Origin: Azolla caroliniana
Taxonomy: Eukaryota; Plantae; Polypodiophyta
Assembly (NCBI GenBank): GCA_043228905.1
Contig: JBHGNT010000010.1
Coordinates: 16,244,001 to 16,308,000 of the forward strand
Length of the DNA stretch: 64,000 nucleotides
Direction: 5' to 3'
Shown here: piece by piece, positions 1-64,000 of the stretch
Numbering within the stretch: position 1 is the stretch's first letter
Layout of the letters: each line of letters begins with the position of its first letter
Position numbers and translations under genes: made by a program
The notes under the pieces: generated by a model
Seen by the model: only the letters and a program-made list of their open reading frames with translations
What the model was told of the DNA's origin: nothing
The model's database searches: none

Positions 1-6
1 GCAAAG

Positions 7-1312
7 ATGACGACGGTACGAACTATAATTGCGCTTGCCGCAGCGAAATGGTGGCACCTCCATCAAATGGACGTCAAGAACGCCTTTCTACAAGGCGAAT
101 TAGAAGAGGAGGTGTACATGATCCAACCACCCGGCTTCAACTCGAGCACCCATCCGAAAGCTGTATGCCGACTCAAGAAGCCTCTCTACGGCCTCAAGCA
201 AGCACCGTGTGCTTGGCATTCGAAGATAACGCAATACCTTCATCAAATCGGCTTTCGTATGTCAAAATCGGACAACTCCCTCTACATACGAAGCGATTCC
301 ACCAGTCCGATCGTCATCATCTTATATGTGGATGACCTAGTCATTGGAGGCGAGCATCTCGTCGAAATCAATAAGGTCAAATCCCTCCTTTCCGACAAGT
401 TCGAAATGACGGACATGAAGGAGCTCCACTACTTCCTTGGCATCGAGGTAATTCGGACTCCGGCCGGAATCATGATCTCTCAACAACACTACATCCTCAA
501 CTTGTTATACAAGTTCGGAATGGCTGAGTGCAAATCTGCAGCAACCCCGCTCGATCGCAATCTCAAACTAGATGTGAACTCCGGCACCAAAGTGTGTGAG
601 CCGACTCAGTATCGGCAACTCATCAAGAGTCTCATCTACCTCACGATCACTCGACCCAATCTCAGTTATCCGGTCGGTCTCTTTAGCCAATTCATGCAAA
701 CACCGCGTGATACTCACTTGGATTGCGTTAAGCGAGTTCTACGATACGTGAGCGGCACAATGGATTGCGGCATCCTCTACAAAACCGCGATGCCAATACG
801 ACTCGAGGGGTACACAGACGCCGATTGGGCCGGCTACAAAGCTGATAGAAGATCAACCTCCGGATTTGTTTTTCTCCCTCAACAGTGGAGCAATATCTTG
901 GAGCAGCAAAAAGCAACCAATCGTCGCTCTTTCAAGCATAGAGGCGGAATATAGGTGCACGGTAGTGGCCGCATGTGAAGCCGTATGGCTCAAAAGGATA
1001 CTCAAGGATCTGGGCGTACCCATCAAGGATCTGACTTCCCTTTACTGTGACAACATGAGCAATATCTATCTGGCTCGGAACCCGGTGTTCCACACGCGGA
1101 TAAAGCACATCAAAGTCCACTATCACTTCATTCGAGAGCGCACTCTAGCTAGCGATGTCGACCTACAACACATTAGCGCCAATCTTCAAATGACCGACAT
1201 ATTCACTAAAGCCTTAGGAGCGAATAAGCTATGGCAATTCATGATCGATCTTGGATTGACGATCCCTGACCTGCCAAGCTTGAGGGGGAGTATTGAAGAC
1301 ACTACACAATAA
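7..1312 (+). pseudogene. copia pol RT-RNase H, frameshifted near 870
   Basis: Frame 7-954 loses homology after RRSTSGFVF; homology resumes in frame 866-1312 (SGAISWSSKKQ). Confidence 0.9.
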
Positions 1313-1546
1313 CGCATAGATTCCGTAATCGCGCACTATGCAATAACGCGTGGATTCCACAACCACGCAACGAAGCCGTGAAGAAAGACGCAAGCCGAAG
1401 CACAAACTTCGCAACTACACACAACGCAAGCTGGAGCACGGATTCTGCAACTCCGCATAAAGCGAGTCGACGCGGACTCCGGAATGTGAGTCGAAGCGGA
1501 TTTCAGATACCATCTGAAACCGACCCGACTTGAGCTTGAGGGGACG

Positions 1547-1885
1547 TGTTGAGAATCAAGCTCAACTTGGTCTAGTGTGTGAACTCACCTTGAGAGTGAA
1601 TAGACACTCCAACGGTCAAGAGTCACCATTAAGTCACCACTTTGTATTCTAGCATTTAGTATGAATCATAGAATCATATTCTATGACATATAACTTATGA
1701 GCTTTCACATTCCCTATGCTCCATGAGTCTTGTAGTTAATGAAGAGAGAGGGTGACTATATAAAGCACCCTCCTCCCTCTTTGTAAAATGTTGAGTCTTT
1801 CTCCTTTGTTAATATACTTAACCTTGCGTATACTCTCTCTCTCTCTCATACACACACATACAGTTCACACCTATTCCGCTACACA
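1547..1885 (+). repeat. copia 3' LTR
   Basis: Starts TGTTGAGAATCAAGCTCAAC after the PPT, TATATAAA near 1757, CT/CA microsatellites, ends CCGCTACACA; same 5' motif as LTRs at 21278-21703 and 30968-31402; right end approximate. Confidence 0.7.
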
Positions 1886-3331
1886 AGGATCATACACGAT
1901 TCTTTACATTGATAAATTAGAAGAAGATGAATAAGGTTGCAAGAGAAGAAGGATTGAATGCCCTCAAATTGATGCAACATGTTATCTTATTGCTTCTATA
2001 TGTAAATGATGTGGTACTCTTCTCATATGATGTTGATAGTATGAAACATTTACTCGGTGTATTAGAAGAAATTTGCCATAGTATTGGACTAGCAGTGAAT
2101 GTGGAGAAAACAAAAATGATGGTATTGCAAACCATCCAACCTCATCATTACCCTATGCTCACATATAGAGGAGAACATATACAATTTGTTCAAAGCTTTA
2201 AATATCTTGGTATTGATGTACCCACCACAAATAAATGGAGTGTGTGCTTTGATTCTAGGCTCTAAGTTGGTTGGAAATCGTATTACCTTTTGGAGAACCA
2301 ATGCAACCAAAGTGATACTTGTGGATGGGAAGTAAAACTAATGTTGTTCAATGCCATGGTAACTCAAGTATTGCTTTATGGAGTAGAAGTATGGGGTGGC
2401 ACCATCTCTCTTAATGCATGGAATGAGATCGAGAAAATTCAAAAGATGTTTTTAAGGAGGCAATTAGGAGTTAAATGCACTACCTCTTACTAGATCATGC
2501 TCTTGGAAATAGGTGTTCAACCCATAGAACTATTGGCACTCCAAAGAGTATATAAATACATTACAAAAGTCAAGAATATGTCAAATCATCGATTACCACA
2601 TCTTGCTTGGAATGTTAGATGTAAGCTACAAAAGAATCATAAAAGTAAGATTCTCTCATCCGGTTGGGTTGTTGACATAAGGAAATGGTTTAGAAGATGG
2701 GGTGTGGATGATCTTTTAGAGCTTTCGGGCAATGCTATGCAATATGTAATGATTGAGGAAAGGTTGGTGGAATCATTAAGGATGAAGTGGGAAGATGCTA
2801 AGAGGACAAAGCTAGAATACTACATTGCAAATGTCAACCTTGAATGTTGGTCTCAATATAAAGCAAGAATTCCTATTGATAGTATCCAACCTTATTTCAT
2901 TACCAATATGAGTAGTAATGCTCGTAGAGCCCTTTCACCACTTCGCACTCGACCTCACAAGTTAGGTATTGAAGTTGCATCATGGTGTCAAAATGTAACG
3001 GACTTGAAGACATGCAAAGTATGCAATGAAGGCATGGTAGAGGATGAATGTCACTTGCTCTTCACATGCTCAACATATAGTGCAATTCATTCAAGATATG
3101 CTGACATACTAAGAGGGAGTGATAACTTAAGTGCCATACTTAAGACACCATCGAGAAGGTTGAGCTCATATGTGTATGCTTTATTCACACATAGAGACTT
3201 TGTGCTTCAATGTATGAATACCCCTTCTTAGAAAGGAGACACATATCAAGAACACATGTATACTCTGGTCCCATAGGTCAAAATTGGCCTCTTTATGGAC
3301 GATAAAAAATTCTAATTCTAATTCTAATTCT
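1886..3331 (+). mobile_element. 5'-truncated RTE-type LINE (RT C-terminus plus Cys/His domain), degenerate
   Basis: Broken ORFs 1927-3231 with LLYVNDVVL (YADD box), VNVEKTK, FKYLG, LLYGVEVWG and CKVC..EDECHLLFTC; ends in an (AATTCT)n tail at about 3308-3331, typical of RTE-clade 3' ends. Confidence 0.85.
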
Positions 3332-3854
3332 TAAAATTAAGTGATTAACTTTGTGAATCTTGGGTTCTATTAAGTTATTAAACATGGTGCATTGTTATGT
3401 GTTAATTGATTAACTTTGCGAGTCTTGAATTCTACCAAGTAATTAAACACAATGCATTGTTTTGTGTGCCATTAAGTATGAGTGTTTCAAAGAGTGAACT
3501 TTGTCCCATTGTATCACATGTGTAATGCATGTCCAACCACTTCGCTTGTCTTGTCAACTACAAGCATAAGTGGTTTCACCCTTTCACCCTTGGATGACAA
3601 GGCAATCACGATTACCATGTGATTGTTCTCCTAGTTAAGAAGTTGTTGCCCAAGGCTGACTAAGGATAGCCTAGGAAATACCTCAATCGCTTGATGATTG
3701 TCTTGGCATACATATACCCCAAAACCACGACCAACAATATGAATCGTGGCTATGTTGTTATCCTCATGTCTTAAAGGCATCATTGTAGACCTTGTTTTTT
3801 TACAGTCCATAGTAGCTAGCATTTAGAAGATGATGTAGTTCCTACTTGCAAATT

Positions 3855-3992
3855 GCAATCGGCAACGGTTTGGTTTAAAACAGTTTTCCGGTTTGATTCG
3901 ATTCGATTCAAGTTTCAAAATTTTTAAACGGTTCGGGTTTAGACCGGTTTGGTATTCACACTCTCGAACCGAATCGAACTGTGGCTGATTGT
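3855..3992. mobile_element. MITE-like element with imperfect TIRs
   Basis: CAATCGGCAACGGTTTG versus reverse complement of CGAACTGTGGCTGATTG (13/17 match); flanked by direct repeat TACTTGCAAATT at 3843-3854 and 3993-4004. Confidence 0.6.
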
Positions 3993-4486
3993 TACTTGCA
4001 AATTATTCACCATTAGAGCCAACCATTCATTCAACAACTTTGGGGAGCCTTTGTTTTGGCCCTAGAGCTAGCTATTCTCCACCCCAAGGTATTAAATTTT
4101 AATAGTAGAGTAGAAGCACTAATTGTAAGAATCTGGGTATGATCGAAACCAAGGAACCAAACACTGTATGAAAGAGAGATGATGCTGAGGAGTGGCCAAA
4201 GGCTTCGTGGTGCTGTCACCTGTTTCTTCTGCTTGCTAAATCTAAAAAATTATTCGACTCAAAAGCAATGGGAATCATTTCAAGCATCACCATTTCCTAC
4301 CAAACACAGCCCAGATTCTACATGCATGCACCAAATGTTTCAAGCTATGGCTTTTCTTCGTGTTCTATTTTCACTCAGGACCAGACAGAATAAATATTGT
4401 CATAGCCTACCGTCTCTAAGGTGTTCTTGGTTATGTTGAAAATTATTAACCTATCGGTTGGAATCATATTTATCATAATGTAGATT

Positions 4487-7009
4487 ATGTATGTGTCAAA
4501 GGAACTCATCTACGGTCTTTTAAGAGAATGTATCCACAAGAAGGACCTTAAAGGTGGAAGGAGAGTTCAATGTATTATCATCACTAATGGGTTTTTCCAG
4601 ATTAACATACTAAGCAATAATCTCATCAGACTCTATGCTTCTTGTGGTTGCTTGCTAGAGGCAAACCTAGTATTTTGCAGCATTCCCCAGCCCAGTGTGT
4701 TATCATGGGAAGCCATTATCTCAGCTTATGCTTCTTCGGGACGACACGATGTCGCTTTAACGTTGTATCATACCATGAATGTTGAAGGAATTGAGGTCAA
4801 TCGGTGCATCTTTCTTTCTATTCTCAAAGGCTCTACTTCAGATGGTTATGGTGTGAAAAGAGGCATGATTATACACAACGAGATTATGAGAAACGGGTTT
4901 GATTCAGATAAAGCTGTCATGAACAGCTTGATCGATATGTATGCGAAGTCTGGCAATCTCGATGAAGCTCAGAAAGTGTTTGACAAGACCATGAATAGAG
5001 ATATCGTGTCATTCAGTGTGATGATTACCGGATACACACTTCACGGGTATGGATCACTGGCACTCAGCTTGTTTGAGAAGTTGCATGAACAAGACGAGAA
5101 ACTGGACAAAGTCACATTTCTGACCACATTGAAAGCATGTAGCAATGAGGCTTCAGTAAGGCAAGGAAGGTTGATTCATGGTGAGTTAATCGAGAGTGGA
5201 TTTGAATCAGATATGTTGATTGGAAGTGCAGTCGTTGATATGTATGCCAAGTGTGGGAGCCTTGAGGAGGCACAAAGAACATTCGACATATTGCAAAACC
5301 GGAACATTATTTCATGGGGTGCATTGATTTCTGGATATGCCCAACATGGCTATGGCAATGCTGTACTTCAGCTCTATAATGAAATGGTCATGTCTAATAT
5401 TGTTCCAGATAAAGTTATATTTGTCTGTGCTTTAAAAGCATGTGGTAGCATTCAATCCATTGTTCATGGCAAATATATACATAATCAGATCATTAGAATG
5501 GGGCATATATCAGATCCGATCGTTTCTAGTGCTTTGATTGACATGTATGGGAATTGTGGTAGCTTAAATGAAGCTCAGAAGGTATTTGATAGCTTACCAG
5601 TTCAAGATGTGGCTATATGGAATGCCTTGATTTGTTCATACACTCGACATAATCAAGGTCATTCTGCCCTTAAGCACTTCCAAGAGATGCAAAAGGGCAC
5701 TATCAAGCCCAACAATGCCATCCTTGCAAGTGTTCTCAAGGCATGTAGCATTATTGGGGATACAATGCAAGGTTTAATACTCTATGATCAAGTCATTAGA
5801 AGTGGGATGGATTCTGATGCTATTGTAGGAAGCTCTGCTGTCGATATGTATTCGAATCATGGAGCTATTCAAGAGGCTCAGAAAGTATTTGACATCTCAC
5901 CCAAGAAAGATGTTGTCTTGTGGGGTTCTCTCATTGCTGGATATGGCCAGAATGGCTATGGACTCTTGGCATTATTGGTATTTGAGAAAATGCAAAAGAA
6001 GCACGTAAAACCCAGTAGCTTTATATTCTCATCTGTTCTAAAGTCATGCACAATGATCGGAGCTTTAGAAGAAGGACAACTGATTTATGATCAAATTCTC
6101 AAAAATGGTCTGGAGTCAGATGTTATCATTGGAAATGCACTAGTCAACCTGTATTCGACCTGTGAAAGCTTAGAAGAGGCAAGGAATATATTTGATCGAG
6201 CTGTGCATCTCGATATGGTATCTTGGAATGCAATGATCTCGGGATATGTCAGGCAAAGACATGCGATTTCTGCATTGGAACTTTTTGATCAAATGCAACG
6301 GAGTCCTTGGGTGAATCCAGATAAAGTCACATTCTCATGTGTTTTAAAAATATGTGGTAATGTAGGAGTCTTGGGGACAGGAAAACATATACATAGTGAA
6401 GTGTTGAAAAATCAACTGGAATCAGATGTTGTTGTTGGAACTAGTCTTATTGACATGTATGCTACTTGTGGAGCTTTGGATGAGGCACGGCAAGTGTTTG
6501 ACACCTTAGAGAATAGGAATTGGTTCTCATGGTGCGCGTTGATTGCTGGTTATGCCCAACATGAGAAATGGGACTTTGCAGTTCAATGTATACATGAAAT
6601 GCAATGCCAAGGCCTTAAGCCAGATGATAGAATCCATACGATCATGCTTGCTTCATGTAGCCAATTAGGGGAACTAGATGAAGGATATCGATATTTCAAG
6701 TCTCTAAAGGAAGTCTATGGGTCTTTGCCAAATGAGGAACATTTTAACTGTATGATTGACTTGTTTGCTAGGAGTGGGAATTTGAGCGAGGCTTTAGAGA
6801 TACTTAAAACAATACCGACTTCACCTGACATCATAGGATGGATGTCTCTTCTTACTGCCTCTGAGAAGTTCAGTCATACAGGAATGGGTGGGGATTGCTT
6901 TAATGAAATTGTTCAAATCAATCCGACTTTTCCGGTAGCGTACATGTTTATGGCAAATATTTACTCTGATTCGAATATGTCAAGAAATCTTGTAGCATGC
7001 AATCAATGA
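4487..7009 (+). CDS. PLS-class pentatricopeptide repeat protein (organellar RNA-editing factor type) with E1 motif; E2/E+ tail out of frame, no DYW seen
   Basis: 840-aa intronless ORF with repeated P-L-S triplets (e.g. SLIDMYAKSGNLDEAQKVFD, ISWGALISGYAQHG, VTFLTTLKAC), then P2-L2-S2 and an E1-like motif (PDIIGWMSLLTA...YMFMANIYS). Confidence 0.92.
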   Translation: MYVSKELIYGLLRECIHKKDLKGGRRVQCIIITNGFFQINILSNNLIRLYASCGCLLEANLVFCSIPQPSVLSWEAIISAYASSGRHDVALTLYHTMNVEGIEVNRCIFLSILKGSTSDGYGVKRGMIIHNEIMRNGFDSDKAVMNSLIDMYAKSGNLDEAQKVFDKTMNRDIVSFSVMITGYTLHGYGSLALSLFEKLHEQDEKLDKVTFLTTLKACSNEASVRQGRLIHGELIESGFESDMLIGSAVVDMYAKCGSLEEAQRTFDILQNRNIISWGALISGYAQHGYGNAVLQLYNEMVMSNIVPDKVIFVCALKACGSIQSIVHGKYIHNQIIRMGHISDPIVSSALIDMYGNCGSLNEAQKVFDSLPVQDVAIWNALICSYTRHNQGHSALKHFQEMQKGTIKPNNAILASVLKACSIIGDTMQGLILYDQVIRSGMDSDAIVGSSAVDMYSNHGAIQEAQKVFDISPKKDVVLWGSLIAGYGQNGYGLLALLVFEKMQKKHVKPSSFIFSSVLKSCTMIGALEEGQLIYDQILKNGLESDVIIGNALVNLYSTCESLEEARNIFDRAVHLDMVSWNAMISGYVRQRHAISALELFDQMQRSPWVNPDKVTFSCVLKICGNVGVLGTGKHIHSEVLKNQLESDVVVGTSLIDMYATCGALDEARQVFDTLENRNWFSWCALIAGYAQHEKWDFAVQCIHEMQCQGLKPDDRIHTIMLASCSQLGELDEGYRYFKSLKEVYGSLPNEEHFNCMIDLFARSGNLSEALEILKTIPTSPDIIGWMSLLTASEKFSHTGMGGDCFNEIVQINPTFPVAYMFMANIYSDSNMSRNLVACNQ

Positions 7010-7301
7010 AGATTGTCAATTCTTGGAAGAAGCCAATAAGGGCTTGTATTGAAATTGGCAATATATTGCATGAATTAGTTGCAGGTGATGAAACATGTGC
7101 ACCAAATAGTGGAGTGTCCATAAAGGTTACTGGAAGGTATTAACTACATGCAGAATTTTGAAATCGAGGAGCCTAAGTTCAAATAGATTAATGCAGGTTC
7201 TTTGGTAGAATTTGAACCTATAAACGAAGAATAAACTTCGTGAGAAATGATAAATTAAGTTGTGGAATATATTTTTAAAAATTAGGCAAATACATAGCTT
7301 C

Positions 7302-7422
7302 AAGGCAAAACACCCAATTACATTTGTTGGGTATTTACAAGATTATCTCGAAGTAGTTTGGTGCTACATAAGGGTATTTCTGTAAATACCCAACAAGTTA
7401 GTTGCATTTGGTATTTTCCCCT
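7302..7422. repeat. small foldback / MITE-like inverted repeat downstream of the PPR gene
   Basis: TTGTTGGGTATTTACA (7324-7339) is the exact reverse complement of TGTAAATACCCAACAA (7381-7396), with weaker outer pairing. Confidence 0.55.
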
Positions 7423-8334
7423 TTAAAATAAATTGGGGAATTGCAACATAATCCACCTATAAAATAGAATTCCTAATGTCCAACTGTGTGTCATCATAAA
7501 ATCCTCACATTGGTAAGATTGACATGGAAACCTTTTCCTTATTAAAATCTCACATAATTACATATATATCTTTAGTCTAGCATTGTGTTCGTTATGATTT
7601 TCAATTAACAATGGTACATCTTATGGATTACATGTTTAGATAAAAATGCAATCGGAAATGGATACAATCTGATAATGTTCAGTCAATCATTATGTATTTG
7701 ATGACCTAATGACATAGCTAATCAAGATGGGACAAATGTCCTATGCAATGTAGTTGACAATGTCCTAGGGCTATAACCAATGGAAGATATTGACTACAAA
7801 AGATGCTAATCCAAAATCTGAGACATTTGAAGTGAATAGAATGAGGTTTTGAGTTTGAGTTTAAAGAATACATTGTGTGTGATTTTCTATGAATCATTGT
7901 TTTATGATCTTGTACATTCTTAGTATTATTTTGGTATTCATGTAAGATATATCAAAAAAAAGTTAATTCTTGCAATGGAAGACATTGCCAAACTGACAAG
8001 ACATCTAGTGTATGGATACCTTGGCATCGATGCGTCATTATTTACATTGTTTGACCTAGCTTTATATATTAGAGAAACAAAGTGCATCCTCTTTTTTTCT
8101 TTCTATCCTACAAGCTACAACATATATATTGATTGAGTTTCTATAAATGAGCCAACATGACTCTTAATAAGAAATATATGATCTATCTTAATTAAATATA
8201 CTATTGGTAAGTAGAAAACATGTATATATATGTATCTTAATTATTTAACATGGAAAAGCTACTTGGAGAAAAGTGGCTCTTAGTGAATTCAAAGGGGAGA
8301 GAACAAGGGCGAAAAAAAGGCCCCTACATATGAT

Positions 8335-11300
8335 AGAGCTATGTCGATAGAGCTAACGATACAACACCTGATGCGGCACACAAGGACTTCCTAGTGTGGG
8401 AACAAGCGGCAAGCAAAGTGATGTACTGCTTTGCGTCCAGTGTCGGAGACCAGATGCTGAGCCATGTCCGAGATGCCAAGACGCCAAAAGAAGCTTGGGG
8501 AAACCTGAAGAAGGTTTTTGCAACAAGTACTATAGCCCGGAAGCTGCAACTTCGATAGGAGTTGAGCAATGTCCGATAGAAGGACATGTCGGTAGCCAAT
8601 TACATGGCCCGAATCAAAGAGATTTGTGACTCACTTGCCTCTATCAACGTCACTGTGGAGGAAGATGAGATGGTACAGATCTGTCTTGGGGGCGTTCCGA
8701 ACGACGGTATGTACAAGGGAGAATACACTGTCATTTTTCGACTTACATTCGATGCTCCTTGTAGAGGAGAACCACGCCGGTGCATCAACAAGTGCACCCA
8801 CCGACAGTCGAATGTTGTACGCGGAGGCGGATCAGCCCCATGGGCGTGGTGGACGAGGTGGGTCAACTCGCAATGGTAGCGGCCAGCAAGAGCAGGACCG
8901 AAGGCACAGAGAACGTGCCGACAACAGTTCCGGACCCTCCACAAGCATGGGGAGTCAAGGCGGCGCCAGAGGCCGGCAAGCAAGGGCCGACGCGGAATGC
9001 TGGTATTGTGGTAAAAAGGGCGCGCTGATTTGGATAGATCCGGATCCGGTAAGGCCGGCAGAGAGAACCGACAATACTCACACTACGCAGAAGGATCAGG
9101 AGGATCCAAAACCGGAAAAGCTGGTAAAGGGAGCCTTGGTGATGAAACACGAGGCTAACTCGATGAAGAAGACCACTTCCAAATCGGAGGAAGTGTGGTA
9201 CGTTGATTCCGGTGCGTCGAATCACATGATGAGCCACAAAGAGTGGTTCTCCTTCTTGGAGAAACCGTAACAACCGAGAGTCGTTGAAACCGGAGATGAC
9301 ACTCCTCACCCAATCGTGCATGTCGGAGAAGTCCCTTTGAGCCACGTCGGACAGAGGGGGAAGCTGATGAACGTATTACACGTTCCGACTATCACGAAGA
9401 ACCTAGTGTCAGTCGGTCAGATTATTGACCAGGGAATGCAGGTGCGGTTTACGCACCTTGGGTGCTTCATCGAGGAAGAGGGCCAGATTATTGCGCAAGG
9501 GCGCAGAGATGGGAGGATGTTCATCCTCGACACCAATAACGTCGGCCCCGTTTTGTTCGCCAAAGGATAGAAGATTGAATCGGATATTGATCTCTGGCAC
9601 AAGCGGATCGGCCACGTCAATTACTGAAGGCTTCAAGACCTGCAAATGAAACAAGTTGTTTCCAGTTTGCCGAAGTTCAGTGGCCGGAAGGTCCAAATAT
9701 GTGAAACCTGCCAACTCAGGAAGCAACATTGGCTTCCATTCCCCACCGAACGAAACCGTAGCCATAACAAGCTCGACCTTATTCATTCGGATGTATGGGG
9801 ACCGGCACAGAACATCAGTCTTGGCGGGAGTCGATACTTCGTCTCCTTCATTGACGACTACAGCCAACACACATGGATCTACCTCATTGAGCGGAAGAGC
9901 GAAGTCTTTGAGTGTTTCCGGAACCTGCAAAGCCTGGTTGAATGGGAAACGGAGAGGAAGATCAAGTGCCTGCGGTTGGATGGCGGAAAAGAGTATTTTC
10001 CGGCCAATTCAACAATTATCTACAGCAAAAAGGAATTCGGAGAGAGTTCAGTTGCAGATACACACCGGAGCAAAACGGTGTGGCCGAGAGGAAGAACCAG
10101 TCAATTATTGACGCGGCAAGGGCAATGCTCGAGAAGAAGAGCATGCCCAAATTCTATTGGGCTGAGGCGGTCCAGACGGTGTCTATATCCAAAACCGGAT
10201 CGGTAACAAGCTGTTTGCGCATGAGTTGTATTTTGGGCGCAAGCCGAATTTGAGACACCTTTGTATATTCGATAGCATTGCATATGTGCATGTGCCGAAT
10301 GAGAAGCGGAGGAAGTTGGATGCAAAGTCAGAGAAATGCATCCTGGTCAGTTACTCACATGAGCAAAAGGGATATAAGTGTTATAACCCCCGCACGAAGT
10401 AGGTCCAAGTTAGCCGGGATGTTGAGTTTGATGAGACGGCATCATGGTATGCCTTACCGGCTCCGACTTCCGACGCCGACCCGATACTGGAGCATGAGCC
10501 TAGTTAGCCTGAACCGGTCCAGTTAGAAGACAAAGGGTTCGAGACTCTAGATGTGAGTCCAGAATCGCTTTGGTTGAGCAGACCGAATGAGCGGTTGAGT
10601 CAAGATGACTAGTCGGATGAGGAACCAGCGAGTAGTGGAGACTCTGCTATGTTTTACCTGCGCAAGGAACCGAGGAGACGGTTCACGCGCAAAGAGAAGG
10701 GGAAGAAGAAGATGCCGGAATACAAAACCGGCAACGTTGAGTCAGATTGGAGCAAATCCGACTCCGGGAAGGTTGAAGGCGGATCTTTTGGAACGAAGTC
10801 TGAACCAGCCAAGAAGGGCCTCAAACCAGGTAACGATAGGCTACGCCGGTCTTCTCGCCAGAAGAACTCCATGAAGCGGTACGGGTACAATGAGTACATG
10901 GCACATCATTATGCGTACATGACCAAAGTGACGGAAGTGCATGAGCCAGAGAGCTACACAGAAGTGGCAAAGAACGCAAATTGGCGTGCCGCTATGGAGG
11001 AAGAAATGCGAGCACTTGATGCCAACGACACATGGGACCTAGTTGACCCTCCCCGACACTGTAAACCGATTGGATGTAAATGGGTGTACAAGGTAAAGTA
11101 CAATGTCGATGGTTCGATTAACCGGTACAAGGCCCGGTGAGTGGCGAAGGGATACACGCAGACCCACGGAATCGACTACGACGAGACCTTCGCTCCGGTA
11201 GCGAAGATGACGACGGTTCATGTGGTGCTAGCGGTTGCTGCGGCAAGGGGGTGGCATCTTCACCTGATGGACGTGAAGAATGCATTTCTTCAAGGCGATC

Positions 11301-13317
11301 TTGAAGAAGAAGTCTTTATGACCCAACCCCCCGGTTTCCAGTCGGAGATGAACAAGTCAGTTGTATGCGGGCTGAAGATCACGCATCGGTTGCGTAAGAT
11401 GGGGTTTGCGGCCTCCAAGTCCGACTCTTCATTGTTCATCCAGCAAGGTTCGGACGGTCCGGTTTGCATCTTCCTGTATGTTGATGATCTAGTCATCACC
11501 GGACCCGGACTCAATGAAATCAGCCGAGTCAAGTCCCAACTGTCGAATGCATTTGAGATGAAGGACCTAAGGGACCTTCATTATTTCCTTGGGATCGATG
11601 TGATCCAAACCCCTGACGGCTATTGCTCTCACAAAGACACTATGTGTTAAATATGTTGTACAAGTTCGGCATGACGGAATGTCGACCAATCTCCACACCC
11701 TTGGACCGGCCTGCGATGAGAAGCGGTTCCGACAAATCGTCGGAAGCCTTATATATTTGACAATCACCCGACCCGACATCAGTTATCCGGTTGGCGTGAT
11801 CAGCCAATATATGCAGAAGCCGACCGTGGAGCACCTTCTGTGTGCACATTGAATTTTGCGATATGTGAGCGGCACGAAGAAACAGGGACTGTTATACCGG
11901 CATGGTATAACCGAAGAGCTAGTCGGCTACACCGATGCCGACTAGGCCAGCGATGCATCGAATCGCCGATCCACCTCCAGCTATTCCCTTGGTAGCGTAG
12001 ATGTTGCGTGGAGCAGCAAAAAACAACCAACAGAGGCTGAATACCGGGGCGCTACCATTGCCACCTGTGAAGCCATTTGGCTTCGGCGACTGTTGCAAGA
12101 CTTGCGGATCGAGGTGCCGACCTCGATCCTGATCTACTGCGACAACATAAGCAGCATGGAGCTCACCAAGAACCCCGTATTCCATGCTTGCACAAAGCAC
12201 ATAGAAGTGCACTACCACTTCATGTGTGAGCGTGACCAGTGACGTTGAACTTCGGTATGTTCATACGGATCGGACATCTTCACCAAACCGCTCGGATCGG
12301 ACAAGTTACAACACTTCACCAAAATTCTTGGTGTTCAGCATCTCGACGTGCCACACTTGAGGGGGAGAACGGGCAAAGACACCGGAACGGGCAAAGTCAA
12401 AGAAGCTACAAATTGCGCCGGTGAGCGAAGAACCGACAAAGAGAGAGACAAGAAGAAGAAAGGAGCCGAGTCGACAAAAGAAGTTGACACATTCGAACAA
12501 ATCGAAACAAGCAGCAACGACAACAGAGTCAAGAAGGACAGAGCCAACCGGAAGAAGAAGGCCAAGAAGAAGAAGAAGGTATCACGTTTTTGGGGAGAAC
12601 GAAGTGCTATCGGATTGGGGACCGAGCCCTCTCCTCCTAAACCGTTCCTCTCCACTACATTTCTGTGTCGGTTGCCTCTGCTGCGTGTAGGCCTGTGTGC
12701 TTCCAACAGAGGCTCCACCGTGCGTTCTCTGTGTTGTCCGTGTGTGTGCGTGGGACCTCCGTTTTGGGTCTGTTGCCGGTTTGCCGATTGTAATCGTCAT
12801 TGACATTGTAATAGAATCTTCTGTTCTCGTCTCTCTCTCTCTCTCTTTGTTTCTGTGAATCGTAGTCCCTCTTCTTTCTCGTGCTCCTTGGTTCAGGGCC
12901 CCCGCGGTCCCGCCTCATTTCAAATGTGAGAGCGTAACAACACGACACCGGAAGGATGAGCCAGATCGGTGAGCCGGTGAGTTGGGGATCCGGTTCGCCG
13001 GAGTCATTAGTAATCGGAAGCCTAGTAGCAGCCTAGACTACTAGGTAGTTAATGTCTTGTAGTTAGTGTCAGACGCTTGTGTGACCATTGAAGTACATTG
13101 TACTTCTGTCAGTCCTCTTAGAACTTGTATAAATAGTGTTGTTGAGCACGTTGTAGGTATAGAGAATTTTACAGAGTTGTTTATGATAGATTTAAGTTGT
13201 TCTGCTCTCTCTCTGTCTGTCTCTGTCTCTCCTGCATACCTTCTATGTGTTAATCTCTCTCTCTGTTGTTATCCGGCTAAGCTGGTTGTCTAACGCTTCT
13301 GCACCTACGTTTTTACA
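8335..13317 (+). mobile_element. degenerate Ty1/copia element lacking 5' LTR and gag start (gag-PR-INT-RT-RH, 3' LTR remnant)
   Basis: gag fragments (AWGNLKKVFA, CWYCGKKG), protease WYVDSGASNHM, integrase LIHSDVWGP / PEQNGVAERKN, RT MDVKNAFLQG / LYVDDL; many stops and frameshifts; about 12945-13317 is homologous to the LTR at 21278-21703 and ends TTTTACA. Confidence 0.9.
12580..12939. repeat. possible gypsy-type solo LTR inserted in the copia 3' region
   Basis: Begins TATCACG (TGTCACG-like), ends GCGTAACA, contains a CT microsatellite; no matching TSD found. Confidence 0.35.
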
Positions 13318-13420
13318 CGGCTAATCGGCGCATTCGTGTCCAATTCGGCTAATTCAATCGACTTAACCACTTCACACACAATCTACCAATAATCGAACAG
13401 ATTCTAACAAGCCGACACAG

Positions 13421-16400
13421 ATGGCATCAACATCCCGCTCATCAAAGATGAGTCTATGGAAGTTCGATAGATCGAACTTCAACTTCTTGAAGGAGCAGAT
13501 CCAAGACTATCAAATAGTCAAGGGTGAGATAGATCCAATCGAAAACAAAAACCCTCCAGAAGGAATCAAACCGAATGAGGGCACGAAACTTCATAAAATT
13601 GTTTGAGCCACCATTCAGATGCACTTGTTGGAGTCAGTGTACTTCACAATGCAATCATGTTCGACAACCTTTCGACTATGGAAAACATTGTCAGAAACTT
13701 ATGAGAAGAAGATCACTGCCATGAAGATATATCTGATTCGGCACCTTTACAACCTTCGGATGAAAGAATCCGACACGGTCCATGCACACTTGAACGATTA
13801 CGAAAGCTTAAGCTTCCAGATTTCAGCTCAAGGGACAACAATTGAGGACGAACTAAGAGAAATATTTCTCATGAGTAGTCTGCCTCCTTCGTGGGGAACA
13901 TTCGTCACAATTGTGTGCAATGCTTCCACTGTTGTTGTGAAGTACTCCGAAGTTACGAGTGCAATACTGACTAAAGCAACGTGGAGGAAATCGTTTGCAA
14001 AAGATTTGACAGATGAAGTTTATGTAGTACAAGGTTTGACCGATCGATCGAACAATCGAGGAAGAAGTTCTTCCCAACAACTGAACAATCAGCGAAGTCC
14101 GAGCAAGTCCCGGGACAACCGAATATGCAACTCTGCAAGAAACCGGGCACATCAAAGCCGATTGTCGTGCACTCAAAGCCAAGAATGATAAGGCTTAGCG
14201 AGCTAATCAAAAGAGTGGCTGGCATGAGGAGGTCAACTACGTTGGTTCTTCAGCCGAAGTATTGTCAAACGACCCGAATATATTATCCATTGAAAACCCA
14301 ATCGAATAAGAAGTTCTGCTTATGACTAAGGAATCGAGCACATGGCTCTTGGAGTCAGGTGCATCTTACCATGTGACCCCTCATAGATCCCAGTTTCGGC
14401 AATATTCGACCCGACATTCCGACTCAATCCGAGTCGGAAATTTGCAGCACTACGTTATTATCAAACCTCTTAGGTGTTTCTACATTAGTACTACACAATG
14501 TCTGACATGTACCTAAGCTCTTAAGACCATTGATCTCAGTTGGACAATTGGATGAAGATGGCATTCGTGTTGGCTTCTCATCAGGTGGGTGGACGCTCCA
14601 CAGGGGGAACCTCCTGCTTGCTCGAGGACCAAAAGTACATTCATTGTACCCGTTATACGTCACACTCAAAGAGGGTGACTTGTTCCTGGTTTATATTCTC
14701 GTGTCTTCACTATGGCATGGATGACTCAGACACCTCAACAAGGCCGACATAACACATTTATCTAGAGCTAGATACATCCCCAAATTCTCTTTCTCCGATC
14801 ATCAATTATGCGAACATTGCTAGTATGGAAACTAGATAGCCGCATCACACCCGACAACAATACTGTGAGAATTAAGTCCACTCGATTTGGTCAACTCAGA
14901 CGTCAGTGGGCCTATGCCACATCAGTCTCTCGGCAGTGCCTTGTACGTCGTCAGTTTTGATAATTCGACTCGAAAGGTGTGTGCCTATCCGATCAAAACC
15001 AAAGATCGGGTGGCTCCCAATGGTAGAAATCAGTCCAATCGAAAGCTAAAATGTCTTCAAACTAACAACGGAGGAGAGTTCAAGTTTGAAGAATTCGTCA
15101 CATTTTGCCGACAATGCGGCATTTAACGTGAATATACGACACCCTATAGTCCAGAGCATAATGGAATTGCTGAACGAATGAATCAGACAATTTAGGAATG
15201 CGTAGTGTCCATGCTCTAACACTTCGGACTATTAGATGGCTTCTAGGTAGAGGCCCTACTTATGGCAATACACATAATCAATATGTCACTGAGTTGGCCT
15301 CGAGGACATCAAGTACCTCAGGAATTATGGACCGGCAGGAAGCCGAATTTTGACATGCTGAGGATTTTCGGATGCGAGGCATACGCCCTCATACAGAAAG
15401 ACGACCGCCACAAATTAGAACCGAGGTCCAAGAAATGTATTTTCCTTGGCTATGGATCATACGGCGAGTTCGGATACCGACTCTGGGACCCCGAGCACAG
15501 ACAAATCGTTCGAAGTTCGAATGTAGTGTTCAATGAGTCGGCGATGCACAAGACGGCCGAAAGACATATTGAAGTCCAAAGGGTAACTTTTTCTAAAGTG
15601 CCAACCCTTCATGATGGCCCAACCCGAAACACGAGGTCAGCTTTACGGGTAGCCGAAACCTCTCGCACCAATTCGGCTCCGACCGATTCGGCACAGTGGA
15701 ATGATTTGGCTTTGGACCATTCAACTCCGACACCCGATGCGACAAGTCATCCCTCGAAGATCCGACACACTGTCGCAACCCCCGGAGAGGTACTCTCTGG
15801 GAATCTTCTTCACGGATGCTGGCGAACCGACGTCATACGAAGAAGCATCGGTATTAACCGATTCAACCACATGGCATTTGGCTATGGAGTCGAAAATGAA
15901 CTCCATTCGGGCAAACAAGACTTGGGACTTGGTCGAATTACCGAAGAATCGACGTGCTCTTCCATGGAAGTGGGTCTACATATTAAAAGAGATGTCCAAT
16001 TCGTCCACCCCAAAATTCCAGGCCAGACTAGTAGCAAAGGGTTTTCGACAAGAATATGGCATCGATTTCAACAAGATGACGACCCTTCATTTCATGCTCG
16101 ACATAGTGGCAACCGAAGATTTGGAGCTGATTCAGCTAGAGTTAAAAACGACATTCTTCCATGGTGACTTAGAGGAGGAAATTTATATGGAGCAACCGAA
16201 AGGCTTTGTGGCATCCAACCAGGAACATCTAGTCCGCCGACTCAGGAAGAGTCTATATGGCCTAAAGCAGGCACCGAGACAATTGTACAAGAAGTTTGAC
16301 AACTTCATCCAATCAGTCGGCCTCTCAAAGAGCAATGAGGACCACTGCCTCTTCACCAAAACAACTCAAGATGGGTCACCCATCTTCTTCATCATTTACG

Positions 16401-17925
16401 TGGACGACATGCTACTCTTCGGTCGGCATGCCGAAGAGCTTGCCGAACTAGTTTGGCAATTGTGGTTGAAGTCTGCCATGAAGGGTCTCGGTCTAGAAAG
16501 ACACATTCTCGAGATGAAGATAAATCGGAATCGGAATCAAAGATACTTGTTTCTATCTCAATTCGACTATATTGGACGTGTCTTAGAACGCTTCAACATG
16601 CAATCAGCCAAATATGCTTCAACCCTGCTCCCCATTAACCGTCGACTATCTCAGCGAGACTACCCGACATCTGGTTTGGAGGGGGAAGATATGAATTTGG
16701 TATCGTATGCACCGACAGTCAGCTCCTTGATGTACGTGATGGTCGCAAAACGGCCTGACATTGCTCATGCCATCAGAGTCATCAATAGATTCATGCACCA
16801 CCCCAGCCGATCGCATTGGAACGCAGTAAAGCATGTGTTCAAATATCTAGTGGACACAAAAGACTATGGCATCCTACTCGATCCGAATGACACTTCAGGC
16901 ATAGTCGGATACACCAACTCGGACTTTGCCGACTGTGTGGACAGTCGAAAATCGACAACCAGATATAGTTTCAAATTCAACAATGGAGCAATTTCGTGCA
17001 AATCGAAACTTCAAGAGTGCACTACCACATCAATGATCGAGGTTGAATATGTAGCCGCGTCCGACGTGGCGAAGGAGGCGTTATGGCTCAGTCGACTGGC
17101 ATGCACGTTTCGACAAGTTGAATCCGGCTCAGCTCCAGTTGTCTATAGCGATTGTCAAGGTTTTGTCGCTCTATCGAAAAACCCGGTTCAGTACAATGCC
17201 TCGAAGCAAATCGGCGTGAGATATCACTTTGTTCGGGATTGGGTCATTTCAAGAAAAATCGACCTCGAGAAGATACCTACAACCGATAATGTCGCAGATA
17301 GGATGACCAAGTGTCTTTCGGCGGGTTGATTCAGATCCCTTTAGCACTAGATGGGCGTAATGAAGAATTCGTCTGATTGAGTCGGACATTCATGATAGTT
17401 TCGAACAATCATCATCGACAATTAGAGGTTCAGTCTTAGTTTCTTCGACCCCGACCAATTTGGTATTTTGTTTTTTGGAGTTTACCAACTCGAACAGAAA
17501 TCTAATTTGTTCAACGACTTTATACAAAATTGTATTGTCCATTTGCTTTCTATATTACAGATTTTCATTATATACACCCATTACGGGGGAGTTTCGAATA
17601 CTAGTTTATAATGGCCGTATTCACATTATATCTTGGACAAACTAGATTTAGGACAATTCTGTAAATAGGTCAAAGGGTAGTTGCACTAGCCCAATTAGTA
17701 TATAAGGGGCTTTGTAACCTAGTTTATTGTTGATGTTCATCTTGGTTAATGCCGCCATTCATTTATAACTCTAAGCTTGAATAATACCGTTGCATCTTGT
17801 GTGCCTCTTTGTCTCTCTCTTAATCTCAGTTTCTGTTCTTTGATCTTGCCTCCATCTTGTACACTTGGTGATCTTCATGTCAAGGTGTTGTTGATGTTCC
17901 GCACTAACGGTCTCAATTCCCAACG
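13421..17925 (+). mobile_element. second degenerate Ty1/copia element (Tnt1/Tork-like RT), 5' LTR absent
   Basis: gag KFDRSNFNF..EQIQDY, protease WLLESGASYH, integrase SDVSGP / NNGGEF, RT-RH ORF 15701-17329 (YGLKQAPRQ, IYVDDML, YSDCQ, ADRMTK); PPT GGGGGAG at about 17585-17591, then LTR-like 17592-17925 with TATAA. Confidence 0.88.
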
Positions 17926-17929
17926 ATTT

Positions 17930-19430
17930 CTTCATCTTCTTTTATGATTGATGCAGACTGTAGCTCATTCTGCATCTTCCGGAATTCTTTCTTCATTACT
18001 CCGATCACAACCATGTACGTAGATGCCCCATCTAGACTGATTCACACTTGTATGGCTCTGAGAGTTTTCTTCCTACGTGGGGTATCGGGGCTCCTCAGAC
18101 TATCACTCCCCCACTCCGCAATAGTCCATTTTAAAAATCCCTTTTTGTGTGGGACAAAAGCTCTCTCTTGTTCCTTTCGTGATTTGATGGTACAATCAAG
18201 AATTGAACAATCTTTCCTCTCCTTTGGCTCCGAATTCGTGCAAAAGTTGCTCCACTGTTGAGCACCTTTGCTTCCATCTATGACGTCGTAATGAGGGGTT
18301 GCCCAAGGATCACGGAATGTGAAATCTCATCCTAAACGAAGAAATTTTGATCAATCTCCACATCTCCAATCTTAACTATCACATCCGGACAAGCCACAAA
18401 TAAATCTTCTATGGTTGCTTAGATCGTCCATTCATGACTTGTGTTTATAGACCAGTTCCCCATAAGGCAGAACTCCTTGGACATCAGATTGATCTCTGAT
18501 CCATGATCAATCAACACAACTACGAGTTCTCTAATGTTTCCAATCCGAACTGGAGTCTCCTTAGTTGCGCATGCCTAGTGTGGTTTTGTATAATGAGAGT
18601 TTGGAATATCATCCTCTGCTTCCGTGTCGTTTGTTAGGATGCCAGTCACGTTCACTGTCAGAGCATTTTACTCCTCTGTAACCTGCCTCTTTCTTTTCAC
18701 AAGATCCACAAGGAGATCGTGTAACTCCTTTGCTATTCCGAACAATTCCAAGAGGGAAAATTCCAGCCGACTATACAGGATTCTCGCCTCGAACACCTTC
18801 TTTAGGTCCGTCTGTTGTTCGATGTCCAAGGCAAGTTTGAATGTTGGAGTCATCTTCCCTTTTCCCTTTTCTTCGGAGTTCTAGCTCGCCGATGCTTTCA
18901 ATGCTATGGCCATATCATCTATGCGATGTCGCTTCTCATCTAAGTACACCTCATACAATTGACGTAAAGCGTGTACACTATTCTTATTTATGGGGCATTC
19001 CCATCCCATAGCTTCCCGGATGCCTTCCGCGGTGCTCCAGATTTCGTCAAAGTTGGTTTTCTCCGAGATTTCTAGCACTTCTGGACAGAAATATGCCTTC
19101 ACTCCAAATGTCTAACCAACACGTATTCCCACTGTTTCCGCATAATTGCTTTTTGCGGTTATCTCCTCCTCTAGGACCTTCTTCATGCCGCCCTTTTGGA
19201 AGTTTGGCCAGAGTGGCTTCTGAGAGTTCATCAAATGGATATGATTTCCTTCATAGTAGATGAGATCCCACCGTAGAGCTTCGTTGTGCTCATCGCAATC
19301 CTTTTGATCATGTTTAGTGCTATCACACCACACTACCGGTCCATATACTTGGGAGGGTCTTCCAATTTCTTCACCATGGCAATTTTGAGATTCTCCATCT
19401 CCTTTATCAACTGTTCCATAAATTATGTCC
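17930..19430 (-). mobile_element. highly degenerate Ty3/gypsy gag-protease remnant
   Basis: Minus-strand fragments: WCDSTKHDQKDC zinc knuckle (19112-19333), LIDHGSEINLMS aspartic-protease motif near 18480-18515, CPDVIVKIGDVEIDQNFF. Confidence 0.65.
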
Positions 19431-19446
19431 AGGTAGTTGTGGTTCG

Positions 19447-20106
19447 TGTGGCAAAGTCACTAGGACTAAGGTTAAGGGGAGTTGAAGAAACTTTTATAAG
19501 GCTTCTGCACAGATCTTAGGAAGATTAAGGATAAGAAGAATAAATGACTTGTGGGAGAGAGATGAGCACAAATAAGAATAGCGACAATGTATGATTGAAG
19601 AAGAGAAAATGTATGATAAGAACAAGCTTTATATTAACTCTAGATTTGAACCCATGACTCCAACTTCGAAACACAATACTCTTCGGAGATAAGCTAACTT
19701 GTTTGATTGATTATTTTATTTTCTAACTTTCTCTTGATTCATTTCTTCTTTTCCCTAATTAATCCCTTGATTCCTTGCCTCTCTTTCCTTCCCCCTCTTT
19801 ATATAGTTGTTCTCATGCAAATGATAATGTGTGGGTGCATAGCATGCATGGCATGCATGTGATGCATGATCTTCATTTGGCGCACATGCGTTACATGTAA
19901 TGCATGATGGCCATCATGCTCATCTAAGCTCCCATGTATGAAAAATAGCATACCATAAATGCAATAACAAAAATATAAAAAATAACTTATCTTAATGGTA
20001 TGTGTTTTTTACTTGGTATATAAGGTTATGGGTTCAAATCTTTCAAATATTACTTAATATAATATTCGAGTTTATTTTTATATCGTGAAGCAATTCCTTC
20101 ATGACA
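19447..20106 (-). repeat. LTR-like sequence (Tcn1-like style), unpaired
   Basis: TG...CA termini (minus-strand start TGTCATGAAGG, like other chromovirus LTRs here), minus-strand TATA near 19800, carries tRNA-like A/B boxes; no TSD found. Confidence 0.5.
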
Positions 20107-20555
20107 CCCACCCCCTCTGAACTTGCACATTGGTTGTGTAAAGTTCATCCAAAATCTTGGAAACACTCTTCATTCCCTTTCTGATATGGATGTTCCCTCC
20201 AACATTCTTTGTTTCTTTCATGGTCGGGCCTCACGGTTAAGAATTAGACCGTCTTCCTTCCATCCTGACTCTTGATCCTCGCAAAACTCAAACCATCATC
20301 AATCACCTTTGTTTCCATCCTTACTGCGGTGATGTATGGTTGACCAAGGATGACGGGGTAGGTTGATCAATCCTACACAAAGAAATTTTGATCCACCGAC
20401 ACATCTCCAATTGTTACTTTCACACTAGGACATGCACCAAATAGATCCTACGTCGTCTCTGTCACAGCTCTTATCTTCCACCCATGACTCTTGTCGATCG
20501 ACCACCTTCCTTTATTGTGAAATTCCGACAACGTCATGTTAATTTCTAATCCACG
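20107..20555 (-). mobile_element. second gypsy protease remnant
   Basis: Minus strand reads EINMTLSEF...GWKIRA...ACPSVKVTIGDVSVDQNFFV...VILGQPYITAV, paralogous to 18290-18520. Confidence 0.65.
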
Positions 20556-21703
20556 AGAACTCTCTTCCTCCGTGTACAACATCTTGTTGTCGGTGTGCGT
20601 GCTCGTCGACGCACCCACGTGGTTCTCCTCTACAAGGAGCATCGATTGTAAGTCGAAACAGGAGGGCGTATTCTCCCTTGTACCTACCGCATTGTGGAAT
20701 GCTTCGAACTTTGATGCTAGGCCCCTGAGATAGACTTGTACCATCTCATCCTCCTCAATGGTTACGTTGATGGAGGCAAGTGAATCACAAATGTCTTTGA
20801 TCCAGACCATGTAGTCGACCACCGACATGTCCTTCTGTCGAACATTGCTCAACTCTTGTTGGAGTTGCAGCTTCCAGGCCATGATGCTTGTGGCGAATAC
20901 CTTTTTCAGGTTTCCCCAAGCTTCCTTTGAATTAGCGTCCCGGATATGGCTAAGCAGTTGATCACCGACACTAGATGTGAAACAATACATTACCCTACTT
21001 GCAGCTTATTCCCAAGGCGAGAAGTCCATGTGTGCCGCATCAGGTGCCGTATCATTAGCTTCATCGCCATAACTCCAGTAGCCATGCCCGAGCAGGTATT
21101 GGTGCATCTTGTATGACCAGGATGCATAGTTGGATCTGTCGAGCTTCCCCATCGGGAGCGAGCGAGCCATTCCTTGGTCCATTCTCTCCATCCTATTCTT
21201 TACCAGGTGTTAGGGTTTTTCTGTGAGTGTCACTCATCGGCAACCGAGGATTCTCAACCCTCTCGCTCTGATACCATGAAAAAGATAATATGCGGAAGCT
21301 AAGACAAAACCGGCTTGTCCAGATAACAATATAACACTAATTAGAGGTTTAATGGAAAGCTTGAATACACAGAAGAGACAGAGAGAGCAGAACAGTAAAC
21401 TAAATTAAAAAATATAACACTATGTACATACAAATGTCCTAGAAAACACTTTTTATACAAGTCCTTAAAAGGACTAACAGAAGTACTGACATGTATTTCA
21501 ATGCTCATACGAGCGACTGACACTAACTCCAAGAAATATGCCTACTTACTAGGCTCGAACCGTAGGCTCCAACGGCCTACTGATTCTCAATATTCCGGAG
21601 TACAATCCAGTTCTCCGGTCTGGCTTTAGATTCCGGATACCGATATATCCAGACACCTATTCGGTTCTCCGATCCGGATCCGGTTGAGCTTGCTTGCTCA
21701 ACA
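20556..21703 (-). mobile_element. 5' part of a copia element: 5' LTR (21278-21703), tRNA-iMet PBS, gag N-terminus
   Basis: Minus-strand TGTTGAGCAAGCAAGCTCAAC...TTTTTCA followed by TGGTATCAGAGC; gag MERMDQG..KLDRSNYASW..; same family as 8335-13317. Confidence 0.9.
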
Positions 21704-21759
21704 ATATTTAATTGCTCAAATCTTTCAGAAAACTCTTTTAACACTTCTAAAATACTTAA

Positions 21760-23500
21760 ATGTTTGTCAGACTACCCAATGCATGAAAGCTCGCCTGGTC
21801 ATCCTTGACATATCATTGAGGTTGTATTCATCGAGTAATGCTCTTTCGAAAGCTACCCATGTCTGATGCCCCCTCTTTAGCTCCCTAATCCTTTCTTGTT
21901 GCCCAATGGCAGCAACTCAGCTAAAGCTATTAATTTTTGCAACCTCGTTTAAGCATCTTCTCATTGTAAATCTTCAAAAACGTTGTTAAATTCATACCTT
22001 CAAATATTCCTACTCATGCAAGAATATTTATTGTCAACGGCTTTGTCAATGCTTGCTATCATTCCTTGCTCCCGCATCATTCGTTCCATCATCGTACACA
22101 TCAACCTCATTGCACATACCTTTCAAAAGATTGAATCTTCGAGCCACCATATGATCCTCTAAATTTAGTAAAGAAGCACCCCTAACCATTTTGGGGTAGA
22201 AATATTGTTCCATGATACCCAACTCATACCAAGGTTTGTTTCTTTCTTCCATAGTGTATATTTCAGTGAACGAGCTAAATGATCAACTCATTTCTTTGTC
22301 CACAAAAACAATGGCTAAAAATAACAAATCATTGGAATCATTATAGCTTGTACTACTTTGAGACAAGTACTAAACGGTCATGCTTCAGACTTGTCCAAAT
22401 TTATGGTTCCCGATATCCAATTCAAACTTTGCGATGATGAGATATCAACATCAATAGGGTAACCTAAGTGTAGACACACATTCCTTTGATCTAATATTTG
22501 GCCACCCCATCCAAGATCAACCAAATCACTCTCAGTACATCTAATGAGCATCGACTTCCACATATTTATATGTAATCCTGAAGCCAATGAAAACATAATC
22601 CACACCTCCATGGCTTTAGCGATATTATGAGGTGCTACTTTGAGAAATAAAAATGAATCATCAGCCAATGCTTGGGCGATCAATTGTTTCCCTGATGGTA
22701 GAGTTAATCCAACTATTTCCCCACATGTTGCCAACTCATGCATCTTCACCAAAATTGGGTGTGCATTGTGTAGCAATTGCAATAATAATGGACTCAATGG
22801 GCATCCTTGTCTAAGTGATCTTTTCAATGGTATTGCCTGAGTAATTGGACCACCATTTAACATAATGTGTGACACTGCACCTAATCCCACCAACAATGAT
22901 ATTTGAGACATCCTGTCCCCAAAACCCATATGAGACATATGTTGAGTAATAAAAGACTAACTTACATGATCATATGCCTTCTCGATGTCGAGTTGTATCA
23001 TTACAATTTGTTGTTTGGATTCCTTTGCATAATCCATTGCCATTTGCACATTCAAAATATTATGCAGGATGTCCCTTCCCTTAGTAAACCCATATTGCAT
23101 TGGATGGACCACATATGACAATACCTTTTGAAGTCTATTTGCAATTACTTTGGCAAAAATCTTATACATCCCACCCATTAATGATATCAATCTCCATTGA
23201 GAAAAAGACTTAGGAGATGTAACTTTTGGTATAAGTTTAATAAGACCAACTTTCCATGAATCGGGCATTTTACCAAAATTCTATACTTCTTGGAATATCA
23301 TTGTTAGAGGCGCTTTTAGTTCTAGTACAAAGGATTTAAAAAACTCATTCGTAATGTCATCCCAACCCGGACTTTTATCAACTACAAGATATGACAATAC
23401 ATATTCCACCTCCTCCTTTATATCCTCCTCCAATGCAATCATGATATGTTGCCCATCACTCACCTTGACTGAGTTAAATAACATTGATCGTGCTTGTATT
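21760..23500 (-). mobile_element. degenerate L1-type LINE reverse transcriptase fragment
   Basis: KSPGWDDI, WKVGLIKLIPK, WRLISLM, QYGF, QLDIEKAYD, LRQGCPLSPLL, ALADDS in broken minus-strand ORFs. Confidence 0.88.
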
Positions 23501-24514
23501 ATGTCATCATTTAGAATATAGTCTTGCGCAAAAAGATTCGCTCACGCCTTTATCTTCTTATTGGTTTCTCTTCCGCCTTCTTCTTCTATCTTCTTGTCTC
23601 CTCTTTTGTCTCCTTCTTAGTTTCTATCTTCTTTTTGTGTTCATCTTCTTCTATCTTCCTATTTTTCTCTTCTATCTACCTCTTCTATCTTCATTTTCTT
23701 CTTCTTTACATCATTTGTCTCGGCCACTCTATTTTTTGGTTTCTATTCGTGTTGATCCTACTTCCAGCTCCCCGTCTTGTGTCTCATGCAGGTTCTTCCT
23801 CCTGTTTCCGTTTGTCTGCTTTCTATTTGTTTGATGTTGTTCTTTCTTCTTTTACGTGTGTGTCGTCTCGATGGTCTGGCAACGACGAAATGGCGTGCCA
23901 TTTGCCATTTGTCGTCTGTCTTCCCGTCTGTCACGGACACACCAAGTGCGGACTATGACAGAGCATGGATGACGAGGCTACGAGCGACGAGCTACGAACT
24001 TGGAGCTAGAAGTGACGAGGTTAGGAACTCTGGAAGTTATGAGCGACATGAGAGCATGAAGAAAGAGATGAAGGAGACAAGTTGGGGCGAAACGAGAATA
24101 CTAGATTGATGTGTCAATGACTGGCGTTGAATCCCCTTGAAAGGGACCAAGGAGGTTACAAGTATTTATACAAATTCTGAGATTGAATAAGTCTAGAATA
24201 TACTCGAGAAATATCTCTAGAACATACCCGACAAATATCTCTAGAAATATACCTGTCTAGAATACACCATAGAATATTTCTAGAATATTCTGGAATGTAT
24301 TGTATGCTAGAATATATAATACTAAACTAATATATATAATTACATGCTCATATCCAAATGGTTTAGCATGATGTTTTGTTGCAGTGAGGTTGTAGGTTCA
24401 ATCCTCGCCAACTATGTATTTTGTCACGATTGTGTCGTGACATTATCCTCCCCTTTATGGTCGCCTTTTCATGGTGTACGGGTGAGCGGGAAGGGGTGCA
24501 CCAGCGGACGGTGT

Positions 24515-24714
24515 GACCATGTGCGGCCCTCACCGAGAACTGGAACACGAACGGGAGTGAGCGACCATGCGGCCCTCACCGGGAACTAGAACACGAACGG
24601 GAGTGAACGGCCATGTGGCCCTCATCGGGAACTGAAACATGAACGGGAGTGAGCGGTCATGCGGCCCTCACCGGGAACTGGAACACGAACGAGAATGAGC
24701 AACCATGCGGCCCT
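24515..24714 (+). repeat. 46-bp tandem repeat (continues at 30480-30545 after the nested insertion)
   Basis: Unit GACCATGCGGCCCTCACCGGGAACTGGAACACGAACGGGAGTGAGC, about 6 copies in total, split at GCCCT by element 24715-30479. Confidence 0.9.
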
Positions 24715-25139
24715 TGTCAGAACCAAGGATAAAAGATAGAGTGATGGAAGAAGGATATTAGAGAACACAAGAAAGGAACGAAATACTAAGAGAAGAACGG
24801 ATGTATAAGATAGAGAAAGAAAGAGAATGGATACAAGATATGTAATGAGAGCTAAAGACTGGTGTTGATTCGAATTGATTTGAGAATACATGTATGCCCT
24901 TATTTATAGGTTCCTATAGAACAGCTTAGAGATTTCTAGAATGTTCTAGAATGTTCTAGACCTAGAATGCTCTAGGACATTCTAGAACATTCTAGAATAA
25001 TCTAGAGGTTTTACAATAATCAATGTAATACAAGAAGTAGCTTTTATTGTTTCATATAACAATAAGCTATCTTAATGGTTGAGGTTTTAAAGTATGGATT
25101 ACAAGGTTTGAGGTTCAAGTCCGGGTGACGCCATAATGG

Positions 25140-28100
25140 TCATGTGTTCATGACACTATCCCTCCTTCGAGAACGCCGAGTGGAAGTCGGCGTTAACATT
25201 GTTGGGCCGGGCTTGTTTGGATAGTGATGATGGAAGTCGTTGACCAGAGCTTCAACATTACAAACGTTATCAATGGGTTCCCAAGTGCGATCACTCGGAG
25301 GATAGCCAAGCCAATCAACTAGATAATAAAGCTTATTGCGCACAATCTTAGAATCGAGAATAGCAGCTACCTCGTATTCGGGGCCGTCCACAAGTTGTAC
25401 AAAAGGCGGTGGTGGCACGACACGATTAGGAATTAAAGAGGTGCGACAAGGTTCCAAAAGAGAGCTATGAAAGACAGGGTGAAACCGCATATATGCAGGA
25501 AGGTTAAGACGAAATTTTGCATCATTAATCTGCGTCGTGATGACAAAAGGACCTAAGCGTTGATAGTCAAGCTTAGCACACGGTCGGGTAGTCTTGATGT
25601 GACGACGAAGCAACCATACACGGTCACCAACCTTAAACGGAGACTTAAGACGATGTCGATCGGCATTTGTCTTATTGTGTGCTTGCGCTTTCTGAAGATA
25701 TGACGATAACTCGAACTGGATTTGTTGTAGTCGGTGGAGGTGATGCGTCGCACTAGGGTTTCGTGACACCTCGGGAAGATCCAGTATACACCATTGAGGG
25801 TGGTTGCCAATGTAGGCAAAGAAAGGTGTAACTTTGGTAGAAGAGTGAACCGTGCTGTTGTATGCAAACTCGGCAAGATGTAAAATATTACTCCAATCAT
25901 CTTGTTGATAACTAATGAAACATCGACGATATTGCTCGAGCATTTGATTTGTGCGCTCTGTTTGTCCGTCAGTTTGGGGATGATAAGCCGAAGAGAGTTT
26001 GCAAGAGATTTTGAGGCCTGCCCATAGGTGCTTCCAAAAGTGTGAGATAAATTGAGGACCTCGATCGCTAATAATATCATTCGGGAGACCATGATGGCGA
26101 AACACTTTATGCATAATGAGATCTACAGTTTCTTCACTATTGATGGTCTTTACAGATGGTACAAAATGTGCCATCTTGGTGAACCGATCCACTACTGTTA
26201 AAATAGTATCAAAGCCTTTGGAAGGTGGCAGATCTGTAATGAAATCCATAGAAATAGACTGCCATGGCTTGTTGGGAGGGGGTAATGGTTGTAGTAAGCC
26301 ATAAGGGTGATGCCGAGGTATTTTGGCGCGACAACAAGTGTCACAAGTGTGAACATAATCTTTGACAAATTTTTGCAAGTGAGGCCACCAAAATGAACGT
26401 TTCACCAGCTCAATGGTTTTGGAAATACCAAAATGTCCAGCCATGGGGGCATCATGACAATGTTCCAACACTTGAAGTCGGGGTGATCCGTGGGGACGTA
26501 AAGGAGATTCTTGTAGAAGAGTAAGCCATCTTGCCACTTGAAGTCCTGATAATGTTGAGATGACCCTGGCAATGTGGAGCAAGATGGACGACTTGAACCA
26601 CAGTGGGCTAAGACATCCTTAGCGAAATCATCTGAATGAAGTTGTTGCCGAATAGTGTCAAGAAGGGTAGAATCAAGTGGCGTAGCATAAATTGTTGTTA
26701 CCTGTAGCTTTGATGGCCCGAGGAGAATTTGCTTTTGATTGTCAAAGGCCGGATCTCCAGGTCAAAGTGCTAGATACGAACGCCGAGACAAAGCATCTGC
26801 TTTCCCTTGTTGTTTTCCGGGGCGAAAAATGATCTTGAAATCGAAATGCGTTAGAAATTGGGCCCACCGAGCTTGGCGTCTATTTAATACTCGAGTTGTT
26901 TGAAAATATGTGAGATTTTTGTGATCACTATAAATGATAATCTGATGAGGTGATCCTTCTAGAAAATGACAGCATTGCTCGAATGAGTCGACCACAACCA
27001 GTAACTCCTTGTCATGCAACTCATAGTTTATCTCCGAAACAGTAAATTTTCTCGAGTGAAACGCGACTGGATGTGTCTGCCCGTCCTCGCCTGGTTGCGA
27101 TAGGATACTCCCCAATGCAAAGTCCGATGCATCTACCTCAATAGTAAATGGCTTTTCACTATCAATATGTGCTAGGATGGGTGCTGATGTGAATGCCTCT
27201 TTCAGCTGCATAAAAGCCTTGTCCGCTTCGATACTCCAAAAAAATGCTTGATTTTTCTTGGTGAGTTGAGTAAGGGGAAACACAATGCTTGAATAATTAT
27301 GTATGAATTTGCAATAGAAGTTCGCAAATCCGAGGAAACACTGGACATCCCGAACTGAGCATGGGGGTTTCCATTCCAATATTGTTTGGACTTTTGTTGG
27401 GTCCATGAAAACACCCTGGGATGAAATAGTGTATCCCAAAAATTCAACTTGTTTGCAATCAAAACTGCATTTCTCAAGTTTGGCATAAAGACCATACTTC
27501 CTTAGGCGTTCAAGTACTTGCCGCACATGTATATCATGCTCCCCCTGTGTTTTAGAGTAAATCAATAGATCATCTAGGTAGATGATTAGAAAAATATCCA
27601 AGAAATCCCGGAAGATGTCATTTGCCATATGTTGGAATACTGCAGGTGCATTTGTGAGCCCGAAAGGCATGACTGTATACTCGAAATGACCATACCGAGT
27701 ACGAAATGTTGTTTTCCACTCATCTCCCAGCCGAATTCGAACAAGATTATATGCACCCCTTAGATCAATTTTGGTAAAATGCTTTGCCCCACTAATGCGT
27801 TCTAAGAGATTGGAGATTGAAGGTAAAGCATACCTATTCCTTATGGTGACTTTATTTAAGCCTCGATAGTCCACGACCAAACGAAGGGAGCCGTCCTTTT
27901 TCTTCACAAAAAAGATAGGGGCACCAGCTGGAGACTTTGAATGTCGAATAAACCCATGTGCAAGATTTTCCTCGATGTATTCTCGAAGAACCTCAAGCTT
28001 AGTGGGTGATAAATTGTAAATCGGACCCCACGGTGGCTCTTTTCCTGGTTGGAGATCAATAGGACAGTCGTACAGCCGATGCTTTGGAAGAACACTAGCT

Positions 28101-28768
28101 TTGACTTTATCGAAAACATCAGCATAGTCTTGATATTTTTTGGGAATTTGGATGTCTGAATTCCCTTGAGTGACACTAGAAGGTGTCACTGATACTGCAA
28201 ATAAGAAAAGCTCCTCCTTGCCTCCCACTTGGCACAATTGTTGCAATGTGATGGCTGAAATTTGATGAGAAGGATATGGTGCATCGGTAGAACTATATAC
28301 TTTAGGAGGATAATCCCGAGTTCGATCCTTGACAATGATATTTTCCACTAAAGGGCACCTAATTTCTCGCTTCCTCCAATCGATTCTAGGGTTATGTAGC
28401 TCGAACCATGGCAAACCGAGGACAATTGGATGCTCAGGACTACGGATAATGTTAAAGGAAACTACACATCCTAAATCACCCAAGAGTATGTGTATTGGCT
28501 CAGACTCTTCAAATATCTTCCCGGAAGCTATGGGGCGTTCATCAATCACTGCTACGGAAACTGGACAAGGAAGTGTATGCAATGATATTTGGTGTTTTTG
28601 GGCAAAATCTCTATCCATGAAACAAGAATGGGCTCCAGTATCTAAGAGGGCTTGGACTTGAAGTTGACAATTGGGTGTCCTAACTTGTACTAGGGCTGAG
28701 AAGACTCTACTGACATGCTTGGAAGAAATGGAACCCACACTAGGTTGTACATATCTAGGGTTGTCCAA
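25140..28768 (-). pseudogene. I1 pol (PR-RT-RH-INT-chromodomain) with stop and frameshift near 26580-26765
   Basis: LLDTGA, YLDDLLIYS, DASDFALG, HDAPMAGHFG, SMDFITDLP, DGQTERTN, YEVAAILDS..YYLVDWLGY..TWEP. Confidence 0.93.
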
Positions 28769-28794
28769 CCAAATGGCTCCTATTTTGGCCGGAC

Positions 28795-29958
28795 TTATTC
28801 GTTTGACTCCTCTTCTAATTGGCTTAGGACTTCAAATTTATTGGACAAGGGTGGATTATTCATAATATTAGATTCACTAACTACTTCTAAAATGTTGGAC
28901 TCATTTTTATTGTCATAGTGAATTTGATTTACCTGACGTCTCGGCCTACAGGAGCAATGAATGGCTATATGTTCTAGACCTCCGCAATATAAGCATAGGT
29001 GGTTTGCTCGATGACGTTGCTTCTCTTCGTCTGACAATGGTCCTCGTCGTTGAGTCATATTGATCTCCATGGGTGCAAGACTGTCCATTGGGACTGGACT
29101 ACGTGTTTGCCTTGGAGATGGAGCAGGGCTATACATTTGCCTTGGGGATGATTGCGCCGTTACTGATGCATAAGTTGGTGTGAATCTTGATCTTGTTATT
29201 TGTTGTTGTCGCTCACATCGTCACTCAAAAAGGCGATTATCACACCATATTGCTCGACTAATAGCTTCTGTAAGTGACCTTGGATCCTCGGGGAAGGTAA
29301 GAAGTAAGTCTTTGACATCACTACGAAGGCCTGAACAGAATTGCTCCATTAGGGATTGTTCATCCCAAGGAATATCGTTTGCGATGAGACGGAAATTGGC
29401 AGCATATGTCGAAGCTAGTTGATCACCTTGACGAAGTGTACGGATCTTGTTGATAGTTGTTCTCGCCCCATCAGTATCTCCGAAACAAGCCTTAAATTCC
29501 TTGATAAATTCCTCGAAATTATTCAATAGAGGAGAATTGGTCTCTAGCAATGGAGCAAACCATGACAACGATATGCCAGTCAATAAGGTGCCCACTAGCC
29601 CGACTCATGATGCATCTGTTGGATAACGCGCGGGATGCATTTGAATCACCAACCGTACTTGATTCAAGAAACCTCGGAAATGCACCCTCGACCCATCAAA
29701 TTTAGCTGGGAGGCTAATTTTGGGCTCCTTGATAAGTCCCTGACCTTCAACCCTTTGTTGTTGTAACACTACGATTGTCGACTCTAACTGTTGCACTCGT
29801 CACGTGAACTCCTCTTGTTGTTGTTGCTTCTCTATAGTAACCTTTTGTAGATCCCCAAGTAGACGTTGATTCTCTACTTCAAGAGATGCGAACTTGGATT
29901 TAAGGTTCTCCATTTCTGCAACAAGGGTGAGATATTCTTCTGAGTTAATGGCAGCCAT
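28795..29958 (-). pseudogene. I1 gag interrupted by TGA stops
   Basis: EPKISLPAKFDG, LRQGD...YAANF, LCLYCGGLEH; collinear with the intact gag at 43934-45061. Confidence 0.9.
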
Positions 29959-29983
29959 GGTTTCAGGATGGTTACAAAGGAGG

Positions 29984-29986
<3 letters not shown>

Positions 29987-30024
<38 letters not shown>
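29987..30024. repeat. (GA)n microsatellite in the I1 5' UTR
   Basis: Perfect GA run between PBS and gag start. Confidence 0.95.
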
Positions 30025-30029
<5 letters not shown>

Positions 30030-30659
30030 GAATCAAACTGTCAGAACCAAGGATAAAAGATAGAGTGATGGAAGAAGGATATTAGAGAACACGAGAAGAA
30101 AGGAACGAAATACTAAGAGAAGAACGGATGTATAAGATAGAGAAAGAAAGAGAATGGATACAAGATATGTAATGAGAGCTAAAGACTGGTGTTGATTTGA
30201 ATTGATTTGAGAATACATGTATGCCCTTATTTATATGTTCCTATAGAACAGCTTAGAGATTTCTAGAATGTTCTAGACCTAGAATGCTCTAGGACATTCT
30301 AGAACATTCTAGAATAATCTAGAGGTTTTACAATAATCAATGTAATACAAGAAGTAGCTTTTATTGTTTCATATAACAATAAGCTATCTTAATGGTTGAG
30401 GTTTTGAAGTATGGATTACAAGGTTCGAGGTTTGAGGTTCAAGTCTGGGTGACGCCATAATGGCCATGTGTTCATGACAGCCCTCACCGGGAATTAGAAC
30501 ACGAACAGGAGTGAACGACCATGCGGCCCTCAACGAGAACTGGAAGAACAAAGAGCAAAGGATTGCAGGTGAATCGGTCGACTTGACTTCTTCTATCATG
30601 AGAGATAAATAGTTGAGGTTGACCCAAAACACGACACAAATGGTAGCGCTAGCGAGAAA

Positions 30660-30967
30660 CGATGCAATCCCCACCAGGAAAGTGAGTGGTTGTGACCCCC
30701 ACCGAAACTAGAAGGTGAGTGGTCGAAATAAATCCTCGTCAAAAGAAAGTGGAGTGAAATGTAGACCAAAATGAAAAATGGAGTGCAAAAGAGCAACAAT
30801 TCGACCCCCACCAATAAAGTGAGTGGTTGTAACCCCCACCGGAACTGGGAAGGTGAGCGATCAAAAGTGATCCTCACGGAAGGAAAATGGAGTGAAACTT
30901 GAACCGAAATGAAAATGGAATAGCAATGATTCGATCCCCACCAGGAAAGTGAACGGTTGTAACCCCC
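30660..30967 (+). repeat. about 134-bp tandem repeat inside O1 (third copy resumes at 31403)
   Basis: CCCCACCA..AAAGTGA..GGTTGT.ACCCCC recurs near 30668, 30805 and 30936. Confidence 0.75.
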
Positions 30968-31402
30968 TATTGAGAGATCAAGCTCAACTAGAGTTAGTTA
31001 GTTAGTCAACCATGTAACTTCGTAGTTACCTAGATAGAATCTAGTTAAAAGTGTTGACTATATAGTCTTAAATAGGACCTTGTACTTAAGTAGGATATTC
31101 TAGATCCTCCACTCCCAGGGTCATTTAATATAGGACTTACATGGTTGTACCTATATTCTACTCACACATGTGCACCTTTGCACATGAGATGTATATATAC
31201 CTCATTGTGGGTATTTTTGTATTTGATGATGCTAATTTAATATAGAGTTAATCATCCTCCATCTTGTGTTGTTCATAAGTGTTAACTTCCTCTCTCTCTT
31301 TCTCTCACACACATACACACATATCACTTAATCTTCCACTTATTAACTTAATCATATAATTAGGTACTAATTAACTCTTGCTTAATTACCTAATTCTTAA
31401 CA
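30968..31402 (+). mobile_element. copia solo LTR
   Basis: TATTGAGAGATCAAGCTCAAC...TTCTTAACA flanked by TSD CCCCC; removing it restores GTTGTAACCCCCACCGGAACT as in the neighbouring repeat unit. Confidence 0.85.
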
Positions 31403-32279
31403 CCCCCACCGGAACTATGAAGGTGAGTGATCAAAATCAATCTGTTTGATGAAGACGACAAGAGGTGATGAAAATGATGATGTCGAAAACAAGGCAATGA
31501 AGATGAGGAAGCATCTCTAAAACCAACGATGTTGATGACGGTAACTCTAGAAGCAAGGACGGTGACAATAGTAACTCTAGAAGCAAGGGTGATGATGAAG
31601 ATGGGTAATGCTTCCAATTGGAAGAGATTCAAACTGTCAAGGACACACCAATCACGGACTATGAAGGAGCACGGATGACGAGGCTATGATCGATAAGACT
31701 ACGAGCATGGAATAGGCAGTGACAAGGCTAGGAATTGTAAACGTTATGCGTGATGAGACTATGAACTTAGGAAGCTATGGAGAGCATGAAGACAAAGATG
31801 AAGAAGGAGACAAGATGGGGTGAAACGACAACACTAGATTGATGTGTCAATGATTGGCGTTGAATCCCCTTGAAAGGGACCAAGGAGGTTACAAGTATTT
31901 ATACAAGTTCTGAGATTGAATATCTCTAGAATATACTCGAGAAATATCTCTAGAGTATACTCGTCTAGAATATACCGTACAATATTTCTAGAATATACTA
32001 ACAACTAGAATATTCTAATTCTGAAATGTATTATATGCTAGACTATAGAATGCTAAACTATTATATACAACTGCATGCTCATATCAAAATGGTTGAGCAT
32101 GACATATTGTTAATGTGAGGTTGTACGTTCAATCCTCACCAACTATGTATTTCATGTCATTGTGTCATGACACCGCCTTTTCGACCCTTCGTCTCTTTTT
32201 GTCTGGCTGTCTACTCGTCTTTCCGGCCATCGTCGTTCGCCGACCGTCTCTGTTCGTGGTCATCTCTATCTAACGACTC

Positions 32280-33546
32280 CACAATAGCTCGACAAGAGGA
32301 GATAAAAAAATGAATTGAGTGCTCTGAAGTTTCAACTCAGCATGGGGGAGGAAAAGGTACAAGGGGGGTACAAGCCATATTGAACCGACACAAGACGGAG
32401 ATGCACCATGCAATCATAGAGGCTCTAGAAACCCGCTGGAAGAAGTGGTTGGCTCAAGCATCCGAGTTGCAATTATTATGAGCCAACCATGAAAATAGGA
32501 AAAAGCAAGGTCAAGGTTTTTTTAAGATGGATGGACGAACATGACCACTATTCGAGATGAGTTGTCCAGGGATTTCTACGAACTGGCAAGCCACCATATG
32601 GAGGAAATTACCAAGTGGCTGGAAGAATATGACGGCCAACAGATTAACTTGCGTTAGAACTTAACTCTTATGAGAAGGAACATCGTCAAAAGGAAAGGGA
32701 GTAGCAACCATCCGGGGAGAGCGATGACAACACACCACAACAATTCGAACAGGGTGAGGTGATCGATGTTACTCAGAAGAAGCGGAAATGTTACAACCAG
32801 ACCAACAACATACATCACCACTGTCAAATAGGATGATTCTAAGGAAGACCAGACACGCAACAATGAGCCTAGGATGGATGATGATGTACAAACAATGGAG
32901 TTACAACAAACAAACATAGCTCAGGAGAAGGAAACAGAGTCAACTACGAGGACTCAACATTCACACCAACCAAAAGATCATCAAACTCCGGACAACTTTC
33001 ATCAAAATGAACATCAGGAAGACGAAGAACCGAATTTGCTGGATATTTTGAATGAGGACGCCGACGAAGATGAGCCTGACGATGACTACCAAAACAAAGA
33101 AGAATAGGAGGATGAGAATGATGAGGAAGCCGACCAACACAATTTTTGGGGTTCGACTGTGCAAGACACTGTTCGACGAGCATGCCATGTGGTAGTCGGT
33201 CGGCTAGCCAAAGTATACGGGTCGACAAGCTGGTCACAGTCGGAGTCGGAGTCGGAGTCGGAGTTGTAAAAGGACTAATGGGAAAGGTAGTAGCCAAAAT
33301 AGTATTTTAGTCGAGTAAGAAAATAGAATAATTAAAAAATAGGACAATTAGGGTAACTATAGGTTCTTGCCAAACGACAAGTGTATTATCTTGGAAGAGT
33401 CTCTCAGGTCGCCTATAAAAAGGGACCGAGAGCATTATAACAACATCGGTGTGTTTTGGTTATAACTTATAAGTAATATAATTTTTGTAGTTAGAGTATA
33501 TGTTGTGTTGTGTATTGTTGTTCAATATCTCTATTACGTCGCTTAT
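32280..33546 (+). mobile_element. 3' remnant of an LTR retroelement with unknown decayed ORF, acidic tract and LTR-like end (33158 onward)
   Basis: Translation similar to 60949-61409; TTTTGGGG PPT-like before TG at 33158; TATAAAA near 33414; ends GTCGCTTA into a (TA)n run. Confidence 0.5.
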
Positions 33547-33677
33547 ATATATATATATATATATATCACTATCAATTGATCAAAATAGTATTCCATAATC
33601 ATCTTAATTAAGAATGATAAATTAACATATATTTCATGTTCTATTACGTTTAAGGAAGCATTAAACAAAGTCGACGA

Positions 33678-35196
33678 TGTCGCGGTAATCCGCTATCGTG
33701 AGGATTTTTTGCTATGGTAAGAAAACCGGGTGGAGCGAATAAAACAGGGATGTGCAACATTGCACATGCACTTAGTAATTTGTAAATAAGAATAAAAAAA
33801 CAAATGTAAAGGGAAAGGTAAAATGTAAGGTGCTAAAAGTGTACTACAAAGTTCGTAAAGTATAAAGGTGATGTGCATTTAGGTGCACATGCACACGTAG
33901 GAAAAGAGAGTGCATAGAAGTAAGGGTGTAATGAGTAGTTGGCATGGTGGTGTGTGTGTGTGTTTGTGTGTGTAAAATGAGAGGAGAGGGAGTTAAGGCC
34001 CCATCAATCTCTCCTCCTAAGATCAAGGCAAATATTCTTCTTCAAAAATAGAGGAATATTTGGCCTCTCCTTTTGTAATAAGCCTCACCTTTTCCACTAT
34101 AAAAGGGGGCGAGGAGGCACTGTTGAGGGGGTCGTCATTTTGTCATTTTGAGGTAGGCCGTTAGAGTTTTCTTTTCTTCTTCATCATTTTGTCCCTATTT
34201 CGTTTTAGCGTTTCGTTTGGTCATCATGAAAGTAGTTAGGAAGGTTTAGGGTTTCCTTCTCTCTCTTTAATTATTGTCGTTTCTTCTAGTTGTGCTTCAG
34301 ACTGGCCTAAATGGCCACGGTTGTAATCATATTGTGGCATCGTGCCTTATAATGGAATTAGTTTCATAAACCTTGGATCCTCTAGTTCTTTATTGTGTTA
34401 ACCTCTCATACATTGTTCCTAACCTTTTGAGCTTGGAGGTCGCAAGGGATAAGCTCTTGCTTCTCCTTTTACTCCCTAGTCCAAGACCCTCATGGTCCCG
34501 CCTTATCCAACACGCGCGAACGAGTCGGTAATGGAGAGTGAGGAGTTTAACCAAAACATTTCCAAATAACTTCGTCGGCACACAGGCTCGAGCATACTAC
34601 AGATCCAGACCAGCCACTAGATACCGGACGATGAGCACACGAGCTCGGACGCGTATGCTATTTCGGACCAACGGTCGGATACCAGTTGATGAGCACATAG
34701 GCTCAAGTGCGTCTACTATTCTGGACCATCGGTTGGATGCCAACTGATGATCACACGGGCTTGAATGTGTCTACTATTCCGGACTAGTGGTCGGGTGCTA
34801 GCTGATGAGCACACAAGCTCAGAAACACAGACAACACTTGAGGGGAATGGAACACAGAAATAAGAATACGGGCTCAACATCGAGAGAAGAATCGAACACA
34901 ACAAACGAAATGGATTAGATAGCATAGGAATACAACTGGACTCGACTAGTAACAAAGTTTCGCGCTCTCAAAAAGCACACACACCAACTCCAATGGACGT
35001 TTGATCAGGAGCACACGGGCTTCCAGCACAAAACATAGCCTCACAATCACCAAAACACAAAAGAAAACTAGATGTCAAAGACCTACAGATAGAAGACAAC
35101 AAAAAATTGACAACGTTTCCTTCTCCAAAATCGTGGATCCCCCACTCTTCTTCTCTCTACCCTCGTATATCTAAAGGGGAGAGAGAGGTCGTTACA
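33678..35196. mobile_element. long LTR-like segment
   Basis: TGTCGCGG...GTCGTTACA termini, TATAAAAGGGG near 34098; no TSD found. Confidence 0.35.
34578..34820 (+). repeat. 58-bp diverged tandem repeat
   Basis: GATGA(G/T)CACA anchor at about 34630, 34688, 34746 and 34804. Confidence 0.8.
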
Positions 35197-38100
35197 TCAG
35201 GTTGTTAAGACAACCACTTTAAGTTCCAGATTCTCTCCTCGATCTCCTCCTATTAATCACTATTATTCCTCTCTATACGTGTGGCCTTAAAGTGCCTATT
35301 AAACACCCCTACCTAGTATTCATCAACACTCAAACTAATACTATGTTATTTACAATTGATATTACATCAAACTCTTTCGTGTGCATCCATGCACACCCTC
35401 GTTCATGCACGGTCGGTTAGGTTTCTCCTTGTGGCCGGAATCCTCCACGACAACAATATTCCATCTCCAATCACAATCCGCTTGATAAAACAATTTAGTG
35501 ATTAAGACATTCGACCGTTGTGTTGGTCGGTAGTGACAACAATCTCCATGTTATAATCTTTGGAGATTGTTTATCGTTGACCTCATATCATGCATCTTGG
35601 AAGCTATCTTACATTTCCATAATAAAACCCTAATAAAACCATCAAAATCCTCTACTAGTAGCTACCTACTTTCACATGGCCTTGTTACAACTCTTGTTTT
35701 TCTTATATATAATAAAATTCCTTTTCATTATTCTCCCCTTACAATCAAGTACTATTTTTGGCTTCATCCGTTGATAGGTGAACATGAATGGATTGACAAC
35801 ATTGAGATTTTCCAATTATACAAGTTCCCTACTCTTACACATGCCCACCGCATAGGTGTGATGTGTGGATCAGTCAACTTGCTAAACCCTACATTGTTAA
35901 TTCCATGGAAATTTCAACAACTTCCAGATCGATTCTATGGTGCTTGCCACTTCACAATCATGAATAGTTATCATATAACGTTGTATATCATATAATAATA
36001 TGATTATAGCTAGATTCTTAGATGTATAATAAGGAGGTCATGGGTTTAATTTTTATGCTCATGAAAATTTCCATAGAAACTAAATGCCTAAAAATGAGAA
36101 TATTCGAGAATATAACCTTTCATTCTAAATGTCACACATTTCTAAATGTTTCCATAAAAGTCAAATGCCTAAAATGAGGATATTCAATAATATAACCTTT
36201 CATTCTTAGTGTATTGTCAAGTTTCAACTACATATGTAAATCACATATTTCTAAATGTTAAATGAAAATATTCGAGAATATAGCCTTTCATTCTTAGTGT
36301 ACTATCAACTAAAGCACACATTTCTAAATGTTTTTGCTGACGGGCTTTGTAATATTAGGCATAAAACGAAACGTGTTGTATGCCTTGTACTAAGTCATTG
36401 TGGATTATTTAGCAAGAGCCGTTTGAAGTTATATCCTTTCATAGTGGATTACTGCATAACATTTGATCAGTTTAATGGGCTTCCACACATGTCATTTGTG
36501 CAATGTGATTGGAGAATATTATAATCTAAAGCATCTTTAAAAATAAAGTTGGCATCTAAGAAAGCTTCACCACCTCTTATAACATAAAAATAACACATGT
36601 TTTGAATCAAGGCTAGATGTAACATCCATAATTACATCTAACATCCTCACAATGGAGGAGACCAAATCGTTTCTTTGTTTGCGAATTCAGGAAATTTTTG
36701 CAATCTCACTTAAGTACCATTAGGAATAAAATATAAAACATTGAAATGCATAATCCCAGTCATGCAAAATTGACACGCACATAAACCGTCTATTGGTATT
36801 TTTATTCCAAAGTGAGGCTAGCAATGGTATTTGGATTCGTTGACAAATGAGACGATGCTTACAATTGAAGTTATTTCAATGTCTCTGTAGATAAAATCCC
36901 ACCTTGGTACGCTTAACCACTGGTGATAGATGCATATGTTTACAAAGGAGTAAACATTAGTACATTAGGGTTCCACCAACTGAATAAAATTTTGTGAGAT
37001 ATGTTATTTATGAGACCATTGGGGAGAGGTTAGTCTATGCTAACAATAGACTTATGTCGATGCCTTTGCAATTTGAGTGATGCGATTAAAAGCCCAATTG
37101 CAAGCGAGAGGCAAGATTCCTATGCAATGCATGATCGATTCCCACGTAATCAAGAGAATGTACGTGCATTTGTGGATTGAGACTCCCGTGAAATGGAAAC
37201 TCTTCATCCATCCCCACTCATGTCCGATGGGTCAGAGTACATTAGTATGCATGAGATGGTTCCGAGAAATGCATGGCATGATCGATTCCCATATACATAT
37301 GTATATGTACATGATGTTTCTATTTGCAACCAAATAATAGAGAGGCTTGGTGAGGAAATTGCAGTCACAGACGGTGCAAGGTGCGTTTCGAAAAGTGCGT
37401 GCAATATGCACCATCATATCTTTATCCTAAAAAACTATTTACTAACCCAACCTTGACTAGTGTCTGTCACGTCTAACTCAAGCAGTAAGGGTTTCCAACT
37501 TGAACATTGTTATTACTAACCCAGAACATTATTTACAGCATGACCACTATCAATTTGAACTCAACCCACATTTTTTCTAACCCGTCCAAATGATTAGCTA
37601 CTCGCACATTTGAAGCCCCTAGATTACTAACCCAATCAATGGATTGTTTAACCCAGGCCAATCCTTTCATGAAATTACCTAACCCTGACTATATTTAGAC
37701 TAACTTGACCAATTATTCTATGTTTACACGACTTTGAGAGGAAAAATAAACCGGTCTATTACTGATCTTGAGCGTGTTTTAATCAGGGATAGTGTCTTCC
37801 AACACTTGTATCGACAAGATCGTGGTATGTGGTAGAATGGTACATGCAAAGGCAAGAGTTATGTGAGAGTGGTAGATTCCAGCAATGTGCAAATTGTAAG
37901 GATCAAAGGTCAACACTTAAAGAAACCAAGAGGATATTACATATGTGACTAGCAACAATACAATGCATATTGCGGATGAGATCCGATATTGGTTTCAAAT
38001 ATTGAGCATGAACACACAATGTCATGCTCCAATGCTCTTATTGTGATTATCAAAACCTTGCAAGTAAATGTAAGTATTCACTTGGAATTGGATGATTGGT

Positions 38101-38558
38101 GAGAGACATATGTCATTGCTATGTGGGTCGTTGATGTCATAGACATATGCCACAGAGGAAGGTAGGGATTGAACCCAAGACCTCATGGTCTCTATTGGGC
38201 AAACCCTACCACTTGAGCTACATATGCATCCTTATATTTAATTCAACTTCATATAGTGTAGATTGAACATTGGAAGTTCCTAGCTTACATGCATTCTCAT
38301 TCTCTAGCTTGCATGCTTCCTCATGCGTACTCTATTGCATGCATCCTCATGCACTATTTCTAACTGGCTTACATAGCCCTACCCTCTTGTATAAATACTC
38401 ATGTGCACCTTGATTCTAATCAAGGTGTACAACACAAGTTACGGATTCTATAAGTTGAGTTCTTGTTCTTTTCCTCTCTCTTGTTCTCCAGTCTTATCTT
38501 CATTCTACTCTATTATACTTGTCCGTGACAGTTTGTACACCTTCCTTTTCTTGCTACC

Positions 38559-39596
38559 ATGTCCGGCTCCGTCGACAACCTAAACCAAATCATGGCAGCC
38601 TTGCAACAACTTCAACTAGAGAATGAAATCCTTCGGGAATCATTACGAGAGTTGCAATCCGGCACTTCAAGAAATCCACTAGCCGTCGAGTCACAACCAC
38701 CGTCGACACCTAGCCCGACCATGTCCTCTTCTCATCCATATGTCCTTGAACCAACCATTAGCCTACCCGACAAATTCAATGGCACGAGGGCGTATCTTCG
38801 TGGCTTCATCAACCAAATTCAGCTTATCATCCGATTACAGCCCCAACGGTATGCTAGCGACTTTTCTCGGGTTGGGCTTGTCGGCACGCTTCTCTCTAGG
38901 CCGGCGCAAGCGCGGTTTGCACCCTTGATCGAGACCTCATCCCTTCTCTTGGAGGACTTCACCGCTTTCATGGAGGAGCTCGAAGCGACATTTGGCAAGA
39001 TAGATCGGCGACGAACGGCACTCACAGAGCTTTATTCTGTCCAACAAGGTTCACGTCCTGCCTTGATCTACGCCTCAGAGTTCCGCCAGATTACCTGTGA
39101 TGTTAGTTGGGATGACCAAGCCCTATGCGACCATTTCTGTCGTGGTCTCTGAAATGACGTCAAGACTCTTCTCTTAAACTTCCTGGAGCCCACATCGTTG
39201 TCTCATGTAATCTCCCAAGCTGTCCTGTGTGACAATCGTCTTTTCGAACTTCGTCAAGAAGAACGGGGGACTCGCGGGTCTCAGGCTTCTTCTAGGAACG
39301 CAGCAATCACTAGGCCCTACTTGTCACCCACACCAACCTTACCATCAGCTAGTGAAAACCATACCACAATGGAGGTCGATTCCCATACCCCGATGGAGAT
39401 CAACCATGCTCGGTTCCAACCATTAACTGAAGCCCAACGCCAACATCGTTGGGACAATGGACTCTGTCTCTATTGTGGCAACCCCAGCCATGTCATCTGC
39501 CACTGCCCTGTGCGAGGCCCTCGACACCAATTCCATTGTGCATGTCTTGCGGAGGTTCCTCGACAACAGGAAAACGACCAAGTCCGGCTGCAGTAA
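38559..39596 (+). pseudogene. O2 gag with internal TGA at 39150-39152
   Basis: EPTISLPDKFNG, QQGSRPA..YASEF, LCLYCGNPSHVICHC zinc knuckle. Confidence 0.9.
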
Positions 39597-40143
39597 GAGC
39601 CATGCCGTTGGACGCTTCCCGTTACTCACCTTCTCCAGTCCGAACCGCCATTAGGAGGGTTTTCTTTGCAAGTAAGTCTTTGTTTTGGTTCGTATTAGAG
39701 ATTAGGTACTAAAGTAAGCATAAAATAAGGATATATCAATGATAGATCTAGAAAGAATAGAGAGAAAAGAGAGAAAGAAGGGTGCCGATCCACCCGACCA
39801 CCCCCGAGCGAAGGGATCGAGACGGACTCGAGCCTCGATCGGCGTCCCATACTACCGCCTTGGCGTCGAGTCGTACCTGGACGATAGCGCGCTTGCTACA
39901 AGAGTCGTTCCACTCACGGACAGAGTCTCAACGTAGTCAATGCATGCCCCAATGAGGGTAGCTAGGCCTCTTATTTATAGTAATTCTCAAGGCCCCCAGC
40001 CATGTTCACACTTGGCCTCATGGGTTGTCTCAATCCCGAGGATTAAAAGTAATCCTCCCCTTCTTTAGACTCTTTGTTTAACCCTCACACTTATCCACGT
40101 GTATAGAATACTACGACAATTCTCACCACGGGATATTATATGG

Positions 40144-43100
40144 TCATGCCCGTAACATACTCCCCCTCTTTAAAACATTGCACTCTTGCAATGGAAAGTT
40201 AGGGAAGTTAGTTCTTAGAGTCGTTTCGCGTTCCCATGTGGCATCTTTGATTGATTTATCCATCCATTTTATTTTAAATTCTCGGATTTCCTTAGCACGT
40301 AATTTTTTTGTTTTAACATCGAGAATTCTTTCTGGTACATGTGGTTTAGAAGATAAATCTTCAGAAGTAACCAGAGTTTCAGTTGTAACTGTATTGTCGC
40401 CAGAACCTAGAAGTTCTTTTAGACGACTTACATGAAAGACTGGATGGATTCCAACACCATCGGGAAGAGCGAGACGATAGGCTGATGATCCAATGCGTTT
40501 GAGGACTGTAAAAGGTCCACAAAACCGTGGGGCTAACTTAGCGCACTTACCCGTAGACAATGTCTTAGAATTGTGAGGTACACGTAAAAATACCTTCTGT
40601 CCAGGGCTGAATACACGAGGTTGCCTGTGATGATCGGCATAAAAACGCGCTCTATCTTGAGCTGTTTTTATATTATCCCGTGCAATATGCAACATATCTT
40701 GCATATCCCGAAGAAAGTTTTGCGTACTTCGCAACTCATCATGATGTATATTAACATCAATCGGGGCTCGTGGCTGAAATCCATACATCAACATAAAAGG
40801 ACTATATCCCGTCGACGTATGCTTGGAGCTGTTATAAGCAAACTCCAAAATTGGGAGGTAACGTTCCCATTTTGTTGGTTTTGCACCAACGTATGCTCGA
40901 AGCATGTCCTCAATAATTTGATTTACTCGTTCTGTCTGTCCATCGGATTGAGGATGATCCGTGGAGCTCATGCTCAACGTAGTTTCTAACTTCTTAAAGA
41001 CTTGCGTCCAGAAGTCACTAGTAAACTTCGGATCTCGGTCACTCACGATATCCATCGGTAACCCGTAAAAACGAAATAACTCATCAACGAATTGGTAAGC
41101 CAATTCAGGAGCTGTTACCGTGGTTTTAGTAGCAATAAATCTGGCCATTTTAGTTAGTCTGTCAACCACAACCCATATGGCATCATGACCTTTTTGGGTG
41201 CGAGGAAGGCTAACAATAAAATCCATGGATATACTTTCCCACTTATTATTGGGAATGTCCAAGGGATGTAAAAGTCCTGCGGCTTTAAGTCGCTCGGCTT
41301 TGTTAACCTGACATTGGTGACATTTAGTCACATAGCTATGTATGTCAGGACGCATCTTAGGCCAATAAAATTGAGTGGAGATGAGAACGAGTGTACGATG
41401 TATTCCAGGGTGCCCTGCTGAGGGTGCATCATGGCATTCAAAAAGAATTCTCTTTTTGACCTCAGGTAAATCTGGAACACAAACCTTCCCATTACGGTAG
41501 AGCAGACCGTTAGCAATGTGGAAGTATTCCTTCGAGGGTGTGGTGGTGTCTGTTCCAGACTCGACTCTTGCCCAGTATTTTGCAAAATAATTGTCATCAG
41601 GATACTTTCCTCGAAGGTGATCATAAAGATCTGATGTTATTTCAGTGAAGCTAAGCATGTTAACTTCACGGATGCGACTTAGTGCATCAGCGACAGTATT
41701 CATGGAACCTTTACGATATCGTATGGAAAAATCAAAGTCCTGGATGAGATCAGCCCATCGTGCCTTACGACCTTTCAGGTCTTGTTGGTCACAAAAATAT
41801 TTCAAGGACTCGTGGTCCGTAGTTACCACAAAGCGATTTCCATAAAGATAATGGCGCCATGTTTTGAGCGCATGTATAACCGCAAATAATTCCTTTTCTT
41901 GAACGGTATACCGACATTGAGCAGAATCAAGTTTCTTACTCTCGAATGCTATTGGTTTACCATCTTGATACAAGACAACACCTATAGCATAATCGCTTGC
42001 GTCGGTTTCAACCTCAAAAGGTTTTGAAGGATCGGGTAAAAGAAGTGAAGGAGCCTTGCATACCAAGTCCTTGAGTTCCTTAAAGGCGAGGTCTAGTGTA
42101 GCATTCCACACAATAGGTTTTGTAGACTTACGCGTTTGACCTTTTAGAAGATCAGTAAACGGCGTCGTCAATTGTGAGTAATTACGAAGAGATTTTCGCA
42201 AAAATCCGACAAAACCAAGGAATGATCGAACTTCTCGAATATTCCGAAGAGTGGGCCAAAGTTTGATTTTCTCGATGCGAGAAGGATCAATTTCAACTCC
42301 TCGTTCGGTTATGAGATGTCCAAGATAAGTAATTGATTTCTTGAAGAACTCACATTTTGAGATCTTCGCGTAAAATTGTTTGTCACGCAATATTTGTAAA
42401 ACAAAGCGGACATGTCTAGCATGTTCTTGTAATGTACGGCTATAAACTAAAATATCATCTAAGAAGATAACGACAAATTTTCCAAGTTGTTCTCGGAAAA
42501 TGTCATTCATTTCTTGTTGAAATGTAGTCGGAGCATTGGTCAAACCAAAAGGCATAACCAAAAACTCATAATGACCGTAGCGCGTACGAAATGCTGTTTT
42601 AGGAACATCGTCCTCACTTATTCGTATTTGATGGTAGCCAGTACGGAGATCAAGTTTCGTAAAATACCGAGCTCCCTGGAGACGGTCAATTAGATCGTCA
42701 GCCCGGGGCAATGGGTACGAATTCTTGATCATCACTTTATTCAAGCGTCGGTAATTAATACACATACGCCATGTGCCCTCTTTCTTTTTAACCAAGAGAA
42801 CTGGTGCACCCCATGGAGATTTACTATAACGTATATAACCCATTCGTAAATAGTCCTTAAGTTGCTTAGCTACCTCATCCTCTTCAGATCGACTTAGGCG
42901 ATACGGAGGTATACTAATGGGTGCAATGCCAGGTACAATATCTATATGATGGTCTATATTACGTTTAGGAGGTAAACCATCGGGTAGTTCACTCGGAAAA
43001 ACATCACGAAAATCGTTTACGATTTCATCAAGTTGTTTTTGTTCAAAATATGTTAATTGACCCGAGACATTATCGATATTGTAAACGTGAATGTCCGGAT

Positions 43101-43416
43101 CAAGTACACAATAAAATAACGTAGAACAAGACAACTCGGATATTGATGGACACGAGGAAACAATCGAGAGGGATTGTTTTGTTACACATTGAATAAAATG
43201 CGTACAATCGTTGAGTACAAAAGAAATGGAATGGCGAACCCAATCAATAAATAAAGAAGAGCTTTTATTATAAAACCAGGGATAACCCAGTATTACATCG
43301 GTGGTACTAAGATTCATTACATGGAAGTCTACTTCCTCTATATAGGTATCAATAGAAATTCCTAAAGAATGAATCGCCCCGTTGATGTGTTGTACTCTTC
43401 CATCAGCCAAGTGCAC
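40144..43416 (-). CDS. N2 pol (PR C-term, RT, RNase H, integrase, chromodomain); upstream in-frame TGA at 43453-43455 inside the protease
   Basis: 1090-aa ORF: [53 protein letters not shown]...ATWE; LFDSGSSHNF in same-frame ORF 43453-43773. Confidence 0.92.
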
Positions 43417-43933
43417 CGTGTAGGTGTGATCACTTACGGTGGGTTGGATTCCTCATATCTGTACCAAACGATCATTCACAAAATTGTGTGAGCTTCCCGA
43501 ATCAAATAAAAATTGTACGGGAGATCCATTGATATACCCGTTTGCACGTAGTAAATCATTGGGACCCAATACATAATGAGGGAAAGAACATTGACAATTA
43601 CTCAAATGATGTGTATAGACCTGAAGGACATTAGGAATCTGACCTTTATGATCTGTAGCTTTAGGTTTGGCGTCGTGCTCTTTTCGTTGGAGCTTACGAC
43701 ATTGCTCTTTTGTATGACCCTTCTTTTTGCAGAATACGCAAAAAGGATGTTGTCGCTTATAATCGCGATCCATGAATTCGTTGGGTGTCTTGCGTTTCCC
43801 AACGAATTGCGACTGCTTAGTCCCGGGCGCTTCGTTGGGTTTGTTATGGTCCTTCTTCGAAGTGCGTTGATAGCCCTAGCAATAACCCTAGCAAGCTTTC
43901 TTCTTTATCCTTCTTTCTTTTTCCCCCGCGGTT

Positions 43934-45061
43934 ATGGAGTCGGTCAGCAAGCAAGAGTATATGCGTGTCCTTTCGGAGCTCGATATGCTCACCACTAAGT
44001 TTGTGGCATTAGAGCAAGAAAATCAAAGGCTACTCGGGGATCTTCAACAAGTCAGTACTGAGAAAGCTCATCAATATGAGGAGTTATCACAACGGGTTCA
44101 TCAACTTGAGGCTACTATATTAACATTACGAGAACAAGCGGCGGGGGTTCAAAACTCCCCAAGGGAACCAAAGATTAGCCTCCCTGCCAAGTTTGATGGT
44201 ACCAGATCTCTCTTTCGAGGTTTCCTGAATCAAGTTCATTTGGTGATTCAGTTACATCCCAATCGGTATCCAACTGATGCTGCCCGTGTGGGATTAATAG
44301 GAACCTTGCTAAGCGGTACAGCGTTAGCATGGTTTGCACCACTTCTTGAGAAGAAATCACCATTACTGGAGGATTTCGAGGCATTCGTTAAGGAGTTTCA
44401 AGCTAGTTTTGGAGATACGGATAGCACTAGGACTGCAATAAACAAGATTCGAAGACTCCGACAAGGAGATCGTCCCGCTTCAGCTTATGCCGCAGATTTC
44501 CGTCTCTTGGCATGCGACATTCCTTGGGATGAGGCAGCCTTAATGGATCAATTCCGTCAGGGTTTGCGTAACGATGTCAAAGATCTTCTTCTTACTTTCC
44601 ATGAAGATCCAAAGTCTCTTACTGAAGCTATTAGCCGAGCTGTGCGATGTGATAATCGCCTATTTGAGCGACGTTCTGAACGTCAACAAATGTTACGCCG
44701 CCAACCGGAACAGACATACGCTTCTATAGTCACCACACCGCCACAAGGTTCTAGACCCGTTACGAGGGATGGTCCCACTCCGATGGAAATAGAGTCGACA
44801 CAACGTCGAGGGCCCTTATCAGATGCTGAGAAACAACGACGTCGGGCGCATCGCCTATGCCTCTACTGTGGTGGTCCAGGACATATAGCTGTGAATTGTC
44901 CACATAAACCCAGGCGTCAAGTTTACCAAGTAAGTGCACATGACAACCCTACATCAAGTTCTACTATCACTTCTAATAACTTAAGTACTAAGCCTACTAG
45001 CCCATGCCATGAGAATAGATTTGATGTCTTGAGCCAATTAGAGGATGTGTTAAACGAATAA
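43934..45061 (+). CDS. N3 Gag (PEG10/Ty3-like capsid plus CCHC knuckle)
   Basis: 375 aa: EPKISLPAKFDG, WFAPLL, LRQGDRPASAYAADF, LCLYCGGPGHIAVNC. Confidence 0.92.
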   Translation: MESVSKQEYMRVLSELDMLTTKFVALEQENQRLLGDLQQVSTEKAHQYEELSQRVHQLEATILTLREQAAGVQNSPREPKISLPAKFDGTRSLFRGFLNQVHLVIQLHPNRYPTDAARVGLIGTLLSGTALAWFAPLLEKKSPLLEDFEAFVKEFQASFGDTDSTRTAINKIRRLRQGDRPASAYAADFRLLACDIPWDEAALMDQFRQGLRNDVKDLLLTFHEDPKSLTEAISRAVRCDNRLFERRSERQQMLRRQPEQTYASIVTTPPQGSRPVTRDGPTPMEIESTQRRGPLSDAEKQRRRAHRLCLYCGGPGHIAVNCPHKPRRQVYQVSAHDNPTSSSTITSNNLSTKPTSPCHENRFDVLSQLEDVLNE

Positions 45062-48000
45062 GTCCGGCCAAAATAGGAGCCATTTGGTTGGACCATCCTA
45101 GTTATGTAGAGTCAGTACCTAGTTGTGGTTCCATTTCATCAAATCAAGTTAGTAGAGTTTTTTCTGCACAAGTCGAGCTTAGCACATCTACAGGTCATCG
45201 CGCCCTAGCCTCTGCCCTCCTAGATTCCGGAGCCAATTCTTGTTTCATGGATCGCGAGTTTGCATTGACTCAAAACATCATCTTGAAAAAACTCCCAAAC
45301 CCAGTAGCTATAGGAGTCATCGATGGTCGCCCTATAGCATTAGGAGATATAGTCGAAGAGTCTGAACCAATTCGTGTAGTCCTAGGTAATTTGGCTAGTG
45401 TCATCTCATTTAACATCATTAGTAGTCCGGAGCACTCTCTAGTTCTTGGTCTTCCTTGGTTTGAGTTACATAACCCAACCATTGATTGGAGAAAAAGAAC
45501 TATTGAAGAGGTCACCGTACAATCCAAGTCTCTTGAAGCTCCAACTAAGGATCTAGGATCCCCCACAATTTCAACAATCTCTATACATCAATTACGAGAG
45601 GATGGAAGAAAGGAAGACATGATGGTATTTGCGGTTTTAGCAACTCCCTCATCTAGCTCACAAGAATTGGGGGTCCAACTACCAAAGAAGTACATAGAAT
45701 TCTCCGATGTGTTCGATAAGGTGAAGGCTAATAGACTACCAGAGCATCGACCATATGATTGCCCAATTGATTTGCAGCCAGGAAAAGAGCCTCCATGGGG
45801 ACCAATTTATAATCTTTCACCCACGGAGTTAGAGGTTCTTCGAGAATATATCAATGAGAACTTGGCAAATGGTTTTATCCAACATTCAAAATCTCCTGCT
45901 GGTGCACCCATCTTTTTTGTTAAGAAGAAAGATGGTACGCTTCGTATGGTCGTGGATTATCGAGGCTTGAATAAAGTGACCGTTAGAAACCGATATGCTC
46001 TCCCATTGATCTCAAGCCTTCTAGAACGCCTCAGTGAAGCAAAGTATTTCACGAAGTTAGATCTTCGAGGTGCCTACAACCTTGTTCGAATTCGTCCTGG
46101 GGATGAATGGAAGACGGCGTTCCGCACTCGCTATGGTCATTTTGAGTACACAGTGATGCCTTTTGGCCTCACAAATGCACCAGCAGTCTTCCAACATATG
46201 GCGAATGATATTTTTCGAGACTTCCTCGATATCTTCATCATTGTTTACCTGGATGATATCTTGATCTACTCAAAAACTCAAGAAGAACATGATATACATG
46301 TTCGCCAAGTTTTGCAACGGCTACGAGAGTATGGTCTCTATGCAAAATTGGAGAAGTGTAGTTTCGACCAACGTCAAGTGGAGTTTTTGGGGTACATAGT
46401 CTCTTCAAATGGCATCTCTATGGATCCATCAAAGGTTCAAACAATTTTGGATTGGCAAACACCACAGTCCGTGCGAGATGTGCAATGTTTTTTGGGGTTC
46501 GCAAACTTTTATCGCAAGTTCATCAAAGACTATTCAAAAATTGTGTTGCCCCTCACTCAACTGACGCACAAGAATCGATCATTTGTATGGAGTATAGATG
46601 CGAACTCTGCATTTGAGGGTTTAAAGCAAGCATTTACATCCGCACCAATCTTAATCCATGTCGATCCAATGAGGCGCTTTATACTTGAAGCTGATGCATC
46701 GGATTTCGCACTCGGAAGTGTACTATCCCAAATTGGTGATGATGGTGAACTGCATCCGGTGGCTTTTCACTCACGAAAATTTGAAGCCGCAGAAATCAAT
46801 TATGAGATTCACGACAAAGAGCTTCTTGCCATTGTGGATTCTTTTCAACAATGGCGTCATTTTCTGGAGGGTTCTTCTCAGCAGATTATTGTCTACAATG
46901 ATCATAAAAATCTAACATACTTTCAAAGTGCTCGAGTCTTGAATCGACGACAAGCTCGTTGGGCGCAGTTCTTAACTCGTTTCGATTTTGTAATTCTATA
47001 TCGCCCTGGGATGCAACAAGGAAAAGCAGATGCTTTATCTAGACGTTCGTATATGGAACTTCAACCTGGAGAGGCCGCATTTGAAAGCCAAAAGCAAATC
47101 CTCTTAGGTCCTGATCGTCTACGAATAATGGCAATGCATACCATCAACACACCGGGAGATTCAAGGCTTCTTGATTCCATTCGTGAGCAAATTGCGACTG
47201 ATGCGTTCGCCCAAGAGGTTTTGAGCCATATTATCCCAAATCGTGCATCTAGCTCCCAAACTCAAAATCCTCGTCTAGACTACACCCAGTTTAGTTGGCA
47301 TGATGGGTTACTTTTTCGACAAACTCTCTTGTATGTGCCTGACGGTCCTTCTCGACTCAAAGTCATGCAACAATGTCATGACACACCAATGGCGGGACAC
47401 TTCGGCATCCACAAGACTTTTGAGTTGATTTCTCGCCGATATTGGTGGCCACGGTTTCGCCATTTTGTTACGGATTATGTTCGTAGCTGTGATACATGTT
47501 GCCGATCAAAAAAGCCTCGACATCATCCATATGGCTTATTACAGCCAATGCCTATTCCGGAGAGCCCATGGAAATCTATTTCCTTGGACTTTATTACGGA
47601 TCTTCCACCTTCCAAGGGATTTGATTCGATTCTCACGGTTGTCGATCGTTTTACGAAGATGGCACATTTCCTTCCATGCACAAAGACCATTACTAGTCAA
47701 GAGACAGCTGATTTACTCATGCGGGAGGTGTTTCGCCATCATGGTCTTCCGGATGATATTATCAGTGATCGGGGTCCCCAATTCATCTCGAAATTTTGGC
47801 GGCACATGTTCAGACTCTTACATACTTCTTGTAAACTCTCTTCCGGCTACCATCCAGAGACTAATGGGTAGAGTGAGCGCACCAACCAAACAGTCGAGCA
47901 ATATCTACGTTGTTTTGTCAACTATCAACAAGATGATTGGGTGGATTTACTACCTTTGGCAGAATTTGCTTATAACAACTCCGAGCATTCTTCTACTGGA

Positions 48001-48693
48001 TATTCCCCATTTTTTGCAAACATTGGGTACCATCCTCGTTGGACGATGCTTGAACATCCTGAACTCCCAAAAAACCCAGCTGCTGAAGATCGGCTCACTC
48101 GACTCCAAGAAGTTCAGGATATGCTTTTGCATCATTTATGTGAAGCCCAAAACACTCAAAAGAAGATTGCTGACCGTCATCGGCGTGATTCATCGACTAC
48201 ATTTCAAGTAGGCGATCGTGTATGGCTCTTACAAGGTAGCATTAAAACGACCCGACCTTGCTACAAATTGGATTATCAACGTTTTGGCCCATATGTCATA
48301 AGTGGTAAGATCAATGATGTGACATTTCGTCTTGATCTTCCTCCTCATATGCGTCTTCACCCGGTCTTCCATGTTTCACTTTTGGAGCCTTACACAACGA
48401 GCTCTATTCCGGGTCGTGTTACACCTCCCCCACCTCCAATTGACGTTTCCAATGGCTCTGAATATGAGGTTGCCGCTATCCTCAACTCCAAGATCATTCG
48501 CAACAAACTATACTACTTGGTTGATTGGTTAGGCTATACACCTAATGATCGAACATGGGAGCCTGCCGAACATCTTGCCAATGCCTCCGACATGGTTGTT
48601 GCATTTCACAACCAATATCCTCATAAACCAAGTCTGAACTCTTTTCTTCCGACTCGTGCAACTCGTCATCGAAAAGGGGGGATAATGTCATGA
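45049..48693 (+). pseudogene. N3 pol in the -1 frame (PR-RT-RH-INT-chromodomain), single in-frame TAG at 47869-47871
   Basis: LLDSGANSCF, YLDDILIYS, ADASDFALG, HDTPMAGHFG, SLDFITDLP, YEVAAILNS..YYLVDWLGY..TWEP; ORFs 45088-47871 and 47941-48693 share one frame. Confidence 0.92.
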
Positions 48694-49032
48694 AGACATA
48701 CATCTTGGCTTATCATGACATTCATCTTGGCGAACCAGGAATCGAACCCATAACCTCTTGGTTTACATATTGTACTTTAACCATTGTAATAACATATGTG
48801 AGATGTAATCATAATAATTATATGTTTAGTTATTACGAGATATTTAGAACATTCTAGAATCTAGAATGTTCTAAATATCTCGTAATAACTAAACATATAA
48901 TTATTATGATTACATCTCACATATGTTATTACAATGGTTAAAGTACAATATGTAAACCAAGAGGTTATGGGTTCGATTCCTGGTTCGCCAAGATGAATGT
49001 CATGATAAGCCAAGATGTATGTCTTCATGACA
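48686..49032. repeat. perfect 347-bp palindrome made of the LTR U3 half
   Basis: 173-bp arms are exact reverse complements around a single central base at 48859 (ATTCTAGA-A-TCTAGAAT). Confidence 0.95.
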
Positions 49033-49742
49033 ATAGCGAAGAACTATCTCAACGGCCTCTTCGAAGGATTTTGGATCCTTATCGTGCACTATCCAGTGAT
49101 AGTCCGAATTGGGGATGCCATTGACAAAACAAGCTATTAACCAACTGTCCCCTTCTAGACCCGATTTTTGGATTTGGGTTCTAGCATGGTGGACATAATC
49201 TTCTAGCGAGGAAAACTTCCTGCTAGAGAGGTTCATTAAAGCTTGTGCTGCCTCGGTTCGAGAGGGAGGTTGTAGAAATTGACCCTTGAAAACTGTGACA
49301 AAGTCTGTCCAGGTCTCGGGCAATCTCCCCAAAGTTCGGAGCCCACGCCACCAAGCGGCGGCCTTACCCCCTAGTTCTCGGCCGACATATGCAATCTTCG
49401 TACTATCTGGGGTGGGATAGAGCTCAAAATGAGACTCCCATCGGCCCAGCCACGTGCAGATTGCTTCTTCGGTTCTTTCCTTTTTATCTCCCGTAAATGG
49501 CTTTACGACAAAGGATGGTTCACCCTGACGCTCATCAGGTCTATTAATCTCATTTTGGAGACTAATGACTCGTGCCTCGAGAGCACTTTGAGATTGCCGA
49601 AATTCGGTCAACTGCTGCGCGGTTGAACTAAGGAAATGTTGTACTTGTAAAATATACGCCTCAATGGACATTGTCCCAGGAGGATTTCCTTGAGGTCTTT
49701 CCGCTTGAGCGGAGGGCATCGGGTCGTTATTTTGAGCCATTG
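49033..49742 (-). pseudogene. N2 gag N-terminal part, interrupted by N3
   Basis: VKPFTGD, LGGKAAAWW, WTDFVTVFKGQF retrotransposon-gag motifs; zinc knuckle FCVFCKKKGH lies at 43453-43773. Confidence 0.85.
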
Positions 49743-50936
49743 AATGATTATTTCTGGCAAAGAAATAAGATAAGGTCAGACAAATAGTCATAACATCTTG
49801 TCGTGGTGTAAACATATCATGGGCAAACATTAATCGATATCATGATCTCACGTCAATACCCCTCTAGACGTATGAGATGAGGTTCAAGATCAGGTTACTA
49901 TGGTAACACAGAGGTGTTTTAAAAACCATGGGGGTGACAAATGAATGCCTTTCCCTGATCTCTATATCGATTTTTTTCATGGCGGCTCCCCGAGGCTCAA
50001 CCATGTATGTTCGCGTCATGAATAGTTTATACACGAAAAAAATGTTAACAATAACTATGTTTCTGTGCCCACATATGTGGTTTCGGCTCTTTAAGTCCTA
50101 TTACGAGGACCCCGAAGTGCACTTAGACCTAAAGTCTAAACATGTATTATAGTCATATGTATCAACGATGTTGTATGGTGTTGGTCATATTTGAACTCGA
50201 GACCTCGAGGACAAATACATTAAACACTTGAGCCAACCAAGTAGATTGCGCGTCTTGAATGTTTAATGTTTGAGGCGTATTCGAGATATGCGAGGCATTT
50301 GCCCCTATATGTTTTTTTTAAAAGAAACATATAGGTCAAGTGGCCTTATTTCTCCCTCATTTATTACCCACTATGGTTGTACGCTACCTACCCTCAAGCC
50401 TCGTAAGTACAATGGCATATGCCAAAGTGTAACCTAATGGTCAAGCCGAATGAGCCCTTGTGTCTTCGTAGGCTCATGTGGCCCATCACATGGTCACGTC
50501 ATTACGAATGGCGCTCGTAAGAACGAGCTCATGGTGGCATCGTATCCATGTAACGAGGGGAGATGTTGGATACGTGTGTCATTAGAGCGACCCTACTTGA
50601 TGTGGATCAAGCCCGACGTATTCAACATCATTTTGGCTATACTAGGTTCGTTACGTAACGAAAGATCAAAGTGACCAACGGGAATTGCAACAATAAAAAT
50701 TGTTGATAAAAGGGATGGTGACAACGCCATTCTCACAAAAATGTGAGGACGGCCACCAAAATCCTCTCCCCAATTAGGAAAACATTTGATATGAATCACG
50801 TAATCTAAAATATACACATATGTCAATATATCACATATATACGATCAGAGACGTATATAAGTGACCACATATGCGTATACTAAATGAATCGTTTTTTTTT
50901 ATATAGCCAACAATGATGTATTCAGGATACGTAATC

Positions 50937-51178
50937 GAGGCATATACCTCTACGCACACGAAACATCCGAAAATAAGGTTAAGCGTAATTCGCAATTGAG
51001 GTATTGACCTCTTACGCATAGTAAATCCAACGCATATCATTTCGAACGAAGCGAGGTATTGACCTCGTACGCGAACGTAACATATGTTCGTGAACGTAAT
51101 ACGCAATTGAGGTAATAACCTCGTACGCATACGACACTCATCACATATGATTTATATGTCAAACGAGGTATTGACCTC
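50937..51178. repeat. five 14-bp hairpin motifs at about 56-bp period in the N2 5' UTR
   Basis: GAGGTATTGACCTC-type at 50937, 50998, 51053, 51109 and 51165. Confidence 0.85.
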
Positions 51179-51904
51179 GTGGACATATGTAAACGTTTAA
51201 GATAACCAATTAAATACCACGTCAACATCATTGAATATATGAAAAAAAAACTACATATTAAGTATACACATGTATAGAAGGGAGAAGAAAAATTAGATAA
51301 AAAATTAAGGAAAATTTACCGAAGTTCTTTCGCTAATCCTTGTCTGCATGAAGGCGACCGCACAACGATCAATCGCCATCCCACGCGAAGACAAAAAGAA
51401 AACCAAAAGAAACGTTAGTACATAGGCTCTGATACCAAATATTAGAGATTAGGTACTAAAGTAAGCATAAAATAAGGATATATCAATGATAGATCTAGAA
51501 AGAATAGAGAGAAAAGAGAGAAAGAAGGGTGCCGATCCACCCGACCACCCCCGAGCGAAGGGATCGAGACGGACTCGAGCCTCGATCGGTGTCCCATACC
51601 GCCGCCTTGGCGTCGAGTCGTACCTGGACGATAGCGCGCTTGCTACAAGAGTCGTTCCACTCACGGACAGAGTCTCGACGTAGTCAATGCATGCCCCAAT
51701 GAGGGTAGCTAGGCCTCTTATTTATAGTAATTCTCAAGGCCCCCAGCCATGTTCACACTTGGCCTCATGGGTTGTCTCAATCCCGAGGATTAAAAGTAAT
51801 CCTCCCCTTCTTTAGACTCTTTGTTTAACCCTCACACTTATCCACGTGTATAGAATACTACGACAATTCTCACCACGGGATATTATATGGTCATGCCCGT
51901 AACA

Positions 51905-54900
51905 GTTCGACTTCAATACATTCTCATGCCTTGCTCGACTCCGGAACATCTACTTGCTTTATCGATAAATCGTTTGTATGCGCACATAATATCCCCACCG
52001 TCCGCACATCACAACCCATATCCGTTGAAGCGATCGACGGTCGGGTTCTCTCATCGGGGGCAGTTACCAAAGCCACTATCCCGTTGGTACTTCAAATCGG
52101 GGCACACCAGGAGGAACTAACGTTCTACCTCATCGCGACCCCCCAACATCTGATTGTGTTGGGGCTATCTTGGTTGGAGACACACAATCCAACGGTGGAT
52201 TGGTGTAGCCGCTCCATCACTTTTCCAACAACGCCAATTCCTGCTCGGTCACGACACTCTTGATTCTGTTGCAGTCGAGTCTAGTTTGGTCGCTACACTG
52301 GTTGTTGTGTCAAGGAACGTCACTGTTCCTGTCACCAATTTACCCATTCGATATAGCGACTTTTCCGACATCTTCGAAAAGCGGAATGCCGATCGATTAC
52401 CAGCTCATCGCCCTTACGATTTCCCAATAGAACTCCAAGCTGGCGAGCATCCCCCATTCGGTCCTATCTATGGGTTATGTGAACCTGAACTTGAGGCTCT
52501 CCACACATATTTGGTTGAGAATCTCGTGAAGGGCTTCATTCAACCCTCCAAATCACCGGCCGAGGCACCAATCTTATTTGTCAAAAAGAAGGACGACTCC
52601 TTACGCTTATGTGTCGATTATCAGGGTCTCAACAAAGTTACGGTACGTAATCGTTACCCCCTACCCTTAATTCCAACGCTCCTCGATCGACTCCGAACGG
52701 GGCATATCTTCTCCAAAATCGACCCTCGAGGGCGCCTACAATTTGGTGCGCATCAAGCCTGGGGACGAGTGGAAAACAACTTTTCAGACGCGCTATGGAC
52801 ATTTCGAGTACAAAGTGATGCCTTTCGGCCTTACCAACGCTCCGACCATCTTCCAGCACATGATGAACGATATTTTTCGTGAATATCTTGATCATTTCGT
52901 GGTCATCTACCTTGACAACATCCTAGTTTTTTCTTCCGACTGGGAGGAGCACACACACCACGTCCGACTGGTTCTCACCAAACTCCGAGAATATGGGCTC
53001 TTCGCCAAAAGTGAGAAATGTGAATTCGATCGGACCTCTATGGAATTACTGGGTTACATGATCTCACCTATTGGGATCACAATGGATAAACGCAAGGTCG
53101 CCGCAATCATTGATTGGCCTCTCCCGACTCGGTTGAAAGAGGTACAATCGTTTCTTGGTTTTGCAAATTTTTATAGACGATTTATAGACTAGTTCTCATC
53201 CCTAGTCCAACCTCTCATCCAACTTACCCAGAAAGATACTCCATTTCTTTGGACCCTGTAGCACATAATGCTTTTAATGCCCTCAAAGCAACTTTTCTCT
53301 CCGCCCCCTTGTTAGTCCACTCTGACCCCACCCGCCCTTTCCAAATTGAAACCGACGCCTCCAACTTTGTCATAGGTGCGGTCTTGTCCCAACCTGATGA
53401 CGATGGCACCCTACATCCGATCGCCTTCTACTCTCGGAAGTTTACAGCCTCGGAAATCAATTATCCGGTCTATGACAAGGAGCTCGCAACTATCATCTCG
53501 GCCTTCGCTGAATGGCGACCCTATTTGGCCGGGGCGCAACATCTTATTCAGGTGGTGACCGATCACAAGAATCTCATCTACTTCACCACCACTCGTACGT
53601 TGAATCGGAGGCAGGTTCGTTGGTCATCTTTTCTTGCCGACTACAACTTCGAAATCTTGTTCCGACCCAGCGTTAAACATGGGAAAGCGGATGCTCTCTC
53701 TCGGTGACCCGATTTTGAATTGCGCCCATGCGACGACGCTTATTCTCAGCAATCACATTGTTTATTGCGTCCCGATCAACTCCACATGTTCGCAACCTAT
53801 CTGTTGCACGATGATTCCTTGCTCAACGAGATTTCCCAAGCAACCACGTCGGACCCTTTCGCTACTGACATCATGGCGCGCCTCAACAACCCATCCCAGG
53901 AATGGCAAAGCTCGGATCTCAATCACTTTACAACTCACGATGGGCTACTCTATCATAATCAACTCCTTTACATACCAGATGGCCCATGTCGCCTCCGAGT
54001 TCTACAAACTTGCCATGATGATCCTCTTGTTGGACACTTTGGGGTCGCCAAAACGTTGGCATTGCTTTCTCGAGGGTTTTGGTAGCCTCAACCTTGGAAA
54101 TTGGTCAAAGAATTTATCAAAACTTGTGACGTCTGTGCTCGCTCCAAAGCGGCTCACCATCATCCATATGGCCTTCTACACCCACTTCCAATCCCCAGTC
54201 AACCTTGGGCATCTCTCTCCATGGACTTTATCACCGACCTTCCTTGAGTCGGTGACCATGACACAGTGCTAGTGGTCGTCGATCGGTTTTCGAAGATGGC
54301 TCACTTTGTCCCATGTTCGAAAACCATTTCGGGGGAGGAGACAACTGCCCTTTTTCTGAAAAATGTCGTTCGCTTACACGGTTTCCCTGAGGATGTCACT
54401 TTTGATCGAGGTCCTCAATTTATCTCCCACTTTTGGCGCCGACTGCTACAGACATTTGGGACTCTTGTGAACTTGTCAACCGCGCACCACCCTCAAACTG
54501 ATGGCCAAACCGAAAGAGTCAACCAAATCCTCGAACAATACCTCCGTTGTTCAGTTAGCTACCAACAAGACAATTGGGTGGACCTCCTTGCCATGGCGGA
54601 ATTTGCCTACAATAACAATATCCATGCCTCAACAAAAGTTTCCCCATTATTTGCAAATTACGGTTTCCACCCTCGTTTCAGCATTTCCATTCCGGAGATA
54701 TCCATCAATCCGTCGATCGAGAAGTGTGCCCACACCTTACAAGATGTCCACCGTGACCTCTCCCTCGAGCTTCATGCTGTTGGCAAACAATATAAAGCTC
54801 ACACTGACCGACATCGCTTAGTCGCGCCGACCTTCGCAGTCAGTGACATGGTTTGGTTGCTATGTCAGTATATCGCAACCACCCGTCCCTGTGCGAAGCT

Positions 54901-55280
54901 CGACTACAAAAAGTTAGGCCCCTTCCATATCCTCGAGCGTGTTAACCCAGTCGCCTTCCGGTTAGCGCTTCCCCCCACATTTCGGCTTCACAATGTTTTC
55001 CACATCTCTCTCCTCGAACTCTACATCCTTCTCGCATTCTGAGACGCCAACCTCCTCTACCGCCACCCGTGGAATTATCGACAGGTGAGGAGTATGAGGT
55101 TGACCGGATCCTCAACTCGCTTGCATCGACGACGACTTCAATACTTGGTCTTATGGAAAGGTTACCCTCTTTCGGATGCCACATGGGAACCAGTTACACG
55201 CTTACAAAATGCACCGGAGGCAATTCGCATTTTTCACCAACAATACCCCCATAAACTGGTCGCGGGTGTTAGGAGGCGGC
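51905..55280 (+). pseudogene. O2 pol (PR-RT-RH-INT-chromodomain), multiple stops and frameshifts
   Basis: [71 protein letters not shown]. Confidence 0.92.
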
Positions 55281-57951
55281 CCTCTATTGAGCAAACCCTA
55301 CCACTTGAGTTACATATGCATCCTTGTATTTAATTCAACTTCATATAGTGTAGATTGAACATTGGAAGTTCCTAGCTTACATGCATTCTCTATTGCATGC
55401 ATCCTCATACGTACTCTATTGCATGCATCCTCATGCAATATTTCTAGTTGGCTTACATAGCCCTACCCTCTTGTATAAATACTCATGTGCACCTTGATTC
55501 TAATCAAGGTGTACAACACAAGTTACGGATTCTATAAGTTGAGTTCTTGTTCTTTTCCTCTCTCTTGTTCTCCAGTCTTATCTTCGTTCTACTCTATTAT
55601 ACTTGTCCGTGACAGTTGAGATATATGTGGGTCATTGTACACAATTAGTTGGCATATATCAGGAAAACATTTTACGGTTTAAATGAGGTAGAAACAACAT
55701 GCTTAAGCTGGAAGCAACAAATTGGCACAAAAAGAGGAGTCACGCCCGTAATCTCGCAAAAACTTATTGGCAACTCCCCAAACACAACCAAAACACACAA
55801 TGGAAGACTACAGAGAACTCATTGTGTTGAGAGGCGGTTGCCATTACATGAGATAGAGAAGGTTCGGTGTTTGCATTGTGATGGCTTAACATTGACTTCG
55901 AGGGACTCTAATGCTGATTGTTGCAAAAACTGTAGGTGTATCTTGCCATCCTCTAAACAAGAACCATGGTCTTTGACTTTTTGTTTAGAACTTGGATTTT
56001 TTTAAGTTTGTGGTGTTGGGAGTTTGTATATGTACAACTTCGAGATTTTGATCTTTGAACATGTATGAAATGTGGACAAAATTTTGTGATCATTGAAGTT
56101 TCTAGTTATCTCAAAAAAAGTTGGTGGCTGAAAATTTAATCTTCATTTAAACTTGAGAAGGTTAGGTGATTGCAATCATCCTTCATGCTTTGTTTACAAC
56201 ATGTGATCTTTGGAGTTTTTAGTCTCTTTGTTGCAAACATTGGTGGCTAAACTTTTTATGCTGGTTATAAATTTATTTGTGGATGACCCAATTGGTGGCT
56301 AAAATCAGTGACATTTTGTTTACATTTAGTGCTAGACCAAGTTTTTGGTGAGTTTTTATATCTAAAACGACAGATTTTGTATTCTGAAAAGGTTTTGGAT
56401 AAGTTTCGGGAATTTTAGATTAAAAAAAAGGCCTCTTTAGAAATTTCAACCAGGTTTGATGCAGATAGCCGAGTTTTAAATTCGGTCATGGGTCAGAGAA
56501 AAATCGACCGGGTTAACAACTTTGTGCTGAGGCTAGTCAGAGACAGGTTAGATGTGACAGAGGTTGGTTAGAGCCGGTTTGGATTAGGGGGGGGGGGGGG
56601 ACTTTTTTGGGATAATATGATCCAACAACGAAGATCACACACGCTTATTGAAACGGGGTCCACACAGTTTGTGATAGCAAGATTTCCTCACCATGCCTCG
56701 TATATAGGAACATGGGCGGCATATATGTACAATACTATCATAGTTCCTAATATTCGCATATGTCCGATATGGTAGACCTATACAAACGTTTGTATATGTT
56801 CGCGTATAATATGCGATATTCATTTTATTTCTTATTTTTTAGGAAACGAACATGGCGCATGACCTCAAAATTTTCAACAGGTTCCTATGTAAAGATGAAG
56901 AAACAAAAATACGTAAAGAAGAAGACGATAGACAAATATAAATATATAGAAAGATTCCTATATGACGAAGAAAAGATGATGATGATGAAGAAACAGAGAT
57001 ATAGAGAAGAAGATGGTGGAGCGGAAGAAAAATGTATGGAAGACAATAGAGAAGAAGTGGAAGAAGAAGAAAGAAGAAAAATTGATCACACAATGCAATA
57101 TTAGAAAGACTCGGTTTTGAATCAGGGGAGTAAAACACACAATGTGAAAGAAGAGGAAGGAAACCACATATATATAAAGGGAGAAGAAAATCTCAATATA
57201 TAGAATAAGAAAAGAAACACAAATTAGTGGAGAGAAGAAAAACACAACGCAGTAGAATGTAAATCCGAAGAAGAAGAAATACTTCTTTTTGAATATGTAG
57301 ATTCTATATTGAAGATAGACTATGCATTATAACCATAGACTTCTTGAAACCTTAGTAATTGACTACGTGTTGTTGATCCATCTTGAAACCAAATGTTCAT
57401 GACATATTGTCATCGATTAACACCTCGCTACATAACATTTTTCTTGCGATAAGAATGTTTGTTTTGGGGGAATTCTATATCGAGTTTGGTCAAATTTGCT
57501 ATATGTGATGGGTTATATCATACATGTGATGGCTAGAACTATCATACTTGGGGCCATTTCACGTATGAGTATAATACGAATATGCACGTATGAGTATAAT
57601 ACGAATACTCACGTATGGTATGTATGTGACGAATGGGAAGTATGGCTAGAACTATGAGTACAAATGTGATTTTGGTTCCATATAGAAGAAGATTCAAGAA
57701 ACACAGGAGCATATTCATGACAGGAAATGTAATGTGGTACTACGTAGACGGTAGTAGTAGCAAGTACGTAAAGTAGATCGAGTCTCCGGCGAAACGGAAA
57801 CTCATCATCCATCTGATCAGAGAATACTATAGAAACACGACGCATTCTTCTGCTCCTTCTTCTCCATGGCTACTTCAGCAGATACTGACAAGCCTTAAAG
57901 ATCCTAGGATGTGACGCGTCTTCTTCTTCCTCCTTTGATCCTCTGGTCCTG

Positions 57952-57985
<34 letters not shown>
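57952..57985. repeat. (CAT)n microsatellite in the putative Sec14 5' UTR
   Basis: About 11 CAT units ending about 30 nt upstream of ATG 58014. Confidence 0.9.
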
Positions 57986-57986
<1 letters not shown>

Positions 57987-58013
57987 GTAATCTTAATCGT
58001 AATCGTCGTCGTC

Positions 58014-58372
58014 ATGGCTTCTCCGCAGGAATTGTCGATCTTATCTCCTGCAGACATGCCTTCTACATCTCTTCCCTTGGTAACAAATGCAGCAGCAGAA
58101 GAAGAAGAAGTTGAAGCGCAAGAAGTTGGAGCAGGAGATCATTCTACGAGGAAAAAAAGCCACAAGATGGGAGCCATCGCGCTCATAACAAGATTCAGGT
58201 TGTCTTTTTCAAGAAGAAAAAGAAGATCATCATCTTACAGAAGATCTTCTTCAATTATTATCAATGATTTCCGACATCCTAAAGAGCAAGAAAATGTTGA
58301 ACAATTTAGAAATCTTTTGAGTGTTGAAAACTTACTACCTCCAAAGCTTGATGATTACCATACTCTCTTAAG
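58014..58372 (+). CDS. Sec14-like phosphatidylinositol/phosphatidylcholine transfer protein (SFH family), coding exon 1
   Basis: INDFRHPKEQENVEQFRNLLSVENLLPPKLDDYHTLLR typical of plant SFH N-terminus; GT donor at 58373; start codon assumed. Confidence 0.85.
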
Positions 58373-58966
58373 GTACTTCATTAGAAATATTTGAGTTGAC
58401 TACAACTTAGGCTCATCGGGTACTTAAACATGCTTCACAATGCACAATGCCTTAGAATCGTCCCGTTGAACAACTCGATGTTGTGGCATTATGGGAAATT
58501 GATTGTGGCAGCATAGATGATTGAAGTTTGATGCTATAACAACTTAGCATGTATTCATTTCATTCTTTAAAGCACATATATGTGGGTTCATTGACTTAGC
58601 TTTCTTTAGAGTACTTTGATTCGTGGTTTCCAGCATGTTTGCAAAGAAAATTGTCATATTGACCATGATCTCAACTCGTTGAGGTACTTATTTACATTGT
58701 TAAATCACAGTCACATAGAAATTTGTCCCATCCACTATGTGATGGGATCCAACATCCTTAAAGTACTTATTTTGATGGTTTAAATCTTGCTTGTTTACAA
58801 ATTGGTCATCTTAACCACTGCTTAGGATCCTTTCATGCTATGGCTAAGGAAGACGAGAACAATAGAAGCTTGAAGTTCTACATTAGTGGCTGAAATAGGC
58901 CTAAACTGTTGGCTATTGGCAATCAAGTTAATGTTGTGTAATTGGGGCTTTATGTAAATGACACAG

Positions 58967-59066
58967 GTTTCTTAAGGCTCGGAAGTTTGATCTTGCTAAA
59001 GCAAAGGTTATGTGGAGGAACATGTTGCGTTGGAGGGAGGAGTTTGGTGCTGATACAATTGAGAAA
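58967..59066 (+). CDS. Sec14-like protein coding exon 2 (CRAL-TRIO N domain)
   Basis: CAG acceptor, [39 protein letters not shown] donor; phase matches exon 1. Confidence 0.92.
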
Positions 59067-60098
59067 GTAAGCTTTGCATCCCTATATCTCTATGATCTTT
59101 GTTGTAAATATAGAACATTCCTGTTATAAAATTTTAACGATTTGTGCGTCAGCTTTCCACTATATTGTTTATGTGGAAGAAATAGTATTTGGAACTACTT
59201 CCAAGAAATGCTGAATATCTAGAGAAAAGTTGAACACTGCCAGGAATCACAAGATACCCCATTGCCAGAAGAATGTTTAGAATATAGAGCAGGAGAAAAG
59301 TGGCTCAGAAAATCTTAGAGGGTGGTAATTAACTTCTTTACTCATAATATAGCTTTCATCTAAAGGATGCTCATTGAAAGTGTGCTCATATTCATATTTA
59401 CAATAAGGAGATTTGATATCACTGATTGTATGATTAAATCTTACCTATGATTAACATACACACAAATGAAATTCATTAAATGTGTGTTTAATATATAGTT
59501 ACATATACAACGTCTTTTAAGAGGCCAAACAAGAGATTACATCTTAAAATGTAGCCTCTTCTCCAAGAACTAACCCAAATAAATGTAGTTACATGAAAAA
59601 GTAAATTGAAATAGAAATAAATGTAACTAAGTAAAAAGGAATCTCATTATTTATACATGTGAGATTCTCAAGTCAGATATATTGCAATTTATGTCTTCGA
59701 AAGATCTCTAGCATAGGTTGGTCCAGAATGGAGAGGTCTTTGAAGATAGGGAAGCACCTGTGATATCGGGAGATAATGACCTTTATCTATCAATGATAAG
59801 GATGGTGAGATCATAGTCCATGAGTCAGGGCCTATATGCATGGAAAATTGCCATTACTTGATCTATTTTAACCCCTTTGCTGTGTACTGATTGGGAGCCC
59901 GTTTGTTAGCCTTGTATAGACTTGTTGCATGAGTAGGAGTGATGAGGGCAAAGAATGTTGTTACTCACTCCTGGAGAACACCTTCGATTACTCCTCCTAA
60001 GTAATTGGGTCAAGGAATCATGGTGCATAAGGGACTGAGGGCTACGGCATACTAATGAGCGTGGATCGGATAGCTTACAGAGAATGAGATTGACACAT

Positions 60099-60347
60099 TG
60101 TAGAATCGGCTACAACCAATTCGTATATTCGTCCGTACGCAGACCGAACGCTATATAGAGAGACGTGAATAGGAATGAGATAGGCACGAAGGTTACCCAC
60201 AAAGCATATATGTATATTCACTTAAGTGTAGCATACAAGTACAGATACAAGTACTGAGTATAATCGGTAAAACACTCACACACTCTCTATTAGTCTATTC
60301 CTAGGCTTAGTCTTCTAATATCCTCTCTCCCTTCCGTTCGTTGCTCC

Positions 60348-60392
<45 letters not shown>

Positions 60393-61430
60393 CTTCTCTT
60401 CTGCTCGGCGCTTTTCATCCACTCCTTCCTTGATCTTCGGCTTCCCTTCTTCGGCTGTTAGTGCTTGACTCCCTTTGGTTTGTTTCACTTGTACCACTTG
60501 TCCCACCGGGTAACACCTGGCATGCCCGTGGGATAGTGCCTTGCACGTCGAACCCACGAAAAAAATTCTAAAACTCAAAGGTCCGAAAAATCGACAAAAA
60601 TTGAAAAAATTATAAAAATTCTAATATACATCATTCCTCCTTCAAAATTGGCAAAATGCTTGCCAATTGCTGCAAGTCCTCGGGTTTGTCAATGACTTCG
60701 GCCGAGAGTTCGGCCCAGTTATTTGGTTTTGTAGTCATGACTTGCACCCCTCGTACTTCATCCTTTGTAGTGGTCTGCTGGGCTGGTTTGGGAGGTGCCT
60801 CCTCCTAGTCGACTTGCTGATGATCCGTATCCTTGTGCTCCTGCTCTTGCTCATGTTCTTGTTGTATTGAATCCTCGTTTACCAGCTCCTCGGGTTCCCG
60901 TGTTGCCCCTTGGTCAGGCATGCTTTCTTGGGAAGCTTCCTCTTTTCCTTACATTGGAGTCACCGTGTCCGTCTTGGCCTGGAGTTGCTCGGGTTTGTAT
61001 TTATCCATGTCAATGGCGAGTAGGAGTTGATTGTCAATGAATTCCTCAAGGAGGGTCCCAATCGCCGTGGTATGTGTCTGTGCCAGGGCGTGGAACTCTG
61101 CGGTGAGGTCCTCTTGGAGCACCTGAATGCTGTTCTTGTCCATTTAAAAAACCCGCAGCCCTCCTTTTTGCGATTTTCGGCATCTGCTCAAAGAATTTGT
61201 AATTCGGTCGCTTGTGCCGACCATGCGTTCCATCCCCGAGCTAGTGCCTCTTTGACCTTCTGGTTCAGCTGCACACGAAGTTTTGACACTAAAGCCTTGA
61301 CTCGTTTTTCGCCCATCTCATATTTGGCAGGGATTGTTTGCAACTCATCTGCGACAGCCATTGCGCCGAGTTCGAGCTTGGCTTTAGCGAGTTTGAGCGA
61401 GATGACCATCCCATTGAACTTCTTCTGAAA
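60099..61430 (-). mobile_element. intronic 3' remnant of an LTR retroelement (unknown ORF, PPT, LTR 60099-60630)
   Basis: Minus-strand TTTTGAAGGAGGAATGA PPT before TGTATATTAG; LTR contains (TA)n; ORF fragments homologous to 32280-32660. Confidence 0.55.
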
Positions 61431-61439
61431 GAATTCCGT

Positions 61440-61902
61440 CTCTTGTTCGTATTATGTCCCCCATAGTAGCAAATCTTATGATATCATCATATAGAGGTAG
61501 ATATGGTGATTCACCTAGAGGTGCAAACCTTGAGTAGGCAGGTGGAAAGTAGCAAATTGCAATATATAACTCCTTAAGATCCCCTCTTTTTATTCGTATC
61601 CACATGTAGCGTGCATCTACATCCTTATGGACAACATGCACTCTATCATGAAGCTCCTTTTTGTATAGCACAACCACTCCTCCCTAACCTCTAGTGCTTC
61701 CTCGTGTCCGAGGTTGGGGGAGACATATTGACTCCCATCTATATCCTTGTACCTCGGGAGTTTGCCAACCATGCATTGGTGAGTCTCTGTATACATAGCA
61801 ATATCTGTGTTTGCTCCCATTGCTAGCACACATCTGTAATAGAGCCATGTGTGAGGGTTTCCTTATTAGCTGAACAGGATATACAATTGTGCCAATCTTC
61901 AA
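61440..61902 (-). mobile_element. LINE apurinic-endonuclease fragment (RTE-like), intronic
   Basis: YTETH, GGVVVLYK, YMWIRI, YIAICYFPP, GDII (just before the usual GDFN) motifs. Confidence 0.75.
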
Positions 61903-62295
61903 GAGTCACGAACCCATGAACTGAACAATTACAGGACAATCATGATTGGGTACCATTTTCAGCTAGTTGTCTTGATGACATAAGTGCCAACCTTGGGTAC
62001 CTTCGTTTAGGTAGCTCCCAAAGACGTTGGATAAATGTCATTGATCGAAACAATGCCTCGGTTATTATAGGTGCTGCTCCCACCTCTTCCCGGATTTTAT
62101 CGTGGGGCACCTATGCTTTGCTCCTTATCATGCGAGCAATCATTGACACTAAAGGTCTCTCTAAATCTTTCCAATGATTTGCCTTGAGTACCTTCTTTCA
62201 GGGAACTTCCAAAGCTGTTGGAGACTGGTCACTGATGGGAATATTGCCTTGATGATTATTGAGGCCGCTCCCTTATCCTGCCCAATTTATATCAT

Positions 62296-62483
62296 GTTCC
62301 TTATCATGCAATCAATGAGACTAAATGCCTGTCTAAATCTTTCCAGTTATCTTGAGAAGAGGGTAAGAGTTTAGAGGATCCACTGATGCTTTTGTTCCTT
62401 ATCATGCAGGCAATCAATGAGACTAAATGCCTGTCTAAATCTTTCCAGTTATCTTGAGAAGAGAGTAAGAGTTTAGAGGATCC
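62296..62483 (+). repeat. near-perfect direct duplication of about 90 bp in Sec14 intron 2
   Basis: GTTCCTTATCATGCA...AGAGTTTAGAGGATCCA occurs twice; a degenerate third copy lies near 62120. Confidence 0.85.
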
Positions 62484-63788
62484 AGCACAATATGCCTATT
62501 GGTATCAAAATCTTGGCAGCCCATTAAGAAAGATGCTTAGAAGATTTTCTGCAGCATATCATATAGGCTTTTACACTCCAACCCACAAGACTGAACAAAC
62601 CCTGAGCTTGTTCATGAAAATCCTAATATCTGAAAAGAGCAGATAAAAACAATAGATCAGAAAATCTTGCTGTTGAATCAGAAAAGGATCAAATTCAAAA
62701 CCCCAAAATTTTATTGGAAAATAACAGATCAGAAGCCCTAAATCTATAATCAGCTGACAGTCACCAGAATTCCTAGTTTTTGGCATAGTAGAGGTTGATG
62801 CTCTCTTCATGAGACATTGTTTTTTCTCTTAAAATATCCTATTTAGCTGCGAAATCTTGTCTGCATGCTGGAATTCCAAATGGTGGTTTTGCTAGCATTA
62901 ACTAGCCTCGACAAACTCAAATGTCCAAGCATTACTGCCGTTGACATATATCTTAACTGTTAATGAGGAGACCCTCAATATTAATGTCCAATTTAAAATA
63001 TATCACTCAGGTTCCTAACTATCCATTTCAAAATTTGACTATATCATCTCACAGTGACACATCCGTCGTCACTCTTGACATTTTACTAGTCAATGAATGT
63101 ACATGTTAGACCTTTGCCGTGGCCCCAATCACCATGCTTACAGCACACAATTGCTAGTGACTCAGCCTTGTTCACAAGTGAAAATTGTTGATTCACACAA
63201 CCTTAAATATACCACTTAATGCTTAGGAAGTACATAATTTCTTACTCATGAAGTGACTGCCATATTACTTTTTCATGCAAAGAGCTTAAACCTACGTGTG
63301 GTAAAATAAATTGCAACAATTTGATGTTAGATATACCTTATGAAGTATCTTCCAAGAGGAAAAGAAAGATACATTAACATATTTTAAGTGACTAAAATGG
63401 ACGATAAGACCAAACAAGAGATTACGTCTTAAAATGCATATATTTGTGTAAAATGAAGTGTTTGTAGGACTCTAAAGTGTGCACATTGCTCCATGCATTT
63501 TTCTAGAATATGAACAAGCAGCATATGCAATATAGGTGTCGTACTGAAAGGATAATAGCATATGAACGAGTTGTATTAGAAGGTTTCTTTGCGTGAAAAT
63601 TGTTTAGAATGCTTTATGGAAGGATATCATCTCTATGTTATTGTAAATGGTTTTTTTTGGACTTTTAAAGAAAAAGTAAGTGGGATCTCTAAGTAATTGA
63701 ACTATTAATTGAGGACCTTGATTAGCTGCACTCTTTAGTATGTCCTTACACTATTTTAACTAGCGTGCAATGAATGTGCTATTTTCAG

Positions 63789-64000
63789 GATTTTCTATTT
63801 AATGAGCTACACCAAGTGAAAGAAATCTATCCTCATGGCTTCCATGGCGTTGATAGAGAAGGAAGGCCTGTGTACATTGAAAGATTAGGGAAAGTTGACC
63901 CTTACAAACTTGTCAAGGTTACCACAGTGGATAGATTCTTGAAATATCATGTCTTAGAGTTTGAGAAGACATTCAACATAAAGTATCCAGCATGTTCAAT
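63789..64000 (+). CDS. Sec14-like protein coding exon 3 (CRAL-TRIO domain), runs off the window
   Basis: TTTTCAG acceptor; [38 protein letters not shown]...[18 protein letters not shown]. Confidence 0.95.

What the first reader, a model, noticed from the sequence alone, without database searches (positions are those of the whole stretch)
38143..38227. tRNA-like Pol III promoter module built antisense into the U3 end of every Tcn1-like LTR family
Seen: the minus strand of the O2 5' LTR reads GCATATG-TAGCTCAAGTGGTAGGGT...GAGGTC-TTGGGTTCAATCCCTAC...CATATGT, i.e. D-arm/A box, variable loop, T-arm/B box and an acceptor-like stem. The same A box-B box layout, always antisense and about 30-65 nt from the U3 terminus, occurs in otherwise unalignable LTRs: O1 (TATCCAAATGGTTTAGC 24351; GGTTCAATCC 24395), I1 (TATCTTAATGGTTGAG 25068; GGTTCAAGTCC 25112), N3 (TATTACAATGGTTAAAG 48927; GGTTCGATTCC 48970, then TCGCCA) and the LTR at 19447-20106. 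Known: Cassandra TRIMs carry 5S rRNA Pol III promoters in their LTRs, and TFIIIC-bound B boxes can act as chromatin insulators. Inference: these elements, which appear not to use a tRNA primer, have kept a tRNA-derived module, possibly as an insulator against silencing, an outward or antisense Pol III promoter, or a targeting signal. I do not recall this being described for Tcn1-clade LTRs, but could not check the literature.
Basis: partly seen in the sequence, partly recalled or inferred. Interest (0 to 1): 0.82.

Follow-up and report, generated by a model that had tools for sequence, protein, structure and literature searches.

The report
Outward tRNA promoter in fern retrotransposons
Several families of jumping genes in a fern carry, at the outer edge of their terminal repeats, the two promoter boxes of a transfer-RNA gene pointing away from the element, which likely recruit the cell's tRNA-transcription machinery to shield the element's own promoter from silencing; my literature searches found no description of this arrangement in protein-coding elements.

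Summary
A tRNA-type A box, variable-loop motif and B box lie antisense near the U3 end of five LTR families in the window (O2, O1, I1, N3, X), at tRNA spacing of 43-46 nt. They are the seven best hits of an untrained promoter matrix over 64 kb. Each LTR beats 500 of 500 shuffles. Two of the three closest outside relatives carry the module too. Sequence between and around the boxes is unalignable, so the box letters are what is kept.

Three corrections. (1) It is not in every Tcn1-like family: L015, Selaginella SM-Tcn1 and 121 more distant relatives lack it. (2) There is no cloverleaf; the 'acceptor stem' is an O2-only palindrome. (3) O2 folds as a long hairpin that is not shared by most families.

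The host is a fern. The coding elements are self-priming Tcn1-like chromoviruses. The likely role is a TFIIIC/Pol III site that points outward, 160-183 nt from the Pol II TATA box, and acts as a chromatin barrier. Binding, transcription and function are untested. The closest known case is the Helenus TRIMs, which are non-coding and carry the tRNA sequence in sense orientation. Verdict: new variant of a known kind.

The parts
38135..38530 (+). O2 5' LTR (TG..CA, 5-bp TSD shared with the 3' LTR end at 55614)
   Evidence: (loose ends and depth step at 38135)
38207..38220 (-). O2 A box (tRNA positions 8-21, D arm)
38179..38183 (-). O2 variable-loop motif
38165..38175 (-). O2 B box (tRNA positions 52-62)
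   Evidence: no variant at >=8% in 4 runs
38161..38210 (.). O2-specific long hairpin covering the module (folds on both strands; not a cloverleaf)
38235..38270 (-). AT-rich stretch upstream of the A box (77% AT; predicted TFIIIB/TBP site)
38390..38397 (+). Pol II TATA box of O2, 170 nt from the A box
38422..38432 (+). Predicted transcript 5' end, complementary to the PBS (self-primer)
38533..38543 (+). O2 self-priming PBS
55282..55614 (+). O2 3' LTR, truncated: PPT, U3 end and B box lost, A box kept
24351..24405 (+). Module in O1 3' LTR (LTR 23929-24442, minus strand; O1 is non-coding)
32082..32136 (+). Module in O1 5' LTR (31635-32172, minus strand), B box with one change
25068..25122 (+). 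Module in I1 3' LTR (24715-25155, minus strand; gag-pol-chromodomain element)
30385..30446 (+). Module in I1 5' LTR (30039-30479, minus strand), with a 7-nt duplication before the B box
48738..48791 (-). Module in N3 3' LTR U3 (starts 48686, plus strand)
48927..48980 (+). Same N3 module in an inverted duplicate of the U3 end (48860-49033)
19988..20041 (+). Module in LTR X (19447-20106, minus strand; family not assigned)
39693..40157 (-). Negative control: LTR of N2, a tRNA-Met-type-primed chromovirus (other LTR 51440-51904); no module in U3

Best explanation
The U3 ends of several Tcn1-like LTR retrotransposon families of a fern carry a tRNA-derived A box, variable-loop motif and B box pointing out of the element, which likely bind TFIIIC and likely act as a portable chromatin barrier for the element's own Pol II promoter. 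Shown: the boxes, their tRNA spacing, fixed orientation and position, their conservation against unalignable flanks, the AT-rich upstream stretch, the 160-183 nt distance to the TATA box, the lack of a cloverleaf and of a fixed terminator, and self-priming of O2 and I1. Inferred: an ancestral LTR captured a tRNA or SINE head in U3 and LTR copying spread it; selection keeps the letters that TFIIIC reads; TFIIIC, TFIIIB and perhaps Pol III keep the edge of the 5' LTR open where these chromodomain elements sit in silenced chromatin; the outward orientation avoids Pol III running into the Pol II promoter.
For: Conservation is of box letters, not structure. Mean pairwise identity among 7 families: A box 0.61, variable loop 0.75, B box 0.72, against 0.30-0.35 upstream, between and downstream. 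Only the G53:C61 pair of the T stem is Watson-Crick in 7 of 7. A-B spacing is 43-46 in 7 of 7 while the distance to the LTR end runs from 26 to 76. Upstream is 77-91% AT, in the top 4-21% of 35-nt windows of the 4 LTRs tested, like plant tRNA genes (PMC11700998, passages). T8-to-TATA is 160-183 nt in 5 of 5 LTRs measured. In hundreds of O2-family contigs in each of 4 DNA runs with 4 organism labels, 1 of 26 box positions varied at >=8%. The intact integrases carry a chromodomain. tRNA genes are known barriers that need TFIIIC and Pol III (PMC2040200, abstract).
Against: There are no binding, transcription or chromatin data. L015, sister to O2 and L016 with long open frames and self-priming, lacks the module and about 150 nt of U3, and SM-Tcn1 lacks it by eye, so it is dispensable for the lineage. 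Four families have T at position 10 of the A box where tRNAs have G, and L020 has a C56-to-T change, which would weaken binding. Within the O2 family the boxes are not uniquely invariant: 26 of 134 other positions vary (p=0.08), and 38246-38294 is as quiet (3 of 49). The published barrier is orientation-independent, so it does not by itself explain the fixed orientation. The tight spacing and the kept variable loop fit rival 2 equally well.
Confidence: 0.47

Rival explanations
1. The module is a working Pol III gene whose RNA is the point: a short antisense or outward transcript (a hairpin in O2) that acts as a small-RNA precursor, decoy or regulator, as with the Pol III miRNA cassettes in foamy virus LTRs.
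For: O2 folds into a long hairpin (z -4.1; z -3.8 for the core alone; 0 of 200 shuffles as good). Family variants fall more on unpaired positions (6 of 16) than paired ones (3 of 34), p=0.02. L020 also folds (z -2.4). Precedent: PMC3993851 (passages).
Against: 5 of 7 families do not fold better than shuffles (z -1.1 to +1.5). The first T4 run lies 24 to 403 nt from the B box, so the transcript has no fixed end. The O2 hairpin folds equally on the other strand. The variant count rests on a few deep contigs.
Confidence: 0.2
2. The module works as RNA on the other strand. The element's genomic RNA carries at its 3' end a complement of the D loop, variable loop and T loop common to most tRNAs, and anneals host tRNA to aid packaging, dimer formation or cyclisation, like the 3' part of the Ty3 bipartite primer site.
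For: This explains the strict antisense orientation, the tRNA-length spacing and the kept variable loop. Ty1 and Ty3 RNAs pair with tRNA T and D arms, and in Ty3 two segments lie in the 3' UTR (PMC4974528, passages).
Against: These elements self-prime. Pairing should tolerate G-to-A and T-to-C changes through wobble, and such changes are the commonest in these repeats. Yet G53, T54 and T55 are unchanged in 7 of 7, the D-loop GG is present in all 7, and the shared changes seen (G10 to T, C56 to T) are true mismatches. No 3' CCA complement is kept.
Confidence: 0.13
3. It is a relic without current function: one old SINE or tRNA insertion carried along, or several independent SINE insertions into U3.
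For: It is lost in L015 and absent in SM-Tcn1. The two module-bearing clades are not joined with support in the tree. An 8-nt direct repeat flanks the O2 module and could be read as a TSD. Weaker tRNA-like relics occur elsewhere in the window (50191-50236, 36035, 19652).
Against: Boxes are kept while the sequence between them is at background identity (0.30). Orientation is the same in 7 of 7 families and position is similar. There is no poly(A/T) tail of 6 or more in any family, and the longest shared up/downstream words are 4-7 nt. Among the loose ends shown there is no cluster at the module's 5' edge, while the LTR edge is clear (178 rows not shown).
Confidence: 0.14
4. The boxes serve integration: TFIIIC bound near the cDNA end tethers the integration complex to Pol III sites or to particular nuclear positions.
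For: The B box lies 26-76 nt from the end that integrase processes. Targeting to Pol III genes is known for yeast Ty elements (PMC4974528 passage).
Against: The elements here are nested in other retroelements and no tRNA gene lies in the window. Known targeting uses integrase-protein contacts, not boxes on the element (own knowledge).
Confidence: 0.06

Closest known systems
Helenus TRIMs / TRIMp3 (Kojima 2024, PMC10886601; parts 1-4 of 6 of the text, passages, supplement passages read)
   Same: A tRNA-derived sequence inside the LTR, with boxes A and B conserved, mostly no functional tRNA, no role in priming, and a proposed origin by SINE insertion into an LTR. One plant family is known (Selaginella).
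   Different: Helenus is short, non-coding and tRNA-primed. In the four consensus LTRs I saw (three wasp, one Selaginella) the tRNA sequence is in sense orientation and is thought to drive the element's transcription. Here it is antisense at the U3 edge of gag-pol-chromodomain elements that have a TATA box and self-prime, so it cannot transcribe the element.
Cassandra and Ajax TRIMs (as described in PMC10886601)
   Same: A small-RNA-gene-derived Pol III promoter in LTRs.
   Different: 5S-derived, non-autonomous, and used as the element's own promoter.
Foamy virus LTR Pol III miRNA cassettes (PMC3993851, passages)
   Same: A/B-box Pol III units inside the LTR of an autonomous retroelement, beside a Pol II unit.
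   Different: They have defined terminators and demonstrated hairpin RNA products. Here there is no fixed terminator and only 2 of 7 families fold.
Tcn1 clade chromoviruses (PMC2864245, passages and supplement S3; PMC6317226, passages)
   Same: Chromodomain integrase, self-priming, non-seed-plant host. The I1 PBS begins with the same letters as SM-Tcn1's, by eye.
   Different: Neither paper's main text mentions Pol III (0 occurrences in each; 'tRNA-like' was searched only in PMC6317226, also 0). SM-Tcn1's LTR lacks the module.
tDNA/TFIIIC chromatin barriers of fission yeast (PMC2040200, abstract) and B2 SINE boundaries (PMC8136502, listing only)
   Same: A and B boxes at a border between open and silenced chromatin.
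   Different: Those are host loci or SINEs, not parts of an LTR.

Membership tests
Helenus / TRIMp3 | tRNA-derived sequence with boxes A and B in the LTR | tested here: met
Helenus / TRIMp3 | Short non-autonomous TRIM (about 0.3-1.3 kb, no coding) | tested here: not met
   I1, N3, O2 and L016 encode gag/pol with a chromodomain; O1 is non-coding but about 2.5 kb
Helenus / TRIMp3 | Pol III promoter oriented to transcribe the element | tested here: not met
   antisense in 7 of 7 families; sense in the Helenus LTRs seen
Helenus / TRIMp3 | tRNA-complementary PBS | tested here: not met
   self-priming complement in O2 and I1
tRNA gene | Cloverleaf with acceptor, D, anticodon and T stems | tested here: not met
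Type-2 Pol III promoter | A box and B box at compatible spacing | tested here: met
   43-46 nt; A box degenerate at position 10 in 4 of 7 families
Type-2 Pol III promoter | AT-rich/TATA-like upstream region | tested here: inconclusive
   77-91% AT, but the LTRs are 60-66% AT overall and TATA-like words have no fixed position
Type-2 Pol III promoter | Downstream T-run terminator | tested here: inconclusive
   first T4 lies 24-403 nt from the B box
Type-2 Pol III promoter | TFIIIC binding and Pol III transcription | not testable with these tools
   no ChIP or usable RNA data
Free SINE insertion | Own TSD, 3' tail, copies outside LTRs | tested here: inconclusive
   no tail; only O2 has an 8-nt flanking repeat; the full pattern hits only LTR ends in the window; no genome to count free copies
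Tcn1 clade | Ty3/gypsy pol with C-terminal chromodomain | tested here: met
   I1 and N3; O2 degraded but placed with L016 and L015
Tcn1 clade | Self-priming, no tRNA PBS | tested here: met
   O2 11 nt, I1 12 nt, L015 11 nt; O1 only a degenerate match
Tcn1 clade | Phylogenetic grouping with named Tcn1 references | tested here: inconclusive
   no named reference in the tree; likeness to SM-Tcn1 judged by eye only

The most novel reading that the evidence does not exclude
A lineage of heterochromatin-seeking chromoviruses has built its own insulator into the LTR: an outward-facing tRNA promoter that recruits TFIIIC/Pol III to protect the Pol II promoter about one nucleosome away. Each insertion would then plant a new TFIIIC site, so these high-copy families would scatter very many boundary elements through fern genomes.
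Probability: 0.35. Interest if true: 0.82.

Novelty: new variant of a known kind. Interest (0 to 1): 0.6.

Why it matters
Pol III promoters in LTRs were described as the transcription engine of tiny non-coding TRIMs, or as miRNA cassettes of foamy viruses. Here they sit backwards in full coding retrotransposons and are kept while the rest of U3 turns over beyond alignment. If they bind TFIIIC, this gives a concrete, testable answer to how elements that insert into silenced chromatin stay transcribable, and makes these repeats a source of chromatin boundaries in ferns. A natural control exists: the sister family L015 lacks the module. If neutral, it remains a useful marker of LTR history and a source of false tRNA or SINE calls.

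Tried and rejected
No own genome was held, so no genome-wide LTR census could be made. Rfam and ARAGORN do not detect the module. A matrix from 47 tRNAs found in fetched loci was dropped, because those loci had been picked with a pattern taken from the modules. Viral-contig scans with pol queries gave only distant relatives. The careful tree did not finish; the quick tree left out loci under 44% identity, proteins after P0045, and L020 (too short). Sequencing runs: no RNA holder listed; the one run guessed to be RNA that I laid gave 6 contigs and says nothing on expression. Cluster look-up gave no host names for the pol relatives. The 'copia' control started at the PPT rather than the exact LTR edge. 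Cloverleaf or functional tRNA: rejected. Clade-wide presence: rejected. A role as primer or PBS: rejected, since the elements self-prime. Earlier findings by sequence: none.

Full report
Setting. The window is a nest of LTR retrotransposons beside a PPR gene. The PPR protein's closest named relatives by identity are fern proteins (Adiantum 57%, Ceratopteris 54%), so the host is most likely a fern. No whole genome was held. The finding lies in the 5' LTR of element O2 (38135-38530, plus strand; 5-bp TSD matched at 55615). I1 and N3 encode RT, RNase H, integrase and a chromodomain. O1 is non-coding. LTR X (19447-20106) has a PPT but no pol of its own nearby, so its clade is unassigned. O2 and I1 have no tRNA primer site. 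Instead 11 and 12 nt just after the 5' LTR are complementary to the LTR about 32 nt after the TATA box (for I1 the match is perfect in the 3' LTR and has one mismatch in the 5' LTR). This is the self-priming described for the Tcn1 clade (PMC6317226, passages). Membership in Tcn1 rests on these features and on likeness by eye to SM-Tcn1; no named reference was in my tree.

The observation. I scored both strands with a fixed textbook A+B matrix (consensus recalled, spacing 38-52). The seven best hits in 64 kb are all LTR modules. At score 18 or more there are 7 hits against a shuffle mean of 1.7 (maximum 5 in 200), and O2's 28.5 was never reached. These seven come from five families, as I1 and N3 each count twice. 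Each of 7 LTR ends tested beat 500 of 500 shuffles of its own U3, on the antisense strand only. The tRNA-primed chromovirus N2, a solo LTR and a copia LTR region did not (p 0.43, 0.06, 0.61). A variable-loop motif that was not in the matrix stands at the same offset in 7 of 7 families, which supports tRNA ancestry independently.

Outside the window. Integrase-based scans fetched 162 retroelement loci, of which 124 had at least 150 nt after the chromodomain. Only three are 55-60% identical to the I1 integrase. Two of them, L020 and L016, carry the module antisense at the U3 end (shuffle p 0.002 and 0.016). The third, L015, does not. None of the other 121 matches the core pattern on either strand; that pattern was widened after I had seen L016 and L020, so only the 121 are a clean test. 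With the untrained matrix, 69 distant U3 ends gave 3 antisense and 4 sense hits at 14 or more, which is background. SM-Tcn1 of Selaginella lacks the module by eye. In a quick tree, carriers fall in two supported clades, (L015,(O2,L016)) and the I1/N3 group, joined only by an open fork. L020 is closest to P0016 of the I1 group. The LTRs of the proteins in between could not be fetched, so one origin with losses and two origins both remain open. The hosts of L015, L016 and L020 are unknown and may be related to this one.

What is conserved. Among seven families, mean identity is 0.61 in the A box, 0.75 in the variable loop and 0.72 in the B box, against 0.30-0.35 upstream, between and downstream (ungapped, anchored on the boxes, which favours them somewhat). 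A-B spacing is 43-46 while the distance to the LTR end is 26-76. Structure is not kept: only G53:C61 of the T stem is Watson-Crick in all, and acceptor pairing in tRNA register is 1-5 of 7. It can equally be read as an 8-nt direct repeat, and it varies between organisms. O2 does fold into a strong non-tRNA hairpin (z -4.1) and L020 more weakly, while five families do not. Laying four DNA runs on O2 showed 309-431 contigs each. Of 26 box positions 1 varied at 8% or more, against 26 of 134 other positions (p 0.08), or 25 of 91 in a narrower span chosen afterwards (p 0.008); a 49-nt stretch further into U3 was equally quiet. Related contigs show a more canonical D arm. Loose ends mark the LTR edge, not the module's 5' edge, among the rows shown. 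O1 and I1 families are also highly repeated (2,676-6,455 contigs laid in each of three DNA runs).

Mechanism. Kept letters, lost structure, AT-rich upstream sequence and no fixed terminator fit a DNA site read by TFIIIC better than a defined RNA. The site faces outward, 160-183 nt from the Pol II TATA box in 5 of 5 LTRs measured, and so sits between host chromatin and the promoter of the 5' LTR. tRNA genes act as heterochromatin barriers through TFIIIC and Pol III in fission yeast (PMC2040200, abstract), and chromodomain integrases are thought to steer insertion to silenced chromatin (own knowledge). I therefore favour a built-in barrier (0.47). Rivals are a Pol III RNA product (0.20), a relic (0.14), annealing of the genomic RNA to host tRNA as in Ty3 (0.13) and integration targeting (0.06). 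Nothing about binding, transcription or function was measured.

Comparison and novelty. The closest case is Helenus (PMC10886601), which fails three membership tests here: size and coding, orientation, and primer. That paper notes that 'not a few' Repbase LTRs resemble part of a tRNA but analysed only TRIMs under 1000 bp, so similar autonomous cases may lie undescribed in Repbase. Ten full-text searches listed no paper whose title or abstract start describes tRNA-derived boxes in Tcn1 or other autonomous plant LTRs. I saw most hits only as listings, the library lacks most subscription journals, and the element table and FASTA of PMC6317226 and the DOC supplements of PMC2864245 could not be read. 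Earlier AI notes describe a tRNA-like insert inside a fungal Gypsy and tRNA 3' ends replacing the PPT in other families of this genome. Both are different features and were not checked.

Verdict. This is a real, lineage-restricted, selectively kept tRNA-promoter module in an unreported orientation and host element. It is a new variant of a known kind with untested function; interest 0.6.

Noticed in passing
window 48683-49035: Near-perfect 176-bp palindrome: the U3 end of N3's 3' LTR is joined to an inverted copy of itself, inside the gag of N2; no intact 5' LTR of N3 was seen near 43700.
   Followed up: partly
window 50151-50240: Degenerate A box, variable loop and B box (minus strand, spacing about 38) in the 5' internal region of N2, about 47 nt from a TGTCAT-like word; possibly a captured old LTR end or SINE relic.
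   Followed up: partly
window 36000-36066: Decayed variable-loop/B-box motif about 24 nt from a worn LTR-end-like word; possibly an old LTR of the same kind.
   Followed up: partly
window 19642-19696: A second, weaker A/B-like module (score 15.8, spacing 44) in LTR X, in sense orientation after the TATA box, so the two modules point away from each other.
   Followed up: partly
window 38147 (loose ends): 6-8 contigs in each of three runs share the module but continue with a different common end of about 11 nt and then diverge; possibly a sister element or a SINE-like derivative.
   Followed up: no
SM-Tcn1, PMC2864245 supplement S3: By eye, 13 nt after the 5' LTR are complementary to the LTR about 30 nt after TATA, i.e. 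a self-priming site, although the paper reports finding none.
   Followed up: partly
window 38405-38432; L015 1969-1996; L016 4408-4440: A short inverted repeat overlaps the predicted transcript start and self-primer in the O2 group, so the primer sequence also has a complement just upstream in the LTR.
   Followed up: no
window 24180-24300, 24930-25010, 31920-32030, 48850-48870; L016 4265-4340: U3 of several families holds arrays of short palindromic TCTAGA-type repeats between the module and the TATA box; O2 and L015 have CATG/ATGCAT-type repeats instead.
   Followed up: no
window 24522-24714 and 30480-30545: 46-bp tandem array inside the non-coding element O1, into which I1 inserted (TSD GCCCT).
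   Followed up: no
L094-L150 (genome contigs): Many prokaryote MAGs and some isolate assemblies hold contigs that are eukaryotic chromovirus retrotransposons, most likely contamination.
   Followed up: no
window 4484-7009: Long PPR open frame, best named relatives in ferns.
   Followed up: partly

What the first reader, a model, noticed from the sequence alone, without database searches (positions are those of the whole stretch)
38390..38543. Tf1-style self-priming signature co-varying across three LTR families
Seen: none of O1, I1 or O2 has a recognisable tRNA PBS. After the LTR end each has GT followed by 11-12 nt complementary to an LTR segment starting exactly 32 nt after the first T of TATAAATA. 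O2: AAGGTGTACAA (38422-38432) with TTGTACACCTT (38533-38543), perfect. I1 (minus): AATTCGAATCAA (24876-24865; one change in the 5' LTR copy) with TTGATTCGAATT (30036-30025). O1 (minus): AAGGGGATTCAA (31871-31860) with TTGAATCTCTT (31632-31622), two G-U pairs. Three different sequences that each stay complementary is compensatory covariation. Known: S. pombe Tf1 primes reverse transcription with the first 11 nt of its own mRNA, and this is predicted for related Tf1/sushi-group elements. Inference: the mechanism operates in these plant elements and predicts their transcription start to the base.
Basis: partly seen in the sequence, partly recalled or inferred. Interest (0 to 1): 0.7.

Follow-up and report, generated by a model that had tools for sequence, protein, structure and literature searches.

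The report
Self-priming fern retrotransposons with tRNA-promoter relic
Three families of fern jumping genes lack a tRNA landing site and carry there 11-12 letters that pair with their own predicted RNA start, a match kept through many letter changes in relatives, so they likely start DNA copying with their own RNA as the yeast element Tf1 does, a route already predicted for moss relatives.

Summary
O2, I1 and O1 are nested Ty3/gypsy-type elements in a fern genome. None has a tRNA site; after CA-GT each has 11-12 nt complementary to an LTR segment 32 nt after the TATA box. One correction: O1's two G-U pairs are one private change plus a G-run length variant. Covariation is far stronger than three cases. 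Of 33 testable related loci, 25 pair perfectly and 6 have one defect; 22 distinct primer/PBS combinations give 142 of 154 Watson-Crick pairs at variable positions (shuffles 79 +/- 7). Within O2's family both partners of one pair differ together. Self-priming is the best explanation, but the start site and the cleavage are untested. It is not new as a mechanism: Neumann 2019 predicted it for 83% of moss and club-moss Tcn1 elements. New as far as searched: a fern host, the comparative proof, a short inner stem without a detectable third duplex, and an antisense tRNA-type A-box/B-box at the U3 tip in 26 of 32 LTR starts, of unknown use.

The parts
38135..38530 (+). O2 5' LTR (TG...CA), TSD GTTGA
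38390..38397 (+). O2 TATA box
38422..38432 (+). O2 predicted self-primer (11 nt, starts at C|A, TATA+32); nt 7 (38428) differs from the family together with its partner
38434..38446 (+). O2 5' arm of the predicted inner stem (after a bulged C)
38521..38532 (+). O2 3' arm of the inner stem: U5 end plus GT spacer (38531-38532)
38533..38543 (+). O2 PBS, complementary to 38422-38432; nt 5 (38537) is the partner of 38428
38165..38220 (-). O2 antisense tRNA-type A-box ... AGGT ... B-box in U3
38559..39595 (+). O2 gag (one stop); pol continues after the I2 insertion, 51910-55280, frameshifted
55282..55614 (+). O2 3' LTR, lacking its first ~55 nt and the PPT; primer copy 55506-55516 identical
30039..30479 (-). 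I1 5' LTR; primer copy 30203-30192 with one private change; B-box at + 30436-30446
30025..30036 (-). I1 PBS (12 nt) after CA-GT
24715..25155 (-). I1 3' LTR; primer copy 24876-24865; antisense A/B box at + 25066-25122
25156..29958 (-). I1 gag-pol: Gag, protease, RT, RNase H, integrase, chromodomain with aromatic cage (several stops)
31635..32172 (-). O1 5' LTR; primer 31871-31860; B-box with one change
31622..31632 (-). O1 PBS, with a private change at 31625
23929..24442 (-). O1 3' LTR; primer copy 24138-24127; antisense A/B box at + 24349-24405. O1 has a short non-coding interior
43875..49032 (+). I3: fourth related element, no 5' LTR or PBS, intact-looking gag and -1 overlapping pol, palindromic half-LTR; antisense A/B box 48793-48738
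39693..51904 (-). I2: tRNA-Met-primed chromovirus (negative control), host of I3

Best explanation
These are fern Ty3/gypsy chromoviruses whose primer site pairs with a segment of their own LTR instead of a tRNA end, and they likely prime reverse transcription as Tf1 does: transcription is predicted to start at the C|A 32-33 nt after the TATA box, the first 10-12 nt would fold onto the primer site, and RNase H would cut them free as the primer. A conserved bulged C and a short inner stem (R with the U5 end and GT spacer) are predicted to set the cut. Because plus-strand synthesis would copy the primer into the new primer site, a change in the primer is predicted to be written into its partner, which explains the tight covariation. 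The GT spacer would leave a 2-nt overhang for integrase to trim (inferred). Separately, U3 carries an antisense tRNA-derived A-box/B-box that likely acts as a TFIIIC/Pol III element and plays no part in priming.
For: Shown: perfect or near-perfect pairing in the window. Of 79 related loci, 33 held both independently defined anchors: 25 perfect, 6 one defect, 1 two, 1 three; all 33 start at C|A, pairing stops there in 32 of 33, and 27 of the 29 with a TATA have it at 32-33 nt. 22 distinct combinations: 142 of 154 Watson-Crick pairs at seven variable positions, shuffle mean 79.2, sd 6.6, maximum 110 in 100,000. Nine perfect 12-nt types need at least 12 double changes and are spread over the Gag tree. 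Within O2's family: 38428 reads A instead of T in 99-100% and its partner 38537 reads T instead of A in 97-99% of depth in four runs; locus L079 holds both in one contig. L021/L022 show the intermediate expected if the primer changes first (G-U). O2 leader folds at z = -4.0, 0 of 200 shuffles as stable. RT/RNase H present; named RT relatives are fungal, amphibian and plasmodiophorid at 58-65% against 47% for I2. Known: Tf1 mechanism (PMC7175516 passage); Tcn1 prediction (PMC6317226).
Against: No start site, cut RNA or strong-stop cDNA was observed. The third duplex of the Tf1 'pretzel' was not detected: longest helix 5.26 bp with the own downstream sequence against 5.10 with other loci's (a crude test). 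Eight of 33 loci have defects; L060 and L064 have the TATA 38-40 nt upstream, and L060 and L076 fold poorly (mean duplex probability 0.02 and 0.24). 46 of 79 loci could not be tested, and metagenome contigs of repeats may be collapsed mosaics. The motif anchors favour loci that resemble the window's elements. Host tRNAs could not be scanned (no genome). The A/B box has no significant Rfam or ARAGORN tRNA hit and no shown function.
Confidence: 0.88

Rival explanations
1. The pairing is real and selected but serves packaging, dimerisation or translation control; priming uses some other nucleic acid.
For: Folding and covariation show a helix, not its use. The third Tf1 duplex was not found.
Against: The helix sits exactly where a primer must sit, 2 nt from the LTR end, with its free 3' end pointing into U5, in 33 of 33 testable loci; no TGG tRNA site is present; the same geometry is proven as priming in Tf1.
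Confidence: 0.06
2. A host tRNA fragment cut in the T-loop primes synthesis, since several primers contain T-loop-like letters; the LTR match is a by-product.
For: The commonest primer types end in letters resembling a tRNA T-loop (resemblance recalled, not tested against host tRNAs).
Against: At least 13 different perfect types exist, several with no T-loop likeness (O2, L064, L067, L078), each matching its own LTR. Known half-tRNA sites are constant within a lineage and confined to Ty1/copia (PMC6317226).
Confidence: 0.03
3. Self-priming occurs, but transcription starts upstream of the paired segment and the primer is cut out on both sides, so the start-site prediction fails.
For: L060 and L064 have the TATA 38-40 nt before the paired segment; no RNA data.
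Against: 27 of 29 have a 32-33 nt spacing, all 33 begin at C|A, and complementarity stops at that A in 32 of 33, as expected if nothing lies 5' of it.
Confidence: 0.07
4. The antisense tRNA-like segment in U3 is a docking site on the element's RNA for host tRNAs (as Ty3's U3 pairs with tRNA arms), or a neutral relic of a SINE insertion, not a Pol III/TFIIIC element.
For: On the genomic RNA the segment is complementary to tRNA D- and T-arm letters; AGGT beside the B-box is also conserved, 18 of 19; Ty3 uses U3 in this way (PMC5371799 passage).
Against: Spacing between the boxes is tRNA-gene-like (35-36 nt) while the spacer is 38% identical against 77% for the box region, which argues against a neutral relic; self-primed elements need no tRNA.
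Confidence: 0.35

Closest known systems
Plant Tcn1 clade of chromoviruses (Novikova 2010, PMC2864245; Neumann 2019, PMC6317226)
   Same: Chromodomain with aromatic cage, 5-bp TSD, overlapping gag and pol, no tRNA site, PBS complementary to the 5' LTR starting 0-5 nt after the LTR (83% of 1500 Tcn1 elements predicted self-priming), RT closer to fungal elements than to other plant chromoviruses.
   Different: Host is a fern; both papers report Tcn1 only from mosses and club-mosses, and Novikova's PCR survey found none in ferns and no self-priming signal in SM-Tcn1. The passages read give no covariation, TATA spacing or U3 A/B box. Formal placement beside Tcn1 references was not testable.
Tf1/Tf2 of Schizosaccharomyces pombe, Tj1, Tosmo1-3 (Tf1/sushi group)
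   Same: Primer at the predicted RNA 5' end pairing with a PBS just 3' of the LTR; inner duplex beside the PBS; RNase H present.
   Different: Primer mostly 12 nt (29 of 33), also 11 and 10, against 11 in Tf1; fixed 2-nt spacer; third duplex of the 'pretzel' (bioRxiv 10.1101/2022.12.06.519325 passage) not detected; no experimental proof.
Helenus and Cassandra TRIMs (Kojima 2024, PMC10886601)
   Same: Small-RNA-gene promoter boxes kept inside LTRs without a working cloverleaf.
   Different: Those are non-autonomous elements under 1.3 kb, tRNA-primed, thought to be Pol III-transcribed. Here the boxes lie in protein-coding elements with a TATA promoter, point away from the element's transcript and sit at the U3 tip. 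Kojima notes that 'not a few' Repbase LTRs hold tRNA-like pieces, so the motif may be on file unanalysed.
TAR lineage of Ty1/copia (Houba, Osr-1)
   Same: Predicted self-priming in plants (89%).
   Different: Different superfamily and domain order.

Membership tests
Tf1/sushi group | Ty3/gypsy domain order with C-terminal chromodomain | tested here: met
   Pfam: Gag, protease, RT, RNase H, integrase, SH3_Tf2-1, Chromo in I1 and I3; O2 has the same in pieces. O1 is non-coding.
Tf1/sushi group | No tRNA PBS; PBS complementary to own 5' LTR | tested here: met
Tf1/sushi group | RT groups with fungal/vertebrate chromoviruses | tested here: inconclusive
   Named relatives are fungal, amphibian, plasmodiophorid (58-65%), I2 is on a long branch (47%); backbone unresolved and no named Tf1/sushi reference in the tree
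Tf1/sushi group | Inner duplex (R with U5 end) | tested here: met
   Three core pairs in 28, 30, 31 of 31; a further pair G-C 11, A-T 17, G-T 2 of 31; variable part 97 against shuffle 90.1, p = 0.006, but slid registers score as high
Tf1 'pretzel' structure | Third duplex (sequence 3' of PBS with U5) | tested here: not met
   5.26 against 5.10 bp control; described for Tf1 and several, not all, group members
Tf1/sushi group | Transcript starts at the primer's first base | not testable with these tools
   Only contigs were served, no raw RNA reads
Tf1/sushi group | RNase H cleavage releases the primer | not testable with these tools
   Needs biochemistry
Tcn1 clade | Chromodomain aromatic cage | tested here: met
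   Y, W, Y read by eye in I1, I3 and O2 translations; first and third absent in I2
Tcn1 clade | 5-bp TSD and overlapping gag/pol | tested here: met
   TSDs; I3 pol in the -1 frame overlapping gag
Tcn1 clade | Monophyly with Cryptococcus Tcn1, PpatensLTR and SM-Tcn1 | not testable with these tools
   Reference sequences not available; supplement with sequences too large to read
Helenus/TRIMp3 | Conserved tRNA A- and B-boxes in the LTR | tested here: met
   26 of 32 U3 starts with at most one B-box mismatch, shuffles 1.5%; TGG 35-36 nt upstream in 22 of 32
Helenus/TRIMp3 | Short non-autonomous element with tRNA PBS | tested here: not met
   I1, I3, O2 encode Gag-Pol and have no tRNA site

The most novel reading that the evidence does not exclude
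Fern LTR retrotransposons of at least two self-primed lineages, plus an unrelated element at window 20105, keep an outward-pointing tRNA-gene promoter (A-box, AGGT, B-box) at the tip of U3. It is maintained by selection as a TFIIIC-bound insulator or Pol III promoter, so every insertion and solo LTR plants a Pol III element facing the host flank while the element itself has shed all dependence on tRNA primers.
Probability: 0.35. Interest if true: 0.7.

Novelty: new variant of a known kind. Interest (0 to 1): 0.43.

Why it matters
Self-priming is proven only in fission yeast and was inferred for plants from a single-element complementarity screen. Double changes across families and within one family are much harder evidence, extend the mechanism to ferns where this group was reported missing, and fix a start site, primer length and cut site that CAGE or cDNA-end mapping can test to the base. 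The U3 A/B box, if bound by TFIIIC, would be a way for high-copy autonomous elements to carry chromatin boundaries or Pol III promoters through large fern genomes.

Tried and rejected
No whole genome is held, so no copy census and no host tRNA scan. Sequencing runs: no RNA holder listed, contigs only, so no start-site test. Viral contigs gave no relative. Rfam on the window and on four U3 segments and ARAGORN at default gave no significant tRNA hit; the best was a tRNA-clan match of 12.3 bits, E 8.2, on O2's segment; relaxed ARAGORN was noise. A tRNA cloverleaf for the U3 segment is rejected: outer T-stem pairs 11 and 7 of 19. The idea that the U3 box pairs with the self-primer is rejected by eye: it does not follow primer changes. 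I3 could not serve as a fourth test (no 5' LTR). Loci L063, L070, L071, L074, L075, L077 share a long different leader with no matching anchor and were not testable. Cluster look-ups gave no organism names; PDB gave Ty3 RT as best hit only; the Atlas gave no answer. Rows dropped before counts: 46 of 79 loci in the pairing test (12 too short upstream, 19 no PBS anchor, 15 PBS without the R motif; one of the last, L078, pairs 11 of 11 with a variant motif); 13 of 32 U3 starts in the box profile (weak box, too close to the edge, or near-duplicates). Literature searches for a description in ferns or of the U3 box found none; primary Tf1 papers were not held, and Additional files 1 and 3 of PMC6317226, which may list each Tcn1 self-primer, could not be read.

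Full report
Setting. The window is fern DNA: its PPR gene (4484-7009) has its best named matches in Adiantum nelumboides (57%) and Ceratopteris richardii (54%) over 99% of its length, against 42% or less for listed lycophyte, moss and gymnosperm proteins. Self-comparison and Pfam give two nests: I1 inside O1 (minus strand) and I3 inside I2 inside O2. LTR pairs differ by 2.7% (O2), 1.2% (I1), 12.9% (O1) and 0.9% (I2) and have 5-bp target duplications. I1, I3 and O2 encode Gag, protease, RT, RNase H, integrase and a chromodomain with the aromatic cage; O1 has a short non-coding interior; I2 is a different chromovirus with a tRNA-Met site.

Observation. All strings and the 32-nt offset are as stated. 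O2 pairs 11 of 11, which 0 of 5000 shuffled LTRs match; I2 reaches only 5. I1's 5' copy has one private change. O1 needs a correction: contigs of four DNA runs read G at 31625 in 94-99.7% of depth and lack one base of the G run in 12-44%, so the two G-U pairs are one private change and a length variant, not the family state.

Covariation across families. An unbiased search for inverted matches upstream of gag returned the same arrangement again and again. With primer and PBS then defined independently by flanking motifs, 33 loci were testable: 25 perfect, 6 with one defect, 1 with two, 1 with three; 46 were not testable. All 33 start at C|A, pairing ends there in 32, and 27 of 29 with a TATA have it 32-33 nt upstream; primers are 12 nt in 29, 10 in 3, 11 in 1. 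Over 22 distinct primer/PBS combinations, window included, 142 of 154 variable positions are Watson-Crick; dealing PBSs out at random gives 79.2 +/- 6.6, maximum 110 in 100,000. This shuffle ignores relatedness, so I also counted events: nine perfect 12-nt types need at least 12 double changes, and types change along the Gag tree.

Covariation within a family. Laying four DNA runs (three studies) on O2 showed 38428 read as A in 71969/71970, 47448/47448, 42232/42666 and 23365/23471 of depth and 38537 as T in 10125/10201, 8106/8178, 6605/6705 and 2160/2218 (40 rows shown, 39 not). These two places are partners in the duplex: the window has T-A, relatives A-T. No other primer or PBS place was among the rows shown. 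A rough chance estimate assuming six near-fixed differences in 491 nt is 5e-4. L079 carries both letters on one contig.

Mechanism. Known for Tf1: the first 11 bases pair with the PBS and RNase H cuts after base 11 (PMC7175516, passage). Here the O2 leader folds with the 11-bp duplex, a bulged C, two pairs with the GT spacer and a 9-bp stem (z = -4.0); mean duplex probability is 0.8 or more in 31 of 36 leaders. The inner stem's core is conserved, with A/G after the bulge tolerated as A-U or G-U and one G-C/A-T exchange, though its outer part does not beat slid registers. A third duplex, part of the Tf1 'pretzel' (bioRxiv 10.1101/2022.12.06.519325, passages), was not found. Inferred: the plus strand copies the primer into the next PBS, so primer changes drag the PBS along; L021 and L022, with a new primer letter and an old PBS letter between C-G and T-A neighbours, fit that order but could be mosaics. 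Start site, cleavage and integrase trimming of GT are all untested.

Prior art. Neumann 2019 (PMC6317226; passages and Additional file 5 read; files 1 and 3 unreadable) predicted self-priming for 83% of 1500 Tcn1 elements from moss and club-moss with the same kind of screen. Novikova 2010 (PMC2864245, passages) found Tcn1 in mosses and Selaginella, not in ferns. Tj1 is a further predicted case (PMC4600332, passages). PMC8282616 (passages) and PMC7466625 (listing only) added nothing. So the mechanism is known and its plant occurrence predicted. RT identity and a quick tree place these elements among fungal, amphibian and plasmodiophorid relatives and away from I2, with O2 and I1/I3 in separate sub-lineages; Tcn1 membership is likely, not shown.

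An added feature. A B-box scan of both strands of the window gave 9 hits, 6 of them at the U3 tip of O1, I1, I3 and O2, antisense to the element, and one in another LTR at 20105. Among 32 distinct U3 starts, 26 have an antisense B-box with at most one mismatch (shuffles 1.5%) and 22 have TGG 35-36 nt upstream, the spacing of a tRNA gene (numbering recalled). In 19 non-redundant rows, chosen for their B-box, AGGT before it is exact in 18, the A-box letters are conserved, the spacer is 38% identical and the T-stem is not kept. It is missing or doubtful in the distant loci L060, L064 and L078. Rfam and ARAGORN do not call it a tRNA. The nearest described case is Helenus (PMC10886601, parts 1-4 of 6 read), limited to short non-autonomous elements. 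A TFIIIC/Pol III role is my preferred reading; tRNA docking as in Ty3's U3 (PMC5371799, passages) or a SINE relic are rivals. Searches found no description in autonomous fern elements.

Earlier scan notes held self-priming cases in other groups and a different tRNA-site story in this genome; none covered this finding and none was used as support.

Verdict. Observation confirmed with one correction; interpretation supported at about 0.88; a variant of a known kind; interest 0.43.

Noticed in passing
window 43875-49032: I3 has no 5' LTR or PBS and ends in a perfect 173-nt palindrome of the first part of U3 (48686-48858 and 48860-49032), turning at a TCTAGA repeat, yet is flanked by a clean ATAGC duplication. 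It may be an aberrant cDNA made by a plus-strand fold-back or template switch and then integrated.
   Followed up: partly
window 19440-20105, minus strand: Another LTR (PPT, then TGTCA) between two copies of a protease-like region, unrelated to I1/I3/O2 by self-BLAST, carries the same antisense A/B box (19986-20041). Lineage and LTR end not determined.
   Followed up: partly
window 55260-55282: O2's 3' LTR lacks its PPT and first ~55 nt, including the A/B box.
   Followed up: no
window 30970-31400, minus strand: A probable solo LTR (TG...A ends, G-rich flanks) sits inside O1's interior, beside 138-nt, 46-nt and 30-nt tandem repeats.
   Followed up: no
window 30436 region: I1's 5' LTR has a short duplication between the A- and B-boxes that the 3' LTR lacks.
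   Followed up: no
window 24925-25010, 31925-32000, 48845-48875: U3 regions are rich in palindromic TCTAGA repeats that can form hairpins (spurious Rfam miRNA hit).
   Followed up: no
window 45050-45061: I3 gag/pol overlap with a likely -1 frameshift site just before the gag stop.
   Followed up: partly
L063, L071, L074-L077: A related Gag family with a long, different leader and no matching PBS anchor; in L076 a different self-primed LTR lies about 700 nt upstream. Priming mode of this family is open.
   Followed up: no
window 8300-21600: Nested Ty1/copia elements, one with a tRNA-Met site near 21276 (minus) and one with a different site after 13317.
   Followed up: no
window 4484-7009: Intact-looking PLS-type PPR gene, used to identify the host group.
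   Followed up: partly

What the first reader, a model, noticed from the sequence alone, without database searches (positions are those of the whole stretch)
48686..49032. Perfect 347-bp LTR palindrome: retrotransposon apparently flipped inside-out
Seen: N3 ends in U3-half plus its exact inverted copy (173-bp arms, 1-nt centre inside a TCTAGA cluster). The R/U5 half, 5' LTR, PBS and a matching TSD are all missing, and gag starts about 3 nt from the left junction. Inference: with LTRs of form A-P-B (P palindromic), inversion between the two P sites gives A-P-A' at one end and B'-P-B at the other. The first is observed; the second would have been deleted as an unstable hairpin together with the left TSD. 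This implies N3 originally inserted on the minus strand. Read-through pol transcripts would end in a 173-bp dsRNA stem, a potential siRNA source against the whole family.
Basis: partly seen in the sequence, partly recalled or inferred. Interest (0 to 1): 0.7.

Follow-up and report, generated by a model that had tools for sequence, protein, structure and literature searches.

The report
Flipped retrotransposon with hairpin end
One copy of a jumping gene ends in a perfect 347-base mirror repeat yet still sits between intact 5-base insertion footprints, likely because its middle flipped between two short built-in palindromes and the mirror repeat at the other end was then likely deleted; it is probably a one-off fossil, and its role as a source of silencing RNA is untested.

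Summary
The palindrome is real: 48686-49032, two identical 173-bp arms, 1-nt centre. It is the U3 half of the LTR of a Tcn1-like chromovirus (N3) plus its inverted copy, folded at a short native quasi-palindrome P (13-bp arms, 4-nt loop in normal copies). Two first-reader claims are wrong. The TSD is intact (ATAGC, 43870-43874 and 49033-49037): uninterrupted host-element contigs join across it in 4 of 4 runs with no host base lost. Gag starts 59 nt, not 3 nt, after the left junction; the 5' LTR and about 31 nt of leader are replaced by a 5-nt locally templated filler. A mis-copied cDNA is the main rival. No read spans this copy's own junctions. siRNA output is untested; both native promoters are gone, so only read-through from the host element could make the hairpin. 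The scan noted a different inverted-LTR Gypsy palindrome with a 5-bp TSD in another genome (unchecked).

The parts
43870..43874 (+). Left copy of the 5-bp target-site duplication (ATAGC) in the gag of host element N2
   Evidence: host-family contigs cover up to 43874 and then continue with the sequence found at 49038; joint 43869-49033 in 4 of 4 runs
43875..43879 (+). 5-nt filler CCTAG, a direct copy of 43887-43891; makes a 12-bp tandem repeat with one mismatch (43870-43881 / 43882-43893)
   Evidence: Covered by neither family in any of 4 runs while both neighbours are covered; repeat shown
43880..43933 (+). Retained 54 nt of the N3 leader; about 31 nt of leader with the self-priming site, and the whole 5' LTR, are missing before it
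   Evidence: Matches leaders of L003, L004, L025, L033, L037 and others; family contigs begin to match at 43880 with a loose end reaching back to the GTTTG that follows the LTR
43934..45061 (+). N3 gag, open (375 aa)
   Evidence: Pfam Retrotrans_gag, Ty3_capsid, zf-CCHC; no internal stop
45025..48693 (+). N3 pol (RT, RNase H, integrase, SH3, chromodomain), broken by one premature stop at 47869
48672..48685 (+). Polypurine tract before the LTR start
   Evidence: Read; same tract before the L001 LTR
48686..48858 (+). Left arm: U3 half A plus first arm of P, sense orientation
   Evidence: 82% to L001 LTR with PPT
48846..48872 (.). P site, the fold point: 13-bp arms around a 1-nt centre (4-nt loop in the normal family LTR; one AAT unit fewer here)
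   Evidence: tables 4, 7, 8; spacer spectrum
48860..49032 (-). Right arm: inverted copy of A, ending on the canonical LTR terminus at the host junction
   Evidence: 0 other letters against the high-depth family LTR contig over 48846-49032 in X1 and X8 (table 8)
49033..49037 (+). Right copy of the target-site duplication (ATAGC)
39693..51904 (-). Host element N2, a minus-strand chromodomain-bearing Gypsy element; its 5' LTR (51440-51904) is the nearest intact LTR that points into the palindrome
   Evidence: LTRs differ at 4 of 465 sites, TSD GTTCG; gag and pol domains

Best explanation
N3 is a Tcn1-like retrotransposon copy between intact 5-bp target duplications whose right end is a perfect U3 mirror repeat; it likely inserted normally on the minus strand, its middle likely flipped between the short palindromes (P) of its two LTRs, and the reciprocal mirror repeat at the left end was likely deleted from its base. 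Steps: (1, shown) the insertion site carries an exact 5-bp duplication and no host loss, and the right end is a true LTR terminus; two-ended integrase action is inferred from this. (2, inferred) P of one LTR matches the reverse complement of P of the other at 28 of 30 positions, 5.2 kb apart; exchange or end joining there turns A-P-B...A-P-B into B'-P-B [leader gag pol PPT] A-P-A'. This could have happened in the chromosome or in the cDNA before insertion. (3, inferred) the roughly 630-bp B'-P-B hairpin was skipped: one break lies exactly at the predicted hairpin base (the TSD edge), the other 31 nt past the opposite base; the host 3' end ATAGC likely primed on the first 4-of-5 match in the retained leader (ATAAC, 43882), copied a few bases and re-aligned, leaving the 5-nt filler typical of polymerase-theta-type joining. 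The copy is a dead end: no TATA, R, U5 or priming site remains, so it cannot be transcribed or reverse-transcribed as an element. It most likely does nothing; if N2's promoter reads through, the RNA would fold into a 173-bp stem.
For: Exact TSD and zero host loss in 4 of 4 runs, and 5 of the 10 host-family proteins fetched (of 28 hits) run unbroken across the site. One-ended integration in HIV usually gives duplications of hundreds to thousands of bp, or deletions, instead of 5 bp (PMC5041404, sections 10 and 12 read). Native P and B half exist. The centre base reads T on the minus strand, as in the sense-strand 1-nt-spacer variant in the L019 LTR, so the loop likely came from a minus-strand LTR. 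Both left breakpoints sit at or near the predicted hairpin base; pausing at a hairpin base and slipping to a short direct repeat is an established deletion route (PMC4134008, passages). Direct-repeat templated insertions of 5 bp or more are a Pol-theta scar (PMC7165422, passages). Other family copies show a reciprocal 1-kb inversion in pol at a 5-bp inverted match (joints 46998/48004 and 47003/47999; X3, one of them also X9), so inversions at short matches occur in this family.
Against: Needs two rare events, and the B'-P-B intermediate is not observed anywhere: no trace of B' is left at 43875, and none of 55 related loci holds an A-P-A' or B'-P-B. A perfect 173-bp palindrome survived while its partner was lost; the longer arms of B'-P-B are only an argument. 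The centre is 3 nt shorter than the common 4-nt loop (13 of 20 close TCTAGA pairs), which needs a further slip or loop breakage. Identical arms do not prove one element, since the arm equals the high-depth family LTR contig. The left breakpoint also lies where a mis-copied cDNA would end (rival 1). The slippage and Pol-theta papers concern archaeal polymerases in vitro and mouse cells.
Confidence: 0.55

Rival explanations
1. One reverse-transcription error. Plus-strand strong-stop DNA, which starts at the U3 terminus, stalled in P, annealed by P's self-complementarity to P on a genomic RNA and copied it backwards through PPT, pol, gag and leader, running off near the self-priming site. Integrase inserted the single good U3 end; host repair joined the other end.
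For: One event explains why the inverted arm stops exactly at the U3 terminus, why the loop reads as a sense LTR on the minus strand and why the other end falls 31 nt into the leader with no LTR. The family is self-priming (PMC6317226 passages). Host-joined ends are often truncated and use short homology (PMC5041404).
Against: The duplication is exactly 5 bp with no host loss, the same length as in normal neighbours (GCCCT, GTTCG); one-ended events usually give much larger duplications or deletions. Such a cDNA would be double-stranded only at one end.
Confidence: 0.18
2. Two copies. A minus-strand copy or solo LTR made the TSD; a second, plus-strand copy inserted into its B' half; both inverted LTR pairs then collapsed (P-to-P on the right, hairpin-base deletion on the left).
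For: The arm is identical to the high-depth family LTR contig, so two young copies would also give identical arms. Same-family nesting is reported as preferred (PMC6911290 abstract passage).
Against: Needs an insertion into a 300-bp target plus two deletions; the same passage says LTRs are not commonly targeted; no second TSD or remnant is seen.
Confidence: 0.1
3. A cDNA with a normal left LTR and a folded-back right end (A-P-B ... A-P-A', two U3 ends) was inserted by both ends in plus orientation, and the left LTR was deleted later.
For: Gives the exact TSD and the A-P-A' end. An unchecked note of this scan describes a Gypsy palindrome with two inverted LTRs and a 5-bp TSD in another genome.
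Against: Offers no reason for a deletion that starts exactly at the TSD edge and ends just past the LTR-leader border.
Confidence: 0.08
4. Assembly or library artefact (fold-back read, missed adapter, chimeric join of repeats).
For: No contig or read spanning this copy's own junctions was seen in the runs laid; best run shares 0.72 of the words.
Against: A fold-back artefact would mirror on through PPT and pol; here the mirror ends at the LTR terminus and rejoins host gag at the very base where it was left 5.16 kb away, with a 5-bp duplication that matches the family's empty site, plus a plausible repair scar.
Confidence: 0.05

Closest known systems
Tcn1-clade chromoviruses of mosses and club-mosses (PMC2864245, PMC6317226; passages read)
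   Same: Gag and pol with chromodomain, PPT, TG-start LTR, 5-bp TSD, self-priming site in sister copies
   Different: This copy has no 5' LTR, no R/U5 at either end, and a U3 mirror repeat as its only LTR
Aberrant, one-ended retroviral integrations (ASLV, HIV; PMC5041404 sections 10, 12 read)
   Same: One normal LTR-host junction and one truncated end with short homology and added bases
   Different: Those usually have large duplications or deletions of host DNA; here the duplication is exactly 5 bp, and the normal end is an inverted U3
Hairpin-base slippage deletion and Pol-theta templated insertion (PMC4134008, PMC7165422; passages read)
   Same: Break at a predicted hairpin base, short imperfect direct repeat, 5-nt directly repeated filler
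   Different: The hairpin itself is inferred; enzyme not testable here
Mu killer of maize (PMC3440606, start of abstract seen)
   Same: Rearranged transposon copy with an inverted duplication that read-through from a flanking promoter could turn into hairpin RNA
   Different: Mu killer has a ~4-kb hairpin of transposase sequence and proven silencing; here 173 bp of U3 only, a retrotransposon promoter as the only driver, and no RNA evidence
Inversion-type autointegration products of retroelements (lead from scan note e1-10279157; otherwise recalled)
   Same: Internal region inverted relative to an LTR
   Different: No LTR end is joined to the element's own internal DNA; the fold lies inside the LTR at P and the LTR terminus joins host DNA

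Membership tests
Tcn1-clade chromovirus | Ty3/gypsy order RT-RNaseH-integrase with C-terminal chromodomain | tested here: met
   Pfam RVT_1, RT_RNaseH, rve, Chromo E 9e-12
Tcn1-clade chromovirus | No tRNA PBS; self-priming site complementary to the start of R | tested here: met
   At family level: 11 of 24 LTR-leader junctions (28 rows, 4 dropped as pol-internal) have an 11-12-nt complement about 30 nt after a TATA-like box, with three different covarying sequences; many of the other contigs lack R. The site is deleted in N3 itself
Tcn1-clade chromovirus | Aromatic cage in the chromodomain | tested here: inconclusive
   Y, W and Y at the expected-looking positions read by eye from the translation; not aligned to a reference
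Tcn1-clade chromovirus | Placement in the Tcn1 branch of an RT-RH-INT tree | not tested
   No reference set was fetched; hence 'Tcn1-like'
Intact LTR retrotransposon insertion | 4-6-bp target-site duplication | tested here: met
   ATAGC both sides; empty site in 4 of 4 runs
Intact LTR retrotransposon insertion | Two direct-repeat LTRs with U3-R-U5 | tested here: not met
One-ended aberrant integration | Host duplication or deletion of non-standard size at the aberrant end | tested here: not met
   Exactly 5 bp, no loss; the paper says 'usually' larger, so not exclusive
Autointegration product | LTR terminus joined to the element's own internal sequence | tested here: not met
   Terminus at 49032 joins host gag; terminus at 48686 follows its own PPT as in normal copies
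Pol-theta templated insertion scar | Insertion of 5 bp or more directly repeating nearby flank | tested here: met
   CCTAG at 43875-43879 repeats 43887-43891, 12 nt away
Pol-theta templated insertion scar | Dependence on Pol theta | not testable with these tools
   Historical event
Mu-killer-type hairpin silencer | Inverted duplication of element sequence able to form a long stem | tested here: met
   Predicted stem over the whole palindrome, -301.9 kcal/mol, z -45
Mu-killer-type hairpin silencer | Read-through transcript, siRNA production and silencing in trans | not testable with these tools
   No RNA run could be laid

The most novel reading that the evidence does not exclude
The short U3 palindromes common in Tcn1-like LTRs act as built-in flip sites: they repeatedly turn copies inside out, producing perfect U3 hairpins that host-element promoters read through, so the family seeds its own Mu-killer-like silencers aimed at its promoter region.
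Probability: 0.1. Interest if true: 0.65.

Novelty: new variant of a known kind. Interest (0 to 1): 0.33.

Why it matters
As it stands this is a single well-preserved fossil whose junctions record an unusual route of retrotransposon decay: inversion at a 30-bp internal palindrome, then loss of one mirror end with the TSD untouched. Such copies are invisible to LTR finders that look for direct repeats. If the route recurs and the hairpins are transcribed, it would give a concrete, testable origin for the first silencing RNAs against an LTR family in non-seed plants; in Physcomitrella, retrotransposon siRNA loci were not explained by single inverted repeats, while many 21-nt loci were (PMC2600652 passages).

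Tried and rejected
No whole genome is held, so no genome-wide count of A-P-A' or B'-P-B ends was possible. No RNA holder listed. In one search none of 4 runs covers 43875-43879 and no listed piece bridges the left junction; no listed piece spans the centre with both arms (tables are cut; contigs drop rare variants, and these runs share at most 0.72 of the words, so they may not carry this copy): no verdict. Dating the flip from arm identity fails: at 0.25-0.43% divergence (2 of 805 sites in four 99+% pieces; half the N2 LTR divergence) the chance of zero arm differences is 0.42-0.23. Rfam hits to MIR2630 and other miRNA models are below gathering score and reflect the hairpin only. A tRNA-like T-loop motif in U3 (recalled, seen by eye) was not supported by Rfam or ARAGORN. 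The 55 metagenome loci held no N2 relatives and no long LTR palindrome. Rejected: 'TSD deleted', 'gag 3 nt from the junction', autointegration, and a native pol-transcript stem (no N3 promoter left). Paper searches for a described case listed nothing matching by title or abstract start; the library lacks most subscription papers, so this is no proof of absence. Scan look-ups by sequence and by place found nothing. Table S1 of PMC5041404, which lists each aberrant provirus and might show how often a 5-bp duplication survives one-ended insertion, was not read.

Full report
Observation. The palindrome is exactly as described: 48686-49032, 173 identical bases on each side of an A at 48859, the centre lying between two TCTAGA hexamers. 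Apart from AT microsatellites the next-longest perfect arm in the window is 11 bp, and in 55 related loci (212,512 bases) 16 bp. The left arm follows the polypurine tract and the chromodomain end of a plus-strand Ty3/gypsy pol; gag is open and pol has one premature stop at 47869. This element (N3) sits in the gag of a minus-strand Gypsy element (N2; LTRs 39693-40157 and 51440-51904, 4 of 465 sites different, own TSD GTTCG), itself nested in a third element.

What the normal LTR looks like. A relative at 97% identity over the internal region (L001) carries a full LTR of about 480 bp: the A half, a TCTAGA cluster, then TATA box, R and U5. In public contigs one high-depth record per run matches 48846-49032 with an extra AAT behind 48857 (4 of 4 runs) and then leaves the window for B sequence; in X1 and X8 it has no other difference (tables 4, 7, 8). 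So the native P has 13-bp arms around a 4-nt loop, and matches its own reverse complement at 28 of 30 positions (worked out by hand from those tables). U3 quasi-palindromes are common in the group: 9 of 13 LTRs scanned had a self-inverted match, 7 of them in U3. Of 20 close TCTAGA pairs, 13 have a 4-nt spacer and 2 a 1-nt spacer: this centre and a native LTR in L019, where the spacer is T on the sense strand. The window centre is T on the minus strand, so the loop likely belongs to a minus-strand LTR.

The TSD is intact. ATAGC lies at 43870-43874 and 49033-49037. Contigs of uninterrupted N2-family copies join 43869 to 49033 with five letters fitting either side in all four runs (5, 4, 4 and 6 contigs); on the short stretch, host-family cover ends at 43874 and its loose ends continue with the sequence at 49038. 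Five of 10 N2-family proteins fetched (chosen from 28 hits as likely to reach the site) run unbroken across it. No host base is lost.

The left junction. N3-family cover begins at 43880 in all four runs, with loose ends reaching back about 30-31 nt to the GTTTG that follows the LTR in this group. That lost stretch holds the priming site, which is not a tRNA PBS: in 11 of 24 LTR-leader junctions it is an 11-12-nt complement of the R start, with covarying sequence, as predicted for Tcn1 (PMC6317226 passages). Between TSD and leader lie 5 nt (CCTAG) covered by neither family. They repeat 43887-43891, so that 43870-43881 and 43882-43893 form a 12-bp tandem pair with one mismatch. ATAAC at 43882 is the first 4-of-5 match to ATAGC in the retained leader. 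This has the form of a directly repeated templated insertion (PMC7165422 passages). Gag starts at 43934, 59 nt from the junction.

Mechanism. An exact 5-bp duplication with an LTR terminus at one side points to two-ended integration; host-completed, one-ended insertions of HIV usually show much larger duplications or deletions (PMC5041404 sections 10 and 12; its Table S1 not read). If both ends were once LTR termini, the simplest history is a minus-strand copy whose middle inverted between the two P sites, giving B'-P-B at the left and A-P-A' at the right. B'-P-B (about 630 bp by the L001 lengths) would have its hairpin base exactly at the TSD edge and at the LTR-leader border, which is where the two breakpoints fall (0 and about 31 nt away). 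Pausing at a hairpin base and re-aligning at a short repeat beyond it is an established deletion route (PMC4134008 passages). Other copies of the family show a reciprocal 1-kb inversion in pol at a 5-bp inverted match. All of this is inference from end products: the intermediate is not seen, and the timing (cDNA or chromosome) is open. Confidence 0.55.

Rivals. A single reverse-transcription error (plus-strand strong stop priming at P on RNA, running off near the priming site, one-ended insertion) explains the ends with one event but has to produce an exact 5-bp duplication by chance (0.18). Two copies nested in opposite orientation cannot be excluded by arm identity, because the arm equals the family's common LTR (0.10). 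A cDNA with two U3 ends and later loss of the left LTR leaves the breakpoints unexplained (0.08); a scan note on a Gypsy palindrome with inverted LTRs and a 5-bp TSD in another genome (unchecked) suggested keeping it. An artefact is unlikely because the mirror stops at the LTR terminus and rejoins the host in register (0.05), but no read support for this copy was obtained.

Function. The palindrome folds as one stem (z -45), but it lacks the TATA box, R and U5, and the 5' LTR is gone, so N3 has no promoter of its own. The nearest intact LTR pointing into it is N2's 5' LTR, 2.4 kb away on the minus strand; a transcript from there would carry the stem and then antisense N3. Whether it exists is untested. 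The stem covers only 173 bp of U3. In Physcomitrella, retrotransposon-derived 23-nt loci were not explained by single inverted repeats, while many 21-nt loci mapped to the arms of one (PMC2600652 passages). It would work like Mu killer (PMC3440606, abstract start) only if read-through and siRNA were shown.

Verdict. Real, better defined than first reported, and most likely a one-off rearranged fossil of a Tcn1-like element. Searches listed no paper describing this LTR flip, within the limits of the library. New variant of a known kind; interest 0.33.

Noticed in passing
window 46998-48004 (other family copies, runs X3 and X9): Reciprocal joints on opposite strands show a ~1-kb inversion inside pol in some other copies, at a 5-bp inverted match.
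   Followed up: partly
window 48945-48996 and mirror; similar stretches at 38150-38200 and 24385-24415: U3 halves of several LTR families carry a stretch that looks by eye like tRNA D- and T-loop motifs on the antisense strand (motif recalled); Rfam and ARAGORN found no tRNA.
   Followed up: partly
window 39693-40157 and 51440-51904: Both N2 LTRs read TG...TA, not TG...CA, between GTTCG duplications; N2 has a tRNA-type PBS-like stretch next to its 5' LTR, unlike the Tcn1-like elements.
   Followed up: no
window 38130-55617: Three-level nest (N1 > N2 > N3). N1's right LTR matches the left only from 55282/38190 on and seems to lack its PPT and first ~55 bp (read by eye).
   Followed up: no
window 24715-30479 inside 23928-32172: A sister Tcn1-like element with normal direct LTRs holding 5-6 TCTAGA each and TSD GCCCT, inserted in a 46-bp tandem array of another element.
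   Followed up: partly
window 38422-38546; L008, L009, L011-L015, L017, L029, L033: Self-priming site and R start covary between families (three different 11-12-nt pairs), direct sequence support for self-priming in plant Tcn1-like elements.
   Followed up: partly
window 4484-7009: Single long PPR-protein reading frame, the only host-type gene among the 20 frames scanned.
   Followed up: no
window 8336-8827 and 20567-21075; 13035-13226 and 21367-21555: Copia-type fragments in opposite orientations, 74-76% alike.
   Followed up: no
L023:4330-4904; L044:9090-9467 (also L046): A cluster of short perfect hairpins in L023 and a degenerate ~380-bp palindrome (67%) in L044/L046, probably foldback or MITE-like DNA unrelated to the LTR.
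   Followed up: no
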